A stretch of DNA of 64,000 nucleotides from Planctomycetota bacterium (lineage in GTDB: Bacteria > Planctomycetota > MHYJ01 > JACQXL01), in NCBI GenBank assembly GCA_043801445.1, contig JAZDMB010000032.1, positions 29,438-93,437 on the forward strand, read 5' to 3'. Positions 1-64,000 of this stretch are shown here, piece after piece. The notes below the pieces were generated by a model. The model did not search any database. It saw only the letters and a program-made list of their open reading frames with translations, and was not told where the DNA came from. How positions within the stretch are numbered: position 1 is the first letter of the stretch; each line of letters starts with the position of its first letter. A program made the translations under genes and the position numbers.

Positions 1-284
1 CATTCCTTGGCAATAGCCTCACAGTCCTTGATGGTCAGGGTGGATTTAGTTCCCCCGCCAAAGTGAACTCCGCCGGCCTGAGCGCTGCCCGGAAAAATCA
101 TCAGAATATTATTACCCATATTCTTTATCTCTTTTTCAATCATCACCGTAGCGCCTTGACCCACGGCAATAACGGAAATAACCGCGGCTATACCGATAAT
201 AATACCGATGATGGTCAGAGTGGAACGTCCCTTGTTGCGCATCAGCGCTCTTAAGGCGATACGTTGAGAAATAAATATATTCAT
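1..284 (-). CDS. ABC transporter permease, MacB/FtsX family (5' part; gene continues beyond window start)
   Basis: Manual minus-strand translation from ATG at 284 gives MNIFISQRIALRALMRNKGRSTLTIIGIIIGIAAVISVIAVGQGATVMIEKEIKNMGNNILMIFPG... This is an N-terminal TM helix followed by the start of a periplasmic domain, as in MacB/LolC/FtsX permeases. It is missing from the ORF track because there is no stop inside the window. It lies immediately downstream of the ABC ATPase gene. Confidence 0.7.
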   Translation of the reverse strand, partial: MNIFISQRIALRALMRNKGRSTLTIIGIIIGIAAVISVIAVGQGATVMIEKEIKNMGNNILMIFPGSAQAGGVHFGGGTKSTLTIKDCEAIAKE

Positions 285-391
285 CCCGTTTACTCCTTAC
301 CAGTATTAGCAATGTGGCTGAAAATAATTCATTCTAACCACCTGATATTATATCTTTTAATCCCGCTTGCCTTTTTTGGGAGTAACGGGAT

Positions 392-1105
392 TCATATTAT
401 CAACCCATCTCTCATTTGAAATTTCTTCTTGGCAAATGTTGCGATGTCCGGTTCGTGGGTAATCATAACAATCGTCAGCCCCTGCTCGTTCAGTTTCCGG
501 ACTATCTCCATTATTTCCACGCTTGACTTTGAATCCAGATTGCCGGTTGGTTCATCAGCCAGTAAGAATTTAGGCTGATTAACTAAGGCGCGGGCAATTG
601 CCACGCGCTGCTGCTGTCCGCCTGATAACTGGCTGGAATAATGCTTGGTCCGGTCGCCTAAACCCATTTGTTCCAGTATTTCCTTGGCCCGTTGATGTCT
701 TTCCTTGGATGTTAAAGAACTGCCGTAAAAAAGCGGCAATTCAACATTCTCTAATGCCGATGTCCGCGACAATAGATTAAAATTCTGGAATACGAACCCG
801 ATTTTCTTATTGCGTATTTTTGCCCGTTCATCACGGTTAAGTGTGGATATATCAACCCCTTCCATAAAATATTTACCGCTGGTCGGCCGGTCAAGACAAC
901 CAATAATATTCATCAAAGTAGTCTTACCCGAACCTGAAGCACCCATAATAGCGATAAAATCACCTTCGTTAATAATTAGCGAAACACCTCTCAAAGCAGG
1001 AATATCCACTTCGCCAAGTTGATATGTTTTTATAATATTTTCAAGTGAAATAAAAGACTGCATATACTCACTATAAATAAAATTAGTGTCCGCCTCTAAC
1101 ACCAC
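392..1105 (-). CDS. ABC transporter ATP-binding protein, MacB/LolD type
   Basis: Walker A GASGSGKTT, ABC signature LSGGQQQRVAIARAL, Walker B LLADEPTGNLD. The true start is probably the internal Met near 1063 (MQSFISLENIIKTY), just after the adaptor gene stop. Confidence 0.9.
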   Translation of the reverse strand: MVLEADTNFIYSEYMQSFISLENIIKTYQLGEVDIPALRGVSLIINEGDFIAIMGASGSGKTTLMNIIGCLDRPTSGKYFMEGVDISTLNRDERAKIRNKKIGFVFQNFNLLSRTSALENVELPLFYGSSLTSKERHQRAKEILEQMGLGDRTKHYSSQLSGGQQQRVAIARALVNQPKFLLADEPTGNLDSKSSVEIMEIVRKLNEQGLTIVMITHEPDIATFAKKKFQMRDGLII

Positions 1106-2429
1106 GTTGAGGCATAAATGGGAGATTCATTGCTTCCTCACCTTTTTTAATTGTGCCTGTAACCACTTCCTGTCCCTCATTAATATTACCTTTTAATATC
1201 TCGGTAAAAGAACCGTCCGTTATGCCGATTATAATGCTGATAGGTTTCAATTTACCGTCCTCTAAAACCCAGATTTGTTTCTTTATCTGCGCCTCTTTAT
1301 TATTTGTTGATTTGTTTCTGGTCATTCCGCTTCGGCCTTGACGTCCACCGCTTCGCGCTTCTGGCGTTATAACAGAACCATCGGTTTGAACTTGGCCGGT
1401 GCCTGATAACACCGCTGAATCCGAAGAGGTTTCCGTTTCAGTGTCTTTAGGAACCGTTACTTTAGCCATTTCTTCGTCAGAAGGCACAAATCGTAAGGCA
1501 GCATTAGGTATTCGCAAAACATTCTCATTCTTTTCTACTTCAAATGACAGGTTGGCAGTCATGCCCGGCAACAGTTTCTCTCCGGGATTGTCCGCATTGA
1601 TAATTACGGTGTAGGTTACCACATTCGAAACCGTGGTGGGTGAAAGCCGGATTTGTTCCACTTTCCCGACAAATTTATTCTCCGAATAGGCGTCAACCGT
1701 AAATCTTACAAGCTGTTTTAGTGAAATCTTGCCGATATCAGATTCGGCAACGCTCGCCTGAATCTGCACTTCAGTAAGATTATTAGCAATGATAAATAAG
1801 GTTGCGGCAGAAAAACTTGCCACAACAGTCTGCCCCTCATCAACATTCCGTGAAATCACGATGCCGTCAATCGGCGACTTTATAGTCGTATATGATAAAT
1901 TGATTTGTGAATTATTTAATGTGGCCTGCGCCTGTTCCACACCTGCTTTAGCAACTTCAATTTGAGCCAATAAAGAATCGTAGGAGGCGACCGCCGCATC
2001 CAATTCCGATTGTGAAATGAGTTCCCGTTTTGCCAGTTCATTTGAGCGTTCCAGTTCCTTTTTCGCCTGAATCAGACCGGCTTCTACTCTTTTTACATTA
2101 GCAACACTGCTGACCAGGTTGGCTTTGTCCTGCGTCACCCTTGCCTCATAAGGAGCCGGGTCAATCTGGGCAATCAAATCGCCCTCCCTTACCCGAGCGT
2201 TGAAATCTACATATAATTTCTTGATTGGACCGTTAACCTGGGTGCCGACCTGCACTTGTTGCAATGGCTGGACCACACCGCTGGAACTCACCGTCTTAAT
2301 GACCGTACCTTTATCAACCTTGACGGTTTTATATCCGATTATCCCGTTATTCCCGTTACGTAAAAAGAAGAACCACAAGACAGCCCCGATAACGATAATA
2401 GCTACGAGCGCGATAATAATCTTTTTCAT
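1083..2429 (-). CDS. HlyD/MacA-family periplasmic adaptor subunit
   Basis: N-terminal TM anchor, long coiled-coil segment, beta-barrel/lipoyl-like regions. It sits between the OMP and the ABC ATPase. It carries a low-complexity Ser/Thr/Gly-rich insert near the C-terminus. Confidence 0.85.
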   Translation of the reverse strand: MKKIIIALVAIIVIGAVLWFFFLRNGNNGIIGYKTVKVDKGTVIKTVSSSGVVQPLQQVQVGTQVNGPIKKLYVDFNARVREGDLIAQIDPAPYEARVTQDKANLVSSVANVKRVEAGLIQAKKELERSNELAKRELISQSELDAAVASYDSLLAQIEVAKAGVEQAQATLNNSQINLSYTTIKSPIDGIVISRNVDEGQTVVASFSAATLFIIANNLTEVQIQASVAESDIGKISLKQLVRFTVDAYSENKFVGKVEQIRLSPTTVSNVVTYTVIINADNPGEKLLPGMTANLSFEVEKNENVLRIPNAALRFVPSDEEMAKVTVPKDTETETSSDSAVLSGTGQVQTDGSVITPEARSGGRQGRSGMTRNKSTNNKEAQIKKQIWVLEDGKLKPISIIIGITDGSFTEILKGNINEGQEVVTGTIKKGEEAMNLPFMPQRGVRGGH

Positions 2430-2432
2430 AAC

Positions 2433-3809
2433 CTATTTACCTCCTATTGTTTTCTTAATCAATGCCACAGCCGTCTGGTAATCAAACGCAGCCTGAATAT
2501 GGCTGACCCGTGAATTCATTAAAGCCACCTGTGCATCTGTTAATTCTATAGACGACGCCTTGCCTATTTTATAACGTTCGTTAACCAGATTCAGATTCTC
2601 CTCGGCCTGCTGAACCGTCAATTGGGCAAGAGTTAAACGTTCTCCTGCTGATTCTAACTGCGCCACGGCACGGGTAAGATCCAAATAGATTCGTTGCTCC
2701 AGCTCAGCCCGAACGGCTCGAGTTGTCCTCAGATTAGCCACAGCCTTATCTATCTGATTAGTCTTCTGGAACCCGCTGAATATATTCCATCCGAGTGCGC
2801 TGCCTAAAGACCAATTCCAAACCAGCGGGAATTTACTGCCGCTCCAGCCATAACTGCCGTTAAGGGATAACGAAGGATACAAGTCGGCAATAGCCTGGTC
2901 CACCGCAGCTGAAGCACCGCGTTCCTGGGCAAGTTTGGCAACTAATTCCGGCTGGTTTTTCCGGGCAATCTTAATAAGTTTTTTAAAACTATGATTCTTA
3001 AATTCTTCCGGTGGCGGCTCCTGAACGATATAACCGGGGTCTTCAGCCAGACCCAGAGTATTATTAAGAACAGCCCGGGCTGTAGTCAAGGCGTTACGCG
3101 CATTAATCAGGTCAATCCGGGCGGTACCCAAATCAACCTTAGCCTTAGTAATGTCATATTTAATACGACGTCCCACATCGAACAAATTCTGGGTCTGCTC
3201 TAAATGAACCTGAAACTGATGCACCGTCTCTTCAGCCACCCGAACCAATGACTTTTGCTTGATTAGGTCATAGTAAGCCTGACGGGTATTATAAACGATA
3301 TTGTTCTCGGTTGATTTGAGCAGCGCTTCCGTGCTGAGTTTACTTTCGTAAGATTGCCTGATGGAGGCCGGTGTTTTACCGAAATCGTAGATTAGCTGGT
3401 CTAAAGAAACGCTGGCTGAATATGAATCGTTTGTCTTATTACTGGCTGAAGCGACTGTACTATTGCTGGTCCCTTGTCTATAACCGGCACTGGCGTTGAC
3501 AGACGGCAAATAGCCGGCAATAGAATCCTTGAATTGCTTGTCTGCTGACACCAGGCTTTGCCGCGCCTGAACGATTGAAGGATGATAAACCAATGCTATT
3601 TCCAGGGCACGGTTCAGGGAAAGCGGTACATCTTTACTCAGTCCAACCTCAGCCGCGGTAACCGTCCGTTCACCCGCTGAAATCTTTGAGATATCCTGCG
3701 CCTCGCGGGCTGAATGAACGGAAGAACAACCGGAAACTAAAAGGTAAAAAATAACAGAAAAGCAACTGATAATCGTCAGTTTTAGGTTCATCTTGTTTTT
3801 ACAGCTCAT
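2433..3809 (-). CDS. TolC-like outer membrane efflux protein (OEP family)
   Basis: 458 aa with a lipoprotein-type signal (LVSGCSS) and two OEP repeats of coiled-coil/beta-barrel character. It is the first gene of the OMP-adaptor-ATPase-permease operon. The likely start is the internal Met MNLKLTII. Confidence 0.85.
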   Translation of the reverse strand: MSCKNKMNLKLTIISCFSVIFYLLVSGCSSVHSAREAQDISKISAGERTVTAAEVGLSKDVPLSLNRALEIALVYHPSIVQARQSLVSADKQFKDSIAGYLPSVNASAGYRQGTSNSTVASASNKTNDSYSASVSLDQLIYDFGKTPASIRQSYESKLSTEALLKSTENNIVYNTRQAYYDLIKQKSLVRVAEETVHQFQVHLEQTQNLFDVGRRIKYDITKAKVDLGTARIDLINARNALTTARAVLNNTLGLAEDPGYIVQEPPPEEFKNHSFKKLIKIARKNQPELVAKLAQERGASAAVDQAIADLYPSLSLNGSYGWSGSKFPLVWNWSLGSALGWNIFSGFQKTNQIDKAVANLRTTRAVRAELEQRIYLDLTRAVAQLESAGERLTLAQLTVQQAEENLNLVNERYKIGKASSIELTDAQVALMNSRVSHIQAAFDYQTAVALIKKTIGGK

Positions 3810-3814
3810 TATAT

Positions 3815-3930
3815 AACCACAGATTATTTATCCCATTACTGCAAGAAAACTTCGTAACTTCTGCCACGAAGGCACCAAGACACTAAGAATTCTTTGTGTC
3901 TTTGTGGCTAAATTTTACTTGTGCACGTAG
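3815..3930. repeat. Mosaic repeat: CCACAGATTATTTATCCCAT motif, AAGAAAACTTCGTAAC motif and a CACAAAG-family palindrome
   Basis: Each sub-motif recurs elsewhere in the window (17968; 8647 and 47211; 7298, 7817 and 12290). Confidence 0.75.
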
Positions 3931-4174
3931 GGTATACCTTCCTATTTATTAATTATTATATCCAGCATCTCTAACAAGGTCAAGATAAAACAAACTGATT
4001 CACTTCTTGCCCCCTGATAGTAATTCATTTATTATATTAAACCCATCCATTATAAAAAAGTTACGGTTAATATTATACTACACAGCGACTACCGGGAGTG
4101 AAATATAGATTTCATCTTGCCCCGTCCCGATGGACATCGGGACGGGCTGCGAAGCTAATAAAACTTGCTACTGC

Positions 4175-4203
4175 TTGACAGTAATTAATTTATATAGTAT
4201 TAT
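4175..4203 (+). promoter_or_regulatory. Sigma70-like promoter (TTGACA-N17-TATTAT) upstream of the metalloprotease gene
   Basis: Perfect -35 with 17-nt spacer and an AT-rich -10. A MITE-like element lies between it and the ORF. Confidence 0.45.
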
Positions 4204-4269
4204 TTCGTATCCGTAAAATAGGACACGGATTGAAGTTTATCCAGCTGAACCGCAAGACAGATAAATTGT

Positions 4270-4333
4270 TTATAAGGAATCCAGGAAACCAAGATGAAAT
4301 TAATTTTCCTGCTCTCTTAGTCTCCTTATAGAA
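4270..4333. mobile_element. MITE-like element copy 1 (TIR TTATAAGGAATCC / GTCTCCTTATAGAA)
   Basis: Terminal inverted repeats and conserved core AATTAAT. Two further copies at 42907 and 48828. Confidence 0.6.
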
Positions 4334-4405
4334 ATTATCCGCGTTTATCTGTATCCCATTATTAAATTTAATATGACGGGCTCAGAATAATATTACGATT
4401 AACTG

Positions 4406-7330
4406 ATGATGCGTTATTATTTTTATATCTTAATTATCTTGGTTGTTTTGGGCCAAGCAGGTTCTCTTTTTGCCGTTCCGGCGTGTCCCACCCCGTTTAC
4501 CGGCAAACAGCCGGACGGAAAAGAATTTAAAATACACCTCAAAGGTGATGAATGGACAAACTGGACAGAAACAGAGGATGGCTATCCTATAATTATTAAC
4601 AAAAACACGAGGTTCTGGGAATACGGAAAGATTGGGGTATCAAAAAAGCTGTCTCCAACCGGCCAAATCGTTGGAAAAGACGCGCCGGTCGGGATAAACA
4701 AAATATCGGCAAAAGATTTACCTGCCCGACTGGATATCCGGTCAGGCGGGCCCGGAAAAGGTTTCAGGACGCCTCGCCCGAACGCCGGAGGCGGGCAGGC
4801 TGGCGCTTCTTCTCCGACTTCTGAATCACCTCAATCCGCTCCGCTGAATATTATTGGCACACGCAAACTCCTGGTGATTTTAGTCGGTTTTGCTGATAAA
4901 AGTTTAACTACTACTGAAACAAGTTGGGTTGACAGGATTTTTGGAGCAACAAACAGCGCAAAGAAATACTATGATGAAGTTTCCTACAATCAATTTAACC
5001 TTGCTCCGGCTGAAGAAACATATGGCACAATAAATAACGGTATCGTTGTGGTAACTTTGACATCCAATCATCCCAATACCGGAGAGGACACAGACACCCG
5101 AAATCAGCAACTTACCAAAGATGCGATTATAGCGGCTGACCCTTATGTCAATTTTGCGTCCTTTGATAGTAATAGCGATGGAACAATTACAACAAATGAA
5201 CTGAATGTTATGATTATTGCCGCAGGTTATGAAACGGCTTATTCTACTTCATCCACGCCTTCAGTGTGGGCGCATAAATGGGCTATTGACGACATTACCG
5301 CTCCTATAGTGGATGGAAAAACCGTAGGTGCTTATCCGGGTGGTTATACTCAATTCGGTGAATTACATGGCACATCAGTTACTAACCATCAGGCAACCAT
5401 CGGGGTTATTATCCATGAATTTGCCCATGACTGCGGCAACGTCACTACTTACTTAGGATTACCTGACTTCTATGACACTGACAGTACCTCATACGGTATT
5501 GGATACTGGGATTCTATGGCGTCTGGTATGTGGCTACCTACCACAGGAAGTTATCAGGGCGACACGCCTTCTCATTTCAGCGCATGGTGTAAATGGTATT
5601 CAGGATGGGTTACACCAACCCGGATTACTGTTTCTACAAATGGTGTTTCTTTCCCGCAAGTTGAAACAGCCACCGGAGCAGACCACGGAATTAAACAGAT
5701 TTTGAGTAATCCAAACGGACCGGAAATTGGCGGCACCGGTGAATATTTCCTGATTGAAAACAGGCAGAAAACCGGTTATGATGCTGGCCTCCCAGCTGCG
5801 GGCATTCTGATATGGCATATTGATGAAACACAAAATGATAATGATACAGAGACGCGAAAACTTGTAGATTTAGAGGAAGCGGATGGTCTAACCCAGCTTG
5901 ATAATAAAATTAGTAAAGGAGACGCAGGCGACCCTTATCCGGCAACAACTACTAACAGAACATTCAATTATACTTCTAATCCAAATAGCAGACTTTATAG
6001 CGGCTCGGATAGTAATATGAGCGTTACAAATATCAGTGATTCCGGCGCAACAATGACAGCAGATATTAACAATAGCAATACAGACCAACCACCGGTACTG
6101 ACGTCGCCTGGGAATAAGAGTGTTGGCGAAAATGCCTTATTAACTTTTACGTTATCAGCCAGTGACCCGGATGGTGATACAATCAGTTATTCTATGGCAG
6201 GCACGCCGACCGGCTCAACCCTGAATTCCACGACGGGCGCATTTTCATGGACGCCAAACTACTTCCAATCAGGCGTTTATGCAATGACCTTTACCGCCAC
6301 GGCAAATAGCTTATCAGACTCCGAACCGATAAATATCACGGTAAATAATGTCGACCGGCCTCCGGCATTAACCTCGCCGGGTAATAAAAGCATCGATGAA
6401 AATCAGGTGTTAACCTTTACGCTATCCGCGACCGACCCGGATGGCGATACAATCAGTTATTCTATGGCAGGCACACCGACCGGCTCAACCCTCAATTCCT
6501 TGACAGGCGTATTTTCCTGGACGCCGAATTACTTCCAATCAGGCGTTTATCCGGTGACCTTTACCGCCACGGCAAATAGTTTATCAGACTCCAAATCGAT
6601 AACCATCACGGTAAATAATATCGACCGGTCTCCGGCATTAACCTCGCCGGGCAATAAAAGTATCGATGAAAATCAGGTGTTGACCTTTACGCTATCCGCA
6701 ACTGACCCGGATGGCGATACAATCAGTTATTCTATGGCAGGCACGCCGACCGGAACGACCTTGAATTCTGCTACCGGTATCTTCAACTGGACGCCGGATT
6801 ATACCCAGATAGGCATTTACAGTATTACTTTCACGGCAACATCCAATGTTTTATCTGATTCCAAAACCATAACCGTAACAGTATTACTGATACCGCCGGC
6901 TAACCTCACAGCTACCGCTATTTCATCTTATGCGATAAGACTCAACTGGACAGATACATCAATTAACGAAACCGGATTTAAGATAGAACGCAGTCCTGAC
7001 AATATTACCTTCACTCAAATTTCTATGGTCGGCTCCAATATAACCTCTACTCTTGATACAAATCTTTCTGCTGAGACTGATTATTATTACCGTATAAAAG
7101 CTTATAATAGTACGGGTAATTCCGACTATTCTAATGTAGTTTCGGCGACGACATTTGCTCTGATTTCAGCCGGTTCCAGCGGTAAAGGCAGCCACAAGGC
7201 ATTTTCTAAATGCGGTTGTTTGGGAATAGAACCATTATTAATTCTATTTCTTATCAGCCTGTTGGGAATCCGTAAATCGTTCAAGAAAAATAGTAGCCAC
7301 GAAGACACAAAGGCACTAAGAAGAAAGTAA
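4406..7330 (+). CDS. Secreted multidomain zinc metalloprotease (M6/InhA-like HEFAHDCG...LPDFYD) with three cadherin-like/He_PIG repeats, one FN3 domain and a C-terminal hydrophobic anchor
   Basis: Signal peptide MMRYYFYILIILVVLGQAGSLFA. HExxH motif VIIHEFAHDCGNVTTYLGLPDFYD resembles the immune-inhibitor-A M6 family. Three ~94-aa repeats contain DPDGDTISYSMAGTPTGSTLNS. FN3-like segment PPANLTATAISSYAIRLNWTD...YYYRIKAYNSTGNSDYS. C-terminal GIEPLLILFLISLLGIRKSFKK. The last ~12 codons (HEDTKALRRK) are encoded by the dispersed CACAAAG repeat. Confidence 0.85.
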   Translation: MMRYYFYILIILVVLGQAGSLFAVPACPTPFTGKQPDGKEFKIHLKGDEWTNWTETEDGYPIIINKNTRFWEYGKIGVSKKLSPTGQIVGKDAPVGINKISAKDLPARLDIRSGGPGKGFRTPRPNAGGGQAGASSPTSESPQSAPLNIIGTRKLLVILVGFADKSLTTTETSWVDRIFGATNSAKKYYDEVSYNQFNLAPAEETYGTINNGIVVVTLTSNHPNTGEDTDTRNQQLTKDAIIAADPYVNFASFDSNSDGTITTNELNVMIIAAGYETAYSTSSTPSVWAHKWAIDDITAPIVDGKTVGAYPGGYTQFGELHGTSVTNHQATIGVIIHEFAHDCGNVTTYLGLPDFYDTDSTSYGIGYWDSMASGMWLPTTGSYQGDTPSHFSAWCKWYSGWVTPTRITVSTNGVSFPQVETATGADHGIKQILSNPNGPEIGGTGEYFLIENRQKTGYDAGLPAAGILIWHIDETQNDNDTETRKLVDLEEADGLTQLDNKISKGDAGDPYPATTTNRTFNYTSNPNSRLYSGSDSNMSVTNISDSGATMTADINNSNTDQPPVLTSPGNKSVGENALLTFTLSASDPDGDTISYSMAGTPTGSTLNSTTGAFSWTPNYFQSGVYAMTFTATANSLSDSEPINITVNNVDRPPALTSPGNKSIDENQVLTFTLSATDPDGDTISYSMAGTPTGSTLNSLTGVFSWTPNYFQSGVYPVTFTATANSLSDSKSITITVNNIDRSPALTSPGNKSIDENQVLTFTLSATDPDGDTISYSMAGTPTGTTLNSATGIFNWTPDYTQIGIYSITFTATSNVLSDSKTITVTVLLIPPANLTATAISSYAIRLNWTDTSINETGFKIERSPDNITFTQISMVGSNITSTLDTNLSAETDYYYRIKAYNSTGNSDYSNVVSATTFALISAGSSGKGSHKAFSKCGCLGIEPLLILFLISLLGIRKSFKKNSSHEDTKALRRK
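6085..6900 (+). repeat. Three intragenic near-identical ~280-bp tandem repeats inside the metalloprotease gene
   Basis: DNA and protein identity are visibly >85% between copies. Confidence 0.9.
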
Positions 7331-7423
7331 CGGATTTTTTCTTTCATATCTTTGTGGCAAATTAATATAATTTCCGATACTATTAAGGAAAATCTTTACC
7401 CTTAAAGACACAAAGGGAATAAT

Positions 7424-7816
7424 ATGAACTTTGAACCATTATCAGATAGAGAAGAAGAAATAGGAAGCAAAGTTATTGATTCCGCTTATATCATCCATAA
7501 AACTCTTGGCGCCGGTTTATTGGAAAAGGTTTATGAAGTATGCTTTTGCCATGAACTTTCTAAGAGGGGGCTATCATATAAAAGACAAGTAGATATACCG
7601 ATAGTTTACGATGGAATAACTTTTGATGAAGGTTTAAGATTAGACGTACTTATTGAAAATTTAGTAATCTGTGAACTTAAAGCGGTAGATGAAACAAATC
7701 CGGTATGGGAAGCGCAACTATTAAGTCATTTGAAACTTATGAAAAAACGATTGGGTTTCTTGATAAACTTTAATGTTCCCGTTATCAAAGACGGTATTAA
7801 ACGAATAATATTATAG
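7424..7816 (+). CDS. GxxExxY family protein (PD-(D/E)XK nuclease-like fold)
   Basis: 130 aa; GAGLLEKVYEVCF motif and DVLIENLVICELKAV core are typical of the GxxExxY family. The same CACAAAG-type repeat flanks it on both sides. Confidence 0.8.
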   Translation: MNFEPLSDREEEIGSKVIDSAYIIHKTLGAGLLEKVYEVCFCHELSKRGLSYKRQVDIPIVYDGITFDEGLRLDVLIENLVICELKAVDETNPVWEAQLLSHLKLMKKRLGFLINFNVPVIKDGIKRIIL

Positions 7817-7883
7817 ATGTATTTCTTTGTGTCTTGGTGCCTTTGTGGCTAAATTTTATCTTTACAAAAGAAAGGTAAAGAGT

Positions 7884-8438
7884 ATGAATACAAATATGTC
7901 GCATCCGATAACCAATAAAGAAGAACGGCTCTTTAAGGGTTATGTCAAGGAAGTGCCGGATTTCCCTAAGAAAGGAATCCTATTCAGGGATATAACACCA
8001 TTGCTGAGCGACTCGAAAATATTCAAGAAGGTAATCCATAAAATGTGCCAACCCGTAGATGCCAAGTTGGTTGACCGGGTCGCCGGGATAGAATCAAGAG
8101 GATTTATATTGGGCGGCGCAATGGCATTAAATTGGGATGTCGGATTTGTCCCGATAAGAAAAGCAGGCAAACTCCCTTGCGCTACCTACAAAGAAAGTTA
8201 CGGTTTAGAGTACGGGAAAGCCGTAATTGAAATCCATCGGGACGCATTTACTCCCAAACAGAATGTTATATTAGTGGATGATGTCCTAGCTACAGGCGGG
8301 ACAGCCAGAGCGGCTTGTAAGCTGATTGAGAAATGCGGAGCCAAAGTCGTAGCCTGTATCTTTTTAATCGAATTGACGGGCTTGAAAGGAATCCGAAAAC
8401 TGGACAAATATAACGTATTCAGTCTGTTGAAATATTAA
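7884..8438 (+). CDS. apt: Adenine phosphoribosyltransferase
   Basis: PRPP-binding motif VILVDDVLATGGTA and GIESRGFILGGAMA. The ORF track starts at 7827 inside a repeat element; the Met at 7884 (MNTNMSHPITNKEE) is the plausible start. Confidence 0.9.
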   Translation: MNTNMSHPITNKEERLFKGYVKEVPDFPKKGILFRDITPLLSDSKIFKKVIHKMCQPVDAKLVDRVAGIESRGFILGGAMALNWDVGFVPIRKAGKLPCATYKESYGLEYGKAVIEIHRDAFTPKQNVILVDDVLATGGTARAACKLIEKCGAKVVACIFLIELTGLKGIRKLDKYNVFSLLKY

Positions 8439-8454
8439 GTTGAATCCGCCAAAC

Positions 8455-8579
8455 TTGCCCGACTGGCAGGCGGGTCTGCGGTAAACCGTATTGTAAACTT
8501 TCACCACAAAGGCACAAAGAACACAAAGTATTTTTCTCTCTGCGTCTCTGCGGTGAACCTACCCGACTCGTCAGGCAGG
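8455..8579. repeat. Intergenic mosaic: two GC-rich palindromic elements (8455-8477, 8558-8579) flanking a CACAAAG/CTCTGCG heptad hairpin (8496-8556)
   Basis: CTTGCCCGACTGGCAGGCGGG; CACCACAAAGGCACAAAGAACACAAAG...CTCTGCGTCTCTGCGGTG; CCTACCCGACTCGTCAGGCAGG. Confidence 0.8.
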
Positions 8580-8761
8580 TTGTCCCACGGGGTAGTTACA
8601 CTCATTTTATTCAGATAGGACTTGACTTTTATAAAAGTTATTGGTATTTATAAGAAAACTTCGTAACCGCTGATTTGGCGGATTAGGCTGATATTATTAA
8701 TCTTAATCCGTTTAATCTGCATAATCCGCGGTTTCTTTTATACTTTTCTATACTCTAAAAT

Positions 8762-9253
8762 ATGTTTTACGAAGATGTCTTCAGGGCATTGAACAAGGCA
8801 AGAGTTAAATATTTAGTGGCAGGCGGTTTCGGTGTTGTATTACACGGTTTCCCCCGCTTCACCGCAGATTTAGACCTGATTATCCATCTGGAAGAAAAGA
8901 ATATTGATAGATTCTTTGAGACGGTTGCGAAATTAGGCTACCGTCCCCGGCTGCCTGTTACCAAAGAAGACTTTAAGAATAAACATAAAAGAACAGAATG
9001 GATAAAAACCAGGAATATAACGGTCTTTTCGTTCTTCCATTCCAAGAAACCGATGGAGACCATAGATTTGTTCGTGAAAGAGCCAATCAAATTTGAGGTA
9101 ATGGCAAAAGACGCCGAGAAGATTAAGGTAAAAGGTATTACTATCCCAACACTATCTATAAAACACCTGATACGATTGAAGAAGAAAGCCGGCAGGCCGG
9201 AAGACCTTATTGATATAGCAAACCTGAAAGTAATACAAAAGGGTAATCAGTAA
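8762..9253 (+). CDS. Minimal nucleotidyltransferase-fold protein (pol-beta superfamily)
   Basis: GGFGVVLHGFPRFTADLDLII matches the GS-x(9-13)-DxD NTase signature. 163 aa. First gene of the accessory island. Confidence 0.65.
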   Translation: MFYEDVFRALNKARVKYLVAGGFGVVLHGFPRFTADLDLIIHLEEKNIDRFFETVAKLGYRPRLPVTKEDFKNKHKRTEWIKTRNITVFSFFHSKKPMETIDLFVKEPIKFEVMAKDAEKIKVKGITIPTLSIKHLIRLKKKAGRPEDLIDIANLKVIQKGNQ

Positions 9254-9531
9254 TGGCAAAAAAATGTCTCCGCCAAAGGCGGATCTGCCTCTGGCACAGG
9301 GTTGCAGGAAAAAGACTGCATCCGACTAATAAAATCAAACCCAACGAACATCTAAAGGAATACCTCAAAACCACGCCATTACAACGGCTTGAATGGCTGG
9401 AGCAAGCCAACAAATTCGTCTATGAAAACCACCTGGCAAAGATAGGAACCAAACCCGCCCGAACCTGCCCGAATGACCATTCGGTCGGGCGGGCGACCAT
9501 AGGGTCGGGCAGGCACGAAACCAAGAATTAA
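9253..9531 (+). CDS. Small basic hypothetical protein, start overlapping the NTase stop; the 3' end is encoded by GC-rich palindromic repeats
   Basis: ATGGCAAAAAAATG start overlaps the NTase stop. The C-terminal ~30 codons coincide with stacked CCTGCCCGA/GTCGGGCAGG palindromes, so the real extent is uncertain. Confidence 0.35.
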   Translation: MAKKCLRQRRICLWHRVAGKRLHPTNKIKPNEHLKEYLKTTPLQRLEWLEQANKFVYENHLAKIGTKPARTCPNDHSVGRATIGSGRHETKN

Positions 9532-9857
9532 CCACAAGATTAGCACCAGATTTTCACGAGATTTCTCTGGTGCCAATCTGCCTGCCTACTTGGTATAATC
9601 TGTGGTTTATTTCTTTCTTGTATTCATGTCCTCTTTATAAAATTATCCGTGTTCATCTGCGTTAATCTGTGTCCTATATTTCTCTGCGTCCTTTGCGCCT
9701 CTGCGGTTAAATTATACTACCTACTTCATACTTTATACTACATACTTCTCTATCCCCTCAGCACGACCACCTGTCCCGTTAGAAGCAACCAAATTGCTGT
9801 AGAGACGAATGAAATTATATCACATATTGAAAGCGAGGCTTCTAACGGGCTGAGAAG

Positions 9858-10805
9858 CTATCCCCTCAGGACTACTACCTCAAATGTATTATCCGCTATA
9901 GCCGGTTGGTTCAGCAGGATTGAAATCCCTGTCCCTTGCGGTAGCCCCGGTAACAGGAATAGTTGTCTAATCAACTGGTCTTGATTCACAGGTATAGAGT
10001 AACCCAAAATCACACCGCCATTCAAATCAGGGTCACCCAAAGGCGGATATAGTCCGCCTACCTGTAATGCCGGAATCGTGATACTGATAACCTTGTAGGA
10101 TAATTTGGTTTTCGTCACCGCGCCGTTCTGGATTTTTTCCGTTGACACACTGTCTACTGCCAACTGACTACTGCCTACTGCGCCAGCCCCAATTTCATCT
10201 GTAGCCACCGGAGGCACCAATGGTCTTGATACACCGCCACCACCCGGAGCAATCCACTCAAATCTTTCCTGTGCCTGATTGTAAGAAGGGACTTCGCCAT
10301 TAGCCGGAGCATCGATTGCCCTGATATGTCTTGGCTCAACCGACCCGTTAATAATCTCCAGATAGCCCACCGAATTAGAAGCCAGTTTTACTTTAGTCAC
10401 TGAGTTAGTGGCAAGTTTATCGGCAGTAACAGCGCTTGCCTTTATCTTATCCGCAGTAATCGCGTTATTCTGGATTTTAGTTTCGGAAACCGCATTATCG
10501 GCAATTTCCACAGTTGCAACGGGCGGGGTCAAAGGTCTGCCCAGAACCCCATCACTGATTTTGTCTTTAGTGATAGTTCCGTCTGCGATTTTAATGCCCG
10601 TGATTGCACCGTCAATAATCTTGCTTGTAGATATTGAACGGTCAGCAATCTTCTCGCCCGTAACCTGCTTATCAGCAATCTTATCAGTCTTAACTGCCCC
10701 ATCCTTGATTTTGTTAGTCGTAACCGAATTATCAGCCAGTTTGGATTCGGTTACCGCATAAGATGCGATGTTTGGGGTTTTGACTTCATTTGGTTTTAAT
10801 GACAT
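9858..10805 (-). CDS. Repeat protein with about 20 copies of an 11-residue K-I-x-D-G-A-V-T-type repeat (beta-helix-like; tail-fibre-like or adhesin-like)
   Basis: Visible periodicity NKIKDGAVKTDKIADKQVTGEKIADRSISTSKIIDGAITGIKIADGTITKDKISDGV... followed by a non-repetitive C-terminal domain. Confidence 0.6.
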   Translation of the reverse strand: MSLKPNEVKTPNIASYAVTESKLADNSVTTNKIKDGAVKTDKIADKQVTGEKIADRSISTSKIIDGAITGIKIADGTITKDKISDGVLGRPLTPPVATVEIADNAVSETKIQNNAITADKIKASAVTADKLATNSVTKVKLASNSVGYLEIINGSVEPRHIRAIDAPANGEVPSYNQAQERFEWIAPGGGGVSRPLVPPVATDEIGAGAVGSSQLAVDSVSTEKIQNGAVTKTKLSYKVISITIPALQVGGLYPPLGDPDLNGGVILGYSIPVNQDQLIRQLFLLPGLPQGTGISILLNQPAIADNTFEVVVLRG

Positions 10806-11008
10806 ATAAATCTCCTTTTAGAGCCAGTTAGAATCCCGCTTTAGCGGGATGAGTTACAGGCTCTTATCCCGATGAGCATAGCGACATCGGGGTCTTTGCC
10901 ACAAAGCACACAAAGGACACAAAGTTAAGTGTTTTATTATGCTTCGTAGTTTATTTACTACAGCGTAGGGGCGGTTTTACCCGCCCCCACAATCTGTATA
11001 ATCTGTGG

Positions 11009-11821
11009 CTACACCGTTGACACCTGGATTTCCAGGAACATCTTACTATCCACCAGAATGTAGTCGCAATGACTATCTCCGCCTGTAGTGAATGGCTCAT
11101 ATGTTACGGAATCCTGCAAGCCCTTGATTATCGCATTAATGGCGTCGTTCTCTTTGGCAAAAGCCGCCGCAAGCATTTTGCTATCAAGGATAATCACGCC
11201 GCTTTTGGTCAGTTGCTGTGCCAGAGCCACCTTTAGGGCAGTTCTGGTATCAACCGTTGTGACTTGCGCCACATTGACCGGACCGCCTGATATGACTATA
11301 TCAGCTCCGCGGATATGACCCTCCGCAGTCGGCTCATCAGTCAGCCAGAGCGGAGCAATGCCGGACACCGATTTACCGATGGTTTTTTCCCCGGTAAAGG
11401 GCAATGACCGTTTTGCTACCCTGCTGACATACAGGTCAACCGCATTATCAACGCTTTCCTTGTAGCGTTTGCCGATTTCGCCGTCAATCTCCTCAAATGC
11501 CCGAAGCAACTTGGCTTCGTATTTATTGAAGGTGTTTAGGACGTTCTCGGCCTGGGTATTGACGATGTCATTCCGGGACTTACCGCTTCGTGACCTGAAG
11601 GTGGCAGACGGGAACGGTGCATAACCTTCACTGGATGGTCCGCCCAGTTTAAGTTTGTAAGCCATTTCGTCCGGTATGATAAGTTTCCGTTTCATATCAA
11701 TTACCTCTGCCTTGTTCTTCAGACCGTCACGCCAGCCGTTGCTCATATGTTCCGGGATTGTGGTTAAATCCAGCGGCACGAACAACCTCACTTTACTTAC
11801 TATTGTTGACATTTTTCTCAC
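11009..11821 (-). CDS. Hypothetical protein (270 aa; size fits an HK97-fold capsid or encapsulin-like shell protein, but no supporting motif was found)
   Basis: Clean ORF with repeat elements on both sides. No recognisable catalytic motif. Confidence 0.5.
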   Translation of the reverse strand: MRKMSTIVSKVRLFVPLDLTTIPEHMSNGWRDGLKNKAEVIDMKRKLIIPDEMAYKLKLGGPSSEGYAPFPSATFRSRSGKSRNDIVNTQAENVLNTFNKYEAKLLRAFEEIDGEIGKRYKESVDNAVDLYVSRVAKRSLPFTGEKTIGKSVSGIAPLWLTDEPTAEGHIRGADIVISGGPVNVAQVTTVDTRTALKVALAQQLTKSGVIILDSKMLAAAFAKENDAINAIIKGLQDSVTYEPFTTGGDSHCDYILVDSKMFLEIQVSTV

Positions 11822-11858
11822 CCCCTTTTCTTGTCTGTTAAAGTTTTACAATGGTTAA

Positions 11859-11990
11859 CCCGCCTGACTGGCGCCAGTCGGGCAGGTGCGCGCATCGTTT
11901 GGTTTGTTTCACCACAAAGAACACAAAGGTCACAAAGAATTTCTCTGTGTGCTCTGTGTCTCTGTGGCAAAGATTACTTGCTGAGCCAGT
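11859..11990. repeat. GC-rich palindromic element (CCCGCCTGACtggcgccaGTCGGGCAGG) plus heptad hairpin (CACAAAG x3 / CTCTGTG x3)
   Basis: Read directly from sequence. Confidence 0.8.
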
Positions 11991-12375
11991 GTCTGAGTTT
12001 CCTGATTCCAATTGCATAGAGTTCCAAGACCCTGTTTGTGCTGATACCCACAGCCAGTGCGGTGTAATTAACCGAGCGCCTGTAAGAGGCAATCTCCATA
12101 ACTACTTCCGCCTCTATTTGGCTCACGATTCCGCCTTCTACTGCTTCTAAAAGAGTGGACGAACCCATATAGTTCCGAAGTTCCTTGTTTGTCTCTGGAA
12201 CAGCGGGCGGAATGGCTGGCTCCGCTTCCGGGGCGGGCATCACTGCACCTGCCCTAATGATTTCTTCTAACATGGTTTTTCTCCATCTCTGCCACTGAGA
12301 CACAGAGTCCACAGAGGACTTAGTGTCTTTGTGTCTTGGTGGCTGTTTAAGGTGTTCATATCTATTGTCCTCCAA
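11974..12375 (-). CDS. Small sigma-70 region-4-like HTH protein
   Basis: C-terminal IEAEVVMEIASYRRSVNYTALAVGISTNRVLELYAIGIRKLRHWL resembles sigma region 4 / LuxR-type HTH. The N-terminal ~35 codons of the track ORF are encoded by a CACAGAG/CTTTGTG repeat, so the true start is probably the Met near 12270 (MLEEIIRAG). Confidence 0.55.
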   Translation of the reverse strand: MEDNRYEHLKQPPRHKDTKSSVDSVSQWQRWRKTMLEEIIRAGAVMPAPEAEPAIPPAVPETNKELRNYMGSSTLLEAVEGGIVSQIEAEVVMEIASYRRSVNYTALAVGISTNRVLELYAIGIRKLRHWLSK

Positions 12376-12544
12376 AATACATAAGGTGAATTGTCGCAGG
12401 TTGGCTGATATTATTTTTGCATGATTTGGCTAATTTGCCTTAACCCCAGTATTGGCAAGCAATTTGAGCCAAAGAATTTTTGAGGAATTTTTGGAATGCG
12501 CTGATTTTAGCCGAATGATTTGGAACTAGTTCCCTCTTTTGGGC

Positions 12545-12875
12545 TCATAAGGTGCGTCCTTCAGCGATATACCCTATGTCCTTATGAATAAAACCGTATG
12601 TCCTTTTGGAATAAACCCAATGTCCCTTTGTTATAAACCCTACGTCCTTATGAAATAAACGATATGTCCTTCTGTTTCAAACGGTATGTCCTTTTGGAAT
12701 AAATCGTATGCCCTTTTATTTCAAATCCTATGTCCTTTTGGAACAAATCGTATGTCCTTTTGTTCTAAAAAGTGTGTCCCTTTAGAATAAATCCAACGTC
12801 CTTATATAACAAACGATATGTCCTTTTATAATAAACGGTATGTCCTCTTGGGAAACACCCTATCCAGCGTGGGAA
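12545..12875. repeat. Direct tandem array of ~13 x 22-bp units (consensus TATGTCCTTTTGGAATAAATCG), iteron-like
   Basis: Units abut with no spacers. The TATGTCC core is conserved and the 3' half is variable. Confidence 0.9.
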
Positions 12876-12982
12876 TAATACCTACTACCTCTTAGATAAC
12901 ATGGGGTATCCCCTGCCAGTAGGGGGGTGGGGGTAAACCAAGGGTAATTGGGTGATTAGGATATTAGGAAATCAGTGGGGAA

Positions 12983-13654
12983 TTAGGGAATTGGGAAGGG
13001 TTCGGGTTCTTCGTCGTCCGGGATATTATCTATGTCGTGCTTCCATTCGTCCGGGTTATAGGCCTTTAACTGGAACTTGGTCTTGTAGGTGTAGGCTTCG
13101 GAATAGGGATGGAACGGGTCTTCGGCAAGCCCGAAGAACGTCTTGAGTTTCTGACGCAGTCCGTAGATTGACTTCTTGGTGCGTGAAATCTCTTTGGCTG
13201 AGTATTTATCGGTATGAATGATACTGGATTTGCCTATCATTTCCGTGGATTCCGAGTCGTCATCATCACCATCTGCGTTCCAGCGGTGCTTGATTCTGCC
13301 GCCCTTGCGCCAAGGGAGTTCGCCGTCGTGCTCTGCCAGCCGTTGCAGTAGTTTCCAGTGCCGGTCAGGGCTCAGCCGGCTCTTGCGGAGTTTATCGTAG
13401 CAATCTAATTCTACGAAATTGACCTTACGGGGCTTGGGCATAACGTTGCGGATTGAAATCAGGGCGTATGTCTCGCTCAGTTTAATAACAATATCTTGCC
13501 AGTTAGTTCCGGTCGGAAGTGGGAATTTGGGCGTTCTGATAGCGGAGAGAACCGGCGCCTGTGCCTTGAACCCGGAAAGGAACGAGATAATCTGGTCTAA
13601 TTTACGGTTGATAGACTGTAAACATTCATTATCAATATTGTCTTTGGAGGACAT
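12983..13654 (-). CDS. Hypothetical acidic protein (223 aa, DGDDDDSES patch)
   Basis: Starts 8 bp after the stop of the DUF4238-like gene, so likely co-transcribed. No recognisable domain. Followed by the 22-bp tandem array. Confidence 0.6.
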   Translation of the reverse strand: MSSKDNIDNECLQSINRKLDQIISFLSGFKAQAPVLSAIRTPKFPLPTGTNWQDIVIKLSETYALISIRNVMPKPRKVNFVELDCYDKLRKSRLSPDRHWKLLQRLAEHDGELPWRKGGRIKHRWNADGDDDDSESTEMIGKSSIIHTDKYSAKEISRTKKSIYGLRQKLKTFFGLAEDPFHPYSEAYTYKTKFQLKAYNPDEWKHDIDNIPDDEEPEPFPIP

Positions 13655-13662
13655 AATTATTT

Positions 13663-14628
13663 CTATTTAGAATTAGGTGTCGTATCAACGAAATTCTCTG
13701 ATATATTAAAATAAGGTTTTATATTATCTTTAATGAACTCAGAATCAGTAGAAGAATAGATGCATTCATTAGCCCACATTAATGTTCTATTATTAAATAT
13801 TTTAACATTTTCAGGGGGTAATGGAATGACACTTGGTTTTTTATACCAAGTTAACATCAAACAAATACTGGGACATAACGGGATAGTTATTTCAATATCT
13901 TTTTGAGCAATCCCATAACCGTACGGACTATTCTGGAGTTTCGGATTAAATAAAACAAAAGGATTATCAGAGGTTATAAAGGGATGCTCGTCAAGCGTTG
14001 CTAGATAGGAAAAATTCATACGAGCAATCTTATTTACCAAACTCATATCTTGGCCTAAAGTAACCATGGCTCTAAGGTGGGGAATATTGTTAACAGAAAT
14101 ATTATATTTTTTACTTAGTGCAAATTGTCTCAGATTTTCCACCTCACCTGGTTTATTGCCGACATCTATTTTAGCTTTCTTTATCGTATTCTCAAAAAGT
14201 GTTTTATCTGAGGCAACCATTAATGTTGCCTTCTTAATTACATCCTTTATAAACACATTAATATTTTCTCTCATATCAGGCGTTCTTAGAAACAGATACA
14301 AAAGAAAATACGCCAGGTCGGTTTTTTCCTGATTAGATAGGCGGACAGGATTTCTGAGGATTTTCTTTATGACATTGAAAGCTCCGCTTTCTATTCGCGC
14401 AAGAATTGTTTCTAAATCTCTATTTGGCCTGTCTTCTTTATCTTTTACGGTATAGAACTCTTTCTGAACGGCAACATTTATTAGATTCGCCCGAAAAGGT
14501 TTTCTCTGGCGGTGAAAAACCCAGATTGCGTCAGTAATTCTCTTGTTTTTATCGGGAATACAAAAATTCTTAAGATAGAATTGCGGAATAGTATGCTGTC
14601 TTTTAGTGTTATTATTTGATGTTCCCAT
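13663..14628 (-). CDS. DUF4238-like protein
   Basis: N-terminal KRQHTIPQFYLKNF resembles the conserved H-x-V/I-P-Q-F-Y-L motif that opens DUF4238 proteins. 321 aa. Confidence 0.6.
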   Translation of the reverse strand: MGTSNNNTKRQHTIPQFYLKNFCIPDKNKRITDAIWVFHRQRKPFRANLINVAVQKEFYTVKDKEDRPNRDLETILARIESGAFNVIKKILRNPVRLSNQEKTDLAYFLLYLFLRTPDMRENINVFIKDVIKKATLMVASDKTLFENTIKKAKIDVGNKPGEVENLRQFALSKKYNISVNNIPHLRAMVTLGQDMSLVNKIARMNFSYLATLDEHPFITSDNPFVLFNPKLQNSPYGYGIAQKDIEITIPLCPSICLMLTWYKKPSVIPLPPENVKIFNNRTLMWANECIYSSTDSEFIKDNIKPYFNISENFVDTTPNSK

Positions 14629-14710
14629 ACTTATTTTTGTTCGGAATTATGTATTGCGTTATCAGAATTATTCAGTTATTACCACATTAATATTTTGATT
14701 GCTCTCGCCA

Positions 14711-15079
14711 TTATTCATCTTTCCGTATAAATGAATTGATTTCATCAGAAACTGTATCCAAAATAATAAGTAAGATTACTACTAATCCCATTAGTGATAA
14801 CCCAATAGGATAGATTATATTCCTTATCGGTTTTATCTCTTTCTCTGGGAATATACTAATAATCAAAGATAACACAACTAAACTTGCTAAAGCAAAAATG
14901 TCCCCCTTAAGGAACCAACCTATTAAACGGATAGAATCGCTTTCGTAATGAATTGTCTTACATATTGGACAGGTCTGATATCTATGAGTAACTGATACAT
15001 GTTTATCGTCAGTCCCTTCCCATTTATGCTTACATCGCTTACATTCTAATAATCTTAGTGTTTCCATAAAACCTCCCAT
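14711..15079 (-). CDS. Small membrane protein with N-terminal CxxC...CxxC zinc ribbon and two TM helices
   Basis: CKRCKHKW...CPICKTIH, then two hydrophobic helices (IFALASLVVLSLIISIF and IGLSLMGLVVILLIIL). Lies 82 bp upstream of, and co-directional with, the DUF4238-like gene. Confidence 0.55.
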   Translation of the reverse strand: MGGFMETLRLLECKRCKHKWEGTDDKHVSVTHRYQTCPICKTIHYESDSIRLIGWFLKGDIFALASLVVLSLIISIFPEKEIKPIRNIIYPIGLSLMGLVVILLIILDTVSDEINSFIRKDE

Positions 15080-15133
15080 CTAATAAAAAAGTTTCTCGCG
15101 GGACAGTGGCGCTAAATCCTCCGCTTAATCCGT

Positions 15134-16177
15134 TTAATCCTGTGTAGTCGCAACGGAGTCCCGATTATTTCGGGGTTGTTTTATTCCTTCAAGTTCGCCG
15201 AGTTTATCGCGCGCTTCGGCATAGTCGGGTTGAATCCGAATCGCCTCTTTGAAGCATTCCATCGCTTTCTGGTTATCGCCCCGAAGTTCTTCGGGACTCC
15301 GCTTCGCTTCGCCGGTTTGTTCATAGGCCACGCCCAGATTAAAGTGCGCTATGGCAAGGTCAGGTTCAATATAAATCGCCTCGTTATAGCATTCTATCGC
15401 TTTTTGATGCTCGCCTATTTTCCCATACATAAAACCGAGATTATTATGCGCCTCGGCATGGGCAGGTTTAAGCCGAATCGTTTTTTCAAAGCATTCTATC
15501 GCTTTCTGATAATCGCCGGCTTCCCCATATATACGGCCAAGATTACAGAGCATCTCGTCATCGTTGGGGTCAAGCCGAGTCGCCTCTTTGAGGCATTCTA
15601 TGGCTTTCTGGTTATCGCCTGTTTTCATATAGGCAAAACCAAGGCTACAGTGTGCCAGGGCATAGTCAGGTTTAAGCCGAATTGCCTCTTTATAGCATTC
15701 CATCTCTTTCTGATAATCGCCTGTTTTCCAATACGCCACGCCTAGATTATAGTGCGCTATGGCATTGTCAGGTTTAAGCCGAATCGCCTCTTTATAGCAT
15801 TCTATCGCTTTTTGATTATCACCCCCGCCTGAACAGCCGGGTTGGGCAGGTGTTTTATCATACAGAAGACCAAGACCATAGTATGCATCGGCATTGTCAG
15901 GTTTAATCCGAATCGCCTCTTTGAGGCATTCTATCGCTTTCGGATTATCACCTATTTTCCCATAGATACGACCAAGGTTACAGTGTGTATCGGCCAGGTC
16001 AGGTTTAATCCGAATCGCCTCCTTAAAGCATTCTATCGCTTTCTGATAATCACCTGTTTTCGCATACAGAACACCAAGACTACAGTGTGCATCGGCATAG
16101 TTAGGTTTAAGCCGGATTGTCTTCTTAAGGGATTCTATAGATGCTTCTATAAGTACATTTTTCATAACGGCCTCCAA
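15134..16177 (-). CDS. TPR repeat protein with about 9 near-perfect 34-aa repeats
   Basis: Repeated QKAIECxKEAIRxKPDxAxAHxNLGxxYxKxGDY. C-terminal PRNNRDSVATTQD is encoded by a TCCCGATTATTTCGGGA palindrome. Confidence 0.85.
   Translation of the reverse strand: MEAVMKNVLIEASIESLKKTIRLKPNYADAHCSLGVLYAKTGDYQKAIECFKEAIRIKPDLADTHCNLGRIYGKIGDNPKAIECLKEAIRIKPDNADAYYGLGLLYDKTPAQPGCSGGGDNQKAIECYKEAIRLKPDNAIAHYNLGVAYWKTGDYQKEMECYKEAIRLKPDYALAHCSLGFAYMKTGDNQKAIECLKEATRLDPNDDEMLCNLGRIYGEAGDYQKAIECFEKTIRLKPAHAEAHNNLGFMYGKIGEHQKAIECYNEAIYIEPDLAIAHFNLGVAYEQTGEAKRSPEELRGDNQKAMECFKEAIRIQPDYAEARDKLGELEGIKQPRNNRDSVATTQD
15230..16140 (-). repeat. Intragenic 102-bp tandem repeats (TPR units)
   Basis: Near-identical 34-codon units repeated ~9 times. 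Confidence 0.85.
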
Positions 16178-16296
16178 ATTCTATAATCCAGTAATCCGTT
16201 TATTCTTATCCATAATTCTTCGTGTTCTTTTAGCGCCATAAGCCCAGTAGGTCGGCACCAGTGGTTAATCCTATTTCGTCAACCGTTTAATTCTCT

Positions 16297-16355
16297 ACGC
16301 AGTGCGTAAAGTTTCTTATCATGAGATTCTGCACGCAGTGCGTGCAGTTTTAATT
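16297..16355. promoter_or_regulatory. Two copies of palindrome ACGCAGTGCGT spaced ~35 bp apart between the two TPR genes
   Basis: TACGCAGTGCGTAAAGTTT and CACGCAGTGCGTGCAGTTTT; a 5-1-5 palindrome, twice. Confidence 0.3.
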
Positions 16356-16489
16356 CAAGAGACGCCATACTTAATCATAGATTGCTTCGGGACTTTGTCC
16401 CTCGCAATGACAGCCCGGGAATCAGATTCCTGTTTTCCTGGTCTCCTTATAGATATATTATTATTCTTTGTGCTCTTTGTGGTTAATAC

Positions 16490-17851
16490 TTATTTAACTA
16501 TCTTTAAGAACTCCTTTGCCATTTGCCGAGATTTCTTATTGTTGTTGATTTGGCCGTAGATGCCGATGAGCATAGAGTAATTAGCCGCAGTCATCCCCGC
16601 CTTCGCCAAGGCTTCGGCGGGCAGGCCTTTTCCTTTGAGTTTCTTGGCTATCTTCAAGGATTTGAGATGCATCTGTAATGCCTTTTTGCGGTTGGCAAAT
16701 CCCATATAGATGCCGCCCAAATGGAAATAGCACTGCGCCACTCTCAGAAGATTCTTGTTCTTCTGATAGATTAATGACGCTGTTTCAAGCGATTTTAATG
16801 CCTCATTTAATCTGCCCTGTTGCCTGTAGGTATTGCTGAGGTTGTAATAAGCCTCGGCATAATCCGGTTTTAATTCTATGGCTTTTCTGTAGGTGATGAT
16901 GGCGCTCTCGTAGTCGCCCTGCTCAGTGTAAACACAAGCCAGATTATAATAGCCAACCGGCTGGGTCGGCTTTGCCTTAATCGCTTGCTGGTAGCAATCT
17001 ATGGCTAAGTCATAATCTTTTTTCTTGAGATAATCACCGGCTAAATTATAGAGGCAGTCAAAATCATCGGGTTTGAGATGAAGCGCCTTGAGATAGGTCT
17101 TTATGGCTTGGTCATACCTACCGGCTTTGGATAAATCACAGCCAAGGTTATAATGGGCGATAAAATCCTGCGGTGCAATTTGGGTCGCCTTCTTAAGCAG
17201 TGTAATTGCCTTTTTAATGTTTCCTCTTAAGGCAAAAACCTTGGCGCTGTTAATATATGACTTGGTATCCTGCGGAGCAAGTTTCAGGGCTTTGCTGAAG
17301 AATGTCATTGCCTTGTCCATATTACCGATGGTCCCATAAGCAATGCCTGAATTATTGAGAGCATCAATGTCATCGGATTTAAGTTTCAGGGCGTTTTCCA
17401 ATACCGTAATCGCTTCACGGTGGCTTGACTTATCCGGCTGTTCGGTGAGAACCAGTCCGAGATTATTGTATGCCATTGCCAGAGAGCGGTTAATGACAAT
17501 AGCAGTCCGGTAGGCATTAATGGCTTTAGGAATGTCTGTTTTACGGTAATAAGTATTGCCTAAATTATACCAGGCAAGAGCGGCATCTTCATCCAGCCCG
17601 CCGACCTTGATTGCCTTCTGGTAAGAAGCGATTGCTTGGTCAAGGTTACCAAGGTCAGAATAGACATTGCCGATGTTGTAATGTGCTACTGCATAATTGG
17701 GCTTGAGGACGAGCACTTTCTGGAATACGGTCAATGCCTCATCCAATTTTTTCTTATCATACAAGGCAAGTCCCTGGTCGAAAAGTATCTCTGGCACCGC
17801 AGTGGCGTCCCGATTATTTCGGGAGTTCTTAATTGGCTGGAAATTAATCAT
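16490..17851 (-). CDS. TPR repeat protein
   Basis: 453 aa of canonical TPRs (AxxNLGxxYxxxGxxxxAIxxYxKAL). N-terminal NSRNNRDATAV is encoded by the same palindrome as the neighbour's C-terminus. Confidence 0.85.
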   Translation of the reverse strand: MINFQPIKNSRNNRDATAVPEILFDQGLALYDKKKLDEALTVFQKVLVLKPNYAVAHYNIGNVYSDLGNLDQAIASYQKAIKVGGLDEDAALAWYNLGNTYYRKTDIPKAINAYRTAIVINRSLAMAYNNLGLVLTEQPDKSSHREAITVLENALKLKSDDIDALNNSGIAYGTIGNMDKAMTFFSKALKLAPQDTKSYINSAKVFALRGNIKKAITLLKKATQIAPQDFIAHYNLGCDLSKAGRYDQAIKTYLKALHLKPDDFDCLYNLAGDYLKKKDYDLAIDCYQQAIKAKPTQPVGYYNLACVYTEQGDYESAIITYRKAIELKPDYAEAYYNLSNTYRQQGRLNEALKSLETASLIYQKNKNLLRVAQCYFHLGGIYMGFANRKKALQMHLKSLKIAKKLKGKGLPAEALAKAGMTAANYSMLIGIYGQINNNKKSRQMAKEFLKIVK

Positions 17852-18130
17852 ATAAGATTCTCCTTATCTTCTAATCATTGGGGAACGAATTCAACTCCCC
17901 TATTACGCGGCATTTTACCCGCTAAACCAATCCGAGTCAAGGAGAATCTTGGATAAAATGGTTGAAAGCCACAGATTATTTATCCCATATGAGGGACACA
18001 AATTGATTTATAAGAAAACCAAGGATAATTCCCGTTCTCTTTACCTGCTTGCCTAATATCAATCTGTATAGCCCCCACGACGCTCAAAATTTACTATAAA
18101 TAATTTATTTTATGAAAATTAATAATTTAG

Positions 18131-18160
18131 TTGACAGATTGAAACAAATTGGTTTAATAT
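18131..18160 (+). promoter_or_regulatory. Sigma70-like promoter of the S10 ribosomal operon (TTGACA-N18-TAATAT)
   Basis: TTGACA at 18131-18136 and TAATAT at 18155-18160. Sits 30 bp upstream of the rpsJ start in an AT-rich leader. Confidence 0.55.
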
Positions 18161-18191
18161 ACAATTCTTTTGAATTAGGGAAAAAGACTTT

Positions 18192-18503
18192 ATGAAAATA
18201 CCAAAGATTAGAATACGGGTCCGAGCCTATGACCATACTGTATTGGACCATTCCGTAGCGGAAATTGTCAATACGGCGAAGAAGACCGGTACAAAAGTAT
18301 CGGGTCCGATTCCTCTTCCGACCGATATTGAGCGTTATACGGTATTGCGTTCCCCTCATGCCGATAAAAAATCAAGGGAACAATTTGAAATCAGAACCCA
18401 TAAACGTCTGATTGAGTTGTTAGACCCAACACCTCAAACTACCGATGCATTGAAAAACCTTAATATGCCCAGCGGCGTAGATATTCAGATAAAAGTAATC
18501 TAA
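18192..18503 (+). CDS. rpsJ: 30S ribosomal protein S10
   Basis: [19 protein letters not shown]...[22 protein letters not shown]. Confidence 0.95.
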
Positions 18504-18514
18504 AATTATAAAAT

Positions 18515-19243
18515 ATGTTACCGTTACAGGGATTATTGGCTAAAAAAATAGGAATGACGCAGATATTCAAGGAAGACGGCACTCTTATTCCTGTTACTGT
18601 TTTGAAAACAGGTCCTTGCACTGTTTTACAAATCAAGACTGTTAAAACCGACGGGTATAATGCGGTTCAAATGGGGTTTGAGAATAAGAAGAAGCAAAAT
18701 ACCACCAAACCGATACTGGGTCATATAAAAAAAGCGCTGGTAGTCGAGCCACCGCGTTATATCAGAGAAATCAGATTATCAGACGGGCCAACAGGCGAAA
18801 AAGAAGCGGAATCATTTAAAGCCGGAGACCAGATTACAACTGATATTTTCGAGGGCGTTTATAAGGTATGCGTTATGGGTATTACCAAGGGCCGCGGATT
18901 TGCCGGCATGGTCAGGCGCTGGAATAAGCATAGAGGTCCGGAAAGCCATGGTTCTATGAATGTAAGAGGCCCCGGTTCAATCGGTTCTGATACCCGTTTA
19001 ACTCATATCAGACCGGGTAAACATATGGCGGGCCATTATGGAGTAGACCAATTAACCGTAGATAATTTAGAGGTTATTAAAATAGATAAAAATAGAAACC
19101 TGCTCTTTGTTAAAGGAGCGGTACCCGGAGCTAAAAACGGCTTGATAACGGTTTATAAAACCGCTTTGGTTAAAAAAATACCTGTTGTAAGTAAATCAAA
19201 AGGTAAAAAGCCGGAGCCCAGAGCAGCTGCGGCTAAAAAATAG
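18515..19243 (+). CDS. rplC: 50S ribosomal protein L3
   Basis: GLLAKKIGMTQIF...GITKGRGFAGMVRRWN. Confidence 0.95.
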   Translation: MLPLQGLLAKKIGMTQIFKEDGTLIPVTVLKTGPCTVLQIKTVKTDGYNAVQMGFENKKKQNTTKPILGHIKKALVVEPPRYIREIRLSDGPTGEKEAESFKAGDQITTDIFEGVYKVCVMGITKGRGFAGMVRRWNKHRGPESHGSMNVRGPGSIGSDTRLTHIRPGKHMAGHYGVDQLTVDNLEVIKIDKNRNLLFVKGAVPGAKNGLITVYKTALVKKIPVVSKSKGKKPEPRAAAAKK

Positions 19244-19249
19244 GTTATT

Positions 19250-19900
19250 ATGTTAGAATTAATTATATATAATAATGAAGGCAAGGAAGTAGAAAAGATT
19301 TCCATTGAAGAGTCTCTTTTCGGCGGTGAGGTCAACAAAAGGCTCTTGCAAGAAGTAATCATAATGTACCAATCGAACCAGCGTAAGGGGTCAGCTTCAA
19401 CTAAAGACCGAAGCGAGGTAGAAGGAAGTACCCGTAAGCCATGGAAACAGAAACATACCGGAAATGCCAGGGCAGGCTCAATCCGTTCTCCTTTATGGCG
19501 TCATGGCGGAGTTACTTTCGGACCTAACCCGCGAAGCTTTTATTATCGCATCCCCCAGGGAATCAGGCAAAAAGCCCTTGATTCGGCGCTGCTTTCTAAA
19601 TTCCAGGATAAAGAAACGATAGTTATAAATATGCTTCAGCTTGAAAAGCCCAAAACCAAAGACTTTATTTCTATCCTTAAAAATGTAGGGGTTGATACAC
19701 AGAAATCAAATACTAAGAATAAATGCCTTGTCGGAATAAAGAAAAGCGAGCTTGCTTTAAATCTTTCATCCAGAAATATACCGGGAATAAAACTATTGCC
19801 TATTGCCGATTTTAATGCTCATGACGTAATAAAACATAAACGACTTTTGTTGACGAAAGAGGCTCTGGATTATTTAATCGCTGTTCGCAAAGAGAGATAA
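19250..19900 (+). CDS. rplD: 50S ribosomal protein L4
   Basis: Position after rplC; KPWKQKHTGNARAGSIRSPLWRHGG motif. Confidence 0.93.
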   Translation: MLELIIYNNEGKEVEKISIEESLFGGEVNKRLLQEVIIMYQSNQRKGSASTKDRSEVEGSTRKPWKQKHTGNARAGSIRSPLWRHGGVTFGPNPRSFYYRIPQGIRQKALDSALLSKFQDKETIVINMLQLEKPKTKDFISILKNVGVDTQKSNTKNKCLVGIKKSELALNLSSRNIPGIKLLPIADFNAHDVIKHKRLLLTKEALDYLIAVRKER

Positions 19901-19908
19901 GTAACGAT

Positions 19909-20187
19909 ATGATAAAATCCGGGTACGATGTTATAAAAAAACCAATACTTACGGAAAAGAGCGAATCCGCAAAGCAAACTTTGGTTTATTCGTTTATGGT
20001 CGATGTAAATTCCAATAAGAATTCAATCAAAAAAGCCATCGAAAGCATATTTTCGGTTAAAGTAAACAGCGTTCGAACCATTAATGTTAAGGGAAAACTC
20101 AAAAGATATGAAATGATGGAAGGGCAGAGAATCGACAGGAAGAAAGCAATGGTAACCTTAAAAGAAGGTTATCGTATTGAAATATAA
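19909..20187 (+). CDS. rplW: 50S ribosomal protein L23
   Basis: Position and size (92 aa); ILTEKSESA...VFMVDVNSNKNSIKKAIE. Confidence 0.9.
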   Translation: MIKSGYDVIKKPILTEKSESAKQTLVYSFMVDVNSNKNSIKKAIESIFSVKVNSVRTINVKGKLKRYEMMEGQRIDRKKAMVTLKEGYRIEI

Positions 20188-20235
20188 ACCCCTACACCAA
20201 AATCTTTGGTGTGTGGGTAAAGCGAAATAAATTTT

Positions 20236-21075
20236 ATGGCTATAAGAGAATACAAGCCGACCAGCCCGGGCCGAAGACTGGGAACAGTTATAGATTATTC
20301 TATTCTGACAAAGAAAGAGCCCGAGAAAAATCTTTTGGTGCCGTTCAGAAAAACCGGCGGTCGGAATAACCAGGGTGAAATTACTTGCCGGCATATCGGC
20401 GGCGGTAATAAACGACAATATCGTTTGATAGATTTCAAAAGAAATAAAGATGATATTCCCGCAAAGGTAGAAGCCATAGAATATGACCCGAACCGTTCGG
20501 CTTTTATTGCGCTTCTATGTTATGTTGATGGGGAACGCCGTTATATTATTGCGCCGAAAGATATTCAAGTCGGCGAGGTGTTGCTATCCGGCGACAAAGT
20601 AGAGCCAAAAAATGGCAATACGATGCCATTAAAAAATATTCCGATGGGATTATTAATTCATAACGTTGAATTATACAGGGGACGCGGCGGTCAATTGGTC
20701 CGCAGCGCCGGTGCTTTTGCTAAATTAATGGCAAAAGAAGGTGATTATGCTCAGATTCAACTGCCCAGCGGAGAAATAAGAACGATACATTTGGAATGCC
20801 GCGCGACAATCGGACAGGTTAGCAACCCGGAATACGGCACTATTTGGTTGGGTAAAGCCGGTCGCCGCCGCTGGTTGGGAATAAGGCCGACCGTAAGAGG
20901 CACGGCGCAAAATCCGGTTTCTCACCCAATGGGCGGTGGTGAAGGAAGATCAGGAGGCGGCCGTCATCCTTGTTCTCCGACCGGTAAACTTGCTAAAGGC
21001 GGAAAAACCCGTAAACCGCGTAAAACAACTAATACTTTTATTATTAGAAACAGAAAACAGGGTTCAAAAGTCTAA
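20236..21075 (+). CDS. rplB: 50S ribosomal protein L2
   Basis: [22 protein letters not shown]...[19 protein letters not shown]. Confidence 0.95.
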
Positions 21076-21091
21076 AAACTTATAAAATTAT

Positions 21092-21382
21092 ATGAGTCGT
21101 TCAACTAAAAAAGGTCCCTATATAGATGCTAAACTTTTTGCAAAGATAGTTAAGCAAAAAGAAATTAAAAGCTACGAGCCGATAAAAACATGGGCTCGGA
21201 GATGCACGGTTCTGCCGGAATTCGTCTCGCATACTTTTTTAGTGCATAATGGCAATAAATTTATTAAAGTGTTTGTTACCGAGGATATGGTTGGCCACAA
21301 ATTAGGCGAATTCGCACCGACCAGAATGTTTCACAGCCATCCCGGTTTAAAAAGCGCTAAACCCAAAACCGAAGCCGAATAG
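21092..21382 (+). CDS. rpsS: 30S ribosomal protein S19
   Basis: [12 protein letters not shown]...[27 protein letters not shown]. Confidence 0.95.
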
Positions 21383-21400
21383 AATAACAGGTAATGATTT

Positions 21401-21739
21401 ATGGAATATAAAACATTTTTAAATTATGCGAGAAGCACTCCTCGCAAACTAAGATACGTAGTAGATTTGATTCGGAATAAATCCGTGACTGATGCTCAAC
21501 AGATTCTGAAATTTAACAGTAAACGGGCGTCATATTTTCTGTATAAACTTGTTAATTCTGCGGTTGCCAATGTGACAACAAAAGACGCAAACATTTCGCC
21601 TGAAAATTTATATATTAAAAAAATCACCGTGGGAGACGGTCCTGCGATTAAAAGATGGCGTCCGGCTTCTATGGGCAGAGCGGTCAAAATAAAAAAAAGA
21701 ACTTCTCACGTAGAACTTGTTTTAAACACTAAAGAATAA
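21401..21739 (+). CDS. rplV: 50S ribosomal protein L22
   Basis: Position; RSTPRKLRYVVDLIRNKSVTDA. Confidence 0.92.
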   Translation: MEYKTFLNYARSTPRKLRYVVDLIRNKSVTDAQQILKFNSKRASYFLYKLVNSAVANVTTKDANISPENLYIKKITVGDGPAIKRWRPASMGRAVKIKKRTSHVELVLNTKE

Positions 21740-21742
21740 TTT

Positions 21743-22483
21743 ATGGGACAAAAAGTATCACCCGTTGCTTTAAGAATCGGAATCAACAAGAACTGGCTTT
21801 CCACTTGGTATGCCGACAAGAAGGGATATGGCAATTTGCTCGTTGAAGATGAAAAAATTCGCAGGTTCATCATGAAGGAATATAACTTCGCGGGTATCCA
21901 AAAAATAGAAATCCAGCGTAATGCCGAAAAAGTTATTATACTGATATTTTGCGCCAAGCCTTCTTTTATTATCGGAAGACGCGGCGTTAAAGTTGATCAG
22001 CTGACGGGAGACTTAATCAAAATAACTAATAATAAAATCGTGGATTTAAAAGTTATCGAAATAGCGAATCCGGAATTATGCGCACAGTTAATCGGTGATT
22101 CTGTTGCGCAGCAATTAGAAAAACAAGCGCCTCATCGACGCATTATGCATAAAGCAATAGAAACAGTAATGGGCGCCGGCGCTCTGGGTATAAAAATAAG
22201 AGTTGGAGGCCGTATCGGCGGCGCGGAAATTGCGCGTACCGAGACTCTAAGTAAGGGAAAAGTCCCCTTGCATACTTTTAAGGCTGATATAGATTATGCT
22301 CGCTCGACCGCTCATTTAAGTAAAGGAACCGTGGGTGTTAAGGTTTGGATTTGTAAAGGCGAGAAATCAAATAAACAGATTCGACCTGCGAATCCTAATA
22401 TAGCACCATCTGCCCCGCTCCGCCTAAACGAGGCAAGCGATAAAACGAAAATACCCGGCATAATAAATCAGGCAAAACCATAA
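21743..22483 (+). CDS. rpsC: 30S ribosomal protein S3
   Basis: MGQKVSPVALRIGINKNW...KH domain...GRIGGAEIARTE. Confidence 0.95.
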   Translation: MGQKVSPVALRIGINKNWLSTWYADKKGYGNLLVEDEKIRRFIMKEYNFAGIQKIEIQRNAEKVIILIFCAKPSFIIGRRGVKVDQLTGDLIKITNNKIVDLKVIEIANPELCAQLIGDSVAQQLEKQAPHRRIMHKAIETVMGAGALGIKIRVGGRIGGAEIARTETLSKGKVPLHTFKADIDYARSTAHLSKGTVGVKVWICKGEKSNKQIRPANPNIAPSAPLRLNEASDKTKIPGIINQAKP

Positions 22484-22507
22484 GTTTAGCCGTTAAGGAA
22501 TCAGTTT

Positions 22508-22918
22508 ATGTTAATGCCCAAACGGATAAAATATCGCAAATGGCAACGTGGTCGTATGAAGGGAACTGCTCAACGAGGTAATTTTGTTGCCTTTGGAGAA
22601 TACGGCTTGATATCTCTTGATATGGGCTGGCTTTCAGCCCAGCAAATTGAAGCGGCCCGGGTTGCCATTAGTCATTTATTGCCGCCAACCGGAAGATATT
22701 GGCTAAGGGTTTTTCCGCATAAGCCTGTCACCTGTAAGCCCGCTGAAACCAGAATGGGAACAGGTAAGGGTGAACCTGAATATTATGTTGCCGAAGTCAA
22801 AAAAGGCACTGTTCTTTACGAAATCGATGGTATTACAGCAGAGGTAGCCCGTAAGATTTTCAATAGTGTTGCTCATAAAATGCCTTTTACCGTCAAAATG
22901 GTTAAACGTATTCATTAA
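22508..22918 (+). CDS. rplP: 50S ribosomal protein L16
   Basis: MLMPKRIKYRKWQRGRMKG...RMGTGKG. Confidence 0.95.
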   Translation: MLMPKRIKYRKWQRGRMKGTAQRGNFVAFGEYGLISLDMGWLSAQQIEAARVAISHLLPPTGRYWLRVFPHKPVTCKPAETRMGTGKGEPEYYVAEVKKGTVLYEIDGITAEVARKIFNSVAHKMPFTVKMVKRIH

Positions 22919-22929
22919 GATAGAATCAC

Positions 22930-23190
22930 ATGTTAAATATAAAAGAAATAAGACAGAAAGATATAGTGGAATTGGAAACAGAATTAGAAAATACCAAAAA
23001 AGAACTCTTTCGCATGCATTGCCGTCAGGTTACTGATGTCGTTCAGAACCATACGGCGATTAGAAAGTTAAAAAAGAATATTGCCCGCTTGCATACTATT
23101 ATAAAAGAAAAACAAAACGCTTCTTTAAAAACCGATACCAGTAAGTTGAATGAAAAAAAAGACAGCCAAGCAAAAACCGGCAAACGTTAA
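22930..23190 (+). CDS. rpmC: 50S ribosomal protein L29 with Lys-rich C-terminal extension
   Basis: IRQKDIVELETELENTKKELFRMHCRQV fits L29. The ~20-aa extension overlaps the next gene by 41 nt. Confidence 0.85.
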   Translation: MLNIKEIRQKDIVELETELENTKKELFRMHCRQVTDVVQNHTAIRKLKKNIARLHTIIKEKQNASLKTDTSKLNEKKDSQAKTGKR

Positions 23191-23599
23191 AAGTAGCGAA
23201 GATAAAATAGCAAGCATCAAAACACCTTTTAATCCTTCCAAATTGAAAGAGTTTAAGCTACGGCTTCTGAAAATAAAAGATTATTTAAAGCAGGAGATAG
23301 ACGATATTGAAGATAAAGCTTTAAGGGGAGCCGGAAGAGATGGCACGGGAAATCTTTCAAATCTTCCTATTCATCTGGCAGATGCCGGTAGTGATACTTA
23401 TGAACAGGATTTTTCCTTAGGTATTTTAGAAGGGGAGAACGTTGAATTAAAGGAAATAGAAGAATCATTGGAACGCATCGCGGAAAAAACCTATGGTATT
23501 TGCGAAGAATGTTCTAACCCCATCAATGAAAACCGTCTGAAAGCTATTCCCTATGCCCGTTTCTGTGTTAAATGTAAGCAAGCCATGGAAAAAAAATGA
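23150..23599 (+). CDS. DksA/TraR-family C4 zinc-finger protein
   Basis: C-terminal CEECSNPINENRLKAIPYARFCVKCKQ is the DksA/TraR C4 finger. It is preceded by a coiled-coil region. Confidence 0.75.
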   Translation: MKKKTAKQKPANVKSSEDKIASIKTPFNPSKLKEFKLRLLKIKDYLKQEIDDIEDKALRGAGRDGTGNLSNLPIHLADAGSDTYEQDFSLGILEGENVELKEIEESLERIAEKTYGICEECSNPINENRLKAIPYARFCVKCKQAMEKK

Positions 23600-24326
23600 A
23601 TTAACCCGCTGGCTCATTTTTTTCTCTATCGCCATTATTTTTACCGCCCTCGATTTAATCACCAAACATCTTACCTACAAGATTAATACTATAGATATTA
23701 TACCGGGCGTTTTAGAATTCAGATTTATTAGTAATAAAGGTATTATCTGGGGATTATTCTCGCAGGGGTCTTTATTATTCATCGTTATCTCGTCGCTGGC
23801 AATCCCGCTTATTATTTTCATGTTTAAATACATATATGTTTTTGTGTGCCATGAAACTAATCAAGAAGATGCTGTTCAGCCGTTACCTTCTGTCAATAAC
23901 GATGGCAAACCGTTAGATATAGCAGGAGAGACGCCTGTCCCGATAGAAGCAATCTCAAAACATACCGATACGAACGAAATAATATCAACCAGCGCCCCGA
24001 CGAATTCATGTCATGATAACGGGATGGGGTGCCAAAAAAACTTACTGCCGCCTGAAATGCCCATAAGAAAATTTTCCGTATTTAGTATAATCGGCATGCT
24101 AACCATTGCTTGCGGTCTGATTTTAGCCGGGGCAATCGGTAATTTATACGACCGTATCTTCTACGAGGGAGTCCGTGATTTTATCAGTTTTTATATAATA
24201 AATTGGCCTATTTTCAATCTGGCTGATGTTTTTATAACCATCGGTGCATTCCTAATCATCTTTTGCATGTTTAAGAAGCCTTACGTAACCAAAACCAATT
24301 CTATAGATGATACCCGTGGCGCATAG
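23553..24326 (+). CDS. lspA: Lipoprotein signal peptidase II with a large internal insertion
   Basis: N-terminal TM plus conserved NKGIIWGLF and C-terminal NLADVFITIGAFLII (LspA boxes). A ~90-aa non-conserved segment lies between them. Confidence 0.75.
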   Translation: MPVSVLNVSKPWKKNELTRWLIFFSIAIIFTALDLITKHLTYKINTIDIIPGVLEFRFISNKGIIWGLFSQGSLLFIVISSLAIPLIIFMFKYIYVFVCHETNQEDAVQPLPSVNNDGKPLDIAGETPVPIEAISKHTDTNEIISTSAPTNSCHDNGMGCQKNLLPPEMPIRKFSVFSIIGMLTIACGLILAGAIGNLYDRIFYEGVRDFISFYIINWPIFNLADVFITIGAFLIIFCMFKKPYVTKTNSIDDTRGA

Positions 24327-25200
24327 ATTACCAAAGATAACCGCAGGATTAATTATTGTAATACTATTCTCGCACCTGATAGAATCAGCGCCGGCGCCGT
24401 CAAATACTGCCAAATCTTATCTTCTAAAACCAAATATAAAAGAGGGTGACAATGAAATAATTAACTATAAATTAGAAGCCTCAGCCAATATAGAAGTGCC
24501 GGCTATGGCCGAACATCCTGTCATACCCTTATATTCCAGATTGGAACAGGAGATAGAACAAAAAATATTAAGTATAACCGCTACTAAGATTAGCCGAATG
24601 GAGCGAACATACCATTCATCTAAATATTATACCAATAAAAAATCCAAAACACCCAAGACTGATTCGTTAGACGGCAAGAAAATTATTATCGAGCCTGATG
24701 GAACCATTACCCCGACAGACCTAATACCGCTAAAAATAAAAGAATTTATTTCCATAAACGAACATAGATTCTCCTTGATTCTTCCGAAAGAAGAGATACG
24801 ACCTCAAGCCGAATGGACAATTCCATCGGAAATAGTGGTTAGCCTGTTTAATTTCAGTAACAATAAAAAAAGAAGCACGATACATGGCTGCACCGAAGTG
24901 GGTATTAATGCCCATTTTACCGGAGGCTCTCTTCAATGTCTATTGAAAAAAGTTCAATCAACAGGCCTTCAGGAAATTGCCGTGATTGAAATGATTGTTG
25001 TCTTAAAAGGCGAAGATAACGGATTGAATATTGATACCACGCTTAAAGGAACAGCCTTTTTTGATATTGCAAAAGCACGGTTCAGCACCATCGAATTATC
25101 AGGAGACCTGAATCTTGAAGGCGATCAACCGTGCGCCCAGTCCGGCGAAGATAGGGTCATTGGCAAAGGCAAGATAAACATCTTTTACGAATTTAAATAA
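24307..25200 (+). CDS. Hypothetical secreted protein
   Basis: N-terminal signal-like hydrophobic segment; no recognisable motif. Confidence 0.55.
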   Translation: MIPVAHRLPKITAGLIIVILFSHLIESAPAPSNTAKSYLLKPNIKEGDNEIINYKLEASANIEVPAMAEHPVIPLYSRLEQEIEQKILSITATKISRMERTYHSSKYYTNKKSKTPKTDSLDGKKIIIEPDGTITPTDLIPLKIKEFISINEHRFSLILPKEEIRPQAEWTIPSEIVVSLFNFSNNKKRSTIHGCTEVGINAHFTGGSLQCLLKKVQSTGLQEIAVIEMIVVLKGEDNGLNIDTTLKGTAFFDIAKARFSTIELSGDLNLEGDQPCAQSGEDRVIGKGKINIFYEFK

Positions 25201-25230
25201 TCTAAAATTTTCTCCGATGGAGTCAAAGAT

Positions 25231-26628
25231 TCATACGAAGTTCTTCGGATCGGTTACTCTGGCAATGGATTGATAAGTCACTCCGAGTAAAAATTGCAGT
25301 TCTTTAATGCTGATACTCAAAGGCGGCATCAGGACTATTACATCACCCAAAGGCCGTAACATAACCCCATGCTTACGTGCCTCAAGAATCACCTGATGCC
25401 CCATCCTTGTCTCATACGGAAACGCCTCTTTTGTCTTGCTATGTTTTACCAGTTCAATACCGACCATAAAACCGCATTGGCGGATATCGCCTACATTTTT
25501 CAACTGATAGAATTTCTGCAGTTCCTTACGAAGTAATTGTATCTTGGGCTGTAATTTTCGAATAGTTTTCTCTTTCCGGAATATTTTCAGATTAGCCAAA
25601 GCCGCTGCGCAGGCAAGCGGATTACCCGTATAGGTATGCCCGTGAAAAAAGGTTTTGTTATTCTTGAATTCACCCAGGAATGCCTTAAAAACCTTTTCGG
25701 TAGTCAACGTCGCGGCTAAAGGCAGATAACCACCTGTAATGCCTTTAGCCATAGTCATAATATCAGGCGTTACTCTTTCATGCTCGCAGGCAAACATCCT
25801 GCCGGTCCTGCCGAACCCGGTGGCCACTTCATCGGCAACCATCAAAACATTATGTTTATCACAGAGTTTTCTGATTGCCTTGATAAAACCTTTGGGCTGG
25901 ATAACCATTCCGGCTGCCCCCTGAACCAGCGGTTCAATAACCACAGCGGCTAATTCGTTCCTGTGGCATTTTATCAATCGCTCTACCCCAGACAAACATT
26001 CCATACCGCATCTTTGAACCCTTGAACCATTGAGCTCCTGAACTTTTATGCCGGTGGGACAGCGATAACAATAGGGTGCCGGGGCTTTGAACGTTTCAAA
26101 TAATAAAGGCTTGTAGGTATTGTGGAATAAATCCATTCCGCCCAGACTCACAGACCCGATAGTATCGCCGTGATAAGCATTAACAAAAGTCAGGAATTTG
26201 GTTTTACGTCTTGTGTAAGGAGATATCTGTTGCCAGAATTGGAAGGCAATTTTGAGGGCAATCTCTACGGCGCTTGACCCGCTATCCGAATAAAATACAC
26301 GGCTTAGACCTTTCGGTGCGATTTTTATAAGCTCCCCGGCTAACTCTATGGCCGGTATATTTGAAAGCCCCAACATCGTGGAATGAGCCACTCTGGAAAG
26401 CTGACGCTTTATCGCATCATTAATTTCCCTTACCTGATGACCGTGCACATTACACCATAAAGATGAAACTCCATCCAGATACCGTTTACCCCGGGTATCA
26501 TAAAGATAATTGCCCCTGGCACGTTCAATAATAACGATATCATTTTTCATCCAGTCTTTCATCTGGGTGAATGGATGCCAGGCATATCGTTTATCCGAAC
26601 GCTCAAGACGACGCAAAATATCTTTCAT
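25231..26628 (-). CDS. bioA: Adenosylmethionine-8-amino-7-oxononanoate aminotransferase (class III PLP aminotransferase)
   Basis: YAWHPFTQM...DTRGKRYLDGVSSLWCNVHGH...DEVATGFGRTGRMFACEHE, matching BioA over its whole length. It carries a Cys-rich insert, RCPTGIKVQELNGSRVQRCGMECLS. Confidence 0.88.
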   Translation of the reverse strand: MKDILRRLERSDKRYAWHPFTQMKDWMKNDIVIIERARGNYLYDTRGKRYLDGVSSLWCNVHGHQVREINDAIKRQLSRVAHSTMLGLSNIPAIELAGELIKIAPKGLSRVFYSDSGSSAVEIALKIAFQFWQQISPYTRRKTKFLTFVNAYHGDTIGSVSLGGMDLFHNTYKPLLFETFKAPAPYCYRCPTGIKVQELNGSRVQRCGMECLSGVERLIKCHRNELAAVVIEPLVQGAAGMVIQPKGFIKAIRKLCDKHNVLMVADEVATGFGRTGRMFACEHERVTPDIMTMAKGITGGYLPLAATLTTEKVFKAFLGEFKNNKTFFHGHTYTGNPLACAAALANLKIFRKEKTIRKLQPKIQLLRKELQKFYQLKNVGDIRQCGFMVGIELVKHSKTKEAFPYETRMGHQVILEARKHGVMLRPLGDVIVLMPPLSISIKELQFLLGVTYQSIARVTDPKNFV

Positions 26629-26856
26629 AATCTACCAATATACAATTTCTAATACCAATTTCAAATAAACCCCGTTAGAAAGTTTACATAATGAAGTGAA
26701 GGCAATTATTTACAAACCTTAAAATTGGCAGTATTTATTTGTCAAATGCTTTATCTTTGTTATCATAAATTTAAGGATATAACGCCAGTTTTAATATCCC
26801 TCCGCAAGGCGTATGCCCTGGCGGATTCCTAATTAATTAAAAAAAGGAGCAGAAAA

Positions 26857-28194
26857 ATGACAGGAAAAAATCAGGTGTTGATGGTTTTGCTATCTCTATT
26901 TATTATTTTTGGTTTTATTTCATTGTCCCTGGTTGAAGCCAAATCCAAAGAAGAAGTCTATCAGGAAAAACTTGCTCAGGTAAAAGAGGGAGATCTTAGG
27001 GGGTATTTTGATTTGGGTCTATGGTGCCAGCAGAATAAATTAGATGCTCAAGCCAAAGAGATGTTTGAGAAGATTATTGCATTGAATCCTGACCATTTCG
27101 GAGCCAGAGATAAATTAGGTTATGTTAAATACAAAAACCAATGGATTAAAAAAGATGAAATAGCCAAAGTAGATTATGAAGAAAAACTCACCAAATTAAA
27201 GGATGATGATACTAAAGGATTTTATGAATTAGGTCTATGGTGCCAGCAGAATAAATTAGAGACTCAAGCCAAAGAGATGTTTGAGAGGGTTATTGCGCTG
27301 GACCCTGAGCATACCGGAGCCAGAGAGAAATTAGGTTACATTAAATATAAAAACAAATGGATTAAAAAAGGCGAGGAAACTAAAGCTGATTATGAGGAAA
27401 AACTCGCCAAATTAAAAGATGATGATGTTGAAGGACATTATGGATTGGGTTGTTGGTGTAAGGAAAAGAAACTGTTCTATGAAGCCCGTGACGAATTTGA
27501 AAAGGCGGTTAAATTAGATGCTAATCACCAAAAGGCGCAAAAAGAACTGGAACTTATCACTCAACAGTTATCACCTACAGGTTTTCTCAAGAGGCCAATG
27601 GATAACTATAAGACTCATTACTGTGCGAATGTTCCCAAGCAATACGATTCAAAAAAGAAATGGCCGCTTATCATAGGTTTGCATGGCACAGGCGGGACAG
27701 GCGACATGTTCCTCAGACGGCGCTGGGAACAAATAAGTAATGAAAAAGGTTACTTGGTTATCGCACCTAGATCACCAGGTAACAATTGGGATATAAAAGA
27801 TGAGGATTTCGTAATGGCATGTCTGGATGATTTCAAAAAGGATTACCAGATTGATACATCCAGAATCTATTTAACAGGTTTCTCGGGCGGTGCATCTATG
27901 GCTTTACTTTTCGGCATGAATAATTTTCAGAAATTTGCCGCCCTGGCGATGGTAGGCGGAGGCGAACAAACAGGCCCTATTAGCCCAAATACCGTGGTAT
28001 TACCATTATACTTTTTAGTAGGCGAGAAAGACCAGAGCACCAAAGGTGTAGTAAAGCCGGTTACTGAACAATTGGAACAACAGGGATTTAGCGTTAAATA
28101 CGAAGAAATGCCTAATATAGGACTTGACTGGCCTGATGATACATCAAGCAAAATAATCAATTGGTTTGAATCATTACTATCTGCGGAAAAGTAA
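26857..28194 (+). CDS. Secreted alpha/beta-hydrolase (esterase / PHB-depolymerase-like; GFSGG nucleophile elbow) with 2.7 N-terminal 72-aa repeats
   Basis: Signal/TM at the N-terminus. Repeats YFDLGLWCQQNKLDAQAKEMFEKIIALNPDHFGARDKLGYVKYKNQWIKK. C-terminal LIIGLHGTGGTGDMF...IYLTGFSGGASMAL. Confidence 0.75.
   Translation: MTGKNQVLMVLLSLFIIFGFISLSLVEAKSKEEVYQEKLAQVKEGDLRGYFDLGLWCQQNKLDAQAKEMFEKIIALNPDHFGARDKLGYVKYKNQWIKKDEIAKVDYEEKLTKLKDDDTKGFYELGLWCQQNKLETQAKEMFERVIALDPEHTGAREKLGYIKYKNKWIKKGEETKADYEEKLAKLKDDDVEGHYGLGCWCKEKKLFYEARDEFEKAVKLDANHQKAQKELELITQQLSPTGFLKRPMDNYKTHYCANVPKQYDSKKKWPLIIGLHGTGGTGDMFLRRRWEQISNEKGYLVIAPRSPGNNWDIKDEDFVMACLDDFKKDYQIDTSRIYLTGFSGGASMALLFGMNNFQKFAALAMVGGGEQTGPISPNTVVLPLYFLVGEKDQSTKGVVKPVTEQLEQQGFSVKYEEMPNIGLDWPDDTSSKIINWFESLLSAEK
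26965..27540 (+). repeat. Intragenic 216-bp tandem repeats (2.7 copies) in the esterase gene
   Basis: GLWCQQNKL...KEMFE...GYVKYKNQWIKK repeated. Confidence 0.85.
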
Positions 28195-28247
28195 GTGGAT
28201 TTGATTTAATCTATAAGAACTATGACTTAATAGCCTTGTGAGTGGTT

Positions 28248-30692
28248 TTATCTTCTTCCAAATTGCCAGGCTAAAAACATTTCCAATACTACAGAAGCAA
28301 TCAAACTATAAAGCAGGTATTTCCAGAAATGGCTTATGGGAATATCCTGTAAATTAGCGGTGTCATCGGCTGCCGGAAACATTGTTTTATTCCCGTCAAT
28401 AGAATCAAATTGAATGGTAGGTATAAATTGTTTTAGTTCTTCCAAACTGATACACCGTAAATCACCTTCACGCGAATCCGGATTAACTGCAAAATAATGA
28501 ATGTTATCTGAATCAAATTCTTTATTATCACCGGAAAGCGTGTATAATCCGGCATCTTCGGTATTATCATAAAACAGACGAAACTGTCGCGACTCATCAT
28601 TATCTTGTATTTTTTCGTCAGGGTTGATGTCGTCATCTTTTTTGCCTACTGATAAAGAATTTGAATAAGAATTTGAATCATCTTTTTTCATTGACGTAGG
28701 TAACAATGAAATAGTGCCTTTTTTAGGCAGTTTCAGCGAATAATTATTAATCTGACTTTGCTTATTCAGCAGTAATTCTATCGGTTCTTTGACAAAAATA
28801 TTTCGCGCGTTCATTTTATCGGTGAAAGTAGACAGATATAACGCTATCTGGTCAATCAACATTACATACATCGGTTTAACAGGCATCAAATTCCATTCCG
28901 TATCAGCTGAAGTAGCGATTACAATAGTTTTTCCTCGACCATAAGATTTCTCAGCAATAAGCGGCGGTTTGTCGACAAGGGCTAAACGCGCTAAAACAGT
29001 TGTCCCAATATCTATCGGAACTGGTTGAACACCTGTTTGCCCGGAAAGGTCTGGCGGATTCTTATCAGCGTTAGGAGATGGCAGTAATTCATAATATTGA
29101 TAAATGGACAGGGCGTTAAATCGTTCCTTTAAAGATGAAAAAAAGGAAAATGCCGGATGGGCAAACTCTATCTCGCCAAATCTAATGGTTTCGTTATGAG
29201 TTTTATCACCTTTTATTTCTCCGAGCGAATAGGGCAAAAGACCGGTCCCTTCTTTATAGAGCATCCTATTATAATTTGTTCTATCAACCTGGTCTCCTAA
29301 AAATATCAATAAGCCTCCGCCGTTTTTCACGAAATTTTCCATATTTTTCAGCCGGTCCGGAGAAATCATTTCCACGTTCGCCATAATAATTAAGGTGTAT
29401 TTATCTGAATTTATCTCTTCTGAATTCAGCCATTGGGATACGGTCAAAACATCAATCAAATAAGGAGAAATGGAAAAATGAACATCTTCGTTTGACTGTA
29501 CGCCATTAGAATTAAATTTAGCTTCGGCAAGTGGGGTAAGAGCGTAACGGAGGAATATGATTTCGTCATCAGACGGCTCCGCTGACGGCTTACCGTTTAT
29601 TATCAAAGTATTAATCCCTTCTCTTACTGAAACTGCGTATAGCCGATCGTCATCAAGTATCAGATTATCAGATTCTAATTCTATTTTTATCCGGTATTGA
29701 CCGGGATCGTTAAATGTATAAATAAACGGCACCAGCACGGATTTATTTTGGGAAATGGTTACATTTGAGGATGTATATATTTGTCCCTGGACCAAAAAAC
29801 TTACTTTAAGGTCTTTTGTAACCGATGCTGTATCTGTAGGTGAATTTTGTGACCCGTCCCTGACGGGGCGAGCCTCATTGAAGCTCGTATTATAACTATA
29901 ATTATGAATCTCAGCATAAAAAGTAACGGGTTTTTTAGCGGTGATTACCGCCGTATCGGTATAAATCCTGCTGATTACATTATTATTATTCGAATCGCCT
30001 ATTTGTATTACCTTTATTTTGCATGTTTTAATTAATTCTTGCAAGGCTTCTTTTGTCTCATTATCCCTAATACCATTCCACGCTATTCGCTGGTTATCCG
30101 TAATTAAATAAAGTATTTTCCGTGATGAAACAGATTTACTTAATATATCCTTAACTAACAGAAATGTCTTTGAAATATCAGTGGCATAGTCAGAAACAGT
30201 GAGATTGGCTAACTTCTTTTTAGCCTGTTCCATCTGGAACGAAGACTCGCTGATAAGTATTTCGGGCCTATCGGAAATTGTCATCAAAGAAAGTTTATCG
30301 CCTTTTTCAGGTCGTAATGATTCTATCAAACCAAGAGAAACCCTTTTCGCTTCATCCAATAGATTAGAAAATCCCGTTCGGTAACCCATGCTGTAAGAAT
30401 TATCTATAGCAATAATAAAATGAGTGTCCGATTGCGCGAGATTAGCAGAACTTTTAAGATAAGGTTTAGCTAATACAAAGGCAAAAATGACTATTATCAA
30501 CATCCTTAATATTAAGAGTATCAGGTTTTCTATTTGGAGACGACGCCTGTTTTTATGAAGTGCTTTAAGAAGAAAATCCATTGCTGCCCAGCGGATTTTT
30601 TGGTAACGCCGGCGATTTAGGATATGAATAATAAGCGGTATGATCGCTGCCAAACCCAGCCAGGCAAATAAAGGATTAACAAAATTTAACAT
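28248..30692 (-). CDS. BatA-domain (N-terminal double-TM) vWA-like aerotolerance-operon protein
   Basis: MLNFVNPLFAWLGLAAIIPLIIHILNRRR...second TM. Large size. Sits downstream of moxR and DUF58. Confidence 0.8.
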   Translation of the reverse strand: MLNFVNPLFAWLGLAAIIPLIIHILNRRRYQKIRWAAMDFLLKALHKNRRRLQIENLILLILRMLIIVIFAFVLAKPYLKSSANLAQSDTHFIIAIDNSYSMGYRTGFSNLLDEAKRVSLGLIESLRPEKGDKLSLMTISDRPEILISESSFQMEQAKKKLANLTVSDYATDISKTFLLVKDILSKSVSSRKILYLITDNQRIAWNGIRDNETKEALQELIKTCKIKVIQIGDSNNNNVISRIYTDTAVITAKKPVTFYAEIHNYSYNTSFNEARPVRDGSQNSPTDTASVTKDLKVSFLVQGQIYTSSNVTISQNKSVLVPFIYTFNDPGQYRIKIELESDNLILDDDRLYAVSVREGINTLIINGKPSAEPSDDEIIFLRYALTPLAEAKFNSNGVQSNEDVHFSISPYLIDVLTVSQWLNSEEINSDKYTLIIMANVEMISPDRLKNMENFVKNGGGLLIFLGDQVDRTNYNRMLYKEGTGLLPYSLGEIKGDKTHNETIRFGEIEFAHPAFSFFSSLKERFNALSIYQYYELLPSPNADKNPPDLSGQTGVQPVPIDIGTTVLARLALVDKPPLIAEKSYGRGKTIVIATSADTEWNLMPVKPMYVMLIDQIALYLSTFTDKMNARNIFVKEPIELLLNKQSQINNYSLKLPKKGTISLLPTSMKKDDSNSYSNSLSVGKKDDDINPDEKIQDNDESRQFRLFYDNTEDAGLYTLSGDNKEFDSDNIHYFAVNPDSREGDLRCISLEELKQFIPTIQFDSIDGNKTMFPAADDTANLQDIPISHFWKYLLYSLIASVVLEMFLAWQFGRR

Positions 30693-30731
30693 CTATAAAT
30701 GCAAAACTTTTTTGTAACCGTAATAAACAAA

Positions 30732-31625
30732 CTACCTTCTGGCTGCCCGTGTTGCTAAATAAGCACTTAAAGCCACATCTAATTTCTTGTCGGTAGTAAT
30801 AAGCGTATAATCAATGCGGTTGCCCTCGCAACCTTGTCTAATGGTGTCGGTATATTCGCTGACTGCTTTAAGGTAATCTTTTCTCAATGCCATCGGGTCT
30901 GCTGTTATTTCGGGAAATTGCTCTAAGCCTGCAAAACGGGTCAGGCTATTGAACGGAAATTTCATTTCAAATTCATCTAAGATATGAAAAATAATTATAT
31001 CTTGCCCTTTAGACTTGATTTTATTTAATCCTGCCAAAATATTATGCGGTTCATCCAAAAGGTCAGAAATAATAATAACCAACCCTTTCCGCTCCAGACG
31101 TTCTGTAATATGACCGGAAATGGATTTAAAATCTGTTTTGTTGGCAGCGTTAACCTGACTAAGATGATTCAGAATAAGATTCAAATGCCCTTGATGACTA
31201 TGCGGTGCAATAATTTCTCTGATTTCAGAGTCGAATAAAACCAAACCCACGGCATCCTGTTGCTGAATCATCAAATAACTCAGTGCAGCTGCAATATAAC
31301 AAGCATACTCTAATTTACTCACGCCTGTTGAGCCATACGCCATTGATTCGGAAACATCAAAAAGAACGTGGCAGATAAGATTGGTTTCCTGTTTATATTG
31401 TTTGATATAAAGGCGGTCTGAGCGGCCGAAAACCTTCCAATCTAAATATCTCAAATCATCGCCGGCGACATATTCACGATGCGCAACAAATTCAGGGCTG
31501 ACACCCCGATAAGGACTCTGATGCATTCCGGCGATATAACCTTCTACAATCAGGCGCGCTTTAAGGTCAAGCCGGCTTATTTTATTAAGCACCTGCGGGT
31601 CCAAATATTTTAGGTAATCTTTCAT
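30732..31625 (-). CDS. DUF58 (vWA-like) protein of the MoxR operon
   Basis: HREYVAGDDLRYLDWKVFGRSDRLYIKQYKQE is the DUF58 hallmark. Confidence 0.85.
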   Translation of the reverse strand: MKDYLKYLDPQVLNKISRLDLKARLIVEGYIAGMHQSPYRGVSPEFVAHREYVAGDDLRYLDWKVFGRSDRLYIKQYKQETNLICHVLFDVSESMAYGSTGVSKLEYACYIAAALSYLMIQQQDAVGLVLFDSEIREIIAPHSHQGHLNLILNHLSQVNAANKTDFKSISGHITERLERKGLVIIISDLLDEPHNILAGLNKIKSKGQDIIIFHILDEFEMKFPFNSLTRFAGLEQFPEITADPMALRKDYLKAVSEYTDTIRQGCEGNRIDYTLITTDKKLDVALSAYLATRAARR

Positions 31626-32784
31626 CTTCTAATAATTTATTTTCAGCTATCGGCGTAATCTCAATCAATTTATCAATGATTTTGTCCGACGAAATTCCTT
31701 CAGCTTCAGCGGCAAAGTTCCTGATAATCCGATGGCGTAAAACCGGATAAACTACTTTTTTTATATCTTCAGTCGTCACATAATAACGCCCTTGAAGAAG
31801 AGCCCTGGCCCGTGCGGTTGTTATGATGTACTGACTGGCGCGGGGCCCAGCACCCCATGACACCCACTGTTTGATAAAATCCGGTATTTCTTCTGCCGTT
31901 TTGATATCAGCATCAGAATGTACTCTGGTCTGACGAACTAATTTTAATATGTACTTGTTGATATAATCTGCGACGGGCACATGATTGACTATTTCTTGTA
32001 ATCTTAAAATATCTTCCCTGCTTAATATTTTATCTAATTTAACATCAAAAGGTGACCGGTTAAGATTCATTATTTGTAATTCTTCATCTGACTTCGGATA
32101 ATCCACTTTAATGTTAAACATAAAACGGTCTAATTGGGCCTCCGGCAAGGGGTATGTACCTTCTTGCTCAATCGGATTCTGAGTTGCCAGAACGAAAAAT
32201 GGCTGTTCTAACAGATATTTATGTCCGCCGGCCGTTACTTGTAATTCCTGCATTGCCTCTAATAGAGCGGATTGTGTTTTTGGAGGTGTGCGATTTATCT
32301 CATCTGCTAAAATTACATTCGCAAAAATAGGGCCTCGAATAAATTGCAAGCATCTTGTGCCTGAAGTGCGGTCGTCTTGGATTACATCGGTACCGGTAAT
32401 ATCAGATGGCATCAAATCCGGTGTGAACTGAATGCGATTGAATGACAAAGAAAGCGTTTGGGCTAAAGTTCTTACCATCAAAGTTTTGGCTAAACCGGGG
32501 ACTCCCACTAACAAACAATGACCCTTGGAAAATATACATATGAGTATCTCTTCAAGAACTTTTTCCTGCCCCACAATAGCTTTTTTCATCTCATCTTTAA
32601 GTTTCTGGTAAGCATCTTTCACCCTTTTTAATGATTCTAAATCCGATTCTGATAAGGGAGAGGAATTATTTGTGTTTTTTAATTCTTTGTCTGCCATAAG
32701 GACATATCTCCTTTCTATAACAAGTATAAATAAATGGTTCGGTAATCCCGCCTGCCCGGATATCCCCGCCCGAACGACCGTCAT
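31585..32784 (-). CDS. MoxR-family AAA+ ATPase
   Basis: VGQEKVLEEILICIFSKGHCLLVGVPGLAKTLMVRTLAQ... The probable start is the Met near 32698 (MADKELKN). The longer track ORF begins inside a GC-rich palindromic element at 32746-32793. Confidence 0.88.
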   Translation of the reverse strand: MTVVRAGISGQAGLPNHLFILVIERRYVLMADKELKNTNNSSPLSESDLESLKRVKDAYQKLKDEMKKAIVGQEKVLEEILICIFSKGHCLLVGVPGLAKTLMVRTLAQTLSLSFNRIQFTPDLMPSDITGTDVIQDDRTSGTRCLQFIRGPIFANVILADEINRTPPKTQSALLEAMQELQVTAGGHKYLLEQPFFVLATQNPIEQEGTYPLPEAQLDRFMFNIKVDYPKSDEELQIMNLNRSPFDVKLDKILSREDILRLQEIVNHVPVADYINKYILKLVRQTRVHSDADIKTAEEIPDFIKQWVSWGAGPRASQYIITTARARALLQGRYYVTTEDIKKVVYPVLRHRIIRNFAAEAEGISSDKIIDKLIEITPIAENKLLEDERLPKIFGPAGA

Positions 32785-33004
32785 GTCGGGCAGGTTAAGC
32801 TAAATACCGAGCAAAGTCGAGGTACTGATTAATCTTTTCAATCACCTTAACAAGAATAATCGGTTCTCTCGTATCTTAACCTGTTTCCATCAGGTTGCTA
32901 TTATAATACCCTCATAAGTAAAAACAAATAAAACTTTACTTTAATAATAAAGTAAGTAGAATACACTGCCTCACTACCTGTCATCATATTTCAACTGGTA
33001 AGTT

Positions 33005-36000
33005 ATGAAAAGTGATTTCGTGCATCTGCATACCCATAGCCATTATAGCTTGTTAGATGGCGCCTGCACTCTAGAGAATATAATTAACGAAGCTAAACAT
33101 CAGGGAATGAGCGCCTTAGCAATTACCGACCACGGTAACCTTTTTGGAGCAATAGAATTTTATCAAATTGCACTGAAGCATAACATCAATCCTATCGTTG
33201 GCTATGAAGCCTATATAGCCCCACGTTCTCGTAATGATAAAAAAACCACTCAACTAAGTGATGGCAAAAAAGGTTATACGGAATCAGCCTATCATCTAAC
33301 CTTACTAGCCAAGAACGAAATAGGTTATCATAATCTTATCAAATTAGCCACGATTGCCTACCTTGAAGGCTTCTATCGTAAGCCCCGTATTGATAAAGAA
33401 ATCCTTTCAATCCATAAAGAGGGGTTAATCGTATTAAGCGGTTGCTTGCAGTCGGAAATAGACCAACTTCTACTGGAAGAACAATTTGATTCCGCTTTGT
33501 CCGTTGCGACACAATATCGCGATCTTTTTGGCAATGACTTTTATTTGGAATTACAACAACACGGATTAACTGAACAAACAAAGGTTATTAAAAAATTATT
33601 GGAAATCAGTCGAACAACCGGGATACCGGTTGTTGCTACAAATGATGTGCATTATCTGAAAAAAGAAGACAGTAAAGCGCACGATATCCTCCTGTGTATT
33701 TCCACTAATAAACAAGTCAAAGACCCAACACGGTTAAGATTTTCCAGTGAAGAATTTTATTTCAAATCAGCCGAGGAAATGAAACGATTATTCTCGGAGA
33801 TTCCGCAGGCAATAGAAAATACCGTTACTATAGCCGAGAAATGTAATCTTTATCTGAATTTTAATATAGAACACCTTCCCCGTTTTACTTCGCCCGACAA
33901 TAAATCGTCTCTTGAATTCATAAAAGAATTGGCTGCGAAGGGCATTACAGAGCGTTATGGAATCAAGAATGTAGAATCTACAGACCTGCCTGACGGCAAG
34001 GCAGGTTCATCTTCATCATTAGTGATACAAAGACTTAAAGAAGAACTTGATATCATAGAAAAAAAGAAACTGATTGATTATTTCTTGGTGGTGTGGGATT
34101 TTGTCAGATTTGCCCGTGAAAATAATATTTCCGTAGGACCGGGACGAGGCTCTTCGGCAGGCAGTCTATTAGCCTATGCTTTGGGAATAACTGATATTGA
34201 CCCATTAAAATACGACCTCCTTTTTGAACGTTTTTTAAATCCCGGCCGACACGAACCTCCCGATATTGATATTGATTTTAGCCAGGCCGGCCGAGATAAG
34301 GTTATTAATTATGTCCATGAAAAATACGGTCGGGAAAATGTCTCCCAGATAATTACTTTCGGCACAATGAAAGCCCGGGCGGTTATCCGCGATGTCGGTC
34401 GCGTTATGGGAATACCTTTAACCGAAGTAGACCGTATTGCCAAAAAACTTAGCGGTATCACCTCGTTGAAAGAATCCATTAAGGGTGATCCGGAACTGAA
34501 AGATATTATTGAGAAACGAAATGATATTAAGGAACTCTTTAGTATTTCTGCCAGATTAGAAGGATTATGCCGTCATGCATCAACTCATGCCGCCGGTATT
34601 GTCATCGCCGATAAACCTCTGAATAATTATGTTCCTCTTTACGCAAGTGGCGGCATAAATACAACGCAATATCCGATGGAGGCTCTTCAAAGTATCGGAT
34701 TATTAAAAGTCGATTTACTCGGTATTGTCACTCTCGATATAATTGACAAATGCATTGAGTTAATAGCCGAAAATCGTCACGAAAAAGTGGATATAAATTC
34801 TATCCCTTTAGACAACAAAAAGACTTATGAATTACTTTCTCGTGGTGAGACAAAAGGTGTCTTTCAATTAGAATCTGCCGGCATGCGCGATATTCTGCAA
34901 AAACTTAAGCCTTCAAGGTTTGAGGATATTATCGCAGTGTTGGCGCTTTATCGGCCCGGACCCCTGCAAAGCGGATTAGTTGATAATTATATCAGATGTA
35001 CCTATCACCCCAACGAAATAAGTTATTTGCATCCAGCTCTTGAATCGTTACTTAAAGAAACCAATGGGATTATTCTGTATCAAGAGCAGGTCATGCGTAT
35101 TGCTAATAAACTCGGCGGCTTCCCCCTATCAGAAAGCGATGATTTGCGCAAGGCAATGGGTAAAAAGATACCTGAGATTATGCAAAAATACGGCGACAAA
35201 TTTATTGCCGGTGCCGTAAAAAACGGAATCCCCAAATTTATCGCAGAAAAGATATTTGAAATGATGGAATATTTCGGCGGCTATGGCTTTAACAAGTCAC
35301 ATTCTACGGCTTATTCAATGACTTCTTACAGAACAGCTTATCTTAAAGTAAATTACCCGGTAGAATTTTTGGCGGCACTATTAAGCTATAATACCGCCGA
35401 TACCGATAAATTATTAGAATATATCGAGGAATGCAGGAGACTCAATATTAAGGTTTTGCCGCCTGATATCAATAAAAGCTTCTCCGATTTTACGGTGGCA
35501 GGCAACAATATTGTATTCGGCTTAAGTGCCGTGAAAAATGTCGGCTCTAAAGCAGTCGGTTATATTATTGAAGCACGCTCAAAAGGAGGTCCGTTTACAA
35601 ATATCTATGATTTCTGCGAAAGGGTTGACCTCGGCCATGTTGATAAATTAGTAATAGAAAACCTTATTAAATGCGGAGCATTTGATTTTATATTAAAACA
35701 AAAACGGGAAGGAAAAGCTAATCGTAATCAACTCCTGAAAGGATCAGAGCAAATTATTTACATCAGCAATAAGCATCAGCTTGACAAAAGACATGGGCAA
35801 TTAAATATTATTCAATCTTCCGATAAACAATCCGATTATAGATATCCGCCGCTGCCGGATGTGCCGGAATTACCCGAAGAAGAAATTTTGCAATATGAAA
35901 AAGAAAGCCTGGGTTTCTATGTCAGCGGTCATCCCCTTCTAAAATATGAAAAGATACTCAAGGAGTTATCATCATTGTCTATAAATCAATTGCTTAAACT

Positions 36001-36526
36001 GACACCCCCTGTAGAAAATATTAAAATCTGCGGCATTATCTCGCAAGTCCAAAACGTAACGAGCAAGGGTGACAAACAAGGACGTAAAATTGTCTATTTT
36101 AAATTAAGAGACTTAACCGGTGTAATTGATACGGTTCTTTATGCTGATGAATTAAAAAAATATCATCATCTTATTAATGACAATAAAATTATCTGCATTA
36201 AAGGCAGATTGGATTCTCGTAAGGGAGAACCAATTATTAAAGTTAAAGAAGTTGCTTCCATTGAAAATGCCTACGAAATAATGCCTAACTTTGTAGCTAT
36301 TGATATTTCCTTGACCGGATTAGATGATAATATTATCAATGGGTTAAAAGATATTTTTCTGGCTCATCCGGGTAACTGCCAGGTATTCTTAAAACTAAAA
36401 ACCACTGAGAACGAAATTGCGGTAACAAAATTATCTAATAATTACTCGGTTTCCGTCTCTCCCACCTTCAGGGAGGATGTCACCGAATTAATAGGAAATG
36501 ACGCCATTAAGTTTATCCTTGAATAA
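33005..36526 (+). CDS. dnaE: DNA polymerase III alpha subunit
   Basis: PHP domain HLHTHSHYSLLDGA, polymerase core and OB fold; 1173 aa. Confidence 0.95.
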   Translation: MKSDFVHLHTHSHYSLLDGACTLENIINEAKHQGMSALAITDHGNLFGAIEFYQIALKHNINPIVGYEAYIAPRSRNDKKTTQLSDGKKGYTESAYHLTLLAKNEIGYHNLIKLATIAYLEGFYRKPRIDKEILSIHKEGLIVLSGCLQSEIDQLLLEEQFDSALSVATQYRDLFGNDFYLELQQHGLTEQTKVIKKLLEISRTTGIPVVATNDVHYLKKEDSKAHDILLCISTNKQVKDPTRLRFSSEEFYFKSAEEMKRLFSEIPQAIENTVTIAEKCNLYLNFNIEHLPRFTSPDNKSSLEFIKELAAKGITERYGIKNVESTDLPDGKAGSSSSLVIQRLKEELDIIEKKKLIDYFLVVWDFVRFARENNISVGPGRGSSAGSLLAYALGITDIDPLKYDLLFERFLNPGRHEPPDIDIDFSQAGRDKVINYVHEKYGRENVSQIITFGTMKARAVIRDVGRVMGIPLTEVDRIAKKLSGITSLKESIKGDPELKDIIEKRNDIKELFSISARLEGLCRHASTHAAGIVIADKPLNNYVPLYASGGINTTQYPMEALQSIGLLKVDLLGIVTLDIIDKCIELIAENRHEKVDINSIPLDNKKTYELLSRGETKGVFQLESAGMRDILQKLKPSRFEDIIAVLALYRPGPLQSGLVDNYIRCTYHPNEISYLHPALESLLKETNGIILYQEQVMRIANKLGGFPLSESDDLRKAMGKKIPEIMQKYGDKFIAGAVKNGIPKFIAEKIFEMMEYFGGYGFNKSHSTAYSMTSYRTAYLKVNYPVEFLAALLSYNTADTDKLLEYIEECRRLNIKVLPPDINKSFSDFTVAGNNIVFGLSAVKNVGSKAVGYIIEARSKGGPFTNIYDFCERVDLGHVDKLVIENLIKCGAFDFILKQKREGKANRNQLLKGSEQIIYISNKHQLDKRHGQLNIIQSSDKQSDYRYPPLPDVPELPEEEILQYEKESLGFYVSGHPLLKYEKILKELSSLSINQLLKLTPPVENIKICGIISQVQNVTSKGDKQGRKIVYFKLRDLTGVIDTVLYADELKKYHHLINDNKIICIKGRLDSRKGEPIIKVKEVASIENAYEIMPNFVAIDISLTGLDDNIINGLKDIFLAHPGNCQVFLKLKTTENEIAVTKLSNNYSVSVSPTFREDVTELIGNDAIKFILE

Positions 36527-36574
36527 TGCTGCGGATAAAACCCCCAAGCTTATTCTCAACTGTGATTATATGAA

Positions 36575-36592
36575 CCCCGTTAGAAACGGGGT
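36575..36592 (+). terminator. Hairpin CCCCGTTAGAAACGGGG downstream of dnaE (possible terminator; the CCCCGTTAGAAA motif also recurs at 26672 and 44428)
   Basis: 7-bp GC stem with a 3-nt loop. T-rich tract only a few nt further on. Confidence 0.3.
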
Positions 36593-36660
36593 CGCCTTTA
36601 GGTGATCGTATTTTTGTAACTGCCACTTAAAATATGCCTGAAAGGAATTAGAATTCAAAT

Positions 36661-37395
36661 ATGTCAAATAAAGCAAACAACATTTCTAACGAGGTAAACG
36701 TAAAAACATTCATTCTCGGTCCCATTCAAACCTCATGTTATTTAATCTATCCCGAACAAAACAGCGCCAATAATTCTGATGCTATAATAATTGATGTGGG
36801 TGGCGACCCGGCTGAAATGATTGACTATATTAAAAACCATAATCTCAATCCCTTATATTTAGTAAATACACACGGACATGTTGACCATATTCTTGGTAAT
36901 CCCCAGATAAAAAAGGCTTTCCCCAAAATAAAGATATGCATCCATCCTGCAGATGCGCCTATGTTACGGGAGTCTAAATATAATCTTTCTACCGAATTAG
37001 GATTTGAGTTTTCGTCACCCCAACCTGATAAGCTTCTTAATGAAAATGATATCATTGCAATGACAAGCGAAATAAGTAAAAACGAGAAGTCGGCATACCG
37101 GTTTAAAGTAATCCATCTGCCCGGCCATACCAAAGGCGGTATTGGCTTATTTTATCAGCCGGCTGATAACTCATCCGTGAAAGCCAAGAATAGCCAGCCG
37201 CTCCTTTTCAGCGGAGATGCTATTTTCGCCGGAAGTATCGGCAGAACCGATTTTCCAGGCGGGTCGCATTCGGAACTAATCAATAATATCAAGGAGAAGG
37301 TCTTTGTCCTGCCGGATAATACAATTGTTTATCCGGGACACGGACCGGCTACAACGGTCGGCGACGAAAAACATCTCAATCCATTCTTTAATTGA
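36661..37395 (+). CDS. MBL-fold metallo-hydrolase (hydroxyacylglutathione-hydrolase-like)
   Basis: HGHVDH and HLPGHTKGG metal-binding motifs. Confidence 0.8.
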   Translation: MSNKANNISNEVNVKTFILGPIQTSCYLIYPEQNSANNSDAIIIDVGGDPAEMIDYIKNHNLNPLYLVNTHGHVDHILGNPQIKKAFPKIKICIHPADAPMLRESKYNLSTELGFEFSSPQPDKLLNENDIIAMTSEISKNEKSAYRFKVIHLPGHTKGGIGLFYQPADNSSVKAKNSQPLLFSGDAIFAGSIGRTDFPGGSHSELINNIKEKVFVLPDNTIVYPGHGPATTVGDEKHLNPFFN

Positions 37396-37515
37396 TTTAT
37401 AGATTTCAAATAATCAAGAAAAAAGAGGAACACGAATGGAACGAATATCCTTTGGGAATAGGAATCTTAACTGGTGATTTCTTATTCGTGTGATTCGCCT
37501 TAATTCGTCCTATTC

Positions 37516-38493
37516 GTGTTTATACTTTCCTATATCGTGAAAAATAAGCAATTAACTGTTTCTCACCTGTTATCGGAACGTCCGGGGAGACAACTTTTAT
37601 CACTGCATAACTCGGACCGAATCGATAAAGAAATAATTCTATCCGATGTCCTTAAATGCGAACGAGTTGACTTATACAAAAAACCGGAAAGAATAGTTAC
37701 TCTTCCGGAACAGCTTCGTTTCCGTAATCTATTACAAAAATATGAACAAGGCTGTCCTGTAGCATATCTTACCGGTCATAAAGAATTTATGTCTCTTGAC
37801 TTTATCATAACCAAAGACGTTCTTATTCCACGCCCTGAAACAGAATTATTAGTTGAAGAAACTCTAAAATGCCTGGCGACCCCAGTCAAAACGAGTCTTT
37901 CGGGCTGGGGTCAGGCGGGCATCGGGCATAGTTACAAACCTCGTCTCGTTAGGGATAAAACAAAGATAACCATTTTAGATGTAGGAACGGGTTCGGGTAA
38001 TATCGCCATATCAATAGCAAAATATTGTTCTTTCGGAAAGTTACAAATATTTGCATCGGACATATCTAAAAAGTCATTAAAAATAGCATCCTTGAACGCC
38101 CGGCTTCATAAAGTCCAAAAACAAATCGGATTTTATTGCGGTGATTTATTTGAGGCATTTAATAATTTATCATTAAGAAATAAAACGGATATCATTGTAT
38201 CCAATCCTCCTTATATATCGGATAATGATTTCCACGAGTTACCGATAAGCGTCAGGAAATACGAACCGCAGATTGCTTTATTCAGCGGACCTGATGGATT
38301 ATCGCTTATACGAAAAATAATCAGTCAATCACTCCATTATCTCAAACCTCAAGGATACCTGTTATTGGAATTGGGCTTGGGTCAATCAAAAAAGGTTTTA
38401 AACATTATGAAATCTACCAACAAATTTAAGGATATAAAAGTACTGGTTGATTATAATAAAATCCCCCGTGTTCTTTGTGCCAGACGCAATTAG
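37516..38493 (+). CDS. prmC: Release-factor glutamine methyltransferase PrmC/HemK with an in-frame GC-rich insertion
   Basis: DVGTGSGNIA motif I and IIVSNPPYIS (NPPY). A ~30-aa extra segment, SLSGWGQAGIGHSYKPRLV, is encoded by a degenerate GTCAGGCGGG palindromic element at 37893-37945. Confidence 0.85.
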   Translation: MFILSYIVKNKQLTVSHLLSERPGRQLLSLHNSDRIDKEIILSDVLKCERVDLYKKPERIVTLPEQLRFRNLLQKYEQGCPVAYLTGHKEFMSLDFIITKDVLIPRPETELLVEETLKCLATPVKTSLSGWGQAGIGHSYKPRLVRDKTKITILDVGTGSGNIAISIAKYCSFGKLQIFASDISKKSLKIASLNARLHKVQKQIGFYCGDLFEAFNNLSLRNKTDIIVSNPPYISDNDFHELPISVRKYEPQIALFSGPDGLSLIRKIISQSLHYLKPQGYLLLELGLGQSKKVLNIMKSTNKFKDIKVLVDYNKIPRVLCARRN

Positions 38494-38706
38494 CTCAAAG
38501 ATAAATCCGCCACCAAGACGCCAAAAAAATAGTACTGGAGTACTTAGTACTAAAGTACTTCTTAGTGCCTTTGTGTCTTTGCCCCTACGGGACTTCTTCA
38601 CTGCTGTATCTCGTTAGGGATTGTGGCAAATTATCATAAATTTTAATGATTTTCTTGACGCTCTGAACTTATAGTGTTATTACCTTATAACTTAATATAG
38701 TTACTT

Positions 38707-38979
38707 ATGCAAGGAGGTGTATTAATGCCGACAACACAAGAAATCCAGGATAAGGTTATTGAGATTGTTTGCAAACAATTAGGTGTTGCCAAAGAAAAAG
38801 TATCAATCGCCACGTCATTTGTTAACGACTTGGGAGCTGATTCTCTCGATACCGTAGAATTAGTTATGGATTTGGAAGAATCATTCGGGATGTCCATTCC
38901 CGATGAAGAAGCCGAAAAGATCCAGACCGTTAGTGATGCGGTGAAATATATTGAGAACGCATTAGCGAGTAAAACTTAG
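38707..38979 (+). CDS. acpP: Acyl carrier protein
   Basis: [17 protein letters not shown]. Likely start at the Met at 38725 (MPTTQEIQ), preceded by AAGGAGG. Confidence 0.93.
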
Positions 38980-38989
38980 TCATTTATAA

Positions 38990-39045
38990 TAGGGCTTTAG
39001 TTAGTTTACAAATAATGTGGCTACTAAAGCCCTAATTAATTTATG
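38990..39045 (+). terminator. Rho-independent-type terminator after acpP
   Basis: 12-bp inverted repeat TAGGGCTTTAGT...ACTAAAGCCCTA followed by ATTAATTTAT. Confidence 0.5.
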
Positions 39046-39071
39046 GTTCGGGAGCCCGTCAGGAATATAAT

Positions 39072-40313
39072 ATGCAGAAACGAGTTGTCATTACCGGTTT
39101 AGGTTCGATTACTGCCCTGGGACTAAATCACGAAGAGATCTGGCAGTCGCTTTTAGCCGGCAAGAGCGGCGCGGCAAAAATCCAGTCTTTTGATACCACC
39201 GGCTTTGACGTCAATTTCGCCTGCGAAGTAAAGAATTTCAACTCTGATGCCTATTTCCCTGCGCCGGTTGCCAAGAGATCTGACCGTTTCGCGCAATTCG
39301 GACTCGCCTGCGCTATCCAGGCGGTCAAAGACGCCAATATTGATTTTACCAAATTTAATACGCAGCGTATCGGCTCCATTATCGGTTCCGGTATCGGCGG
39401 ATTTGTTGAATTCGGGGAACAGCAGACCAGATTAATCCAGAAAGGACCATCCCGTGTTTCGCCATTCACTATACCTAAAGTAATGATGAATTCGGCAGCC
39501 GGCCAGATTGCTATCAATTTCGGATTAAAAGGACCAAATTTTGCCGTGGCAAGCGCCTGCGCTTCTTCTAACCACGCCATCGGCATGGCATTCAAAATAA
39601 TCCAATCCGGAATGGCTGATGTCATAATTACCGGAGGCGCCGAAGCCGCCATTACCCCATTAGGCATCGCCGGTTTTGCATCGCTCAAAGCGCTGTCCAC
39701 CCGCAATGACGCGCCTGAAAAAGCATCGCGTCCTTTTGACAAAAACCGCGATGGTTTTGTTATGGGCGAAGGCAGCGGGATTTTAATAATGGAATCATTG
39801 GAATTTGCGCTGGCCCGGGGCGCCAGAATCTATGCCGAAATGCTCGGTTTCGGAATGAACGACGACGCTTATCATATTACCGCACCTGACCCCGAAGGCG
39901 ACGGCGCTATGATGACTATGAAACTCGCTTTAGACGATGCCGGACTTAAACCGCAGGATGTTTCATATATCAATGCCCACGGCACATCCACACTCTATAA
40001 CGATTTAACCGAAACCAAAGCCATAAAAAAACTATTCGGCGAACACGCCAAAAAAGTGGCTATCAGCTCGACCAAATCGATGATAGGCCATTTACTGGGC
40101 GGTTCCGGTTCGGCTGAACTCGTCGCCACCATATTAAGCATCAGAGACAATATCGTCCATCCCACCATCAATTACGAAACCCCTGACCCGGAATGCGACC
40201 TGGATTATGTCCCGAATACAGCCAGAAAAATGGAAGTAAAAATAGCGCTTTCTAATTCATTCGGCTTCGGCGGACATAATGCCACTCTGGCAGTGGGAAA
40301 ATACCACTCGTAA
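39072..40313 (+). CDS. fabF: 3-oxoacyl-ACP synthase II
   Basis: Ketosynthase fold throughout, with active-site Cys in AVASACASS and the HGTSTLYND / GHLLGGSG motifs. Confidence 0.93.
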   Translation: MQKRVVITGLGSITALGLNHEEIWQSLLAGKSGAAKIQSFDTTGFDVNFACEVKNFNSDAYFPAPVAKRSDRFAQFGLACAIQAVKDANIDFTKFNTQRIGSIIGSGIGGFVEFGEQQTRLIQKGPSRVSPFTIPKVMMNSAAGQIAINFGLKGPNFAVASACASSNHAIGMAFKIIQSGMADVIITGGAEAAITPLGIAGFASLKALSTRNDAPEKASRPFDKNRDGFVMGEGSGILIMESLEFALARGARIYAEMLGFGMNDDAYHITAPDPEGDGAMMTMKLALDDAGLKPQDVSYINAHGTSTLYNDLTETKAIKKLFGEHAKKVAISSTKSMIGHLLGGSGSAELVATILSIRDNIVHPTINYETPDPECDLDYVPNTARKMEVKIALSNSFGFGGHNATLAVGKYHS

Positions 40314-40438
40314 AAATAGAACCACAGGTAGCACCAAGATGTTAAGTTAAAGCTTAAAAGTCCTAACTTTTTACTTTTAACTTCCTACTTCTACTGTCCC
40401 CTTGACATACCCGGCTGGATTATGTTTAATTAGTCAGT

Positions 40439-41854
40439 ATGAAAAAACTGATTATCGTTCTAATCGGAATAATACTTCTTGTCGGATGCAGCACCACATC
40501 ACCAAAAGAAACTGTTATTAAGAAAATCCAACAATTTCTGCCCAGCGTTAAAGGACTACCGCCAGATTTAGATAAAGAAGAAACCTTAATCGGTCATTTT
40601 GCTGACCCCAATCCAGCTTTATTTACGGGAGGACTTTCCGGATGTGATATATATCTTTTCCCTGATAAAACATATTTCTATATTGACTGGGCTGATATCT
40701 CTCCGGAACATATTGCTGATAAAGGTATCTGGATCTATAAAAATGGGCTTTTAACCCTTCAATCCGACAATCTTATTCCGAAGAAATATCAACCAAAAGA
40801 GAAGAATTATATTCCAATGTTATTCCCATATAAAGGGAAAGACTGGTTCCTTATTATGGGACTTGAAAGAGAATTTTCTTATTATAAAGAGGAAGCAGCT
40901 AAGGATAATGATGAGTCGCAGTTATTGGTATGCACATTGGGAAAATTAGAAACTATTACAAATGACTTGAAGGGAAAATTATTCACGAAGTATTGGCGGT
41001 CATGGTTTTGGTTGGACTTGAAACTTGACGAATTGCTCGAGTTAAATAATAAAACCATCAAACTTAACCAGAAAGACACCATTGCTTGGTATATCAAAGG
41101 CGATACCTTGTGCACATTAGGACGGTATAAAGAATCTATTGAGGCATTTGATGAGGCAATAAAACTTTCCCCGGAACTATTTGATGCGTGGTATTATCGG
41201 GCGCGCTTATATTCGCTTCAAAAAGACAAGCAAAAATCTCTTAGCGATTTAGCCCAAGCCATAAGTTTGGAGGTCGAACTCAAAGAAAAAGCCAAAAACG
41301 ACCACTATTTTAAATGGCTCTGGGGGAATGAGGAATTTAAAAATATAACTTTTATTGCCGGTTATGAATTATGCGAGGCTGCCTTACAAGCCATTGCAGA
41401 AAACCGTTTCGATGAAGCTAAGGAACTCTGTAATAACGCGCTTAAATCTAATCCTGCCTTTGACAAAGAGTTATGTAATACATGGTGGAACAAGGGTTAT
41501 GAATTTGAAAGTACCGGACTCCTTGAAAAAGCGCTTGTATGTTATGACAATGCATCGGAATGCTACCCCAAAGACATTTTTATATTGTTCAACAAAGTGG
41601 AAATCTTAAATAAGTTGGGAAAATATGATGAAGCAATCAAGGTGTATGGCAAAGCCATAGAACTTGAACCTAAAAAGTCTGGCGCTTGGTTTAGGAGGGC
41701 TCGTATTTATTCACTCAAAAAGGACAAAACAAATACCCTTAACGATTTAGCAAAAGCAATAAGCTTGGAAGCTAAATTGAAAGTCGAAGTAAAAAAAGAC
41801 AAGAATTTCCAATGGCTCTGGGAAGATGAGGAATTTAAGAAACTAACCCAATAA
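40439..41854 (+). CDS. TPR-containing lipoprotein with an internal duplication
   Basis: Lipobox LLVGCS. Duplicated segment DAWYYRARLYSLQKDKQKSLSDLAQAISLEVELKEKAKNDHYFKWLWGNEEFK / GAWFRRARIYSLKKDKTNTLNDLAKAISLEAKLKVEVKKDKNFQWLWEDEEFK. Confidence 0.7.
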   Translation: MKKLIIVLIGIILLVGCSTTSPKETVIKKIQQFLPSVKGLPPDLDKEETLIGHFADPNPALFTGGLSGCDIYLFPDKTYFYIDWADISPEHIADKGIWIYKNGLLTLQSDNLIPKKYQPKEKNYIPMLFPYKGKDWFLIMGLEREFSYYKEEAAKDNDESQLLVCTLGKLETITNDLKGKLFTKYWRSWFWLDLKLDELLELNNKTIKLNQKDTIAWYIKGDTLCTLGRYKESIEAFDEAIKLSPELFDAWYYRARLYSLQKDKQKSLSDLAQAISLEVELKEKAKNDHYFKWLWGNEEFKNITFIAGYELCEAALQAIAENRFDEAKELCNNALKSNPAFDKELCNTWWNKGYEFESTGLLEKALVCYDNASECYPKDIFILFNKVEILNKLGKYDEAIKVYGKAIELEPKKSGAWFRRARIYSLKKDKTNTLNDLAKAISLEAKLKVEVKKDKNFQWLWEDEEFKKLTQ

Positions 41855-41899
41855 TTTCTACCACAAAGAACACCGAATCTCTGTGCGCTCTGTGTCTCT

Positions 41900-42859
41900 G
41901 TGGCTACGAATTTTCTTTCTATTATGACAAAATCTCCCTGCGAAAGATATTACGACCGCGTGGCTCATTCGTATGACGACTCCTACTCCACGAACCCTGA
42001 CGGGTTCTCTGAGCGAGGACCCGGAACGGGCAAAAACCCTTATTGGGATTTCTATAACGCAGTCACTTGGCATAACCTGAAAAAATATCTGCCCCAATTG
42101 AAAGGCAGACGGATATTGGATATCGGCGGCGGCACGGGCCTGTGGGCTTTGAAACTCGCTAAATCAGGTTTTGAGGTTACGCTGGCGGATATCTCCCAGA
42201 AGATGCTGGACATGGCTCTTAACAAAGCAGAAAAAGCGAACCTCTCATCAAAGATTACATTTGTCAAAGCGGATATCTGCGACCTATCGGTGTTTGAAGA
42301 GAAAACCTTTGATATGGTATTAGCCCAGGGCGACCCGCTCTCGTGTTGTGAAAATCCTTATCAGGCAGTCAAGGAAGCCTATCGCATACTCAAAGACAAG
42401 GGATTCTTTATCGCCTCGGTGGACAATAAATACAGCGGGATGAAAGTGTTTTTAGAACAAAATAAGATAGATGAATTGGAAGAATTCATCAAAAGCGGCA
42501 AGACCAAATGGTTCACCAATGACATCAACGAACAATACCCGATTACCTATTTCACGCCGGCCCAATTAAAGAAATTATTTACCGGAAACGGATTTGAGGT
42601 ATTGACAATCATCGGCAAGACCGTATTACCTATCAGGCAGAATAGCGTCCCGATGCTCCGATACGGGACGCTCCGTATCCGCTCCGATGCTCACGAGCGG
42701 AGCGCCCCATATCCGAAGGCATCGGGACGAAGGCATCGGAGCGAGATATTAAAAGACCGTTCAGCATTTGACAGATTATTGAAATTGGAATTGCAACTCC
42801 ATTCCGAAGAAGCATTATTAGGTTCAGCCGGCCATCTGGAAATCACCGGGCGAAAGTAG
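41900..42859 (+). CDS. Class I SAM-dependent methyltransferase with a repeat-encoded C-terminal extension
   Basis: Motif I ILDIGGGTGLWALKLAKSGFEVTLADIS. The last ~70 codons overlap nested CCCGATGC-type palindromes at 42640-42745. Confidence 0.75.
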   Translation: MATNFLSIMTKSPCERYYDRVAHSYDDSYSTNPDGFSERGPGTGKNPYWDFYNAVTWHNLKKYLPQLKGRRILDIGGGTGLWALKLAKSGFEVTLADISQKMLDMALNKAEKANLSSKITFVKADICDLSVFEEKTFDMVLAQGDPLSCCENPYQAVKEAYRILKDKGFFIASVDNKYSGMKVFLEQNKIDELEEFIKSGKTKWFTNDINEQYPITYFTPAQLKKLFTGNGFEVLTIIGKTVLPIRQNSVPMLRYGTLRIRSDAHERSAPYPKASGRRHRSEILKDRSAFDRLLKLELQLHSEEALLGSAGHLEITGRK

Positions 42860-42906
42860 AAACCGGAGCTACTGCCTCCCGTAGAGACAAATAACACGGA
42901 GTATTT

Positions 42907-42973
42907 TATAAGGAATCCAGGAATTCAGGAAAATTAATCTTGGTTTCATGGTCTCCTTATAGAAATTATCTGC
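42907..42973. mobile_element. MITE-like element copy 2
   Basis: TATAAGGAATCCAGGAATTCAGGAAAATTAATCTTGGTTTCATGGTCTCCTTATAGAA. Confidence 0.6.
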
Positions 42974-43056
42974 CTGCCTACTTGGTGTAATCTGTGGCTA
43001 ATCTACGTTTCTTCTCTTTAACCTACCTTCTACATACTATATACTACATACTAATA

Positions 43057-44352
43057 TTAAATATTATCCCCGCAGACCCAGCCTGTAGAAAAAGCCGCCT
43101 GCATATTATATCCGCCTGTCTTGGCATCTATATCTATTACCTCGCCTGCGAAAAAGAGTCCCCTGACAATCCTTGACTCCATTGTCTTTGGGTTTATCTC
43201 CTTTGTATCCACCCCGCCTCTGGTAACTATCGCCTCGCTGATAGGCATCACGCCTTCAACCGTTAATCTCAACCCGAACAACCCCTCTATCAGACTTTTA
43301 CGTTCCTCGGCAGTAACCTGATTTGCGCCCTTATTACCATCCAACTTGCAATATTCAATAAACCGCGCGATTAGACCGCCGGGCAGAAGGTTCTTGAATA
43401 TATTCTTTATACCCTTATTCGGAGCCGCCTTGAATTCGCGTAACAACCTCGCATCAAGTATTTTATAATCCAGCGCGGGCTTAAAATTAATGGATATTGA
43501 CACCTTATTCTCCTGCCCGACCTTTCGGTCCCCGCCCGGATGAACATCCGTTCGGACGGGGTTCGGGCGGGTAAGTGCCAGTGCGTCATATACCGCGGCG
43601 CTTATGTCAAGCACAATCGGACCTGATATTCCGAAATGAGTAAAAAGCATCTCTCCGAACCGCTCATCAACCGGCTTATTATCAGCGAATAGCGTCAGAC
43701 GCACGTTCTTGAGCGAGATACCCTGCCAATCATTGATAAACCGCTCCTTGATGCGCACCGCAGACAGCGCCGGTTTCAAGGAAACTATCCGGTGCCCTAA
43801 TTTCTCAGCCAGTTTATAACCGTCGCCGGTTGAGCCGGTCTGCGGATACGAAAGCCCGCCTGTGGTAATGGCGATATGCGATGACGGAAATAACTTACCT
43901 GAAACTGTTTGAAGACCCTTTACACGTTTGCCCTCTGCAACCACATCCTTCACCCGTTCGCCTGACAGGATTACGATATTCTTATTATTTAATTTAGATT
44001 TCAGGACATCCAGGATATCGGCTGAAAGATTACTTATTGGGAATACGCGGCCGCCCCGTTCGGTCTTGAGTTTCAGACCCGCATCCTCAAAGAATGAAAT
44101 CAGGTCGGTGTTAAAGAACCTGGCGAAAGCGTTCCTCAGGAAATCGCGTGATTCCGAAAACTCAGCCAAAAACCCGTTGATATCGCCTGAATTAGTAAGA
44201 TTACAGCGTCCCTTACCGGAGATGAGCAGTTTCCGGCCCGGAGACTCATTGCGTTCAATCAAGAGGACTTTCCTGCCCCGTTCCGAGGCTCGGATAGAAG
44301 CCATCATCCCGGCCGGACCGGCGCCGATAACAATCGCATCAAACTGATTCAT
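43057..44352 (-). CDS. HI0933-family FAD-dependent flavoprotein (BaiN / aminoacetone-oxidase-like)
   Basis: DAIVIGAGPAGMMASIRASERGRKVLLIERNESPGRKLLISGKGRCNLTN. A nested GC-rich palindromic element is read through in-frame at 43512-43572. Confidence 0.85.
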   Translation of the reverse strand: MNQFDAIVIGAGPAGMMASIRASERGRKVLLIERNESPGRKLLISGKGRCNLTNSGDINGFLAEFSESRDFLRNAFARFFNTDLISFFEDAGLKLKTERGGRVFPISNLSADILDVLKSKLNNKNIVILSGERVKDVVAEGKRVKGLQTVSGKLFPSSHIAITTGGLSYPQTGSTGDGYKLAEKLGHRIVSLKPALSAVRIKERFINDWQGISLKNVRLTLFADNKPVDERFGEMLFTHFGISGPIVLDISAAVYDALALTRPNPVRTDVHPGGDRKVGQENKVSISINFKPALDYKILDARLLREFKAAPNKGIKNIFKNLLPGGLIARFIEYCKLDGNKGANQVTAEERKSLIEGLFGLRLTVEGVMPISEAIVTRGGVDTKEINPKTMESRIVRGLFFAGEVIDIDAKTGGYNMQAAFSTGWVCGDNI

Positions 44353-44883
44353 AGGAAAAGTTAACCACTCCCGACAAAGTCTGTCGGGATCCCGTTGTAG
44401 CCCACTTGGATAGCCCAGCGGGAAAAGACATTCACCCCGTTAGAAATTATTGTTACAGGGTAATGATAAGAATAATATAAAGTTTGTTAGTGTAATACTA
44501 TTTATTTTAGATATTTATTTCTTCGGATGCAGTCTTCTTCTTGCTACCCTGTGCCATAGGCACCTGCCCGACCGTCAGGCGGGGATCCGCCTCTGGCGGA
44601 AACGAGGCAGGGCACTCAAAGGATTAAAACTATTTTTTTTCCTTGACGCCCCAGCGGACTAGCAGACAGGTTTATCTGTTCATCAGTTTACTCACTTTCT
44701 ATCTCTACAACTGGATATAAGTAACGGGTTTGTGACTTATCCGGCAGATATGAAAAATGGCGGTTTTGTATAAACTCTTGATTTGAAATGAATTAAGAAA
44801 AATAAAAAAATATGCAAAAATCCGAAAATAGCGCTCTCTGTTACTTATGGGAACCTATCCACTACGGGATTCTACCCTACCTA

Positions 44884-45062
44884 CCTATGGTTATATGGGG
44901 TATATCCACTAGTTAGTAGGGATACCTCCTATGGTTATACGGGATACCTCCTATGGTTATATGGGATACTACCTATGGTTATATGGCATACTCCCTATGG
45001 TTATATGGGATACCACCTATGGTTATTAGGGATACTACCTATGGTTATATGGGATACCTCTA
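44884..45062. repeat. Direct tandem array A, ~8 x 22 bp (GGGATACCTCCTATGGTTATAT)
   Basis: Read directly from sequence. Bounded by CCCTACCTACC (44874-44884) and its inverse GGTAGGTAGGG (45088-45098). Confidence 0.9.
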
Positions 45063-45139
45063 CTGGAGGGTACGATATCCCCCCTGGGTAGGTAGGGTAA
45101 TATAGGGGGGAGGTAGGGGGATGGGTAATTTTCTTATTT

Positions 45140-45462
45140 TTATCAGGGCTATATTTCTCGGCAGTCGGGTATATGTTCCTTGGATTGGCAGGATATGTTT
45201 CCGGGCTGAAAGGCATCTGTTTCGTGGCTCAATGGTGTATGTTTCCCGGCTCAAAGGCGTATATTTCCGTGCCGAAAGGGGTATGTTTATTACTGATAAC
45301 TAGTATGTATCCCGGCTCAGAGGGGTATGTATTTTGGCTTAACCCTCTATGTTTCTTGGGTATAAGGTATATATTTCAGGACTAAAGAGGGTATATTTCT
45401 TGGCTTAGGGGAGTATGTTTATTGGCTCAAGGGGATATGTTTCGTGGCTTGGAGGTATGTGA
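45140..45462. repeat. Direct tandem array B, ~14 x 22 bp (GGCTCAAAGGGGTATGTTTCNT)
   Basis: Read directly. Ends in GGGATACCCTACCCCCCACCACCCC. Confidence 0.9.
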
Positions 45463-45534
45463 TGGGATACCCTACCCCCCACCACCCCTATATACTATAT
45501 ACTATGTTCTATATACTGAATTTCAATTTTCCAC

Positions 45535-45563
45535 TTGACAGATTATAAATGCAAGAGTATATT
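45535..45563 (+). promoter_or_regulatory. Sigma70-like promoter (TTGACA-N17-TATATT) for the 45618 gene
   Basis: Consensus -35, 17-nt spacer, good -10. Sits 55 bp upstream of the ATG, with GGAGG RBS at 45607. Confidence 0.5.
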
Positions 45564-45617
45564 TACAGCATTCCGAAGGCTAGTGTTACCGGAATTCACT
45601 AAAAATGGAGGTGTGAT

Positions 45618-46748
45618 ATGAAAACAGATAATCATAAATTCAAGATAATAGGGTTGCCGATTTTAATTGTTAGTGTTAGCATAATGTTCTGCTTTTTTAT
45701 ATCCAATTATAATTATGCAACTGAAGATAAAAAAGTGGAAGTTTTAACTGTTCCACCATCACAGTTTTGTGAATCTTATCCGGTTGCTTGCAGGTATGTT
45801 GAATGGATTCGTCTTAAGCTCAAAGGGAAATATGATATGGATAAATACGGAAGAGACAAATTAAAATTACTACATATAGTCCATGTGGTATTCACAGAAA
45901 TAGATACCGCTGGTAGTACTATGAACCAAAAAGAAGGATGCTACACGGATTTCGTAGCTTCGATAGGATTAAGAAGTAGTGTAGAAAAATTCGTTGATAA
46001 GATTTTCAATAAGAACGATTCTTCTCCTGAAGAAATAAGATTCCTTGAGATTTTTAATGAAGAGATTTATCGTGGCGGACCTGCACTTGAATATTTATGG
46101 CCAACACCTATGCGGAAATCTACTAAAGAGGAATATCAAGACAGGATAAAACAGGCTTGGCAAAAACTTAGGACTATTCAAAATGAACTATCAAATCTTA
46201 TAAGTGATACGCTTGTTACCACTATAAAAATAGATTCTCCTAATAGAAAACTTCTTCCTTTGATGTATCTGCTTCAAGCATATAATTACGGCTGGCTGGA
46301 AGAATACAAGCAAGCCATAGCAACATATGACAAAATAATAAATTATGATATGGAAGGATTTGACGACTATAAATTAACCGCGATGTTTAATAAAGCAAGA
46401 TGTGTGGGAGCATTATCAAAGGATTATGAGATACAAAATAGATATGGAGGCCTATGGAATTTTATGCCTTATAAAACATGGCATTGGTATAAAGACAAAG
46501 AAGGGAATCATATATCAAATTATTATTATGATATAGCTGTTCTATCGCGGTGTAAAGAAGCCAATGCGGTTTATGAAGAAATTTTAAAGAATTACAAACA
46601 TCTTTCAAAGACAAGAAGGGCTATTTTTATATGGATACAGGAAATAATGGCTGGGAAACCATTGCCTGAGTTATACTCTTCTCCTCCAATAGAAGACGCT
46701 AACAGCGATAAACCAGAACAACCCGAAAACAAAGATACCAATAAATAA
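45618..46748 (+). CDS. Hypothetical membrane-anchored protein
   Basis: Single N-terminal TM (IIGLPILIVSVSIMFCFFI). 376 aa with no recognisable motif. Sits behind a strong sigma70-like promoter and the double tandem array. Confidence 0.6.
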   Translation: MKTDNHKFKIIGLPILIVSVSIMFCFFISNYNYATEDKKVEVLTVPPSQFCESYPVACRYVEWIRLKLKGKYDMDKYGRDKLKLLHIVHVVFTEIDTAGSTMNQKEGCYTDFVASIGLRSSVEKFVDKIFNKNDSSPEEIRFLEIFNEEIYRGGPALEYLWPTPMRKSTKEEYQDRIKQAWQKLRTIQNELSNLISDTLVTTIKIDSPNRKLLPLMYLLQAYNYGWLEEYKQAIATYDKIINYDMEGFDDYKLTAMFNKARCVGALSKDYEIQNRYGGLWNFMPYKTWHWYKDKEGNHISNYYYDIAVLSRCKEANAVYEEILKNYKHLSKTRRAIFIWIQEIMAGKPLPELYSSPPIEDANSDKPEQPENKDTNK

Positions 46749-46798
46749 CGGTAAGACATACCGTAGGCTGAATGGAGGATATGGTGTGTTATGAGATA

Positions 46799-47206
46799 TC
46801 AGCTTTCAAGGATAATAATCGCTGCGGCGTAATCCCGGGTGTGGGTCAGTGAGAGATGGAACCGGGTTACTTTGAGTTTTCGGCAAATTGATTTGGCTTT
46901 ACCAGAGAGTCTTAGATTTGGGATTTGAGATTTGGGGTTTGGAATTTTATTGATAACCTCTATCTCTGTCCAGTATGGTGAGTTCTTTGCACCCCAGCCG
47001 GTACCGATTGCCTTAAGGAACGCTTCCTTAGCCGCAAACCGGACGGCAAAATGCTGATATGAAGCCTCCCCCTTGTGTTTCAGGCAATATTTTATTTCAG
47101 ACGGAGTAAAGATTCTTTCCAGAAACTTTTTACCCTGTCTTTGCATTACCTGCTTGAATCTGTTAATCTCAACTAAATCAATTCCGATACCTTTAATCAT
47201 ATTCAT
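46799..47206 (-). CDS. acpS: Holo-ACP synthase (4'-phosphopantetheinyl transferase)
   Basis: GIGIDLVEINRF...FAAKEAFLKAIGTG. An in-frame insertion KIPNPKSQIPNLRLS is encoded by a GATTTGGG-type microsatellite. Confidence 0.85.
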   Translation of the reverse strand: MNMIKGIGIDLVEINRFKQVMQRQGKKFLERIFTPSEIKYCLKHKGEASYQHFAVRFAAKEAFLKAIGTGWGAKNSPYWTEIEVINKIPNPKSQIPNLRLSGKAKSICRKLKVTRFHLSLTHTRDYAAAIIILES

Positions 47207-47232
47207 TATAGTAAGAAAACTTCGTAACTTCC

Positions 47233-47305
47233 ACCGCAGAGACGCGGAGTGCGCAGAGTGAAAAACAATAAAATTCTCTGTGTTCTCTGTGCCTCTGTGG
47301 TGAAT
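47233..47305. repeat. Heptad hairpin element (CGCAGAG-type left arm, CTCTGTG-type right arm)
   Basis: CCACCGCAGAGACGCGGAGTGCGCAGAGTG...CTCTGTGTTCTCTGTGCCTCTGTGGTG. Confidence 0.8.
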
Positions 47306-47310
47306 ATTGG

Positions 47311-48708
47311 TTATGCAACCACAGTCTGGTTACGTCCTTTTTGTTTCGCTTTGTAGAGCGCTTTATCCGTTTTAGAAATAAGTTCCTTGAAATCATCCCC
47401 ATCATTAGGTTTGTATTCCGCTACACCCAAACTGATAGTTATTTTTATCTCCTCGCCGGTAGATAAAATAAATAGGTTGTTTTCTATTTTTCGACGCAGT
47501 CTTTCGGCAAAGGTTTCTGCCTGTGTCTTTGAGGTCTGGGGCAGGATAATGGCTATCTCTTCGCCTCCGTAGCGATACGCAGTTGAGGTCGCTCTCAGGG
47601 TCTGCTTTAATATCGATGCAATCTCCTTAAGCACCATATCGCCGGCCGGATGACCATAGGTGTCATTGACATTTTTAAAGTGGTCTATATCAAACATGAC
47701 CAGCGCTAAATCAGTCTTGTAACGTTTGCTGATTTCCATATATATGGGCAATTCATTAAAGAAATGGCGTTTGGTATAAAGGGAAATCAGGCTGTCGGTA
47801 ACGGCGCGGTTGTATAGCATCGGAGTTTTGACGGCTAAAGCCAGGACCCGGGCCAATTCCATCAGGTTATCCTGCAGATGCCGGATATCCTCTTCTTTCT
47901 GGTTGCCCGAGCGGATAGTTTTTATTTTGAGGACGCCGACCGATTCATGGTCTGCCATTAACGGAATAGTAAAATCTATTGTATCACCATTGGCACTGAA
48001 AAAAAGACGGTTGTGCTCCAACGCTTCATTAACATTGTGCCAATCTATGGTTCGCCCCGTTCCGGGTTCCCCGCCTGACCTTTCCAGTCGGGCAGGTCGC
48101 TCAGAGAACCCGCTCGTGCTATGCGGAGCGCTACGCAGAGCATAGTCAGGGTTCGTGGAGTCGGCTAATTCCTCTTCAAATATGGTATTATTGCCCTTGC
48201 GCTGCGCTTGCGGAATCAGTTTGCCCGAAATTTCGTCCTTCAGAAAGATAGTAATTTCGCCTCCTGCATCGCTACTTTTGCCATCAGAAGAACCGGGCCC
48301 GCCTGACCATGTGTCCAGTCGGGCAGGCATAAAATGGGCGATGACCTCTAATGATTTGCTGACGATATTCTGGAAATCAACATCGTGGGTAAGGATAAGA
48401 CTTATTTCACGCGTTGCGGAAAGCAAATCAATCCGCGATGAAAGCATCTTATTCTGACTGAAGAATTCTTCCTGATTTTTATCAGATACGACGACTTTGG
48501 TTTTAAGCGCTTTATTAAAATCTTTAAGAATAAAAACGGCAATAACCAGACCGACGCTATAAACAGCATTAAGGAATGCCAGAAAAACCAAGGGAGTCGA
48601 CAAGAAATCAATTGCTTTGTTTGTAGATAAGCAATAAACTAGCCAGAGCAGAATCGTGATGAGAGGAATAGTGACAAGAAGAATTATAATGAGTACCTGT
48701 TTGAGCAT
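47311..48708 (-). CDS. Membrane-anchored diguanylate cyclase (GGDEF, GGEEI active site) carrying two in-frame palindromic-element insertions
   Basis: N-terminal TM helices. C-terminal GGDEF domain with RYGGEEIAII and DTYGHPAGD. The central low-complexity stretch SGGPGSS...PARLERSGGEPGTGRT is encoded by elements at 48066-48098 and 48297-48327. Confidence 0.85.
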   Translation of the reverse strand: MLKQVLIIILLVTIPLITILLWLVYCLSTNKAIDFLSTPLVFLAFLNAVYSVGLVIAVFILKDFNKALKTKVVVSDKNQEEFFSQNKMLSSRIDLLSATREISLILTHDVDFQNIVSKSLEVIAHFMPARLDTWSGGPGSSDGKSSDAGGEITIFLKDEISGKLIPQAQRKGNNTIFEEELADSTNPDYALRSAPHSTSGFSERPARLERSGGEPGTGRTIDWHNVNEALEHNRLFFSANGDTIDFTIPLMADHESVGVLKIKTIRSGNQKEEDIRHLQDNLMELARVLALAVKTPMLYNRAVTDSLISLYTKRHFFNELPIYMEISKRYKTDLALVMFDIDHFKNVNDTYGHPAGDMVLKEIASILKQTLRATSTAYRYGGEEIAIILPQTSKTQAETFAERLRRKIENNLFILSTGEEIKITISLGVAEYKPNDGDDFKELISKTDKALYKAKQKGRNQTVVA

Positions 48709-48779
48709 TGGATTAACAGATTGGAACCACGAGATTTCACAAGATTAACACAGGGAATTTAATTAGCCACAGAGACACA

Positions 48780-48804
48780 CCTGCCCGACCATTCGGGCGG
48801 GGAG
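48780..48804. repeat. GC-rich palindromic element (intergenic, GGDEF to clpC)
   Basis: CCTGCCCGACcatTCGGGCGGGG. Confidence 0.75.
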
Positions 48805-48827
48805 TTCACAGAGAAATACGGTTTATT

Positions 48828-48900
48828 CATAAGGAGTCCAACCAAGTAGGTAAAGAAAACAGGAAATTCATTAATCTTGGATTCATGGGTTCCTTATAAT
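48828..48900. mobile_element. MITE-like element copy 3 (diverged)
   Basis: TCATAAGGAGTCCAACC...AATTCATTAATCTTGGATTCATGGGTTCCTTATAAT. Confidence 0.5.
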
Positions 48901-48950
48901 TATTCCGTCTCGGTGTTCTCCGTGCCTCTGCGGCTAATTTTTGTATTTCC

Positions 48951-51497
48951 CTAATTGCTTTTCTCTTCGGTTGCCTTACATATCATCGGCTCTTCATTAG
49001 TCTGGCAGGCTTCAAAATACAGGTGATTATCCTTAACTTTTATTTTGACCATATTAAATCCCTTGTATTCTTCTCTGAGTATCTGTTCTGAAAGGGGATC
49101 TTCTATCAATTTTTCTATGGTTCTCTTCAAGGGCCGCGCGCCGAAATCGGGATTATAACCCTGGTCAATCAGGTAAGTTATTGCTTCCGGTTCCAATAAG
49201 ATTGTCAGACCCCGCTCTTTAACCCGGGCAATCACCCTTTCCATCTCTATTTCTACTACCTGCTTTAAGTCGGCTTTAGTAAGAGACCTAAAAACGATAA
49301 TATCATCAAGCCGGTTAATAAATTCAGGCCTGAAATGTTTATCAACCTCTTTTAAGAGCATATTTTTCATTGTTTCATATGAAGTATCAACTGTTGATTT
49401 CTTGAAACCGAGCGAGGATTGGGTTTTAATCAAATCAGCGCCTATATTTGAGGTCATTATTAAGATAATATTTTTACAATCAATATGCCTGCCGAAACTA
49501 TCAGTCAACCTGCCTTCCTCCATTACCTGCAGGAGAACATTAAAAACATCGCTATGCGCCTTTTCTATTTCATCTAAAAGGACAACGGCATATGAGCGAT
49601 GCCTGATTTTTTCGGTGAGTTGGCCGCCTTCTTCATATCCGACATAACCGGGCGGAGCGCCGATAAGACGGGAGACATTATGCTTTTCCATATACTCGGA
49701 CATATCAATATGAATCAGGGTGTCTTCTTCTCCGAACATTACCTTGGCTAAGGCGCGGGCGAGCAAGGTCTTGCCGCAGCCGGTCGGTCCGATAAAGATA
49801 AATGAACCTATCGGACGCCTGGGATCTTTCAGTCCTGAACGGGAACGGCGGATTGCCTTGGCAATGGCATGAATCGCCTCATCCTGGCTGACCACTATTT
49901 TATGAAGTTCCTCCTCCATTTTCAAGAGCCGTTCGGCTTCTTTTTTCTCTAACCTTGAAAGAGGGATACCGGTCATTCGGGAAACCGTCTCGCTGATAAT
50001 ATTTTCATCAACCACGCCGGTTTTTTCGGTGTCCTTATTTTTCCATTCTTTAACGGCATCTTCTTTCTGTTTACGTGTTTTTTGTATCTTATCGCGTAAA
50101 GATGCGGCAAGTTCAAATTCCTGGCCTGCGATGGCGGCTTCTTTTTCCTTTTCCAACTGCCTGACTTGTTCTTCTAATTCTTTCAAATCCGGCGGTTTAA
50201 CATTGTCTTGTAATCTAATTCTGGCGCCGGCTTCATCCATAACATCTATGGCTTTATCGGGTAAGTATCTGCCGCTGATATATCTTTGTGAAAGTTCTAC
50301 GCAAGCCTTCAGGGCTTCTTCGGTATAAGTGACCCGGTGATGGGCTTCATATTTATCCCTGAGTCCTTTTAGTATTTTAAGGGTTTCTTCTTTATTGGGC
50401 GGGTCGACTATAATCGTCTGGAAACGACGCTCCAGAGCGCCGTCTTTTTCTATATACTTACGGTATTCATCCAGGGTTGTTGCGCCGATACATTGCATCT
50501 CGCCTCTGGAAAGGGCGGGCTTGAGGACATTAGAGGCATCTATTGCGCCTTCGGCGCCACCCGCACCGACTAAGGTATGAAGCTCATCGATAAATAAAAT
50601 TATATTCTTGCTCTTTCTCACCTCATTCATCACTGCCTTGATACGCTCCTCGAACTGGCCGCGATATTTAGTGCCGGCAACTATTAACGCTAAATCCAGA
50701 ATAATAATCCGTTTGTCTTTTAATAATTCAGGAATATTACCGCTGACGATATCCGTGGCCAGCCCTTCAACGATGGCTGTTTTACCGACACCGGCCTCGC
50801 CTAAAAGGACAGGATTATTCTTGGTTCTGCGGCAGAGCACCTGCAAAACCCGTTCAATTTCCAATCGGCGTCCGATAACAGGATCAAGTTGGTTGTTACG
50901 GGCAAGTTCGGTCATGTCTCTTCCGAATGCATCAAGAGCAGGGGTTTTGGAACGGCTGGCAGCTCCACGGGCGCCGGTTTTTCCGCCAGGGGCGGACCCG
51001 CCTTCGGCGTGGGCATGCGATTCTTCATGACTTTCATCCGGACCGGATGGGGGTAGCGCCCCGCCGCTCAGAATAGTCATAATTTCTTCACGCACTTCAT
51101 CTAACTTAACCCCTAAATTCACCAGAACACGGGCGGCGATGCCTTCTTCTTCCCGCAAAAGGCCTAAAAGCAGGTGTTCTGTCCCGATATAATCATGGCT
51201 GAGATTAATAGCCTCCTCGTGGGCGAATTCCAGCACTTTTTTTGCTCTTGGTGTAAAAGGTATCTGACCGGCGGCGGTTTGACGGGGTTCTGCCTGGACC
51301 ATTCGTTCCACCTCGTCAACTACCTTCTGGAAATCTATGCTTAAATTAAGTAAAGCCCTGGCCGCGACACCGGAACCCTCCTTTAATAAACCCAATAAAA
51401 TATGTTCTGTGCCGATGGCTTCGTGCGATAATCTCTGCGCTTCCATCCTTGCCAAACTCATTGTCTTGCGAGCACGGTCTGTATATTTATCAAACAT
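48951..51497 (-). CDS. clpC: ATP-dependent Clp protease ATP-binding subunit ClpC
   Basis: Two Clp_N repeats, UVR motif, two AAA+ modules ([15 protein letters not shown]; [15 protein letters not shown]). A low-complexity Gly/Ser/His linker insert lies between Clp_N and D1. Confidence 0.93.
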
Positions 51498-51590
51498 AAA
51501 ATTTTATTCCTTTAAAGTAAATGTAAATATTAAAGTGTAAAAATCAAAATTGCTATTGTCAAGAGATTTTTGTTAGGTGGTAGGATAATT

Positions 51591-52175
51591 TTATCTTATC
51601 TGTCTAAAGTCAACCGGCTGATCATTAACATAAATCTGTTTTATCAAACCGAGACCGGATTTAGTTACTCTTATTTCTATTGATACATTTTTATTATTGC
51701 GTTCCCGTTCAATCATTCGGCCTTCTCCTTCAGGTACAAAGAATTCCTCTATGCCGTAGTCTATACCGATTAAACTATCCTTTGCGCCACTAGCGCTATG
51801 CGTAGCGCGCAGGGTATAGTCAGATGTTATGACCCGCCCTTTTAACCAAACTTCAGAATTATTCGTTGTATGAAATGATTTATCTATGGCGACCGCATTC
51901 CAAAATTTCTCACCCCTTTCCAATCGGACATAAACGGTATCCCAGCAAGATAAATTACCTGCTTTATTTTCTATTTTAGACAGGTTAATTGAGGAGATTT
52001 CATAACTGAGAATCACATAATCACCGCGCAGTAAATCGCGAGGGTCAACAGGCATTACTTTCAAAAGAACCGATACACCATTCGCTAATGCATAACGGTA
52101 ACGAACAAATATACCCAATAGGAATAAGACCTCCAGCAAGACTATAGCCCAAAATTTAATGGATTTTATCTTCAT
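51591..52175 (-). CDS. GDYXXLXY-domain protein
   Basis: N-terminal TM and the RGDYVILSYEI motif. Confidence 0.75.
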   Translation of the reverse strand: MKIKSIKFWAIVLLEVLFLLGIFVRYRYALANGVSVLLKVMPVDPRDLLRGDYVILSYEISSINLSKIENKAGNLSCWDTVYVRLERGEKFWNAVAIDKSFHTTNNSEVWLKGRVITSDYTLRATHSASGAKDSLIGIDYGIEEFFVPEGEGRMIERERNNKNVSIEIRVTKSGLGLIKQIYVNDQPVDFRQIR

Positions 52176-52224
52176 TTTTTTATCCCTTACGGGACTCTAT
52201 AAAATAGAATACCGTTAGGTATCG

Positions 52225-53703
52225 CTACCTACCCGCCTGACCGGTGTCAGTCGGGCAGGCATTACGCAGGCGTTGTAATAATTTACGGCGGAGTCGCTCC
52301 AGATAAAAACCGCCGACAAGTAGAATAATCCCGCCACCAATAAAGAATAAACTACGTTCCATCATCCCCCAGCCATATTCACAATAACGGGTAATGAGGT
52401 TAATCACAAAAAACACCAGCCCGATATAAATAAATGACGGTTCCGCATTAAAATAGCCCACCAAAATGGTTCCAATAATCAGAGCAAATGATACCATATT
52501 AAAAAGGATAGCGTAATAAGTTATTGCCGGCGAGTTGAAATACCACCGGGAATCAGCCATAATCTTTAAAGGATAATTAATAGTAAAAAACAAGAAGATG
52601 AGCAGAAAAACAAGGGAAAGCATCTCGTACCCCTCGGGGTACCGGTAACTAAAAGATTTGTTTCTGCTTTGACGGAATAAAATATTAACAAGCGCAATTA
52701 TCAGGGCAACCATACTTAATATCGTAAGACACCACAAAATATTGGGCATGGATTTTATGGGATGCTTGCTAAATTCATAAACAAAATCAGTGATAACCCC
52801 CTTGAATGATAAAATATAAAGAATAATAAGTATGGTTAGTATACCCAAAAGTTTATACCAAAAAGCAATTCTAATTGTCTTAAGGGAAAAATAATTGAGA
52901 TAACCCGCGACATAAACTAAAATCCCAAAAATAAAATACAGCACTACAAAAATAAGGTAACTACAATGAAAACTGGGGTCTGTTGATAAGAGCCAATTGG
53001 AAGCAAGAGTACCTAACCAGACTCCTACTCCTAATATATTTAAGACAATAACGAATGCTGAAAGACGGCGGTAACTAAATAAAAAGATTAATCCCATAAA
53101 AACAAGATAGTAGTATACCGGCTTTGTGAATTCGCTGACATATAAAACACTCCATGCGGTAAAAAGGACGGAAGATAATGCAAGGATTGGAATAAGTCCG
53201 CTTACCCAAGCCATCAGAAGAGTACCGATTCCCCAGAACATAATAGCATCCGGTAATTTCCCTCCTAAATGATAGATTTGAGATATTAAAAGAATGCCTG
53301 CACCGAAAATAATAGCGCCGAGAAAAATAAGAGATGCCCCTAAGGAGGGATAATTGCCTCGTTTATAACGCCAATAATAACCCAGAAAATATGAGCCGAT
53401 TAAAGAAACGAATATAGTTCCCAATTTGAGACTATTCGCCATCTTCACCCAGTTGGCGGCAAAAAAGATGATAATTCCTGCCCCTATCAGTAAGACGCCA
53501 AGAATAGTCAGAATCCGAATAAGTTTGCTATGAGTAGGCGAGCCACCAAGGGCGGTTTCTGCAAGAACATACCGCTGCCGCAAAACCTCAGCTTGCTTGT
53601 CATCAATCAGTTTTTCATCCTGCCAGTCTTTAAATTCGTCTAATAACCAGGTATAGAATTTTTTCGGATAAGACCTTTGTTTATTATTGGGCTGTTCTTT
53701 CAT
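52225..53703 (-). CDS. Polytopic membrane protein (DUF2157/DUF4401-like), partner of the GDYXXLXY protein
   Basis: About 12 TM helices, N-terminal cytoplasmic helix, conserved pairing with the GDYXXLXY gene. The last ~10 codons (NACPTDTGQAGR) lie in a palindromic element at 52231-52259. Confidence 0.7.
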   Translation of the reverse strand: MKEQPNNKQRSYPKKFYTWLLDEFKDWQDEKLIDDKQAEVLRQRYVLAETALGGSPTHSKLIRILTILGVLLIGAGIIIFFAANWVKMANSLKLGTIFVSLIGSYFLGYYWRYKRGNYPSLGASLIFLGAIIFGAGILLISQIYHLGGKLPDAIMFWGIGTLLMAWVSGLIPILALSSVLFTAWSVLYVSEFTKPVYYYLVFMGLIFLFSYRRLSAFVIVLNILGVGVWLGTLASNWLLSTDPSFHCSYLIFVVLYFIFGILVYVAGYLNYFSLKTIRIAFWYKLLGILTILIILYILSFKGVITDFVYEFSKHPIKSMPNILWCLTILSMVALIIALVNILFRQSRNKSFSYRYPEGYEMLSLVFLLIFLFFTINYPLKIMADSRWYFNSPAITYYAILFNMVSFALIIGTILVGYFNAEPSFIYIGLVFFVINLITRYCEYGWGMMERSLFFIGGGIILLVGGFYLERLRRKLLQRLRNACPTDTGQAGR

Positions 53704-53852
53704 AAATTAATAATCAATTGATTATCATTCTTATACGCCAGAGTCAATCTTTATAGAATATTTTAATTGACCGACTTGGTTAATCATAATAATATACAGT
53801 AAGCTGATTAAACACCCATACGGGCGCTAAATCATTTTATTCTTAAATTACA

Positions 53853-54614
53853 ATGAAATCAATCGCTATTGCTAATCAAAAGGGCGGGGTCGGTAAAACA
53901 ACCACAGCTATTAATCTTGGCTATTGTTTGGCGCTGGCTAATAAAAATACCCTGGTTATTGACCTTGACCCTCAAGCTAATGCTACCAGCGGTCTTGGAG
54001 TTACACCTGACAAGTTTTACGGTTCATACCAGATTTTATTAGAGGGTATTATTAAACCGGAATCAATCAAACAAACATCTTTTCATGCTAAATTATCAGT
54101 AATTCCAAGTTCACCGATAGTGGCATCACTTGAATATAAATTCGATAAGGGAGTTATAGTAAAAGAACGGCTTAAGAATATTTTGCTTTCGCTAAAAACC
54201 ACTTATGATTTTGTTCTTATTGATTGCCCTCCTTCTTTCGGCAATATTGCCATTAATGCGCTTAACGCCGCCGATTCAGTTATTATTCCTATACAATGCG
54301 AGTATTTTGCTATGGAGGGCCTAAGCCAGACTATAAGAATTATTAACACGGTTAAGTCAGAATCAAATCCATCGCTTTTTATTGCCGGTATTCTTTTAAC
54401 TATGTATGATAACTCTTTACAATATAACAGAGAAGTTGCTATAGAAATAAGAAAACATTTTACCGGTAAAGTATTTAAGACTATTATACCAAGAGATGTG
54501 ATTATATCTGAAGCGAGCAGTTTTGCTAAACCGGTACTGGAATATGACGTAACTTCAATAGGGACAAGTAGTTACGTAGAACTTACTCGTGAGATTTTGG
54601 GGTATAATAAATAA
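53853..54614 (+). CDS. parA: Chromosome partitioning ATPase ParA/Soj
   Basis: IANQKGGVGKTTTAINLG deviant Walker A; 253 aa. Confidence 0.93.
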   Translation: MKSIAIANQKGGVGKTTTAINLGYCLALANKNTLVIDLDPQANATSGLGVTPDKFYGSYQILLEGIIKPESIKQTSFHAKLSVIPSSPIVASLEYKFDKGVIVKERLKNILLSLKTTYDFVLIDCPPSFGNIAINALNAADSVIIPIQCEYFAMEGLSQTIRIINTVKSESNPSLFIAGILLTMYDNSLQYNREVAIEIRKHFTGKVFKTIIPRDVIISEASSFAKPVLEYDVTSIGTSSYVELTREILGYNK

Positions 54615-54625
54615 ATATTAGCTGT

Positions 54626-55702
54626 ATGGAAAAAAAGTTAGGCCGTGGTCTTGAAGAATTATTTAAGGATATAAATGTTGAGCAACCTCTTCCCGCCCAC
54701 GAAGACGAGGCTCACCTCCGACAACAGGTCGAACCTGCAAATAAACCTGTTATTATGCCTCATGAAATAACTCCTTCTCCAGAGGCGGATCCCCGCCTTA
54801 CAATCGGGCAGGCGCCTATGGCACAGGATAGCAAAAAGAAGACTGCATCAGAAAAAATAGAACGTTATTTATCCGAAACTGCAAGTGAAAATCTCCCTAC
54901 AGGTATTATGCTGTTGAAAACAGACCAACTTATCCCTAATCGTTTTCAGCCGCGCAAGTCATTTGATAGGGAATCATTAACTGAACTTATCGAATCAATC
55001 AAATCTGCCGGAGTTCTCCAGCCAATATTAGTGAGGCAATCCGGTAATTATTATGAAATCGTGGCAGGTGAAAGACGTTGGAGAGCATGCCTCGAACTTA
55101 AAATAGCCTCTGTCCCAGCGATTGTCAAAGAAGTAAATGACCAAAAGATGTTAGAATGGGCACTTATAGAAAACACCCAGCGAAAAGACCTTAATGCTAT
55201 TGAACGAGCTCGAGCGTATAAAGAATTAATGACATTTTTTAACCTTACTCAGGAAGAAATAGCTAAAAGGGTTGGTCTTGACCGCGCTACAGTCTCAAAT
55301 TTCATTAGACTGCTTGATCTTCCTAATGAAGTGCAGGATGAAGTTGCCAAGAAATCTATAACAACTACTCATGCCAGGAGCCTATTATCTATAAATGACC
55401 CTACCCTCCAAGTAAAACTCTGCCAGAGGATAAAAAGAGAGGGAATGTCAGTAAGACGTCTTGAATACATAATGAGATGGTTAAGAAGACGGAATATACC
55501 ACCTATAACCACCCCTCCATCATCTGCCGAACAACTTCATATAAGAGAGATAGAGGATAGGTTGAGGCGTAAGTTTAATACCAAGACCACTATATATACC
55601 ACTGATAATAAACAGGGTAAAATAATCATATCATTCTATTCTGTAGATGACTTTCAACGTATCCTTGATAAATTAGACCAAATACCTGATGTTTCTCAAT
55701 AG
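54626..55702 (+). CDS. parB: Chromosome partitioning protein ParB/Spo0J with an extended low-complexity N-terminal region
   Basis: LGRGLEELF start, ParB boxes (LIPNRFQPRK; VAGERRWRA), HTH, C-terminal dimerisation domain. About 80 extra N-terminal residues include a GC-rich palindrome at 54793-54826. Confidence 0.9.
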   Translation: MEKKLGRGLEELFKDINVEQPLPAHEDEAHLRQQVEPANKPVIMPHEITPSPEADPRLTIGQAPMAQDSKKKTASEKIERYLSETASENLPTGIMLLKTDQLIPNRFQPRKSFDRESLTELIESIKSAGVLQPILVRQSGNYYEIVAGERRWRACLELKIASVPAIVKEVNDQKMLEWALIENTQRKDLNAIERARAYKELMTFFNLTQEEIAKRVGLDRATVSNFIRLLDLPNEVQDEVAKKSITTTHARSLLSINDPTLQVKLCQRIKREGMSVRRLEYIMRWLRRRNIPPITTPPSSAEQLHIREIEDRLRRKFNTKTTIYTTDNKQGKIIISFYSVDDFQRILDKLDQIPDVSQ

Positions 55703-55831
55703 TTTCTCAAAATCAATTCTTAAAAACATTGTTTCTCGTGAAACATAGTCCCCTTATCTTGTATTCTATACTATGGCATAATAAGGTGCCTTATAGATAT
55801 GGTTATCAATGATTCTATGGTAGGCTATGAC

Positions 55832-56581
55832 CTATGTTTCTTCCTCAAATGGTCCCTTAGGAGCACCCTCAACAAATTGTCTTATAAAAGGGTCTTGGCT
55901 ATGCTGAAAATAATCAACGGTACCAGTTTGAACCATTTTCCCATGATAAAGTAAGACAATTCTATTTGCAACCATAAAGGTGCTATTCATATCATGGGTA
56001 ACTACAACCGAAGTGATATTCAATTTTTCGCGCAGGTTAATTATTAAATGGTTAATAACATTAGCCATAATGGGGTCAAGACCGGTAGTAGGCTCATCAT
56101 AAAGAATGATTTCCGGATATCTGACAACGGAACGAGCAAGGGCAACCCGTTTACGCATTCCTCCGCTTAATTCCGCAGGCATTAACTTCTCCGCTTCATG
56201 TAATCCAACTATTTCCAAAACTTCCCTGATACGCTTTTTTATGGTTTCTTCAGGTAATTCTTGGTGTTCTCTAAGAGGTAACCCAATATTTTCCCCTACT
56301 GTAAGAGAATTCAATAGGGCACTGCCTTGAAATAAGAATCCAAATTTCCTGCGAATAGCCGATAAAGCAGTATCATTATATTTGCTAATATCAACGCCAT
56401 CTATAATTATTCTACCTGAATCCGGTTGCATTAATCCGACCATTAGTTTCAATGTAACGCTTTTACCGGCACCGCTGCGTCCGATGATTGCAAAGGTCTC
56501 ACCTTTTTCTACCTTAAAAGTGATGCCGTTTAACACATCTTTATTACCTAATCTCTTTTTCACCTCTATAAATTCGATCAT
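55832..56581 (-). CDS. ABC transporter ATP-binding protein, MlaF-like
   Basis: GRSGAGKSV Walker A, LSGGMRKRVALARS signature, ILYDEPTTGLD Walker B. Confidence 0.85.
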   Translation of the reverse strand: MIEFIEVKKRLGNKDVLNGITFKVEKGETFAIIGRSGAGKSVTLKLMVGLMQPDSGRIIIDGVDISKYNDTALSAIRRKFGFLFQGSALLNSLTVGENIGLPLREHQELPEETIKKRIREVLEIVGLHEAEKLMPAELSGGMRKRVALARSVVRYPEIILYDEPTTGLDPIMANVINHLIINLREKLNITSVVVTHDMNSTFMVANRIVLLYHGKMVQTGTVDYFQHSQDPFIRQFVEGAPKGPFEEET

Positions 56582-56637
56582 AATTTAAGACTTATTAATG
56601 TTTGAAATATGACACAATCCATAACTTATGGGCTGGG

Positions 56638-57021
56638 TTACGCGGTTTTTCCTAATGTCATTTGAGAGTCCGAAGAAATATTCTCGGCAAGAATAGTTAC
56701 TTTTGTCACAGAAAAAGGATGTGATATCACTTCTATAAAACCATCTTTGACTAAATATGTGCCGGTAGAATTACCAAATCCTTTTTCCGCTTTAATACCA
56801 TCTTGATTAGTCTTGGGCGATAATTCTTTCTCGTTTTCTAAAGAAGCAATGTTCTCTGCTATATTAAAGGAAATTTTCCCGCTTCCCAAAGAACCTATAA
56901 ATGAGGCGTGTCCAGCCATCACACCCATATACCCTTCGTATGCGGGTATAATTAATGAGGATACTATCCCTTTAAATATTGTGTTTCCGGGAGTAATAAT
57001 TTCGAGCTCGAAAGACTTCAT
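56638..57021 (-). CDS. ATP synthase epsilon-like beta-sandwich protein (orphan; no C-terminal helical hairpin)
   Basis: LEIITPGNTIFKGIVSSLIIPAYEGYMGVMAGHASFIGSLGSGKISF and later DGFIEVISHPFSVTKVTILAENI follow the AtpC N-domain pattern (P..G..G....H..L, then G.vEV..n.VTvLAe). A ~35-aa insertion sits between them. Confidence 0.5.
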   Translation of the reverse strand: MKSFELEIITPGNTIFKGIVSSLIIPAYEGYMGVMAGHASFIGSLGSGKISFNIAENIASLENEKELSPKTNQDGIKAEKGFGNSTGTYLVKDGFIEVISHPFSVTKVTILAENISSDSQMTLGKTA

Positions 57022-57197
57022 AAATTAGAAATGAGTTTTTATTGTTATTAATTTTAAGATTATAAGCGTTGCGATTAAAAGGTCAAGAAAAATGGTATAC
57101 TATAACTTTTATGCCAAAAAGCTTTGACTCTTACAACGCTGATTTTTATAATCAATACCTAACCTTGTTTTTGCTTTAACAATTTGGAGATATACTT

Positions 57198-58238
57198 ATG
57201 AAAATGAGAGCAATAATGAAAACTAAAGCCGGTACCGGCGCTGAATTAGTAACGGTTGATGTTCCTAAGCCTGGTCCGAATGATTTACTGATAAAAGTTA
57301 AGGCAACTTCAATCTGCGGAACAGATTATCATATATATCAATGGGATGCTTGGGCACAAAGTCGGATAAAACCACCAATTATTTTCGGACATGAATTTGC
57401 CGGTGAAGTTGTTGAAGTAGGGTCTCAGGTAAAATATTTCATACCGGGCGATTTCATTTCAGCAGAAAGTCATATCCCTTGCGGATATTGCTATCAATGC
57501 CGTAATGACCAGAGACATATTTGCGGTAACCTGAAAATTTTAGGCGTTGATGTCAATGGTTGTTTTGCTGAATATGTTGTTCTGCCGGAGGTATGCGCAT
57601 GGAAAAATGACAAATCACTTTCTATTGAAATAGCTTCCATTCAGGAACCGTTGGGAAATGCGGTTTATGCTGTGCTTTGTGACAGCATCAGCGGGCTTTC
57701 AGTAACTGTTTTTGGCTGTGGCCCAGCTGGATTATTGACAGTAGCTGTTGCTAGGGCGGCCGGCGCAGGAAAAATAATTCATGTTATCAGAAATGAATAT
57801 GCTCGATCTATTTCCCAAAAAGTCGGTTCGGATGTTATTATATCTTATAACGACCCTAATTTGAAAGACAAAGTATTTACTGAAACAAATGGTGTTGGCG
57901 TTGATGTTGTAATGGAAATGAGCGGAAATCAAAAAGCCATCGCAGATGGAATTAACGTATTACGAAAAGGGGGACGTTTTACCGCTTTTGGTCTTTCCTC
58001 TGAGGAATCAGTTAATATAAATTTAAATAGCTTGATATTTAAAGGGGCGCGCATCATGGCAATTAACGGAAGGCTGATGTTTAAAACATGGTATCAAATG
58101 GCTAGCCTTTTAAATTCGGGTAGACTAAATGTGTCACCTGTAATTACTCATAAATTAAAGCTTGAAGAATTCGAAAAAGGATTTACCCTGATGAATCCAT
58201 TGGATAAAAAATCAGGGAAGATTATTTTAGTGCCTTAA
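57198..58238 (+). CDS. tdh: L-threonine 3-dehydrogenase (zinc-dependent MDR family)
   Basis: ICGTDYHIYQWDAWAQSRIKPPIIFGHEFAGEVVEVG and GCGPAGLLTVAVARAAGA. Confidence 0.85.
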   Translation: MKMRAIMKTKAGTGAELVTVDVPKPGPNDLLIKVKATSICGTDYHIYQWDAWAQSRIKPPIIFGHEFAGEVVEVGSQVKYFIPGDFISAESHIPCGYCYQCRNDQRHICGNLKILGVDVNGCFAEYVVLPEVCAWKNDKSLSIEIASIQEPLGNAVYAVLCDSISGLSVTVFGCGPAGLLTVAVARAAGAGKIIHVIRNEYARSISQKVGSDVIISYNDPNLKDKVFTETNGVGVDVVMEMSGNQKAIADGINVLRKGGRFTAFGLSSEESVNINLNSLIFKGARIMAINGRLMFKTWYQMASLLNSGRLNVSPVITHKLKLEEFEKGFTLMNPLDKKSGKIILVP

Positions 58239-58613
58239 TCGTAATAAAAATTATGGCTCGGTAAGCTCCCGCCCGGAAAAAGAGGCTCGCCTTTATGAGC
58301 GGCACCATTAAGTTCACTGCTAAATCTGCCGATGTAAAGTTCCACCTTTCGCGCAAAATAACTATGCAGTTAGCTTTTCGCATGGAATGAACTGTTTTTA
58401 TTTTACCACGTTTGTTTTAACATGCAGCGCATTGTGTTGAAGCTTTTCATCTAAATTCTTTCGGAAGAAAACCCTTCCCGGCCCGAGTCCGATCCGCCTT
58501 CGGCAGATTAAAAACCACGCGAGCAACTACCCAACCTTCCGATTAAAAATAATTATAAAAAAATAAATAAAAATGTTGACTGAAATTACCGCATTTGTAT
58601 TGTATAAATAAAA

Positions 58614-58627
58614 TGGACTAACGAGTC
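58614..58627 (+). promoter_or_regulatory. Palindrome GGACTAACGAGTCC just upstream of tetR (candidate TetR operator); TTGACT -35-like hexamer at 58576
   Basis: 5-4-5 perfect palindrome 30 bp upstream of the tetR ATG. Confidence 0.3.
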
Positions 58628-58657
58628 CGTCTATATAATTAATAGAGATTTATTATC

Positions 58658-59269
58658 ATGAAAAGAAAAGAGCGGTCAAGAAAACTTAAAGGCCAACGAG
58701 AAAATGAAATTATATCTGTCGCGTCTGACATGTTCGCCCAAAAGGGATATCACCTAACCGACCTAGAAGTCGTCGCCGATAAAATCGGCATCGGCAAGGG
58801 AACTATCTACCGATACTTCTCCTCCAAGCAAAGCCTCTTTACTGCCGTATTGGAAAAATTTATGCGTAAATTAGCAAACGAAATAATCGATACTAATGTT
58901 GAAAGTATCCGCAACCCGGTGGAGCGGCTCAAAGTTATTATCAGGAAGCATATGGAATTCTTTGAAAATAACTTTCAATTAATAGAACTATTCATCCATT
59001 ATCGCAGTGAATGCAAGGATAAATTTAAACCGCTTTACCTAAAAAATTATTCCAAATGTCTGAGTAGGGCAGAAGCTCTTATCCGGGAATGTATCGACCA
59101 AGGATTAATGAAAAATATACCGCCGAGAGCAACAACCAATATATTAATGGATATATTTGATGGAATGATTTTCAGCACTTTTTTAGGGGGCGATAAAAAA
59201 ACCTTCCAAAAAAAAGGCAAGTATCTGGAAGAAGTATTCATTAACAATCTGTTATTAATAAAGAATTAA
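58658..59269 (+). CDS. TetR/AcrR-family transcriptional regulator
   Basis: N-terminal HTH TDLEVVADKIGIGKGTIYRYFSSKQSLF. Directly upstream of the efflux genes. Confidence 0.85.
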   Translation: MKRKERSRKLKGQRENEIISVASDMFAQKGYHLTDLEVVADKIGIGKGTIYRYFSSKQSLFTAVLEKFMRKLANEIIDTNVESIRNPVERLKVIIRKHMEFFENNFQLIELFIHYRSECKDKFKPLYLKNYSKCLSRAEALIRECIDQGLMKNIPPRATTNILMDIFDGMIFSTFLGGDKKTFQKKGKYLEEVFINNLLLIKN

Positions 59270-59271
59270 TT

Positions 59272-60624
59272 ATGAAAAAATATTTATTACTTTTCTTGTT
59301 AATTATTTATTTAGCTCTTGCCGGCACAATGGGAAATATTACGGCAGACAACGAAACGAATTCATCCCAAACCATCAAACCGCTTTCGCTTGAGGATTGC
59401 CTCAAAATCGCCTCTGAAAATAACCGCCAAGTATTAATCATGAACGAGGCTACCAATCAAACTGGAGGCAAAATAACAGAAGCAAAAGCGGGACGATATC
59501 CTTCCGTTTCCACCACCATCAACTATACCAGAATTGACCAACTACAGTCCTTCAGCGTAGGCGGATCAAAAATAACAACAGGCAGTCTGGATAACTACAA
59601 GGCGGAGCTTTCTATCAAGCAATCCCTTTATACCAGCGGTCTTATCAGTTCCGGCATCAGAATAGCCCAACTCGGCCAGATAATACAGAAAACACAGAAG
59701 GAAGATTTATTGCGCAATCTTAACTTCCAGATTAAAAATACTTATTATGATATCCTGCTAAACGAGGAAATTGTAAAAGTAAACCTTAAAACCGAAGAAA
59801 ACGGTCTAGCTCATCTTAATGATGTAACCAAACATCACCAACAAGGACTGGTTTCCGACTACGACTTACTGCGCGCTAAGGTTCAGCTATCCAATATCCG
59901 CGCCATGCTTATCCAGAGCCAATCAACCTTTAAAAGAAGTAAACTCGTTCTGATTAATTTGATAGGCTTACCGCTTGATTCTGCTGATGGCTTGATTCTA
60001 TCTGACAAATTAGTTTACAAAGAGAATGCACCATCTCTGGCTGCCGCCTTTTTCGTAAGCGACGGACCAGACTTCGGCGGGAAGAATCGTCCCGATTTAC
60101 GTGCGGCACAAATAAACATTGACATCCAAAAAGAAACCCTAAGGATGACTAAGGCGCAAGGGTTACCTTCTTTTTTCCTTGTCGGCAATTATGGCGAAGA
60201 AAACCCTTCTCGCTATGCCTTTGGTGATCCTAAATGGGGGGATTACTGGAATGTTTCGGCAATGATTTCTATTCCTATTTTTGAAGGATTTCTGATAAGC
60301 GCAAAAATCCGACAGGGAAACTCAGCTTTGCATCAGGCAGAAATCGCTGAATTAGACCTGAAAGAACGCATAAAACTTGAACTCCAACAGGCTATCCTAA
60401 TTCTTAAAGATTCCATAGAATTAATTAATTCCCAGAAAGAAAATGTAGCCCAAGCTCAAGAAGGACTCCGACTGGTAGATGTCGGCTATAAAAACGGTGC
60501 AAATACGCAATTAGAAGTGCTGGATGCACAGATAGCTCTTGACACTGTTTCTAAAAACTATATTCAAGCAGTATACCTTTATAATATTGCTCAAGCAACC
60601 ATTGAATCGGTAACTGCAAAATGA
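59272..60624 (+). CDS. TolC-like outer membrane efflux protein
   Basis: Signal peptide. Two OEP repeats (LSLEDCLKIASENN...; coiled coils). 450 aa. Confidence 0.85.
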   Translation: MKKYLLLFLLIIYLALAGTMGNITADNETNSSQTIKPLSLEDCLKIASENNRQVLIMNEATNQTGGKITEAKAGRYPSVSTTINYTRIDQLQSFSVGGSKITTGSLDNYKAELSIKQSLYTSGLISSGIRIAQLGQIIQKTQKEDLLRNLNFQIKNTYYDILLNEEIVKVNLKTEENGLAHLNDVTKHHQQGLVSDYDLLRAKVQLSNIRAMLIQSQSTFKRSKLVLINLIGLPLDSADGLILSDKLVYKENAPSLAAAFFVSDGPDFGGKNRPDLRAAQINIDIQKETLRMTKAQGLPSFFLVGNYGEENPSRYAFGDPKWGDYWNVSAMISIPIFEGFLISAKIRQGNSALHQAEIAELDLKERIKLELQQAILILKDSIELINSQKENVAQAQEGLRLVDVGYKNGANTQLEVLDAQIALDTVSKNYIQAVYLYNIAQATIESVTAK

Positions 60625-60687
60625 CAACGGGATTAAACGGATGATTCTAATCTGATAAATTCTGTTGTTTAATTTGAGGAGGAAGAT

Positions 60688-61836
60688 ATGAAAAAATTGA
60701 TTATGGGTTTGTTAATTATAATTGTAGTTGTGATCGTCACAATACGAATAATAAGCAACACGGAAAAGGCAACTCTTACTAACGGCGAAAAAATTATTCC
60801 TGTGACAATAAATGAAATTACCAGCTCGGACATTATGGAAACAACATCGTGTTTTGGCACGGTTAAGGCTTTAAATCAGGTGGATATCTATGCTAAGATA
60901 AGCGGCAGAGTGGAACAATTGCTAATTAAGGATGGCCAGGAAGTAAAAAATGGCGATATTCTTGCCATACTGGAACATTCTGCAATCCAGACGCAAATAG
61001 AACAATCAGAAGCAGGTCTTAATACCGCTAAGGCTCAATCAAAACAGGCAGAAATTAATTTGGAAAATCTCTTTAAAGAACTGCAACGCATTATAGAATT
61101 AAGTAAGCAAGGCGCCGTCTCTGTTTCAAGAAAAGAACAAATAGAAACCCAGTATAATGCCTCTTTGGCTCAAAAGGAAGCGATTGAAGCACAGATAAAA
61201 CAAATGGAAGCAATCCTCAAACAGACAAACATCAATAAAGACGAAGCCTATATCCGCGCTTCTATCTACGGAATTATTTCTCAACGCTATACCAATATAG
61301 GTAATATGGTTACGCCTATGCAACCAATTTTTACCATTATCCAAATAGACACGGTTAAAATCACCACTACCATACCCGAAACAATACTCTCAAAGGTAAA
61401 AAATGGGGAAACCGGGTCGCTGATTACGGTTGATGCCTATCCGAATAAAATCTTTAACGGTATTGTTTCTTATGTCGCACCGGCCGTTGACCCCAGAAGC
61501 AGGAATATAGACATAGAGATTGAATTGGAAAATAAAGACAAATTATTAAAACCGGGCATGTTCTCGCGCATTGAACTGATACTTGACCAGAAAAAAAATA
61601 TCATCGCTATTCCCAAAGACCTTGTTATTTATGATATGAGCAGCACTGATTTTAAAGGTTACGTGGTATATGTTCTTCAAAATAATGTTGCCAAAAAGAG
61701 AAACATCCAAACCGGGATTTATTCCCGTGGATTAGTAGAAATAAAAGAGGGGCTTTCAGAAGGCGATAAAATCATTACCGCGGTCGGACCTCATATTTAT
61801 GACGGCTGTAAAGTAGAGATAGTGAATAACAAATAA
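60688..61836 (+). CDS. Efflux RND transporter periplasmic adaptor subunit
   Basis: N-terminal TM, coiled-coil hairpin, biotinyl-like and beta-barrel segments. Sits between the OMP and the RND pump. Confidence 0.85.
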   Translation: MKKLIMGLLIIIVVVIVTIRIISNTEKATLTNGEKIIPVTINEITSSDIMETTSCFGTVKALNQVDIYAKISGRVEQLLIKDGQEVKNGDILAILEHSAIQTQIEQSEAGLNTAKAQSKQAEINLENLFKELQRIIELSKQGAVSVSRKEQIETQYNASLAQKEAIEAQIKQMEAILKQTNINKDEAYIRASIYGIISQRYTNIGNMVTPMQPIFTIIQIDTVKITTTIPETILSKVKNGETGSLITVDAYPNKIFNGIVSYVAPAVDPRSRNIDIEIELENKDKLLKPGMFSRIELILDQKKNIIAIPKDLVIYDMSSTDFKGYVVYVLQNNVAKKRNIQTGIYSRGLVEIKEGLSEGDKIITAVGPHIYDGCKVEIVNNK

Positions 61837-61852
61837 CCTACTGGAGAAAATT

Positions 61853-64000
61853 ATGTTGCTACCGGAATTTGGCGTTAAACAACCCGTAACCAACCTAATG
61901 ATTTTTCTCGGTATTATCATCCTGGGTATTATTTCCATACTTTTTCTGCCCGTGGACCTGATGCCCGAGATGGAGATGCCTGCCATAACGGTCATTACCA
62001 ATTATCCCGGCGCAGCGGCTGAAGATGTGGAAACCGCTGTCACAAAACACATAGAAAATGACCTTTCTATCGTATCTAACCTGACCGAGATTAACTCCTA
62101 TTCACGAGAAGGCGTATCATATGTAGTATGCCGTTTCAACTGGGGTACTAATTTAGATGAGGCATCCAATGAAATAAGAGACCACCTGGATTTTACTAAG
62201 ATGAAACTCCCTGACGATGCCAACAAACCGATAATAATCAAATTCAACACCAACATGATGCCCGTATTGATGTACTGCGTAACTGCCAAAGAATCCTGGA
62301 CCAAGCTTTACGAAATACTGGATGACCAGCTTGTTACCTCATTGAAGCAGATAGAAGGCGTCGGAGCGGTCCAACTCATCGGCGGACTCCAACGCCAGAT
62401 AAATATAGAAATTGACAAAGGCAAATTAGTTGCTTACGGCATCTCCATCAACGAAGTGGAAAATGCCATCCGCTTGCATAATTATTCCCTTCCTGCCGGT
62501 TCGCTAAAAATCGGTCCCAATGAATATATGTTACAAACTCCAGGCGAATATAAAAAAGTAACTGAAATAGAAGAAACCATCGTCAGGGTATCCGGACAAA
62601 ACAATTCATCTCCTATCCGCCTGCGGGATATTGCAACTGTCAAGGACGATTTTAAAGACCCGCCCGGCATGGTATATTTAGATGGCGGTAATCCCGGAGT
62701 ATTGTTCTTTATCCAGAAACAATCCGGTTCTAATACCAATGAAGTCATCCGAAAGGTTATAGAAAAATTAGAGGTCATCAAGAAAAAATTGCCTGCAGAC
62801 ATACAATTCGCCGAGATTTTCAATACGGCTGATATGATTACTACCACCATAAACAATCTAAATCAGACCGTATTTTTCGGAGGTATCCTCGTTATTATCA
62901 TTACCCTGCTTTTCCTTGGTGAAATCAGGTCCAGCCTGATTATTGTATTAACCATCCCCTTCTCCCTGATTTCCGCCTTTATCTTCCTCTATATCTGGGG
63001 TAAAACCATTAATATGATGTCCCTGGCGAGTATCGCCATTGCTATTGGGATGGTGGTTGATAATGCCATTGTGGTAATGGAAAATATATTCACACACCGT
63101 TCACGTGGAAGCGATCAATTCAAATCATCAATCGTCGGCGCCTCAGAAGTCGGATTGGCTATCTCTGCTTCAGCGCTTACCACTATTGTTGTCTTCGTTC
63201 CGCTTGTTTTCTTAACAGGAGTTACCGGCATCATCTTTAAACAACTCGGCGTAATGATTATCGTTACCATAATGGCTTCATTAATAACCGCCTTAACTTT
63301 CACTCCAATGCTGGCATCAAAAATATTAAGCGCTAAATCGTCATTTAATAAAAAGGGGTGGTTTATATATGTAGAAAAATGGTATGCCTCTATTCTAGAC
63401 TGGGCATTAGCCCATAAAGCAAAGGTCGTGGTTATCTCTGTCATTATTTTTATATTATCAATAGCGCTTATTCCTTTTATGGGCACTGAGTTTTTCCCTG
63501 AACAAGATACAGGAGAAATTACCATCACCGCTGAATTACCCGCAGGTAAACGGATGGAGGAATCCCTAAGAATAGGCCGTGAAGTAGAAAAAATATTCCG
63601 CGAGGCATCAGGAAAAGATCTGGTTCATTCATATATCCGGACAGGAACTGTCGGATTGGGCGGAGCAATGATGGGCGTTAAAGAAGGAATCAATGTGGTA
63701 ATGGTCGGCGGCAAGGTGGTAAAATCAAACTATCGCAAGCGTTCGGACAAACAAATCGCCCAGGAAGTCCGCCAGAAAATTATCAGGATACCCGGTCTTG
63801 TTAAATTTGATGTCGCAACCGGCGACCATCTCAGCCAGGCGCTGATGGGCGGCGGCAAAGCCCTGACTATTGAAATATTCGGCAATGATATGGAAAAAAC
63901 AGATCGAATAGCCGCCCGAATAAAGGATATAACGGCAAAAATACCAGGTATTGTTGACCCGTCTGTCACCCGCGACATCGCCAAACCGGAATGGAAAATC
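61853..64000 (+). CDS. RND family efflux permease (AcrB/HAE1-like), 5' portion; continues past window end
   Basis: Manual translation from ATG 61853: MLLPEFGVKQPVTNLMIFLGIIILGI...SLASIAIAIGMVVDNAIVVMENI... It is open to the window end. Not in the ORF track because no stop is reached. Confidence 0.85.
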   Translation, partial: MLLPEFGVKQPVTNLMIFLGIIILGIISILFLPVDLMPEMEMPAITVITNYPGAAAEDVETAVTKHIENDLSIVSNLTEINSYSREGVSYVVCRFNWGTNLDEASNEIRDHLDFTKMKLPDDANKPIIIKFNTNMMPVLMYCVTAKESWTKLYEILDDQLVTSLKQIEGVGAVQLIGGLQRQINIEIDKGKLVAYGISINEVENAIRLHNYSLPAGSLKIGPNEYMLQTPGEYKKVTEIEETIVRVSGQNNSSPIRLRDIATVKDDFKDPPGMVYLDGGNPGVLFFIQKQSGSNTNEVIRKVIEKLEVIKKKLPADIQFAEIFNTADMITTTINNLNQTVFFGGILVIIITLLFLGEIRSSLIIVLTIPFSLISAFIFLYIWGKTINMMSLASIAIAIGMVVDNAIVVMENIFTHRSRGSDQFKSSIVGASEVGLAISASALTTIVVFVPLVFLTGVTGIIFKQLGVMIIVTIMASLITALTFTPMLASKILSAKSSFNKKGWFIYVEKWYASILDWALAHKAKVVVISVIIFILSIALIPFMGTEFFPEQDTGEITITAELPAGKRMEESLRIGREVEKIFREASGKDLVHSYIRTGTVGLGGAMMGVKEGINVVMVGGKVVKSNYRKRSDKQIAQEVRQKIIRIPGLVKFDVATGDHLSQALMGGGKALTIEIFGNDMEKTDRIAARIKDITAKIPGIVDPSVTRDIAKPEWKI

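Follow-up and report, generated by a model that had tools for sequence, protein, structure and literature searches.

What could be the role of two arrays of 22-bp direct repeats placed between two divergent genes? Such arrays had been described in a sequence-only reading of the window (the whole 64 kb stretch of DNA that was analysed), which proposed a replication origin, a parAB-linked partition site or a large binding array for a regulator as candidate roles. The arrays, which belong to an uncultured bacterium of the Omnitrophota, are real and lie where they were described, as was seen with TRF, with repeat finding and on a fixed lattice. We characterized their locus, L1, as one copy of a lineage-specific cis-element, a 22-bp lattice with C/G-rich caps, that is most likely a docking platform at the DNA level; of the roles proposed earlier, the large binding array was retained as a candidate.

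The lattice at L1 and its surroundings

The following genes and sites surround L1; here and below, a strand is given where one was assigned.

43057-44352, minus strand: HI0933-like flavoprotein gene, divergent from the orphan gene across L1
45488-45517: four copies of CTATATA, preceding the promoter
45535-45563, plus strand: near-consensus sigma-70 promoter TTGACA-17-TATATT, scoring 11/12 and reading into the orphan gene
45618-46748, plus strand: orphan 376-aa gene downstream of L1, with a hydrophobic N-terminal segment and no family match
53853-54614: ParA gene
54626-55702: ParB gene
55730-55745: canonical parS TGTTTCTCGTGAAACA, one mismatch, 28 bp after parB

Both the consensus promoter at 45535 and the parAB genes 8 kb away had been pointed out before and were confirmed. 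About 45 bp lie between the end of the lattice and the −35 element downstream. For the orphan protein a single distant homolog was found among 5.8 billion proteins, on a 1.3-kb contig. Orthologs of the flavoprotein gene (in L001, L202 and L203) have neither synteny nor an array, and a metagenome scan with the flavoprotein gave five close relatives; their contigs are short and carry no array.

The AT-rich stretch 44440-44530 is present, but it starts at a MITE-like terminal repeat, CCCGTTAGAAAT. One TATCCAC motif is indeed at 44903, while the other, placed earlier at 44857, begins at 44856; neither is a DnaA box, as there is no 9-mer with one mismatch or fewer from TTATCCACA in the region. Other small repeats, REP-like and MITE-like, are abundant in intergenic regions of the source genome.

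Positions 44853-45490 form a single unbroken lattice of 29 × 22 bp (about 640 bp), with units back-to-back; it has a C-rich cap at each end and, between the caps, the nine units of array A, a G-rich block and the 14 units of array B:

44831-44852: single degenerate unit of B/C type, TCTGTTACTTATGGGAAC, preceding the cap and homologous to the final unit of array C at the second locus, L2
44853-44896: module X1, C-rich cap CCTATCCActacGGGAttcTACCCTACCTACCT, two lattice units, containing the left inverted-repeat arm (44873-44890)
44897-45072: array A, unit GGGATACCNCCTATGGTTATAT, 8 units here and 9 if the lattice is counted from 44875, 81% mean identity
45073-45149: module Y, G-rich, 3.5 lattice units, containing the right arm of the inverted repeat of A (45082-45099)
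45086-45120: G-quadruplex-type motif inside module Y
45150-45457: array B, consensus TATGTTTCCTGGCTCAAAGGGG, 14 units, 72% identity
45458-45490: module Z, X-like C-rich cap GGGATACCCTACCCCCCACCACCCC, pairing with Y2 in the predicted RNA fold

The TATG phase is uninterrupted between A and B, across the 77-bp Y block; since 45150 = 44930 + 10 × 22, what had been taken for two different, separate arrays are blocks of the same continuous lattice. The earlier count of 14 units for B stands, and for A the count is eight, or nine on the lattice from 44875. On the fixed 22-bp lattice the nine units of A (44875-45072) have 81% identity to the consensus and the 14 units of B (45150-45457) have 72%, with a net indel of 0 in each. 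TRF reported A at 44878-45060 (period 22, 8.3 copies, 80% matches) and B as fragments (45194-45288 and 45391-45450); repeat finding gave seven in-register copies in A and eight in B, every spacing being a multiple of 22. Substitutions in B are uneven over the unit (positional heterogeneity P < 2e-4), with positions 1-8, 11-14 and 20 kept. The arrays also carry higher-order periods of 44 and 66 bp, and homogenisation is block-wise.

The bracketing inverted G-rich flanks noticed earlier were located at 44875-44885, 45087-45125 and 45464-45488. An inverted repeat of 18 nt, 89% complementary, surrounds A (44873-44890 / 45082-45099), and module Y holds GTAATATAGGGGGGAGGTAGGGGG, the inverted partner of module Z. 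The G-quadruplex motif was considered as a defining feature of the element and rejected: both loci of the window and L205 have one, and it is missing from L204 and L208.

In shuffled sequences, periodic patterns that match the arrays are expected 0.00-0.02 times, and a chance origin of the periodicity is excluded. Autocorrelation at lags 5-60 over the whole 64 kb found the lag 22/44 arrays alone; the window has no further short-period array, whatever the length class. The same scan found zero 22-bp arrays in ∼1 Mb of unrelated metagenome DNA (75 other loci from the metagenome scan made with the flavoprotein query), and there were none in 69 kb of related Omnitrophota DNA outside the array cluster. 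The two-turn period of 22 bp, emphasized in the sequence-only reading, is still the key feature of the locus, and the rejection of CRISPR holds, with units abutting without spacers on the 22-bp lattice.

A second locus and its counterparts in relatives

A related third array, overlooked earlier, is located at 12531-12860, and L1 and the locus that contains it, L2, are ∼32 kb apart. L2 proper (12531-12960) consists of array C and cap modules as in L1, with a similar unit core; together with its neighbouring genes it extends over 9858-13654:

9858-11821, minus strand: conserved downstream pair, a phage-tail-fibre-type repeat protein (9858-10805) and a 270-aa protein without family match (11009-11821)
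11974-12273, minus strand: 99-aa gene (MLEEII...), C-terminus weakly resembling sigma-70 region 4
12274-12530, minus strand: conserved leader that separates array C from the following gene
12289-12341: REP-like insertion in the leader
12371-12400: 30-mer CCTGCGACAATTCACCTTATGTATTTTGGA in the leader, kept in the four 22-bp-array lineages
12471-12498: AT-rich direct repeat in the leader, adjoining array C
12522-12534: palindrome GGGAACTAGTTCC in the leader
12531-12860: array C, consensus TATGTCCTTTTGGAATAAACCG on the plus strand and CAAAAGGACATACGGTTTATTC on the gene strand, about 15 units, 74% identity, no indel
12861-12960: cap, made of X-like module CCTATCCAgcgtGGGAataaTACCTACTACCT, one A-like unit and a G-rich Y-like module
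12983-13654, minus strand: 223-aa gene, from an uncharacterised family, that keeps its synteny with the array in related genomes and whose product is a candidate for the array-binding protein

The substitutions in array C show positional heterogeneity with P = 0.04. Read on the gene strand, the Y-like module is CTACTGGCAGGGGATACCCC (12903-12922), a sequence identical in the orthologous loci. Between L1 and L2, blastn-short gave no match, and the L2 leader showed no similarity to the flanks of L1; kinship of the loci is based on gapped alignment, common register and common architecture. The alignment of the L1 and L2 junctions has a score of 25 against a background of 12.5 ± 2.2, a value reached by 4 of 8297 windows. 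L1 and L2 are oriented differently with respect to their neighbouring genes. Isolated copies of the unit were not found elsewhere in the window, hence there is no sign of a regulon.

Five contigs, representing four lineages with 46-79% protein identity, carry a repeat array downstream of the 223-aa gene. These are all fetched orthologs with enough downstream DNA, bar one; in the exception, L215, a Cas6 remnant follows the 223-aa gene, and then the contig ends. The period is exactly 22 in the orthologous arrays of L204, L205 and L208, as in A, B and C, and in L212, the most distant ortholog, the units are spaced by 66, 88, 66 and 66 bp, all multiples of 22. All seven arrays keep this period or its multiple with no indels despite 26-28% divergence. 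The size of the array is 12-17 units (264-374 bp) across lineages, and the AGGAC core is kept between lineages with the remainder of the unit replaced. The motifs CTGGCAGGGGATACCCC and GCGACAATTCACCTTATGTAT are exclusive to these array loci among the 215 loci fetched. The lattice, its conservation and its synteny are direct results, as is the exclusion of oriC and parS given below; the capped 22-bp arrays form a small family that is kept in related genomes.

The relatives also differ from one another. In L205 and L212 the array is parted from one or other neighbouring gene by insertions of 1.7-4.5 kb, hence no tight coupling to one particular promoter is needed. Three loci from one aquifer (L207, L208 and L209) vary in the number and order of units; L207 has an N gap and L209 ends within the array. 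Units are non-palindromic except in L212, whose array is followed by a perfect DnaA box, TGTGGATAA, and whose 66-bp units contain TTGACA-17-TATAAA, missed in the promoter scan because the final −10 base is not T. An interpretation of the arrays as tandem promoters was set aside, being plausible for these 66-bp units only; a 22-bp unit is too short for a −35/−10 pair. Defence and toxin-antitoxin genes are clustered around the conserved L2-type locus.

The 223-aa family comprises 634 clusters within a library of 1.84 billion proteins and has no relative in Pfam, NCBIfam, PHROG or PDB. An AlphaFold model of the 223-aa protein (from a 10-sequence alignment) had pLDDT 40 and was unusable; the model of the 99-aa protein, from a single sequence, had pLDDT 66 with implausible long helices. 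Matches of the 99-aa protein to sigma-70 region 4 were sub-threshold (E = 0.012 and 0.049). Exact look-ups of proteins from the window found none on record. Nucleotide and protein BLAST searches against 72 556 plasmids and 50 697 phages were empty, as were scans of IMG/VR with the proteins and the conserved motifs.

Possible functions of the arrays

We tentatively read L1 as a helically phased, multi-site protein-binding platform that would control the flanking genes, a reading to which we assign somewhat less than an even chance. The putative unit core is TATGT(C/T)C on the plus strand of the window and AGGAC-ATA on the opposite strand; such cores would recur each 22 bp, about two helical turns, and with this spacing 12-17 copies of one sequence-specific protein could therefore align on roughly one face of the helix. 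The aligned proteins may polymerise into a nucleoprotein filament. At L1 the filament would end next to the strong promoter at 45535 and could set expression of the orphan gene; a filament of the L2 type would sit between the 223-aa gene and the operon of small-HTH, 270-aa and fibre-like proteins. Candidate binders are the 223-aa protein, array-adjacent in every relative, and the small protein resembling sigma region 4. In the docking-platform reading we infer that a protein binds, which protein does so and how this acts on regulation.

Several observations favour a docking platform: the strict period of 22 in six arrays and its multiples in L212; the phase kept intact over 14-15 units despite 26-28% divergence from the consensus; core positions that are kept while others are free, with AGGAC the sole survivor across lineages; the similar array length everywhere; the persistence of array and cap beside the 223-aa gene down to 46% protein identity; the absence of 22-bp arrays from the unrelated and related background DNA; and RNA folding of L1 that is no better than that of shuffles (z = 0.09 and −1.23). 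Precedents exist in BvgA at Pptx (PMC7250471) and in BldC (PMC5859096). On the other side, the 223-aa family is without a relative in the four databases searched, the sigma-70 region 4 matches of the 99-aa protein are below threshold, and the orientation with respect to the neighbouring gene is unlike in L1 and L2; isolated units that would point to a regulon are missing from the window, and in L205 and L212 insertions part the array from a neighbouring gene. As a 223-aa gene paralog was not found near L1, a binder would need to act there in trans. Moreover, concerted evolution alone inherits the period, so a part of the argument from period is weaker than it appears.

One could speculate further that the capped lattice and the 223-aa family are a new chromosomal pair of cis-element and protein in Omnitrophota, a phase-locked nucleoprotein 'landing pad' organising a hotspot of defence-gene insertion and the tail-fibre-like operon, with L1 a second, gene-less pad. 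We consider this rather unlikely; if true, the element could be an insulator, a target of recombination or insertion, or a silencing centre, and would be neither an origin, a centromere nor an ordinary operator.

The arrays satisfy the definition of a minisatellite or VNTR (head-to-tail repeats of 10-100 bp), and they could be neutral or selfish, derived from a single event of slippage or unequal exchange, then homogenised in blocks and copied to a second site, and kept with no function. The block homogenisation with its 44- and 66-bp periods is as expected for such an origin; so are the complete turnover of unit sequence between lineages, the differences in unit number and order among L207, L208 and L209 with assemblies breaking within the array, the lack of a conserved gene partner at L1 and the REP-like and MITE-like repeats abundant in intergenic regions. 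Tandem repeats of 22 bp are also common in bacteria: a scan of a genome collection for five TATG at 22-bp spacing gave at least 120 loci, mostly from Bacteroidota, with no Omnitrophota among the matches listed, and clustering of the neighbours of those listed loci gave a Rep_3 group (11 loci) and no family in common with the window. Against a functionless repeat are the presence of the array in the orthologous position in relatives with protein identity as low as 46%, seven arrays indel-free at 26-28% divergence with period 22 or a multiple, the core conserved inside otherwise replaced units, the similar length in all lineages and a window with no other short-period array. Scattering of the units over many loci, named earlier as the sign of a generic satellite, was not seen, although the array does recur at one other locus in the window. 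We consider the minisatellite explanation unlikely.

A doubtful explanation, of lower probability, is that of an integrated or domesticated replicon, with the 223-aa protein a divergent initiator, array C its origin or incA-like copy-control array and L1 an extra array for titration or handcuffing. Arrays A, B and C do have the repeats of an iteron region (at least three direct repeats of 17-22 bp, ∼22 bp apart), and the 22-bp spacing is classical iteron geometry; 11 of the 120 listed generic 22-bp arrays adjoin verified Rep_3 genes, in many cases together with ParA. In its order, gene first and then array, the locus resembles P1 repA-incA, and defence and toxin-antitoxin genes surround the locus, as in mobile elements. 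As for the DnaA box and AT-rich element expected beside the repeats, the AT-rich direct repeat 12471-12498 adjoins array C and a perfect box, TGTGGATAA, follows the array of L212 only; L1 has no box within one mismatch, and the DnaA-box-like sites of the window copies have 2-3 mismatches. Against a replicon, the profile of the 223-aa family compared with a verified Rep_3 profile gave an hhalign probability of 0.13%, no neighbour matches an initiator of Pfam, NCBIfam or PHROG, and the cluster is without a helicase, primase, integrase or partition gene. Neither tblastn nor blastn gave a match in the plasmids, the phages or IMG/VR, the flanking genes are chromosomal housekeeping genes, and 12-17 copies are well over the 3-9 usual for iterons.

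We consider it improbable that the element acts as RNA, the arrays being transcribed (those of L2-type loci as the 3′ UTR of the 223-aa gene, those of L1 as a non-coding RNA) and titrating an RNA-binding protein like CsrB/RsmZ. A purine-rich, GGA-containing motif (AAGGACAUA, AGGAGGUAU, GGAAACAUA) and a GGA-type core on one strand of every array would suit such a sponge, there is no intrinsic terminator between the 223-aa gene and the array, and the predicted fold closes each L1 array into a large loop via X1/Y1 and Y2/Z. The energy of this fold, however, is no better than that of shuffles, as given above; the core of array B is GAAAC and not GGAC; and a sponge needs no strict 22-nt register, yet the register is kept even as 66/88 in L212. 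No evidence for csrA was found. An Rfam search of the window gave nothing at gathering score, with chance-level matches only at relaxed thresholds.

It is highly improbable that the arrays are a centromere-like site of partition or condensation bound by an adaptor of the ParR/omega/SopB kind. True, 10-12 direct repeats beside a binder gene are typical of plasmid centromeres, e.g. sopC with 12 × 43 bp (PMC3177203), and the 22-bp spacing would yield a gently helical filament. But no ParA, ParM or TubZ is encoded beside L1, beside L2 or in the orthologous loci, and the two loci are 32 kb apart on the same chromosome arm. The link to parAB proposed earlier fails as well: the chromosomal ParAB is a standard one with its canonical parS adjoining parB at 55730-55745, the sole match in the window to the 16-bp palindromic parS TGTTNCACGTGAAACA, with none within the arrays.

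A chromosomal origin, oriC, suggested by parAB 8 kb off, TATCCAC heptamers and AT-rich tracts (one of them MITE-like), has a negligible probability, given zero DnaA boxes with one mismatch or fewer in 44353-45617 and no enrichment of them in the window (23 observed versus 18.5 expected), GC skew alike on the left (−0.018) and right (−0.027) in the 64 kb examined, also per coding strand (plus genes +0.026 and +0.027, minus genes −0.066 and −0.072), no dnaA or dnaN in the window, a related second locus with the same cap modules, so that the element is not single-copy, and flavoprotein-gene orthologs without an array in relatives. Origin and ParB-centromere readings of L1 are not supported.

Implications and comparison with known systems

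To our knowledge almost nothing is known of gene regulation in the Omnitrophota, which are uncultured bacteria of very small size and possibly dependent on a host. If the docking-platform reading is true, it provides a concrete cis-element, consisting of the 22-bp core, the cap motif and two candidate binding proteins, and a first functional handle on a widespread unannotated protein family. At the conserved locus defence and toxin-antitoxin genes come and go, with a phage-tail-fibre-like gene adjacent; the element may therefore bear on the management of mobile DNA or surface fibres. There is also a caution for annotation: TATCCAC-like motifs and a 22-bp array close to parAB are by themselves insufficient to call an origin.

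As in CRISPR, a regular array of short repeats lies amid defence genes, and a Cas6 remnant is found at the corresponding position in L215; unlike CRISPR, the arrays have a 22-bp unit, no spacers, no leader-repeat structure and no cas genes nearby in the window. Minisatellites and VNTRs, with mycobacterial MIRU as a bacterial example, are similarly intergenic tandem repeats present at more than one locus, and they may differ in copy number between strains; here, by contrast, period and core are both kept, the period strictly, and orthologous sites still carry the array after deep divergence.

Among plasmid centromeres, R1 parC has 10 × 11 bp. The sopC site of F has 12 × 43 bp (PMC3177203). With these the arrays share about a dozen tandem candidate sites beside the gene of a putative binder and quick evolution, but they lack a partition NTPase, lie on a chromosome that possesses its own ParAB-parS and consist of units that are non-palindromic except in L212.

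Iterons of theta-replicating plasmids include, in the Rep_3 family, 4 × 22 bp in pPS10 and 7 × 22 bp in the R6K gamma origin, and, besides that family, P1 incC/incA; Rep_3-linked 22-bp arrays were seen in L026, L042, L092 and other loci of our scan. Like the iterons of theta plasmids, our arrays are head-to-tail 22-bp repeats with a conserved core and a variable remainder, a gene of ∼220 aa adjacent and extra arrays in the genome. They differ in the number of units (12-17 versus 3-9), in a neighbour that is not detectably Rep_3 or a known initiator, in window copies with no evident combination of DnaA box and DUE and in a chromosomal housekeeping context without plasmid or phage homologs.

At the Bordetella ptx promoter six BvgA~P dimers bind every 22 bp on the same face of DNA (PMC7250471), and BldC oligomerises on direct repeats into head-to-tail filaments (PMC5859096). 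In comparison with these systems, the arrays described here have more sites (14-29 versus 2-6), their units are tandem duplicates under concerted evolution, neither a response regulator nor a BldC-like gene was identified, and L1 stops ∼45 bp before the −35 element. What they have in common is the two-turn spacing on one face, many weak or degenerate sites abutting a promoter from upstream and a variable number of repeats.

Two 22-bp arrays on one lattice, and a second locus

The sequence-only reading placed two 22-bp arrays between divergent genes, and TRF, lattice, shuffle and autocorrelation evidence bore this out. The 1,265-bp intergenic gap contains both arrays, neither with a net indel:

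43057-44352, minus strand: HI0933-like flavoprotein gene
44875-45072: array A, 9 units on a fixed 22-bp lattice, 81% identity to its own consensus
45150-45457: array B, 14 units on a fixed 22-bp lattice, 72% identity to consensus
45618-46748, plus strand: orphan gene

The units are marked by TATG at 44930 + 22k (A) and 45150 + 22k (B); the offset, 45150 - 44930, equals 10 x 22, so the intervening G-rich block keeps the register and 44853-45490 (L1) forms a single 29-unit lattice whose blocks differ in unit type. Array A is bracketed by an 18-nt inverted repeat and array B by a second, imperfect one (GTAATATAGGGGGG... / ...CCCCTATATAC). Periodic patterns matching the arrays were as good as absent from shuffles (expectation 0.00-0.02); an autocorrelation scan of the 64-kb window at lags 5-60 returned arrays at lag 22/44 only, and the same scan found no 22-bp arrays in ~1 Mb of unrelated metagenomic DNA. 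The L1 arrays are real and non-random.

A second locus, L2 (12531-12960), was related to L1. Its array C (about 15 units, 12531-12860, from TRF and the autocorrelation scan) has the consensus TATGTCCTTTTGGAATAAACCG, with TATGT, G at position 12 and the A-run common to C and B; read from TATG, arrays C and A are alike at 13/22 positions. Array C continues without a phase break into the C-rich module CCTATCCAgcgtGGGAataaTACCTACTACCT, after which come a single A-like unit and a module rich in G. The L1 junction, TGGGAAC-CTATCCActacGGGAttcTACCCTACCTACCT...GGGGTAT, aligned to that of L2 with a score of 25, against a background of 12.5 +/- 2.2 over 8,297 windows, 4 of which reached 25; both copies lie at an array boundary, with strand and phase alike. 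The two loci follow a common plan, [B/C-type array] - X - [A-type array] - Y - [B-type array] - Z (X and Z, C-rich caps; Y, the G-rich block), with unit counts of 1 / 8 / 14 in L1 and 15 / 1 / 0 in L2. L1 is a member of a small family rather than a unique site. Within the window, the search for more copies of the units yielded one related locus and no isolated units elsewhere.

G-quadruplex-type motifs (12922-12952, 12977-13000, 45086-45120, and 6715-6746 in L205, the contig of a relative) coincide with the cap modules of L1, L2 and L205; there are 6 in the window versus 5 per Mb in unrelated DNA, and none in two other relatives' contigs, L204 and L208. The L1 gap also has a GC-rich nested hairpin region at 44540-44641 (CTGCCC...GGCGGggatCCGCC...GGCAGG), and then eight consecutive T; the region had no Rfam match and could be a small RNA or terminator.

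The window is otherwise ordinary chromosomal in gene content (FabF, PrmC, ClpB, ACP synthase, GGDEF and TPR proteins, ParA, ParB), with no tRNA genes or Rfam families. An NCBI MAG protein labelled Planctomycetota matches the flavoprotein at 100% identity; the flavoprotein's next relatives are almost all from Omnitrophota. Long in-frame tandem repeats (6140-6753, 15327-16138 and 27009-27426; periods 270, 102/204 and 216 bp) sit within large ORFs for a 974-aa protein and TPR proteins. Many intergenic regions hold copies of a REP-like hairpin element, CACCAAGACACAAAGACAC...CTCTGTGGACTCTGTGTCTC (8505-8552, 10900-10924, 11913-11966, 12289-12341, 41879-41905, 47274-47299, and the leaders of L204 and L205).

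Arrays beside the 223-aa gene in relatives

The 223-aa gene (12983-13654, minus strand), which ends beside L2, has about ten close homologs, whose contigs were fetched. A 22-bp array was found just past the gene in every close-homolog contig with enough downstream DNA. The kept order is: variable genes, 223-aa gene, C-rich cap, array, conserved leader, 99-112-aa gene, ~268-aa gene and a phage-tail-fibre-type repeat gene.

Loci with the 223-aa gene: variable slot and array
Window: slot 13663-15079; array C
L204 (GCA_043807745.1): slot 1153-3762; 12 units, CGAAGGGACATACGGTTCAAGA
L205: slot 662-1708; 15 units, GTATAAGGACGGTCAGCATATC
L207, L208, L209 (one aquifer, Hainich H41 groundwater replicates): slot 1518-2660 in L209; 15 units in L208
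L212 (more distant ortholog, 46%-identity domain-alignment row): slot 3444-7457; five units at 66, 88, 66, 66 bp
L215: slot 6062-6223; no array, a Cas6 remnant past the gene, contig end ~400 bp downstream

In L214, a remote member of the family, the 135-bp gap downstream of the gene holds no array, so the gene-array link is clade-specific.

The C-rich cap CTACTGGCAGGGGATACCCC is identical in the window, L204, L207, L208 and L209, and at the end of the leader lies a 30-mer, CCTGCGACAATTCACCTTATGTATTTTGGA, identical or near-identical in the four 22-bp-array lineages (L204 deviates at the 3' end). The unit itself is almost wholly replaced between lineages; only the gene-strand AGGAC core persists. 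Array length is 264-374 bp, and the cap stays with the array where insertions part it from either neighbour gene (L205, 1.7 kb; L212, 4.5 kb made up of toxin-antitoxin genes). Within the aquifer population, units differ in number and order, L209 resembling L208 minus six units; as the L207 array has an N gap and L209 ends inside its array, copy-number variation is here indistinguishable from assembly collapse. Each L212 unit holds a 22-bp palindrome with perfect arms, GGGTAGTGTGTTGACACTACCC, and the array is followed by GGGCTATCCCCCCTGTGGATAAC, containing a perfect DnaA box.

At 2890-3241 in L212 the unit palindrome overlaps a promoter-like pair, TTGACA-17-TATAAA. Right after the array is a palindrome kept in position, not in sequence (12522-12534 in the window): GGAAC-TA-GTTCC in the window and L204, GTTCAC-ATA-GTGAAC in L208, and GTTCAC-ATA-GCGAAC, with one arm mismatch, in L205. 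It could be an operator or hairpin. Both the window and L204 have one REP-like insertion separating the 99-aa gene from the conserved leader.

Mobile-element, RNA and replication readings

Upstream of the 223-aa gene, each lineage has a different set of defence- or toxin-like genes (DUF4238; NOV_C, Mrr_cat, PIN; DUF1016/YhcG; HepT/MNT; SocA-Panacea; a Cas6 remnant; a weak HEPN-like hit), and the fibre-like gene has matches among phage tail-fibre PHROGs (E = 1e-39). A domesticated replicon is a less likely reading and lacks its defining feature. No integrase, replication or packaging gene is present at the L2-type cluster, and proteins and conserved motifs had no matches in phage, plasmid and IMG/VR collections. 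In a genome-collection scan for 22-bp-spaced TATG repeats, such arrays were, among the matches listed, abundant in Bacteroidota and above all in Prevotella; several have units such as TATGCCATTTACNNNNNNTAAG in common. A Rep_3 gene was a neighbour in 11 of the 120 loci listed, so that most 22-bp arrays there are not explained by Rep_3. The 223-aa protein was rejected as a Rep_3 protein by profile-profile comparison (probability 0.13%) with an alignment built from array neighbours in that scan and verified as Rep3_N plus Rep3_C.

A role of the arrays at the RNA level has little support: L1 fold energy was no better than that of shuffles (z = 0.09 and -1.23), Rfam gave no more than chance-level hits even at relaxed thresholds, and the 66/88 register of L212 has no obvious meaning for RNA.

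The proposed replication origin was rejected on DnaA boxes, GC skew and gene content. The L1 gap has no 9-mers within one mismatch of the DnaA box TTATCCACA (whole window: 23 observed, 18.5 expected). The two TATCCAC heptamers, earlier called DnaA-box-like, have two mismatches each to the box, and the heptamer occurs 8 times in the window. Plus-strand GC skew is -0.018 left and -0.027 right of L1 (+0.026 / +0.027 in plus-strand genes, -0.066 / -0.072 in minus-strand genes), with no polarity switch at L1 within the 64 kb, and the window has neither dnaA nor dnaN. One MITE-like copy of CCCGTTAGAAAT accounts for the AT-rich tract 44440-44530, which starts at it and was suggestive of an unwinding element. 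CCCGTTAGAAAT (4 hits versus 0.56 expected) behaves like an end of a small MITE-like element, its terminal inverted repeat:

Window: 44436-44447; 36576/36682 (inverted pair); 26671
L205: 7356/7426 (inverted pair)
L001, contig with a flavoprotein ortholog: 3440, upstream of that gene

Flavoprotein orthologs in three relatives showed no synteny and no arrays. The parAB-linked centromere reading was also dismissed, as ParB's site is already accounted for by a canonical parS, TGTTTCTCGTGAAACA (55730-55745, one mismatch to the consensus palindrome), 28 bp past parB and the sole such site in the window.

A candidate protein-binding DNA platform

Seven arrays stay at 22 bp or multiples, and the window arrays diverge by 26-28% from consensus without a single indel. 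Substitutions are unevenly spread, clustering at certain positions of the unit (B, p < 2e-4; C, p = 0.04). A tandem repeat passes on its period by descent, yet neutral evolution would also fix indels. The kept period and phase, the position-biased substitutions and the little support for RNA favour a DNA-level multi-site protein-binding platform, a reading we advance tentatively, its binder being only a candidate. The earlier suggestion of a binding array survives, strengthened by the period, phase, core, length and synteny conserved in relatives.

As to candidate binders, the 223-aa family comprises 634 clusters, with a two-part C-terminal domain of ~150 aa common to its members; no relatives were found in Pfam, NCBIfam, PHROG or PDB, the AlphaFold model (pLDDT 40) was unusable, and there is no paralog of the gene near L1. 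The 99-aa protein gave sub-threshold matches only, to sigma-70 region 4.

It seems unlikely that the arrays form a class of cis-element of their own, coupled to a protein family lacking annotation and to a hotspot of defence genes. The element is best filed with phased binding-site or iteron-like arrays, as a lineage-specific one. Proteins bound on one DNA face need a register of two helical turns, for which examples are the six BvgA dimers spaced by 22 bp on Pptx (PMC7250471), BldC filaments formed on direct repeats (PMC5859096) and the 12 repeats of sopC (PMC3177203).

Follow-up and report, generated by a model that had tools for sequence, protein, structure and literature searches.

The 64,000-nucleotide stretch of DNA analysed here (the window), from a Planctomycetota metagenome-assembled genome, contains an imperfect palindrome, CCTGCCCGAC-loop-GTCAGGCGGG, in 14 clear copies and about four degenerate ones. 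We consider it likely that this palindrome is a non-autonomous selfish DNA hairpin, which is mobilised in trans by a putative enzyme and is kept where it is harmless. The element is GC-rich and 21-30 bp long, and its conserved arms of 10-12 nt, CCTGCCCGAC(TG) and (CG)GTCAGGCGGG, enclose a variable loop.

Sequence and structure of the hairpin family

A first-pass annotation of this DNA had counted at least 12 GC-rich inverted repeats, with a consensus of which ours is the reverse complement. Each copy that it listed exists, and the copies share a tight consensus when aligned, which was one of the two tests by which the annotation could have been refuted. Those that it did not include lie at 4721 (M6 peptidase), 15824 (TPR protein), 33985 (DnaE), 44563 (intergenic), 16596 and 4773. 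The arm CCCGCCTGAC, with at most one mismatch, occurs 15 times in the window compared with 1.8 expected, and 15 occurrences were reached in none of 100 shuffles. A covariance model (CM), searched without filters and trained on an alignment that included several of the loci it recovered, identified 14 distinct loci at E <= 0.015, at 4721, 8454, 8558, 9464, 11859, 15824, 32765, 33985, 44563, 48070, 48298, 48780, 52232 and 54792. Weaker or degenerate copies are found at 4773, 16596, 37872-37919 and 43512-43571, the last being nested.

Three positions of the arms, 3, 7 and 11, are not complementary (T.G, C.A and T.G on one strand). The T-opposite-G pairs remarked on earlier are present, but these three non-Watson-Crick positions are a fixed signature of the family and not random decay. 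The loop, on the other hand, is different in nearly every copy. A pairing register shifted by 4 nt, which contains Watson-Crick pairs only (DNA parameters), was considered and rejected, as degenerate copies show compensatory changes that speak for pairing over the full length. In a copy from a related genome (L025), CCTGTCCGAC...GTCAGACGGG, the C5-G pair is replaced by T5-A, and this compensatory change supports full-length pairing. The window gave no Rfam match at gathering thresholds, with just chance-level matches (E > 5) around the focal copies, and nothing specific emerged when the literature was searched for the sequences of the arms or for an element of this description.

Inserts in the GGDEF gene

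Our alignments revealed that the two copies in the GGDEF gene differ in their architecture. Insert 1 is the canonical 30-bp element (48298-48327, minus strand, 37.4 bits), which reads CCCGCCTGACCATGTGTCCAGTCGGGCAGG and encodes PARLDTWSGG. Insert 2, as delimited by protein and DNA alignments with orthologues, is a 105-bp composite of 35 amino acids (48061-48165, minus strand). It is built on a second family of palindrome, into which two further inserts are nested, namely a 27-bp copy of the element (48070-48096, CCCGCCTGACCTTTCCAGTCGGGCAGG) and another hairpin (48112-48144). The uninterrupted form of this backbone is the GC-rich family-2 palindrome (STNPDGFSERGPGTG) at 41987-42030 on the plus strand, within the methyltransferase ORF 41900-42859. 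The first-pass annotation had placed two copies in this gene, and its focal positions were exact; insert 1 is an exact element, whereas insert 2 comprises three nested palindromes.

[quoted passage not shown] At the DNA level, insert 1 is a precise 30-bp insertion, ATG[element]CCC, without target-site duplication. In the predicted structure, residues 131-148 (insert 1) and 183-219 (insert 2) have pLDDT values below 50, and both inserts form coil between secondary-structure elements. The loop location that the annotation had proposed to examine by structure prediction is therefore what the model displays.

Copies in other genes, at gene ends and between genes

Among the matches listed, the exact copies inside long ORFs have a length divisible by three in 13 of 13 cases, compared with 45 of 99 other copies. 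Five frames of the hairpin are free of stop codons, three of which are used by intragenic copies, and the inserts add 7-10 small or flexible residues of the forms PARL..SGG, LPD..GQAG or RLT..VGQ to predicted disordered loops or domain linkers. The Pfam domains downstream of the inserts are intact, which bears out the proposal that the copies are read through in-frame. The reading frame is preserved by all intragenic copies, so nothing indicates that the hairpin is bypassed or removed from the mRNA.

The N-terminal linker of an M6-peptidase/Ig-repeat protein carries a 30-bp element (4721-4750, plus strand, 41.6 bits) that encodes PARLDIRSGG and matches the GGDEF copies in strand and frame, as well as a degenerate copy (4773-4799, minus strand, PRPNAGGGQAG) with a weak CM match (E = 1.6). 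In a TPR protein gene, a 27-bp copy (15824-15850, minus strand, 29.2 bits) encodes PAQPGCSGG, which interrupts one 34-residue repeat at the turn between helices A and B; the other repeats lack these 9 residues. The 21-bp copy in dnaE (33985-34005, plus strand, E = 0.015) encodes LPDGKAG; it sits in the variable linker that follows the PHP domain, at a site between the two blocks aligned with 2hpi. An enlarged, degenerate copy of 48 bp in prmC (37872-37919, plus strand), recognised by alignment with L025, belongs to a 26-residue insert relative to the solved homologue 1sg9 that separates the N-terminal and methyltransferase domains. The HI0933-like flavoprotein gene contains a nested double copy (43512-43571, plus strand; inner copy 43531-43560), and the protein has an 18-residue insert relative to the solved homologue 2i0z. 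In PrmC, in the HI0933-like protein and in the TPR repeat register, the inserted peptides are thus missing from the comparable sequences, as in the GGDEF protein. The same holds outside the window for the GrpE protein of a Saccharibacteria (Patescibacteria) genome (L017), in which an exact 21-bp element encodes LPDGQAG, a segment that two orthologues lack. A further degenerate copy is present in ORF 16490-17851 (16596-16625, minus strand, LPAEALAKAG, E = 0.12). The 21-bp copy in parB (54792-54812, minus strand, 26.9 bits), in which the opposite strand is read (PRLTIGQA), lies in the variable, non-conserved N-terminal region, and for that reason the alignment of orthologues defines no empty site.

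Other copies are located at gene ends. A copy with a duplicated 5' arm forms part of the 3' end of ORF 9253-9531 (9454-9493, plus strand; 34.9 bits for 9464-9493), and a 28-bp copy provides the last codons of the DUF2157 gene (52232-52259, minus strand, 44.2 bits; CPTDTGQAGR and stop). A copy with an extra arm is placed at the 5' end of moxR or immediately before it (32751-32794, minus strand; 31.9 bits for 32765-32794). In the latter protein, residue 89 is the first of the AAA_3 domain and residue 30 is a second Met; this copy, formerly listed as intragenic, exists but is probably upstream of the true start codon. The intergenic copies comprise a 21-bp copy 16 nt past the stop of ORF 7827-8438 (8454-8474, plus strand, 26.5 bits), a 22-bp copy (8558-8579, plus strand, 27.7 bits), a canonical 28-bp copy that is the top CM match (11859-11886, minus strand, 44.3 bits), a 21-bp copy inside an 88-bp repeat common to locus L064 (44563-44583, plus strand, 30.4 bits), and a copy flanked by clpB and the GGDEF gene, to both of which it is antisense (48780-48801, plus strand, 28.7 bits).

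Recent gains and insertion sites

Comparison with the relative L025, of about 89% nucleotide identity, provides insights into the history of the copies. L025 carries two copies that are missing from the window, and two further sites are common to both but diverged. One of the copies missing from the window is a precise 30-bp insert in prmC, TCTTT[element]C. At the site of the degenerate 48-bp copy of the window in prmC, L025 has the canonical 30-bp form, and its dnaE gene has an orthologous 27-bp copy. More distant syntenic relatives have zero copies in 21 kb each. A target-site duplication was looked for at four pairs of empty and filled sites and none was found. Taken from these alignments, the element is shown to insert as a whole unit with exact boundaries and without target-site duplication, and its gains in the lineage of the window are shown to be recent.

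Among the matches listed, the flanks of 104 copies display neither a GTAG or CGTC tag nor a strongly conserved target nucleotide; the only signals are a T at position -2 in 52% of them and, on the right side, a weak G-A-T. A general rule by which the element would enter the loops of hairpins already present was rejected, the enrichment being modest (flanking complementarity of at least 6 nt in 9 copies compared with 5.1 expected).

Copies persist between genes, at gene ends and, within genes, only with a length divisible by three and a frame without stop codons, and new copies also enter older palindromic inserts, giving rise to composites. A putative enzyme acting in trans may recognise the folded single strand; by analogy with single-strand transposition of the IS200/IS605 or REP/RAYT type, the conserved mismatches could allow it to discriminate between strands. 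The putative enzyme and the hairpin may have spread together horizontally. The diversity of the loops is not predicted by simple copy-and-paste unless loops mutate fast or master copies are many.

Search for a mobilising enzyme

Among the matches listed, no candidate mobilising gene lies beside the hairpin at any of the approximately 120 copies, and a motif scan and clustering of the ORFs of these loci revealed no RAYT (PF01797) gene flanked by it. A Pfam scan of the ORFs around the copy cluster at 8.4-12 kb found no transposase, integrase or reverse transcriptase. Over all loci, the recurrent neighbours belong only to common housekeeping and regulatory families, sigma factors and Crp-like regulators among them. 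A PD-(D/E)XK_3 gene at 7424-7816, considered as a recurrent neighbour, was seen again in only one other locus. The sole Y1 (HUH-type) transposase gene that the motif scan found nearby, among the matches listed, is that of L017, at a distance of 540 bp from a copy. It belongs to a family of homologues from the candidate phyla radiation (CPR) that is always located in the grpE-dnaK gap, and the related genomes examined contain either no copy in 21 kb (L136) or one degenerate copy, in dnaK (L132 and L133). Given this conserved synteny, it was rejected as a RAYT link.

These results bear on a rather unlikely alternative, in which the hairpin would be an ordinary REP family, with an atypical hairpin, served by a RAYT, that is, a domesticated Y1 HUH transposase, as in the REPs and REPINs of E. 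coli and Pseudomonas. REPs and REPINs are likewise imperfect palindromes of 20-40 bp, with high copy numbers, often 3' of genes and occasionally in-frame within ORFs (PMC3733652, PMC6006769), and our element is short, GC-rich, locally dense and often situated just 3' of genes. It is also presumed that they move in the form of single-stranded hairpins and do not duplicate the target, and PMC6006769 reports Y1 classes with 'atypical secondary structures', namely subclass 2.6 in Bacteroidetes and class 3 in Planctomycetes. However, the hairpin is missing from the REP table of that study, neither a GTAG nor a CGTC tag occurs in its flanks, and no Y1 gene flanked by it lies in about 0.9 Mb of loci among the matches listed, the CPR gene keeping its position in relatives with zero or one degenerate copy. 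Moreover, the 10-12 bp stem has three periodic non-Watson-Crick positions, and while REPs are normally lineage-specific, these arms are identical between phyla.

Possible RNA function and association with tRNA genes

We regard it as improbable that the hairpins are mainly functional RNAs, such as mRNA 3' stabilisers, attenuators or protein-binding sites, held by selection and only secondarily mobile. Of 18 copies in the window, 13-14 have as their sense strand the one that folds better as RNA (-15 to -17 compared with -12 to -14 kcal/mol), and several copies lie just past stop codons (8454, 52232). This orientation excess is small, though, and part of it arises because one frame of the other strand contains a TGA stop codon. 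Copies within unrelated proteins, differences in copies between close relatives, the lack of a T-tract after the intergenic copy at 8454 and the absence of a matching Rfam family also argue against a primary RNA function.

In Bacteroidota, the hairpin is often found within partial duplicates of tRNA genes, in the T- or D-loop. The hairpin could accordingly be part of small mobile elements that target tRNA genes, for example Bacteroidota GIY-YIG mini-genes, with the solo copies as by-products, although we give this reading only a slim chance. Among the matches listed, T-loop-like flanks occur on both sides of 9 of 111 copies compared with 0.005 expected. Partial tRNA duplicates with copies in their T- or D-loops lie beside intact tRNA genes in four loci (L018, L021, L028, L057), and L061, a locus in which no intact tRNA was called, has a tRNA-like 3' fragment of a similar kind. 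A tRNA lies within about 350 bp of the hairpin in seven loci, and in L057 and L028 a GIY-YIG ORF is located between the tRNA and the fragment. Nevertheless, GIY-YIG genes were found in only 2 of about 120 loci among the matches listed, the window with its 14-18 copies has no tRNA gene and no detected GIY-YIG gene, and the flanks of most copies are unrelated. Under the preferred reading of a trans-mobilised selfish hairpin, its association with fragments of tRNA genes is a hint of a targeting mechanism that has gone unrecognised.

Comparison with other small repeats

The mobile GC clusters, and related GC-rich palindromes, of yeast and fungal mitochondria are also GC-rich hairpins that spread in AT-rich genomes and are sometimes coding and nested, but they are organellar, eukaryotic and unrelated in sequence. 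PATEs, which derive from IS200/IS605, and MITEs are likewise small, non-autonomous, structure-bearing and mobilised in trans. PATEs, however, have two distinct end hairpins and a fixed tetra- or pentanucleotide target, whereas our element is a single hairpin with variable left flanks; MITEs have terminal inverted repeats and a target-site duplication, and no duplication accompanies the hairpin at the four site pairs. PARCELs (palindromic amphipathic repeat coding elements) consist of units of roughly 100 bp in tandem arrays within surface proteins. PMC2996958 describes them as a palindromic coding repeat that is horizontally distributed in diverse microbes. Our hairpin, in contrast, is a solitary insert of 21-30 bp in unrelated housekeeping genes.

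The first-pass annotation had likened the copies to Rickettsia palindromic elements (RPEs), reportedly described by Ogata et al. in 2000. RPEs are roughly 100-150 bp long and are not known outside Rickettsia. They too are palindromic selfish DNA, found in-frame in functional genes as peptide segments missing from orthologues and also between genes (PMC3733652). The likeness is one of behaviour only (multiple copies, in-frame, absent from orthologues, in loops or linkers), as the hairpin is much shorter, has its fixed mismatch signature and occurs in several phyla.

Distribution and consequences

The identical hairpin is present in low-GC genomes of Bacteroidota, Planctomycetota and Patescibacteria, and also in genomes labelled Marinimicrobia and Elusimicrobia. 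A scan across the collection found it in more than 116 stretches, with 104 of the exact copies in loci below 50% GC, compared with about 1 to 17 chance matches that we estimate for such composition in the whole collection. The flanks of most copies are unrelated to one another.

It is very improbable that we are dealing with a low-complexity protein motif or an assembly artefact rather than a DNA element: the peptides resemble many linkers in their high content of G, P, A and S, and most of the sequences come from metagenome-assembled genomes, but the hairpin is found in cultured isolates such as Gillisia limnaea DSM 15749 and Pedobacter soli DSM 18609, and orthologous copies are common to two independent assemblies. 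Since its DNA is read in three frames and on two strands, and intergenic copies exist as well, the hairpin is an element at the DNA level.

We tentatively advance the possibility, still a doubtful one, that the hairpin is among the smallest mobile elements to spread horizontally, through at least three and probably at least five phyla, with a conserved code of wobbles and mismatches, putative machinery other than a RAYT, a preference for tRNA-like loops (the T- and D-loops of tRNA gene fragments) and a continuous addition of short disordered peptides to housekeeping proteins. Gene-invading palindromes of the Rickettsia type are not peculiar to obligate intracellular bacteria, but extend to free-living Planctomycetota, Bacteroidota, CPR bacteria and others. 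As one conserved hairpin is involved, and not a set of lineage-specific repeats, the putative enzyme could be traced by correlating hairpin counts with gene content. The hairpin also repeatedly gives rise to small insertions in conserved proteins, such as DnaE, PrmC, GrpE and ParB, which matters for protein evolution and for phylogenetics based on alignments. Gene calling is affected as well, because the hairpin creates spurious N-terminal extensions and altered C-termini. An association with phages was rejected, the pattern being found on only 7 viral contigs; one of these contigs carries three head-to-tail 21-bp copies.

Results

Re-reading of the window sequence bore out the description given by the first-pass annotation for its two focal GC-rich palindromes. 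In the window, whose GC content is 41%, the arm CCCGCCTGAC occurs 15 times with at most one mismatch, against 1.8 occurrences expected, and none of 100 dinucleotide-preserving shuffles of the window reaches this count. A two-arm pattern search combined with an unfiltered covariance-model search resolved 14 separate loci with E <= 0.015; the training alignment of the model (R1) already contained several of them. The same searches showed that all copies listed in the annotation are real, and they added six others, at 4721, 4773, 15824, 16596, 33985 and 44563. The copies at 4773, 16596, 37872-37919 and 43512-43571 are degenerate, and that at 43512-43571 is nested.

In the orientation designated strand B, the element reads CCTGCCCGAC(TG)-loop-(CG)GTCAGGCGGG; strand A is its reverse complement and corresponds to the initially proposed consensus. 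The loop measures 1-16 nt and the entire element 21-36 nt, usually 21-30, and loops are distinct in almost all copies. The arms are imperfectly complementary, with differences at positions 3, 7 and 11 (T.G, C.A and T.G on B; C.A, T.G and C.A on A). Since this mismatch pattern is kept across copies, it represents a family signature rather than decay. RNA folding favors the B strand over A by 2.5-3 kcal/mol. DNA folding parameters also allow a register displaced by 4 nt, but the compensating changes in degenerate copies agree with the full-length register; an example of such a change is C5-G to T5-A in the copy CCTGTCCGAC...GTCAGACGGG of L025, a contig of a different Planctomycetota MAG.

The GGDEF protein is 100% identical to the database protein P0001; its host is a Planctomycetota MAG, and the named relatives include Candidatus Brocadiia. 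Its two extra segments, previously read as insertions, are indeed missing from 16 of 16 aligned orthologues; one of these, P0002, shows 88% identity in this alignment and 79% by BLASTP. In the DNA, insert 1 (48298-48327, minus strand) corresponds exactly to the 30-bp element, which lies between ATG and CCC. Insert 2 (48061-48165, minus strand; 105 bp) is composite: its backbone, a second palindrome family that is uninterrupted at 41987-42030 within a methyltransferase ORF, is itself host to two nested inserts: the loop contains the 27-bp element (48070-48096), and another hairpin lies at 48112-48144. In an AlphaFold model from the orthologue alignment, of moderate overall confidence (mean pLDDT 72, pTM 0.40), the inserts are coil (residues 131-148 and 183-219, pLDDT < 50), while the GGDEF domain and the elements flanking the inserts are confidently folded. 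The second family, CCACGAACCCTGACGGGTTCTCTGAGCGAGGACCCGGAACGGG, encodes STNPDGFSERGPGTG and is read in-frame in both the methyltransferase ORF and the GGDEF gene.

L025 is ~89% identical to the window over 32882-40199. Its prmC gene carries a precise 30-bp copy missing from the window (TCTTT[element]C, without duplication), and an extra copy upstream of dnaE is likewise missing from the window. The copy in dnaE, which occupies a variable segment following the PHP domain, and the first prmC site are common to both and have diverged through in-frame indels. More distant syntenic relatives (ParAB-ClpB-GGDEF) have no copy within 21 kb each. Against solved structures, inserts are seen in the HI0933-like protein (18 residues, compared with 2i0z) and in PrmC (26 residues, compared with 1sg9), where the insert separates the N-terminal and methyltransferase domains. 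In the TPR protein, PAQPGCSGG interrupts one 34-residue repeat at the helix A/B turn, and EAKRSPEELRG, encoded by a different palindrome, interrupts another. GrpE encoded on a Saccharibacteria contig (L017) contains an added LPDGQAG between FEP and EEDLG, specified by an exact 21-bp element; this segment is missing from two CPR orthologues. The ParB orthologues of two hairpin-free relatives (L120:5124-6218 and L122:5433-6467) have, in the conserved N-terminal domain, a 7-residue insert (KSQAKSG/KSPTKSG) followed by QAG/QAV. It resembles the hairpin-encoded GQAG peptide and might derive from an old copy that has since eroded.

When each GTDB species was scanned for the exact pattern in one genome, the matches listed comprised >116 stretches; the large majority of the exact copies (104) were in loci below 50% GC. 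By our estimate, the whole collection would contain ~1 chance match at 40% GC and ~17 at 50% GC, and chance may well account for the matches in high-GC genomes (Streptomyces, for example). The hosts include the cultured Bacteroidota Gillisia limnaea, Pedobacter soli, Parafilimonas terrae, Winogradskyella ouciana, Psychroflexus curvus, Perlabentimonas gracilis and Pinibacter aurantiacus, as well as several Planctomycetota MAGs, four Neomarinimicrobiota MAGs, Elusimicrobia, Ignavibacteria and Patescibacteria, the MAG labels being those of the database records. Only 7 viral contigs have the pattern; one (L125:10329-10391) has the minimal 21-bp element three times, head to tail. Loop variants group by lineage: TGGCACCG-like loops are recurrent in Planctomycete copies, and Bacteroidota have recurrent loops resembling TGCGTCA or TGACGTCG, a pattern that fits copying within lineages.

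Among 112 exact copies in loci below 50% GC, 13 fall within long ORFs; each of the 13 has a length that is a multiple of three, as against 45 of the 99 others. They use three frames only: B0 (five copies, PAR..SGG), B1 (four, LPD..GQAG) and A2 (four, RLT..VGQ). Frame A0 is interrupted by a TGA stop codon. Of 18 window copies, 13-14 have B as the sense strand, a bias that is only suggestive and is partly due to the stop codon.

The Bacteroidota copies of the hairpin show a strong association with tRNA genes. T-loop-like flanks on both sides (GGTTC|hairpin|GAWTCC) accompany 9 of 111 copies, against 0.005 expected, and in seven loci the hairpin is no more than ~350 bp from a tRNA, where by a rough estimate about one such locus would arise by chance. 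At three loci (L021:6850-7297, L057:1595-1982 and L018:7805-7956), partial 3' duplicates with the hairpin in the T-loop come after an intact tRNA gene; a fourth (L061:308-335) has a similar tRNA-like 3' fragment with no intact tRNA called in the locus. At L028:4679-5165, two 5' tRNA-Arg fragments with the hairpin in the D-loop adjoin an intact tRNA gene. A small GIY-YIG nuclease-like ORF lies between the intact tRNA and the hairpin-bearing fragment at L057:1613-1867 and L028:4872-5105, an arrangement that may represent a tRNA-targeting mini mobile element. The L057 ORF, of about 85 aa, has its stop codon within the hairpin loop. At L021, a tRNA-Leu 3' fragment plus terminator is present in three tandem copies, each with a hairpin. 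No tRNA gene was found in the window.

Discussion

Our comparisons show that the element inserts as a whole unit with exact ends, that it has been gained recently and that copies nest. No target-site duplication was seen at four empty/filled pairs. We propose that the mobile form of the element is a folded single strand, recognized by a trans-acting enzyme for which the asymmetric mismatches would distinguish the strands, as in the IS200/IS605 and REP/RAYT systems. Given that identical arms occur in unrelated phyla at non-orthologous sites, the hairpin would spread horizontally together with its cognate enzyme.

The likeness to Rickettsia palindromic elements (RPEs) suggested by the first-pass annotation holds as behavior, namely in-frame insertion into genes whose orthologues lack the segments. 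REPs within ORFs have already been catalogued (PMC3733652). The present element stands apart in being very small, in keeping a conserved mismatch code, in having no GTAG or CGTC tag in its flank profiles and no RAYT found next to it and, above all, in carrying an identical sequence across phyla. The hairpin is not in the published REP table, and no description of it was found in the open-access literature, which does not prove that none exists.

The search for the proposed enzyme did not find it, and no recurrent mobile-element gene was seen among the ORFs neighboring hairpin copies. The one Y1 gene near a copy was not taken as evidence of a link, its position being explained by conserved synteny: in Patescibacteria, a Y1 transposase-like gene (PF01797; L017:4712-5425, L132/L133:10001-10642, L136:10001-10705) is conserved between grpE and dnaK, and looks like a domesticated, vertically inherited gene. 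A small PD-(D/E)XK_3 nuclease-like gene (PF13366; window 7424-7816) is situated upstream of two intergenic copies of the hairpin, at a distance of ~640 bp, and only one other hairpin locus (L044) has it.

Several families of gene-invading palindromes appear to be present in the genome. Other GC-rich hairpins, with GTCCCGA or CGGAGCG motifs, lie at 4121-4146, 15278-15310, 42644-42672, 42680-42704 and 44369-44389; one encodes the 11-residue TPR insert, and two are inside ORF 41900-42859. An 88-bp repeat, 93% identical between window 44529-44602 and L064:2449-2535 (a different contig of the related MAG), includes the hairpin together with another small one, GATCCGCCTCTGGCGGA; the L064 copy is within a long ORF. 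Another palindromic repeat, cgtaaccgc.gatttggcggatta...ttaatccgtttaatc.gc, has the hairpin at its center in L007:6390-6480 and is without it in window 8660-8730. Three 22-bp tandem-repeat arrays of 8.3, 4.3 and 2.7 copies (44878-45450) occupy a 1.2-kb stretch without ORFs of >=80 aa, upstream of the gene at 45618-46748.
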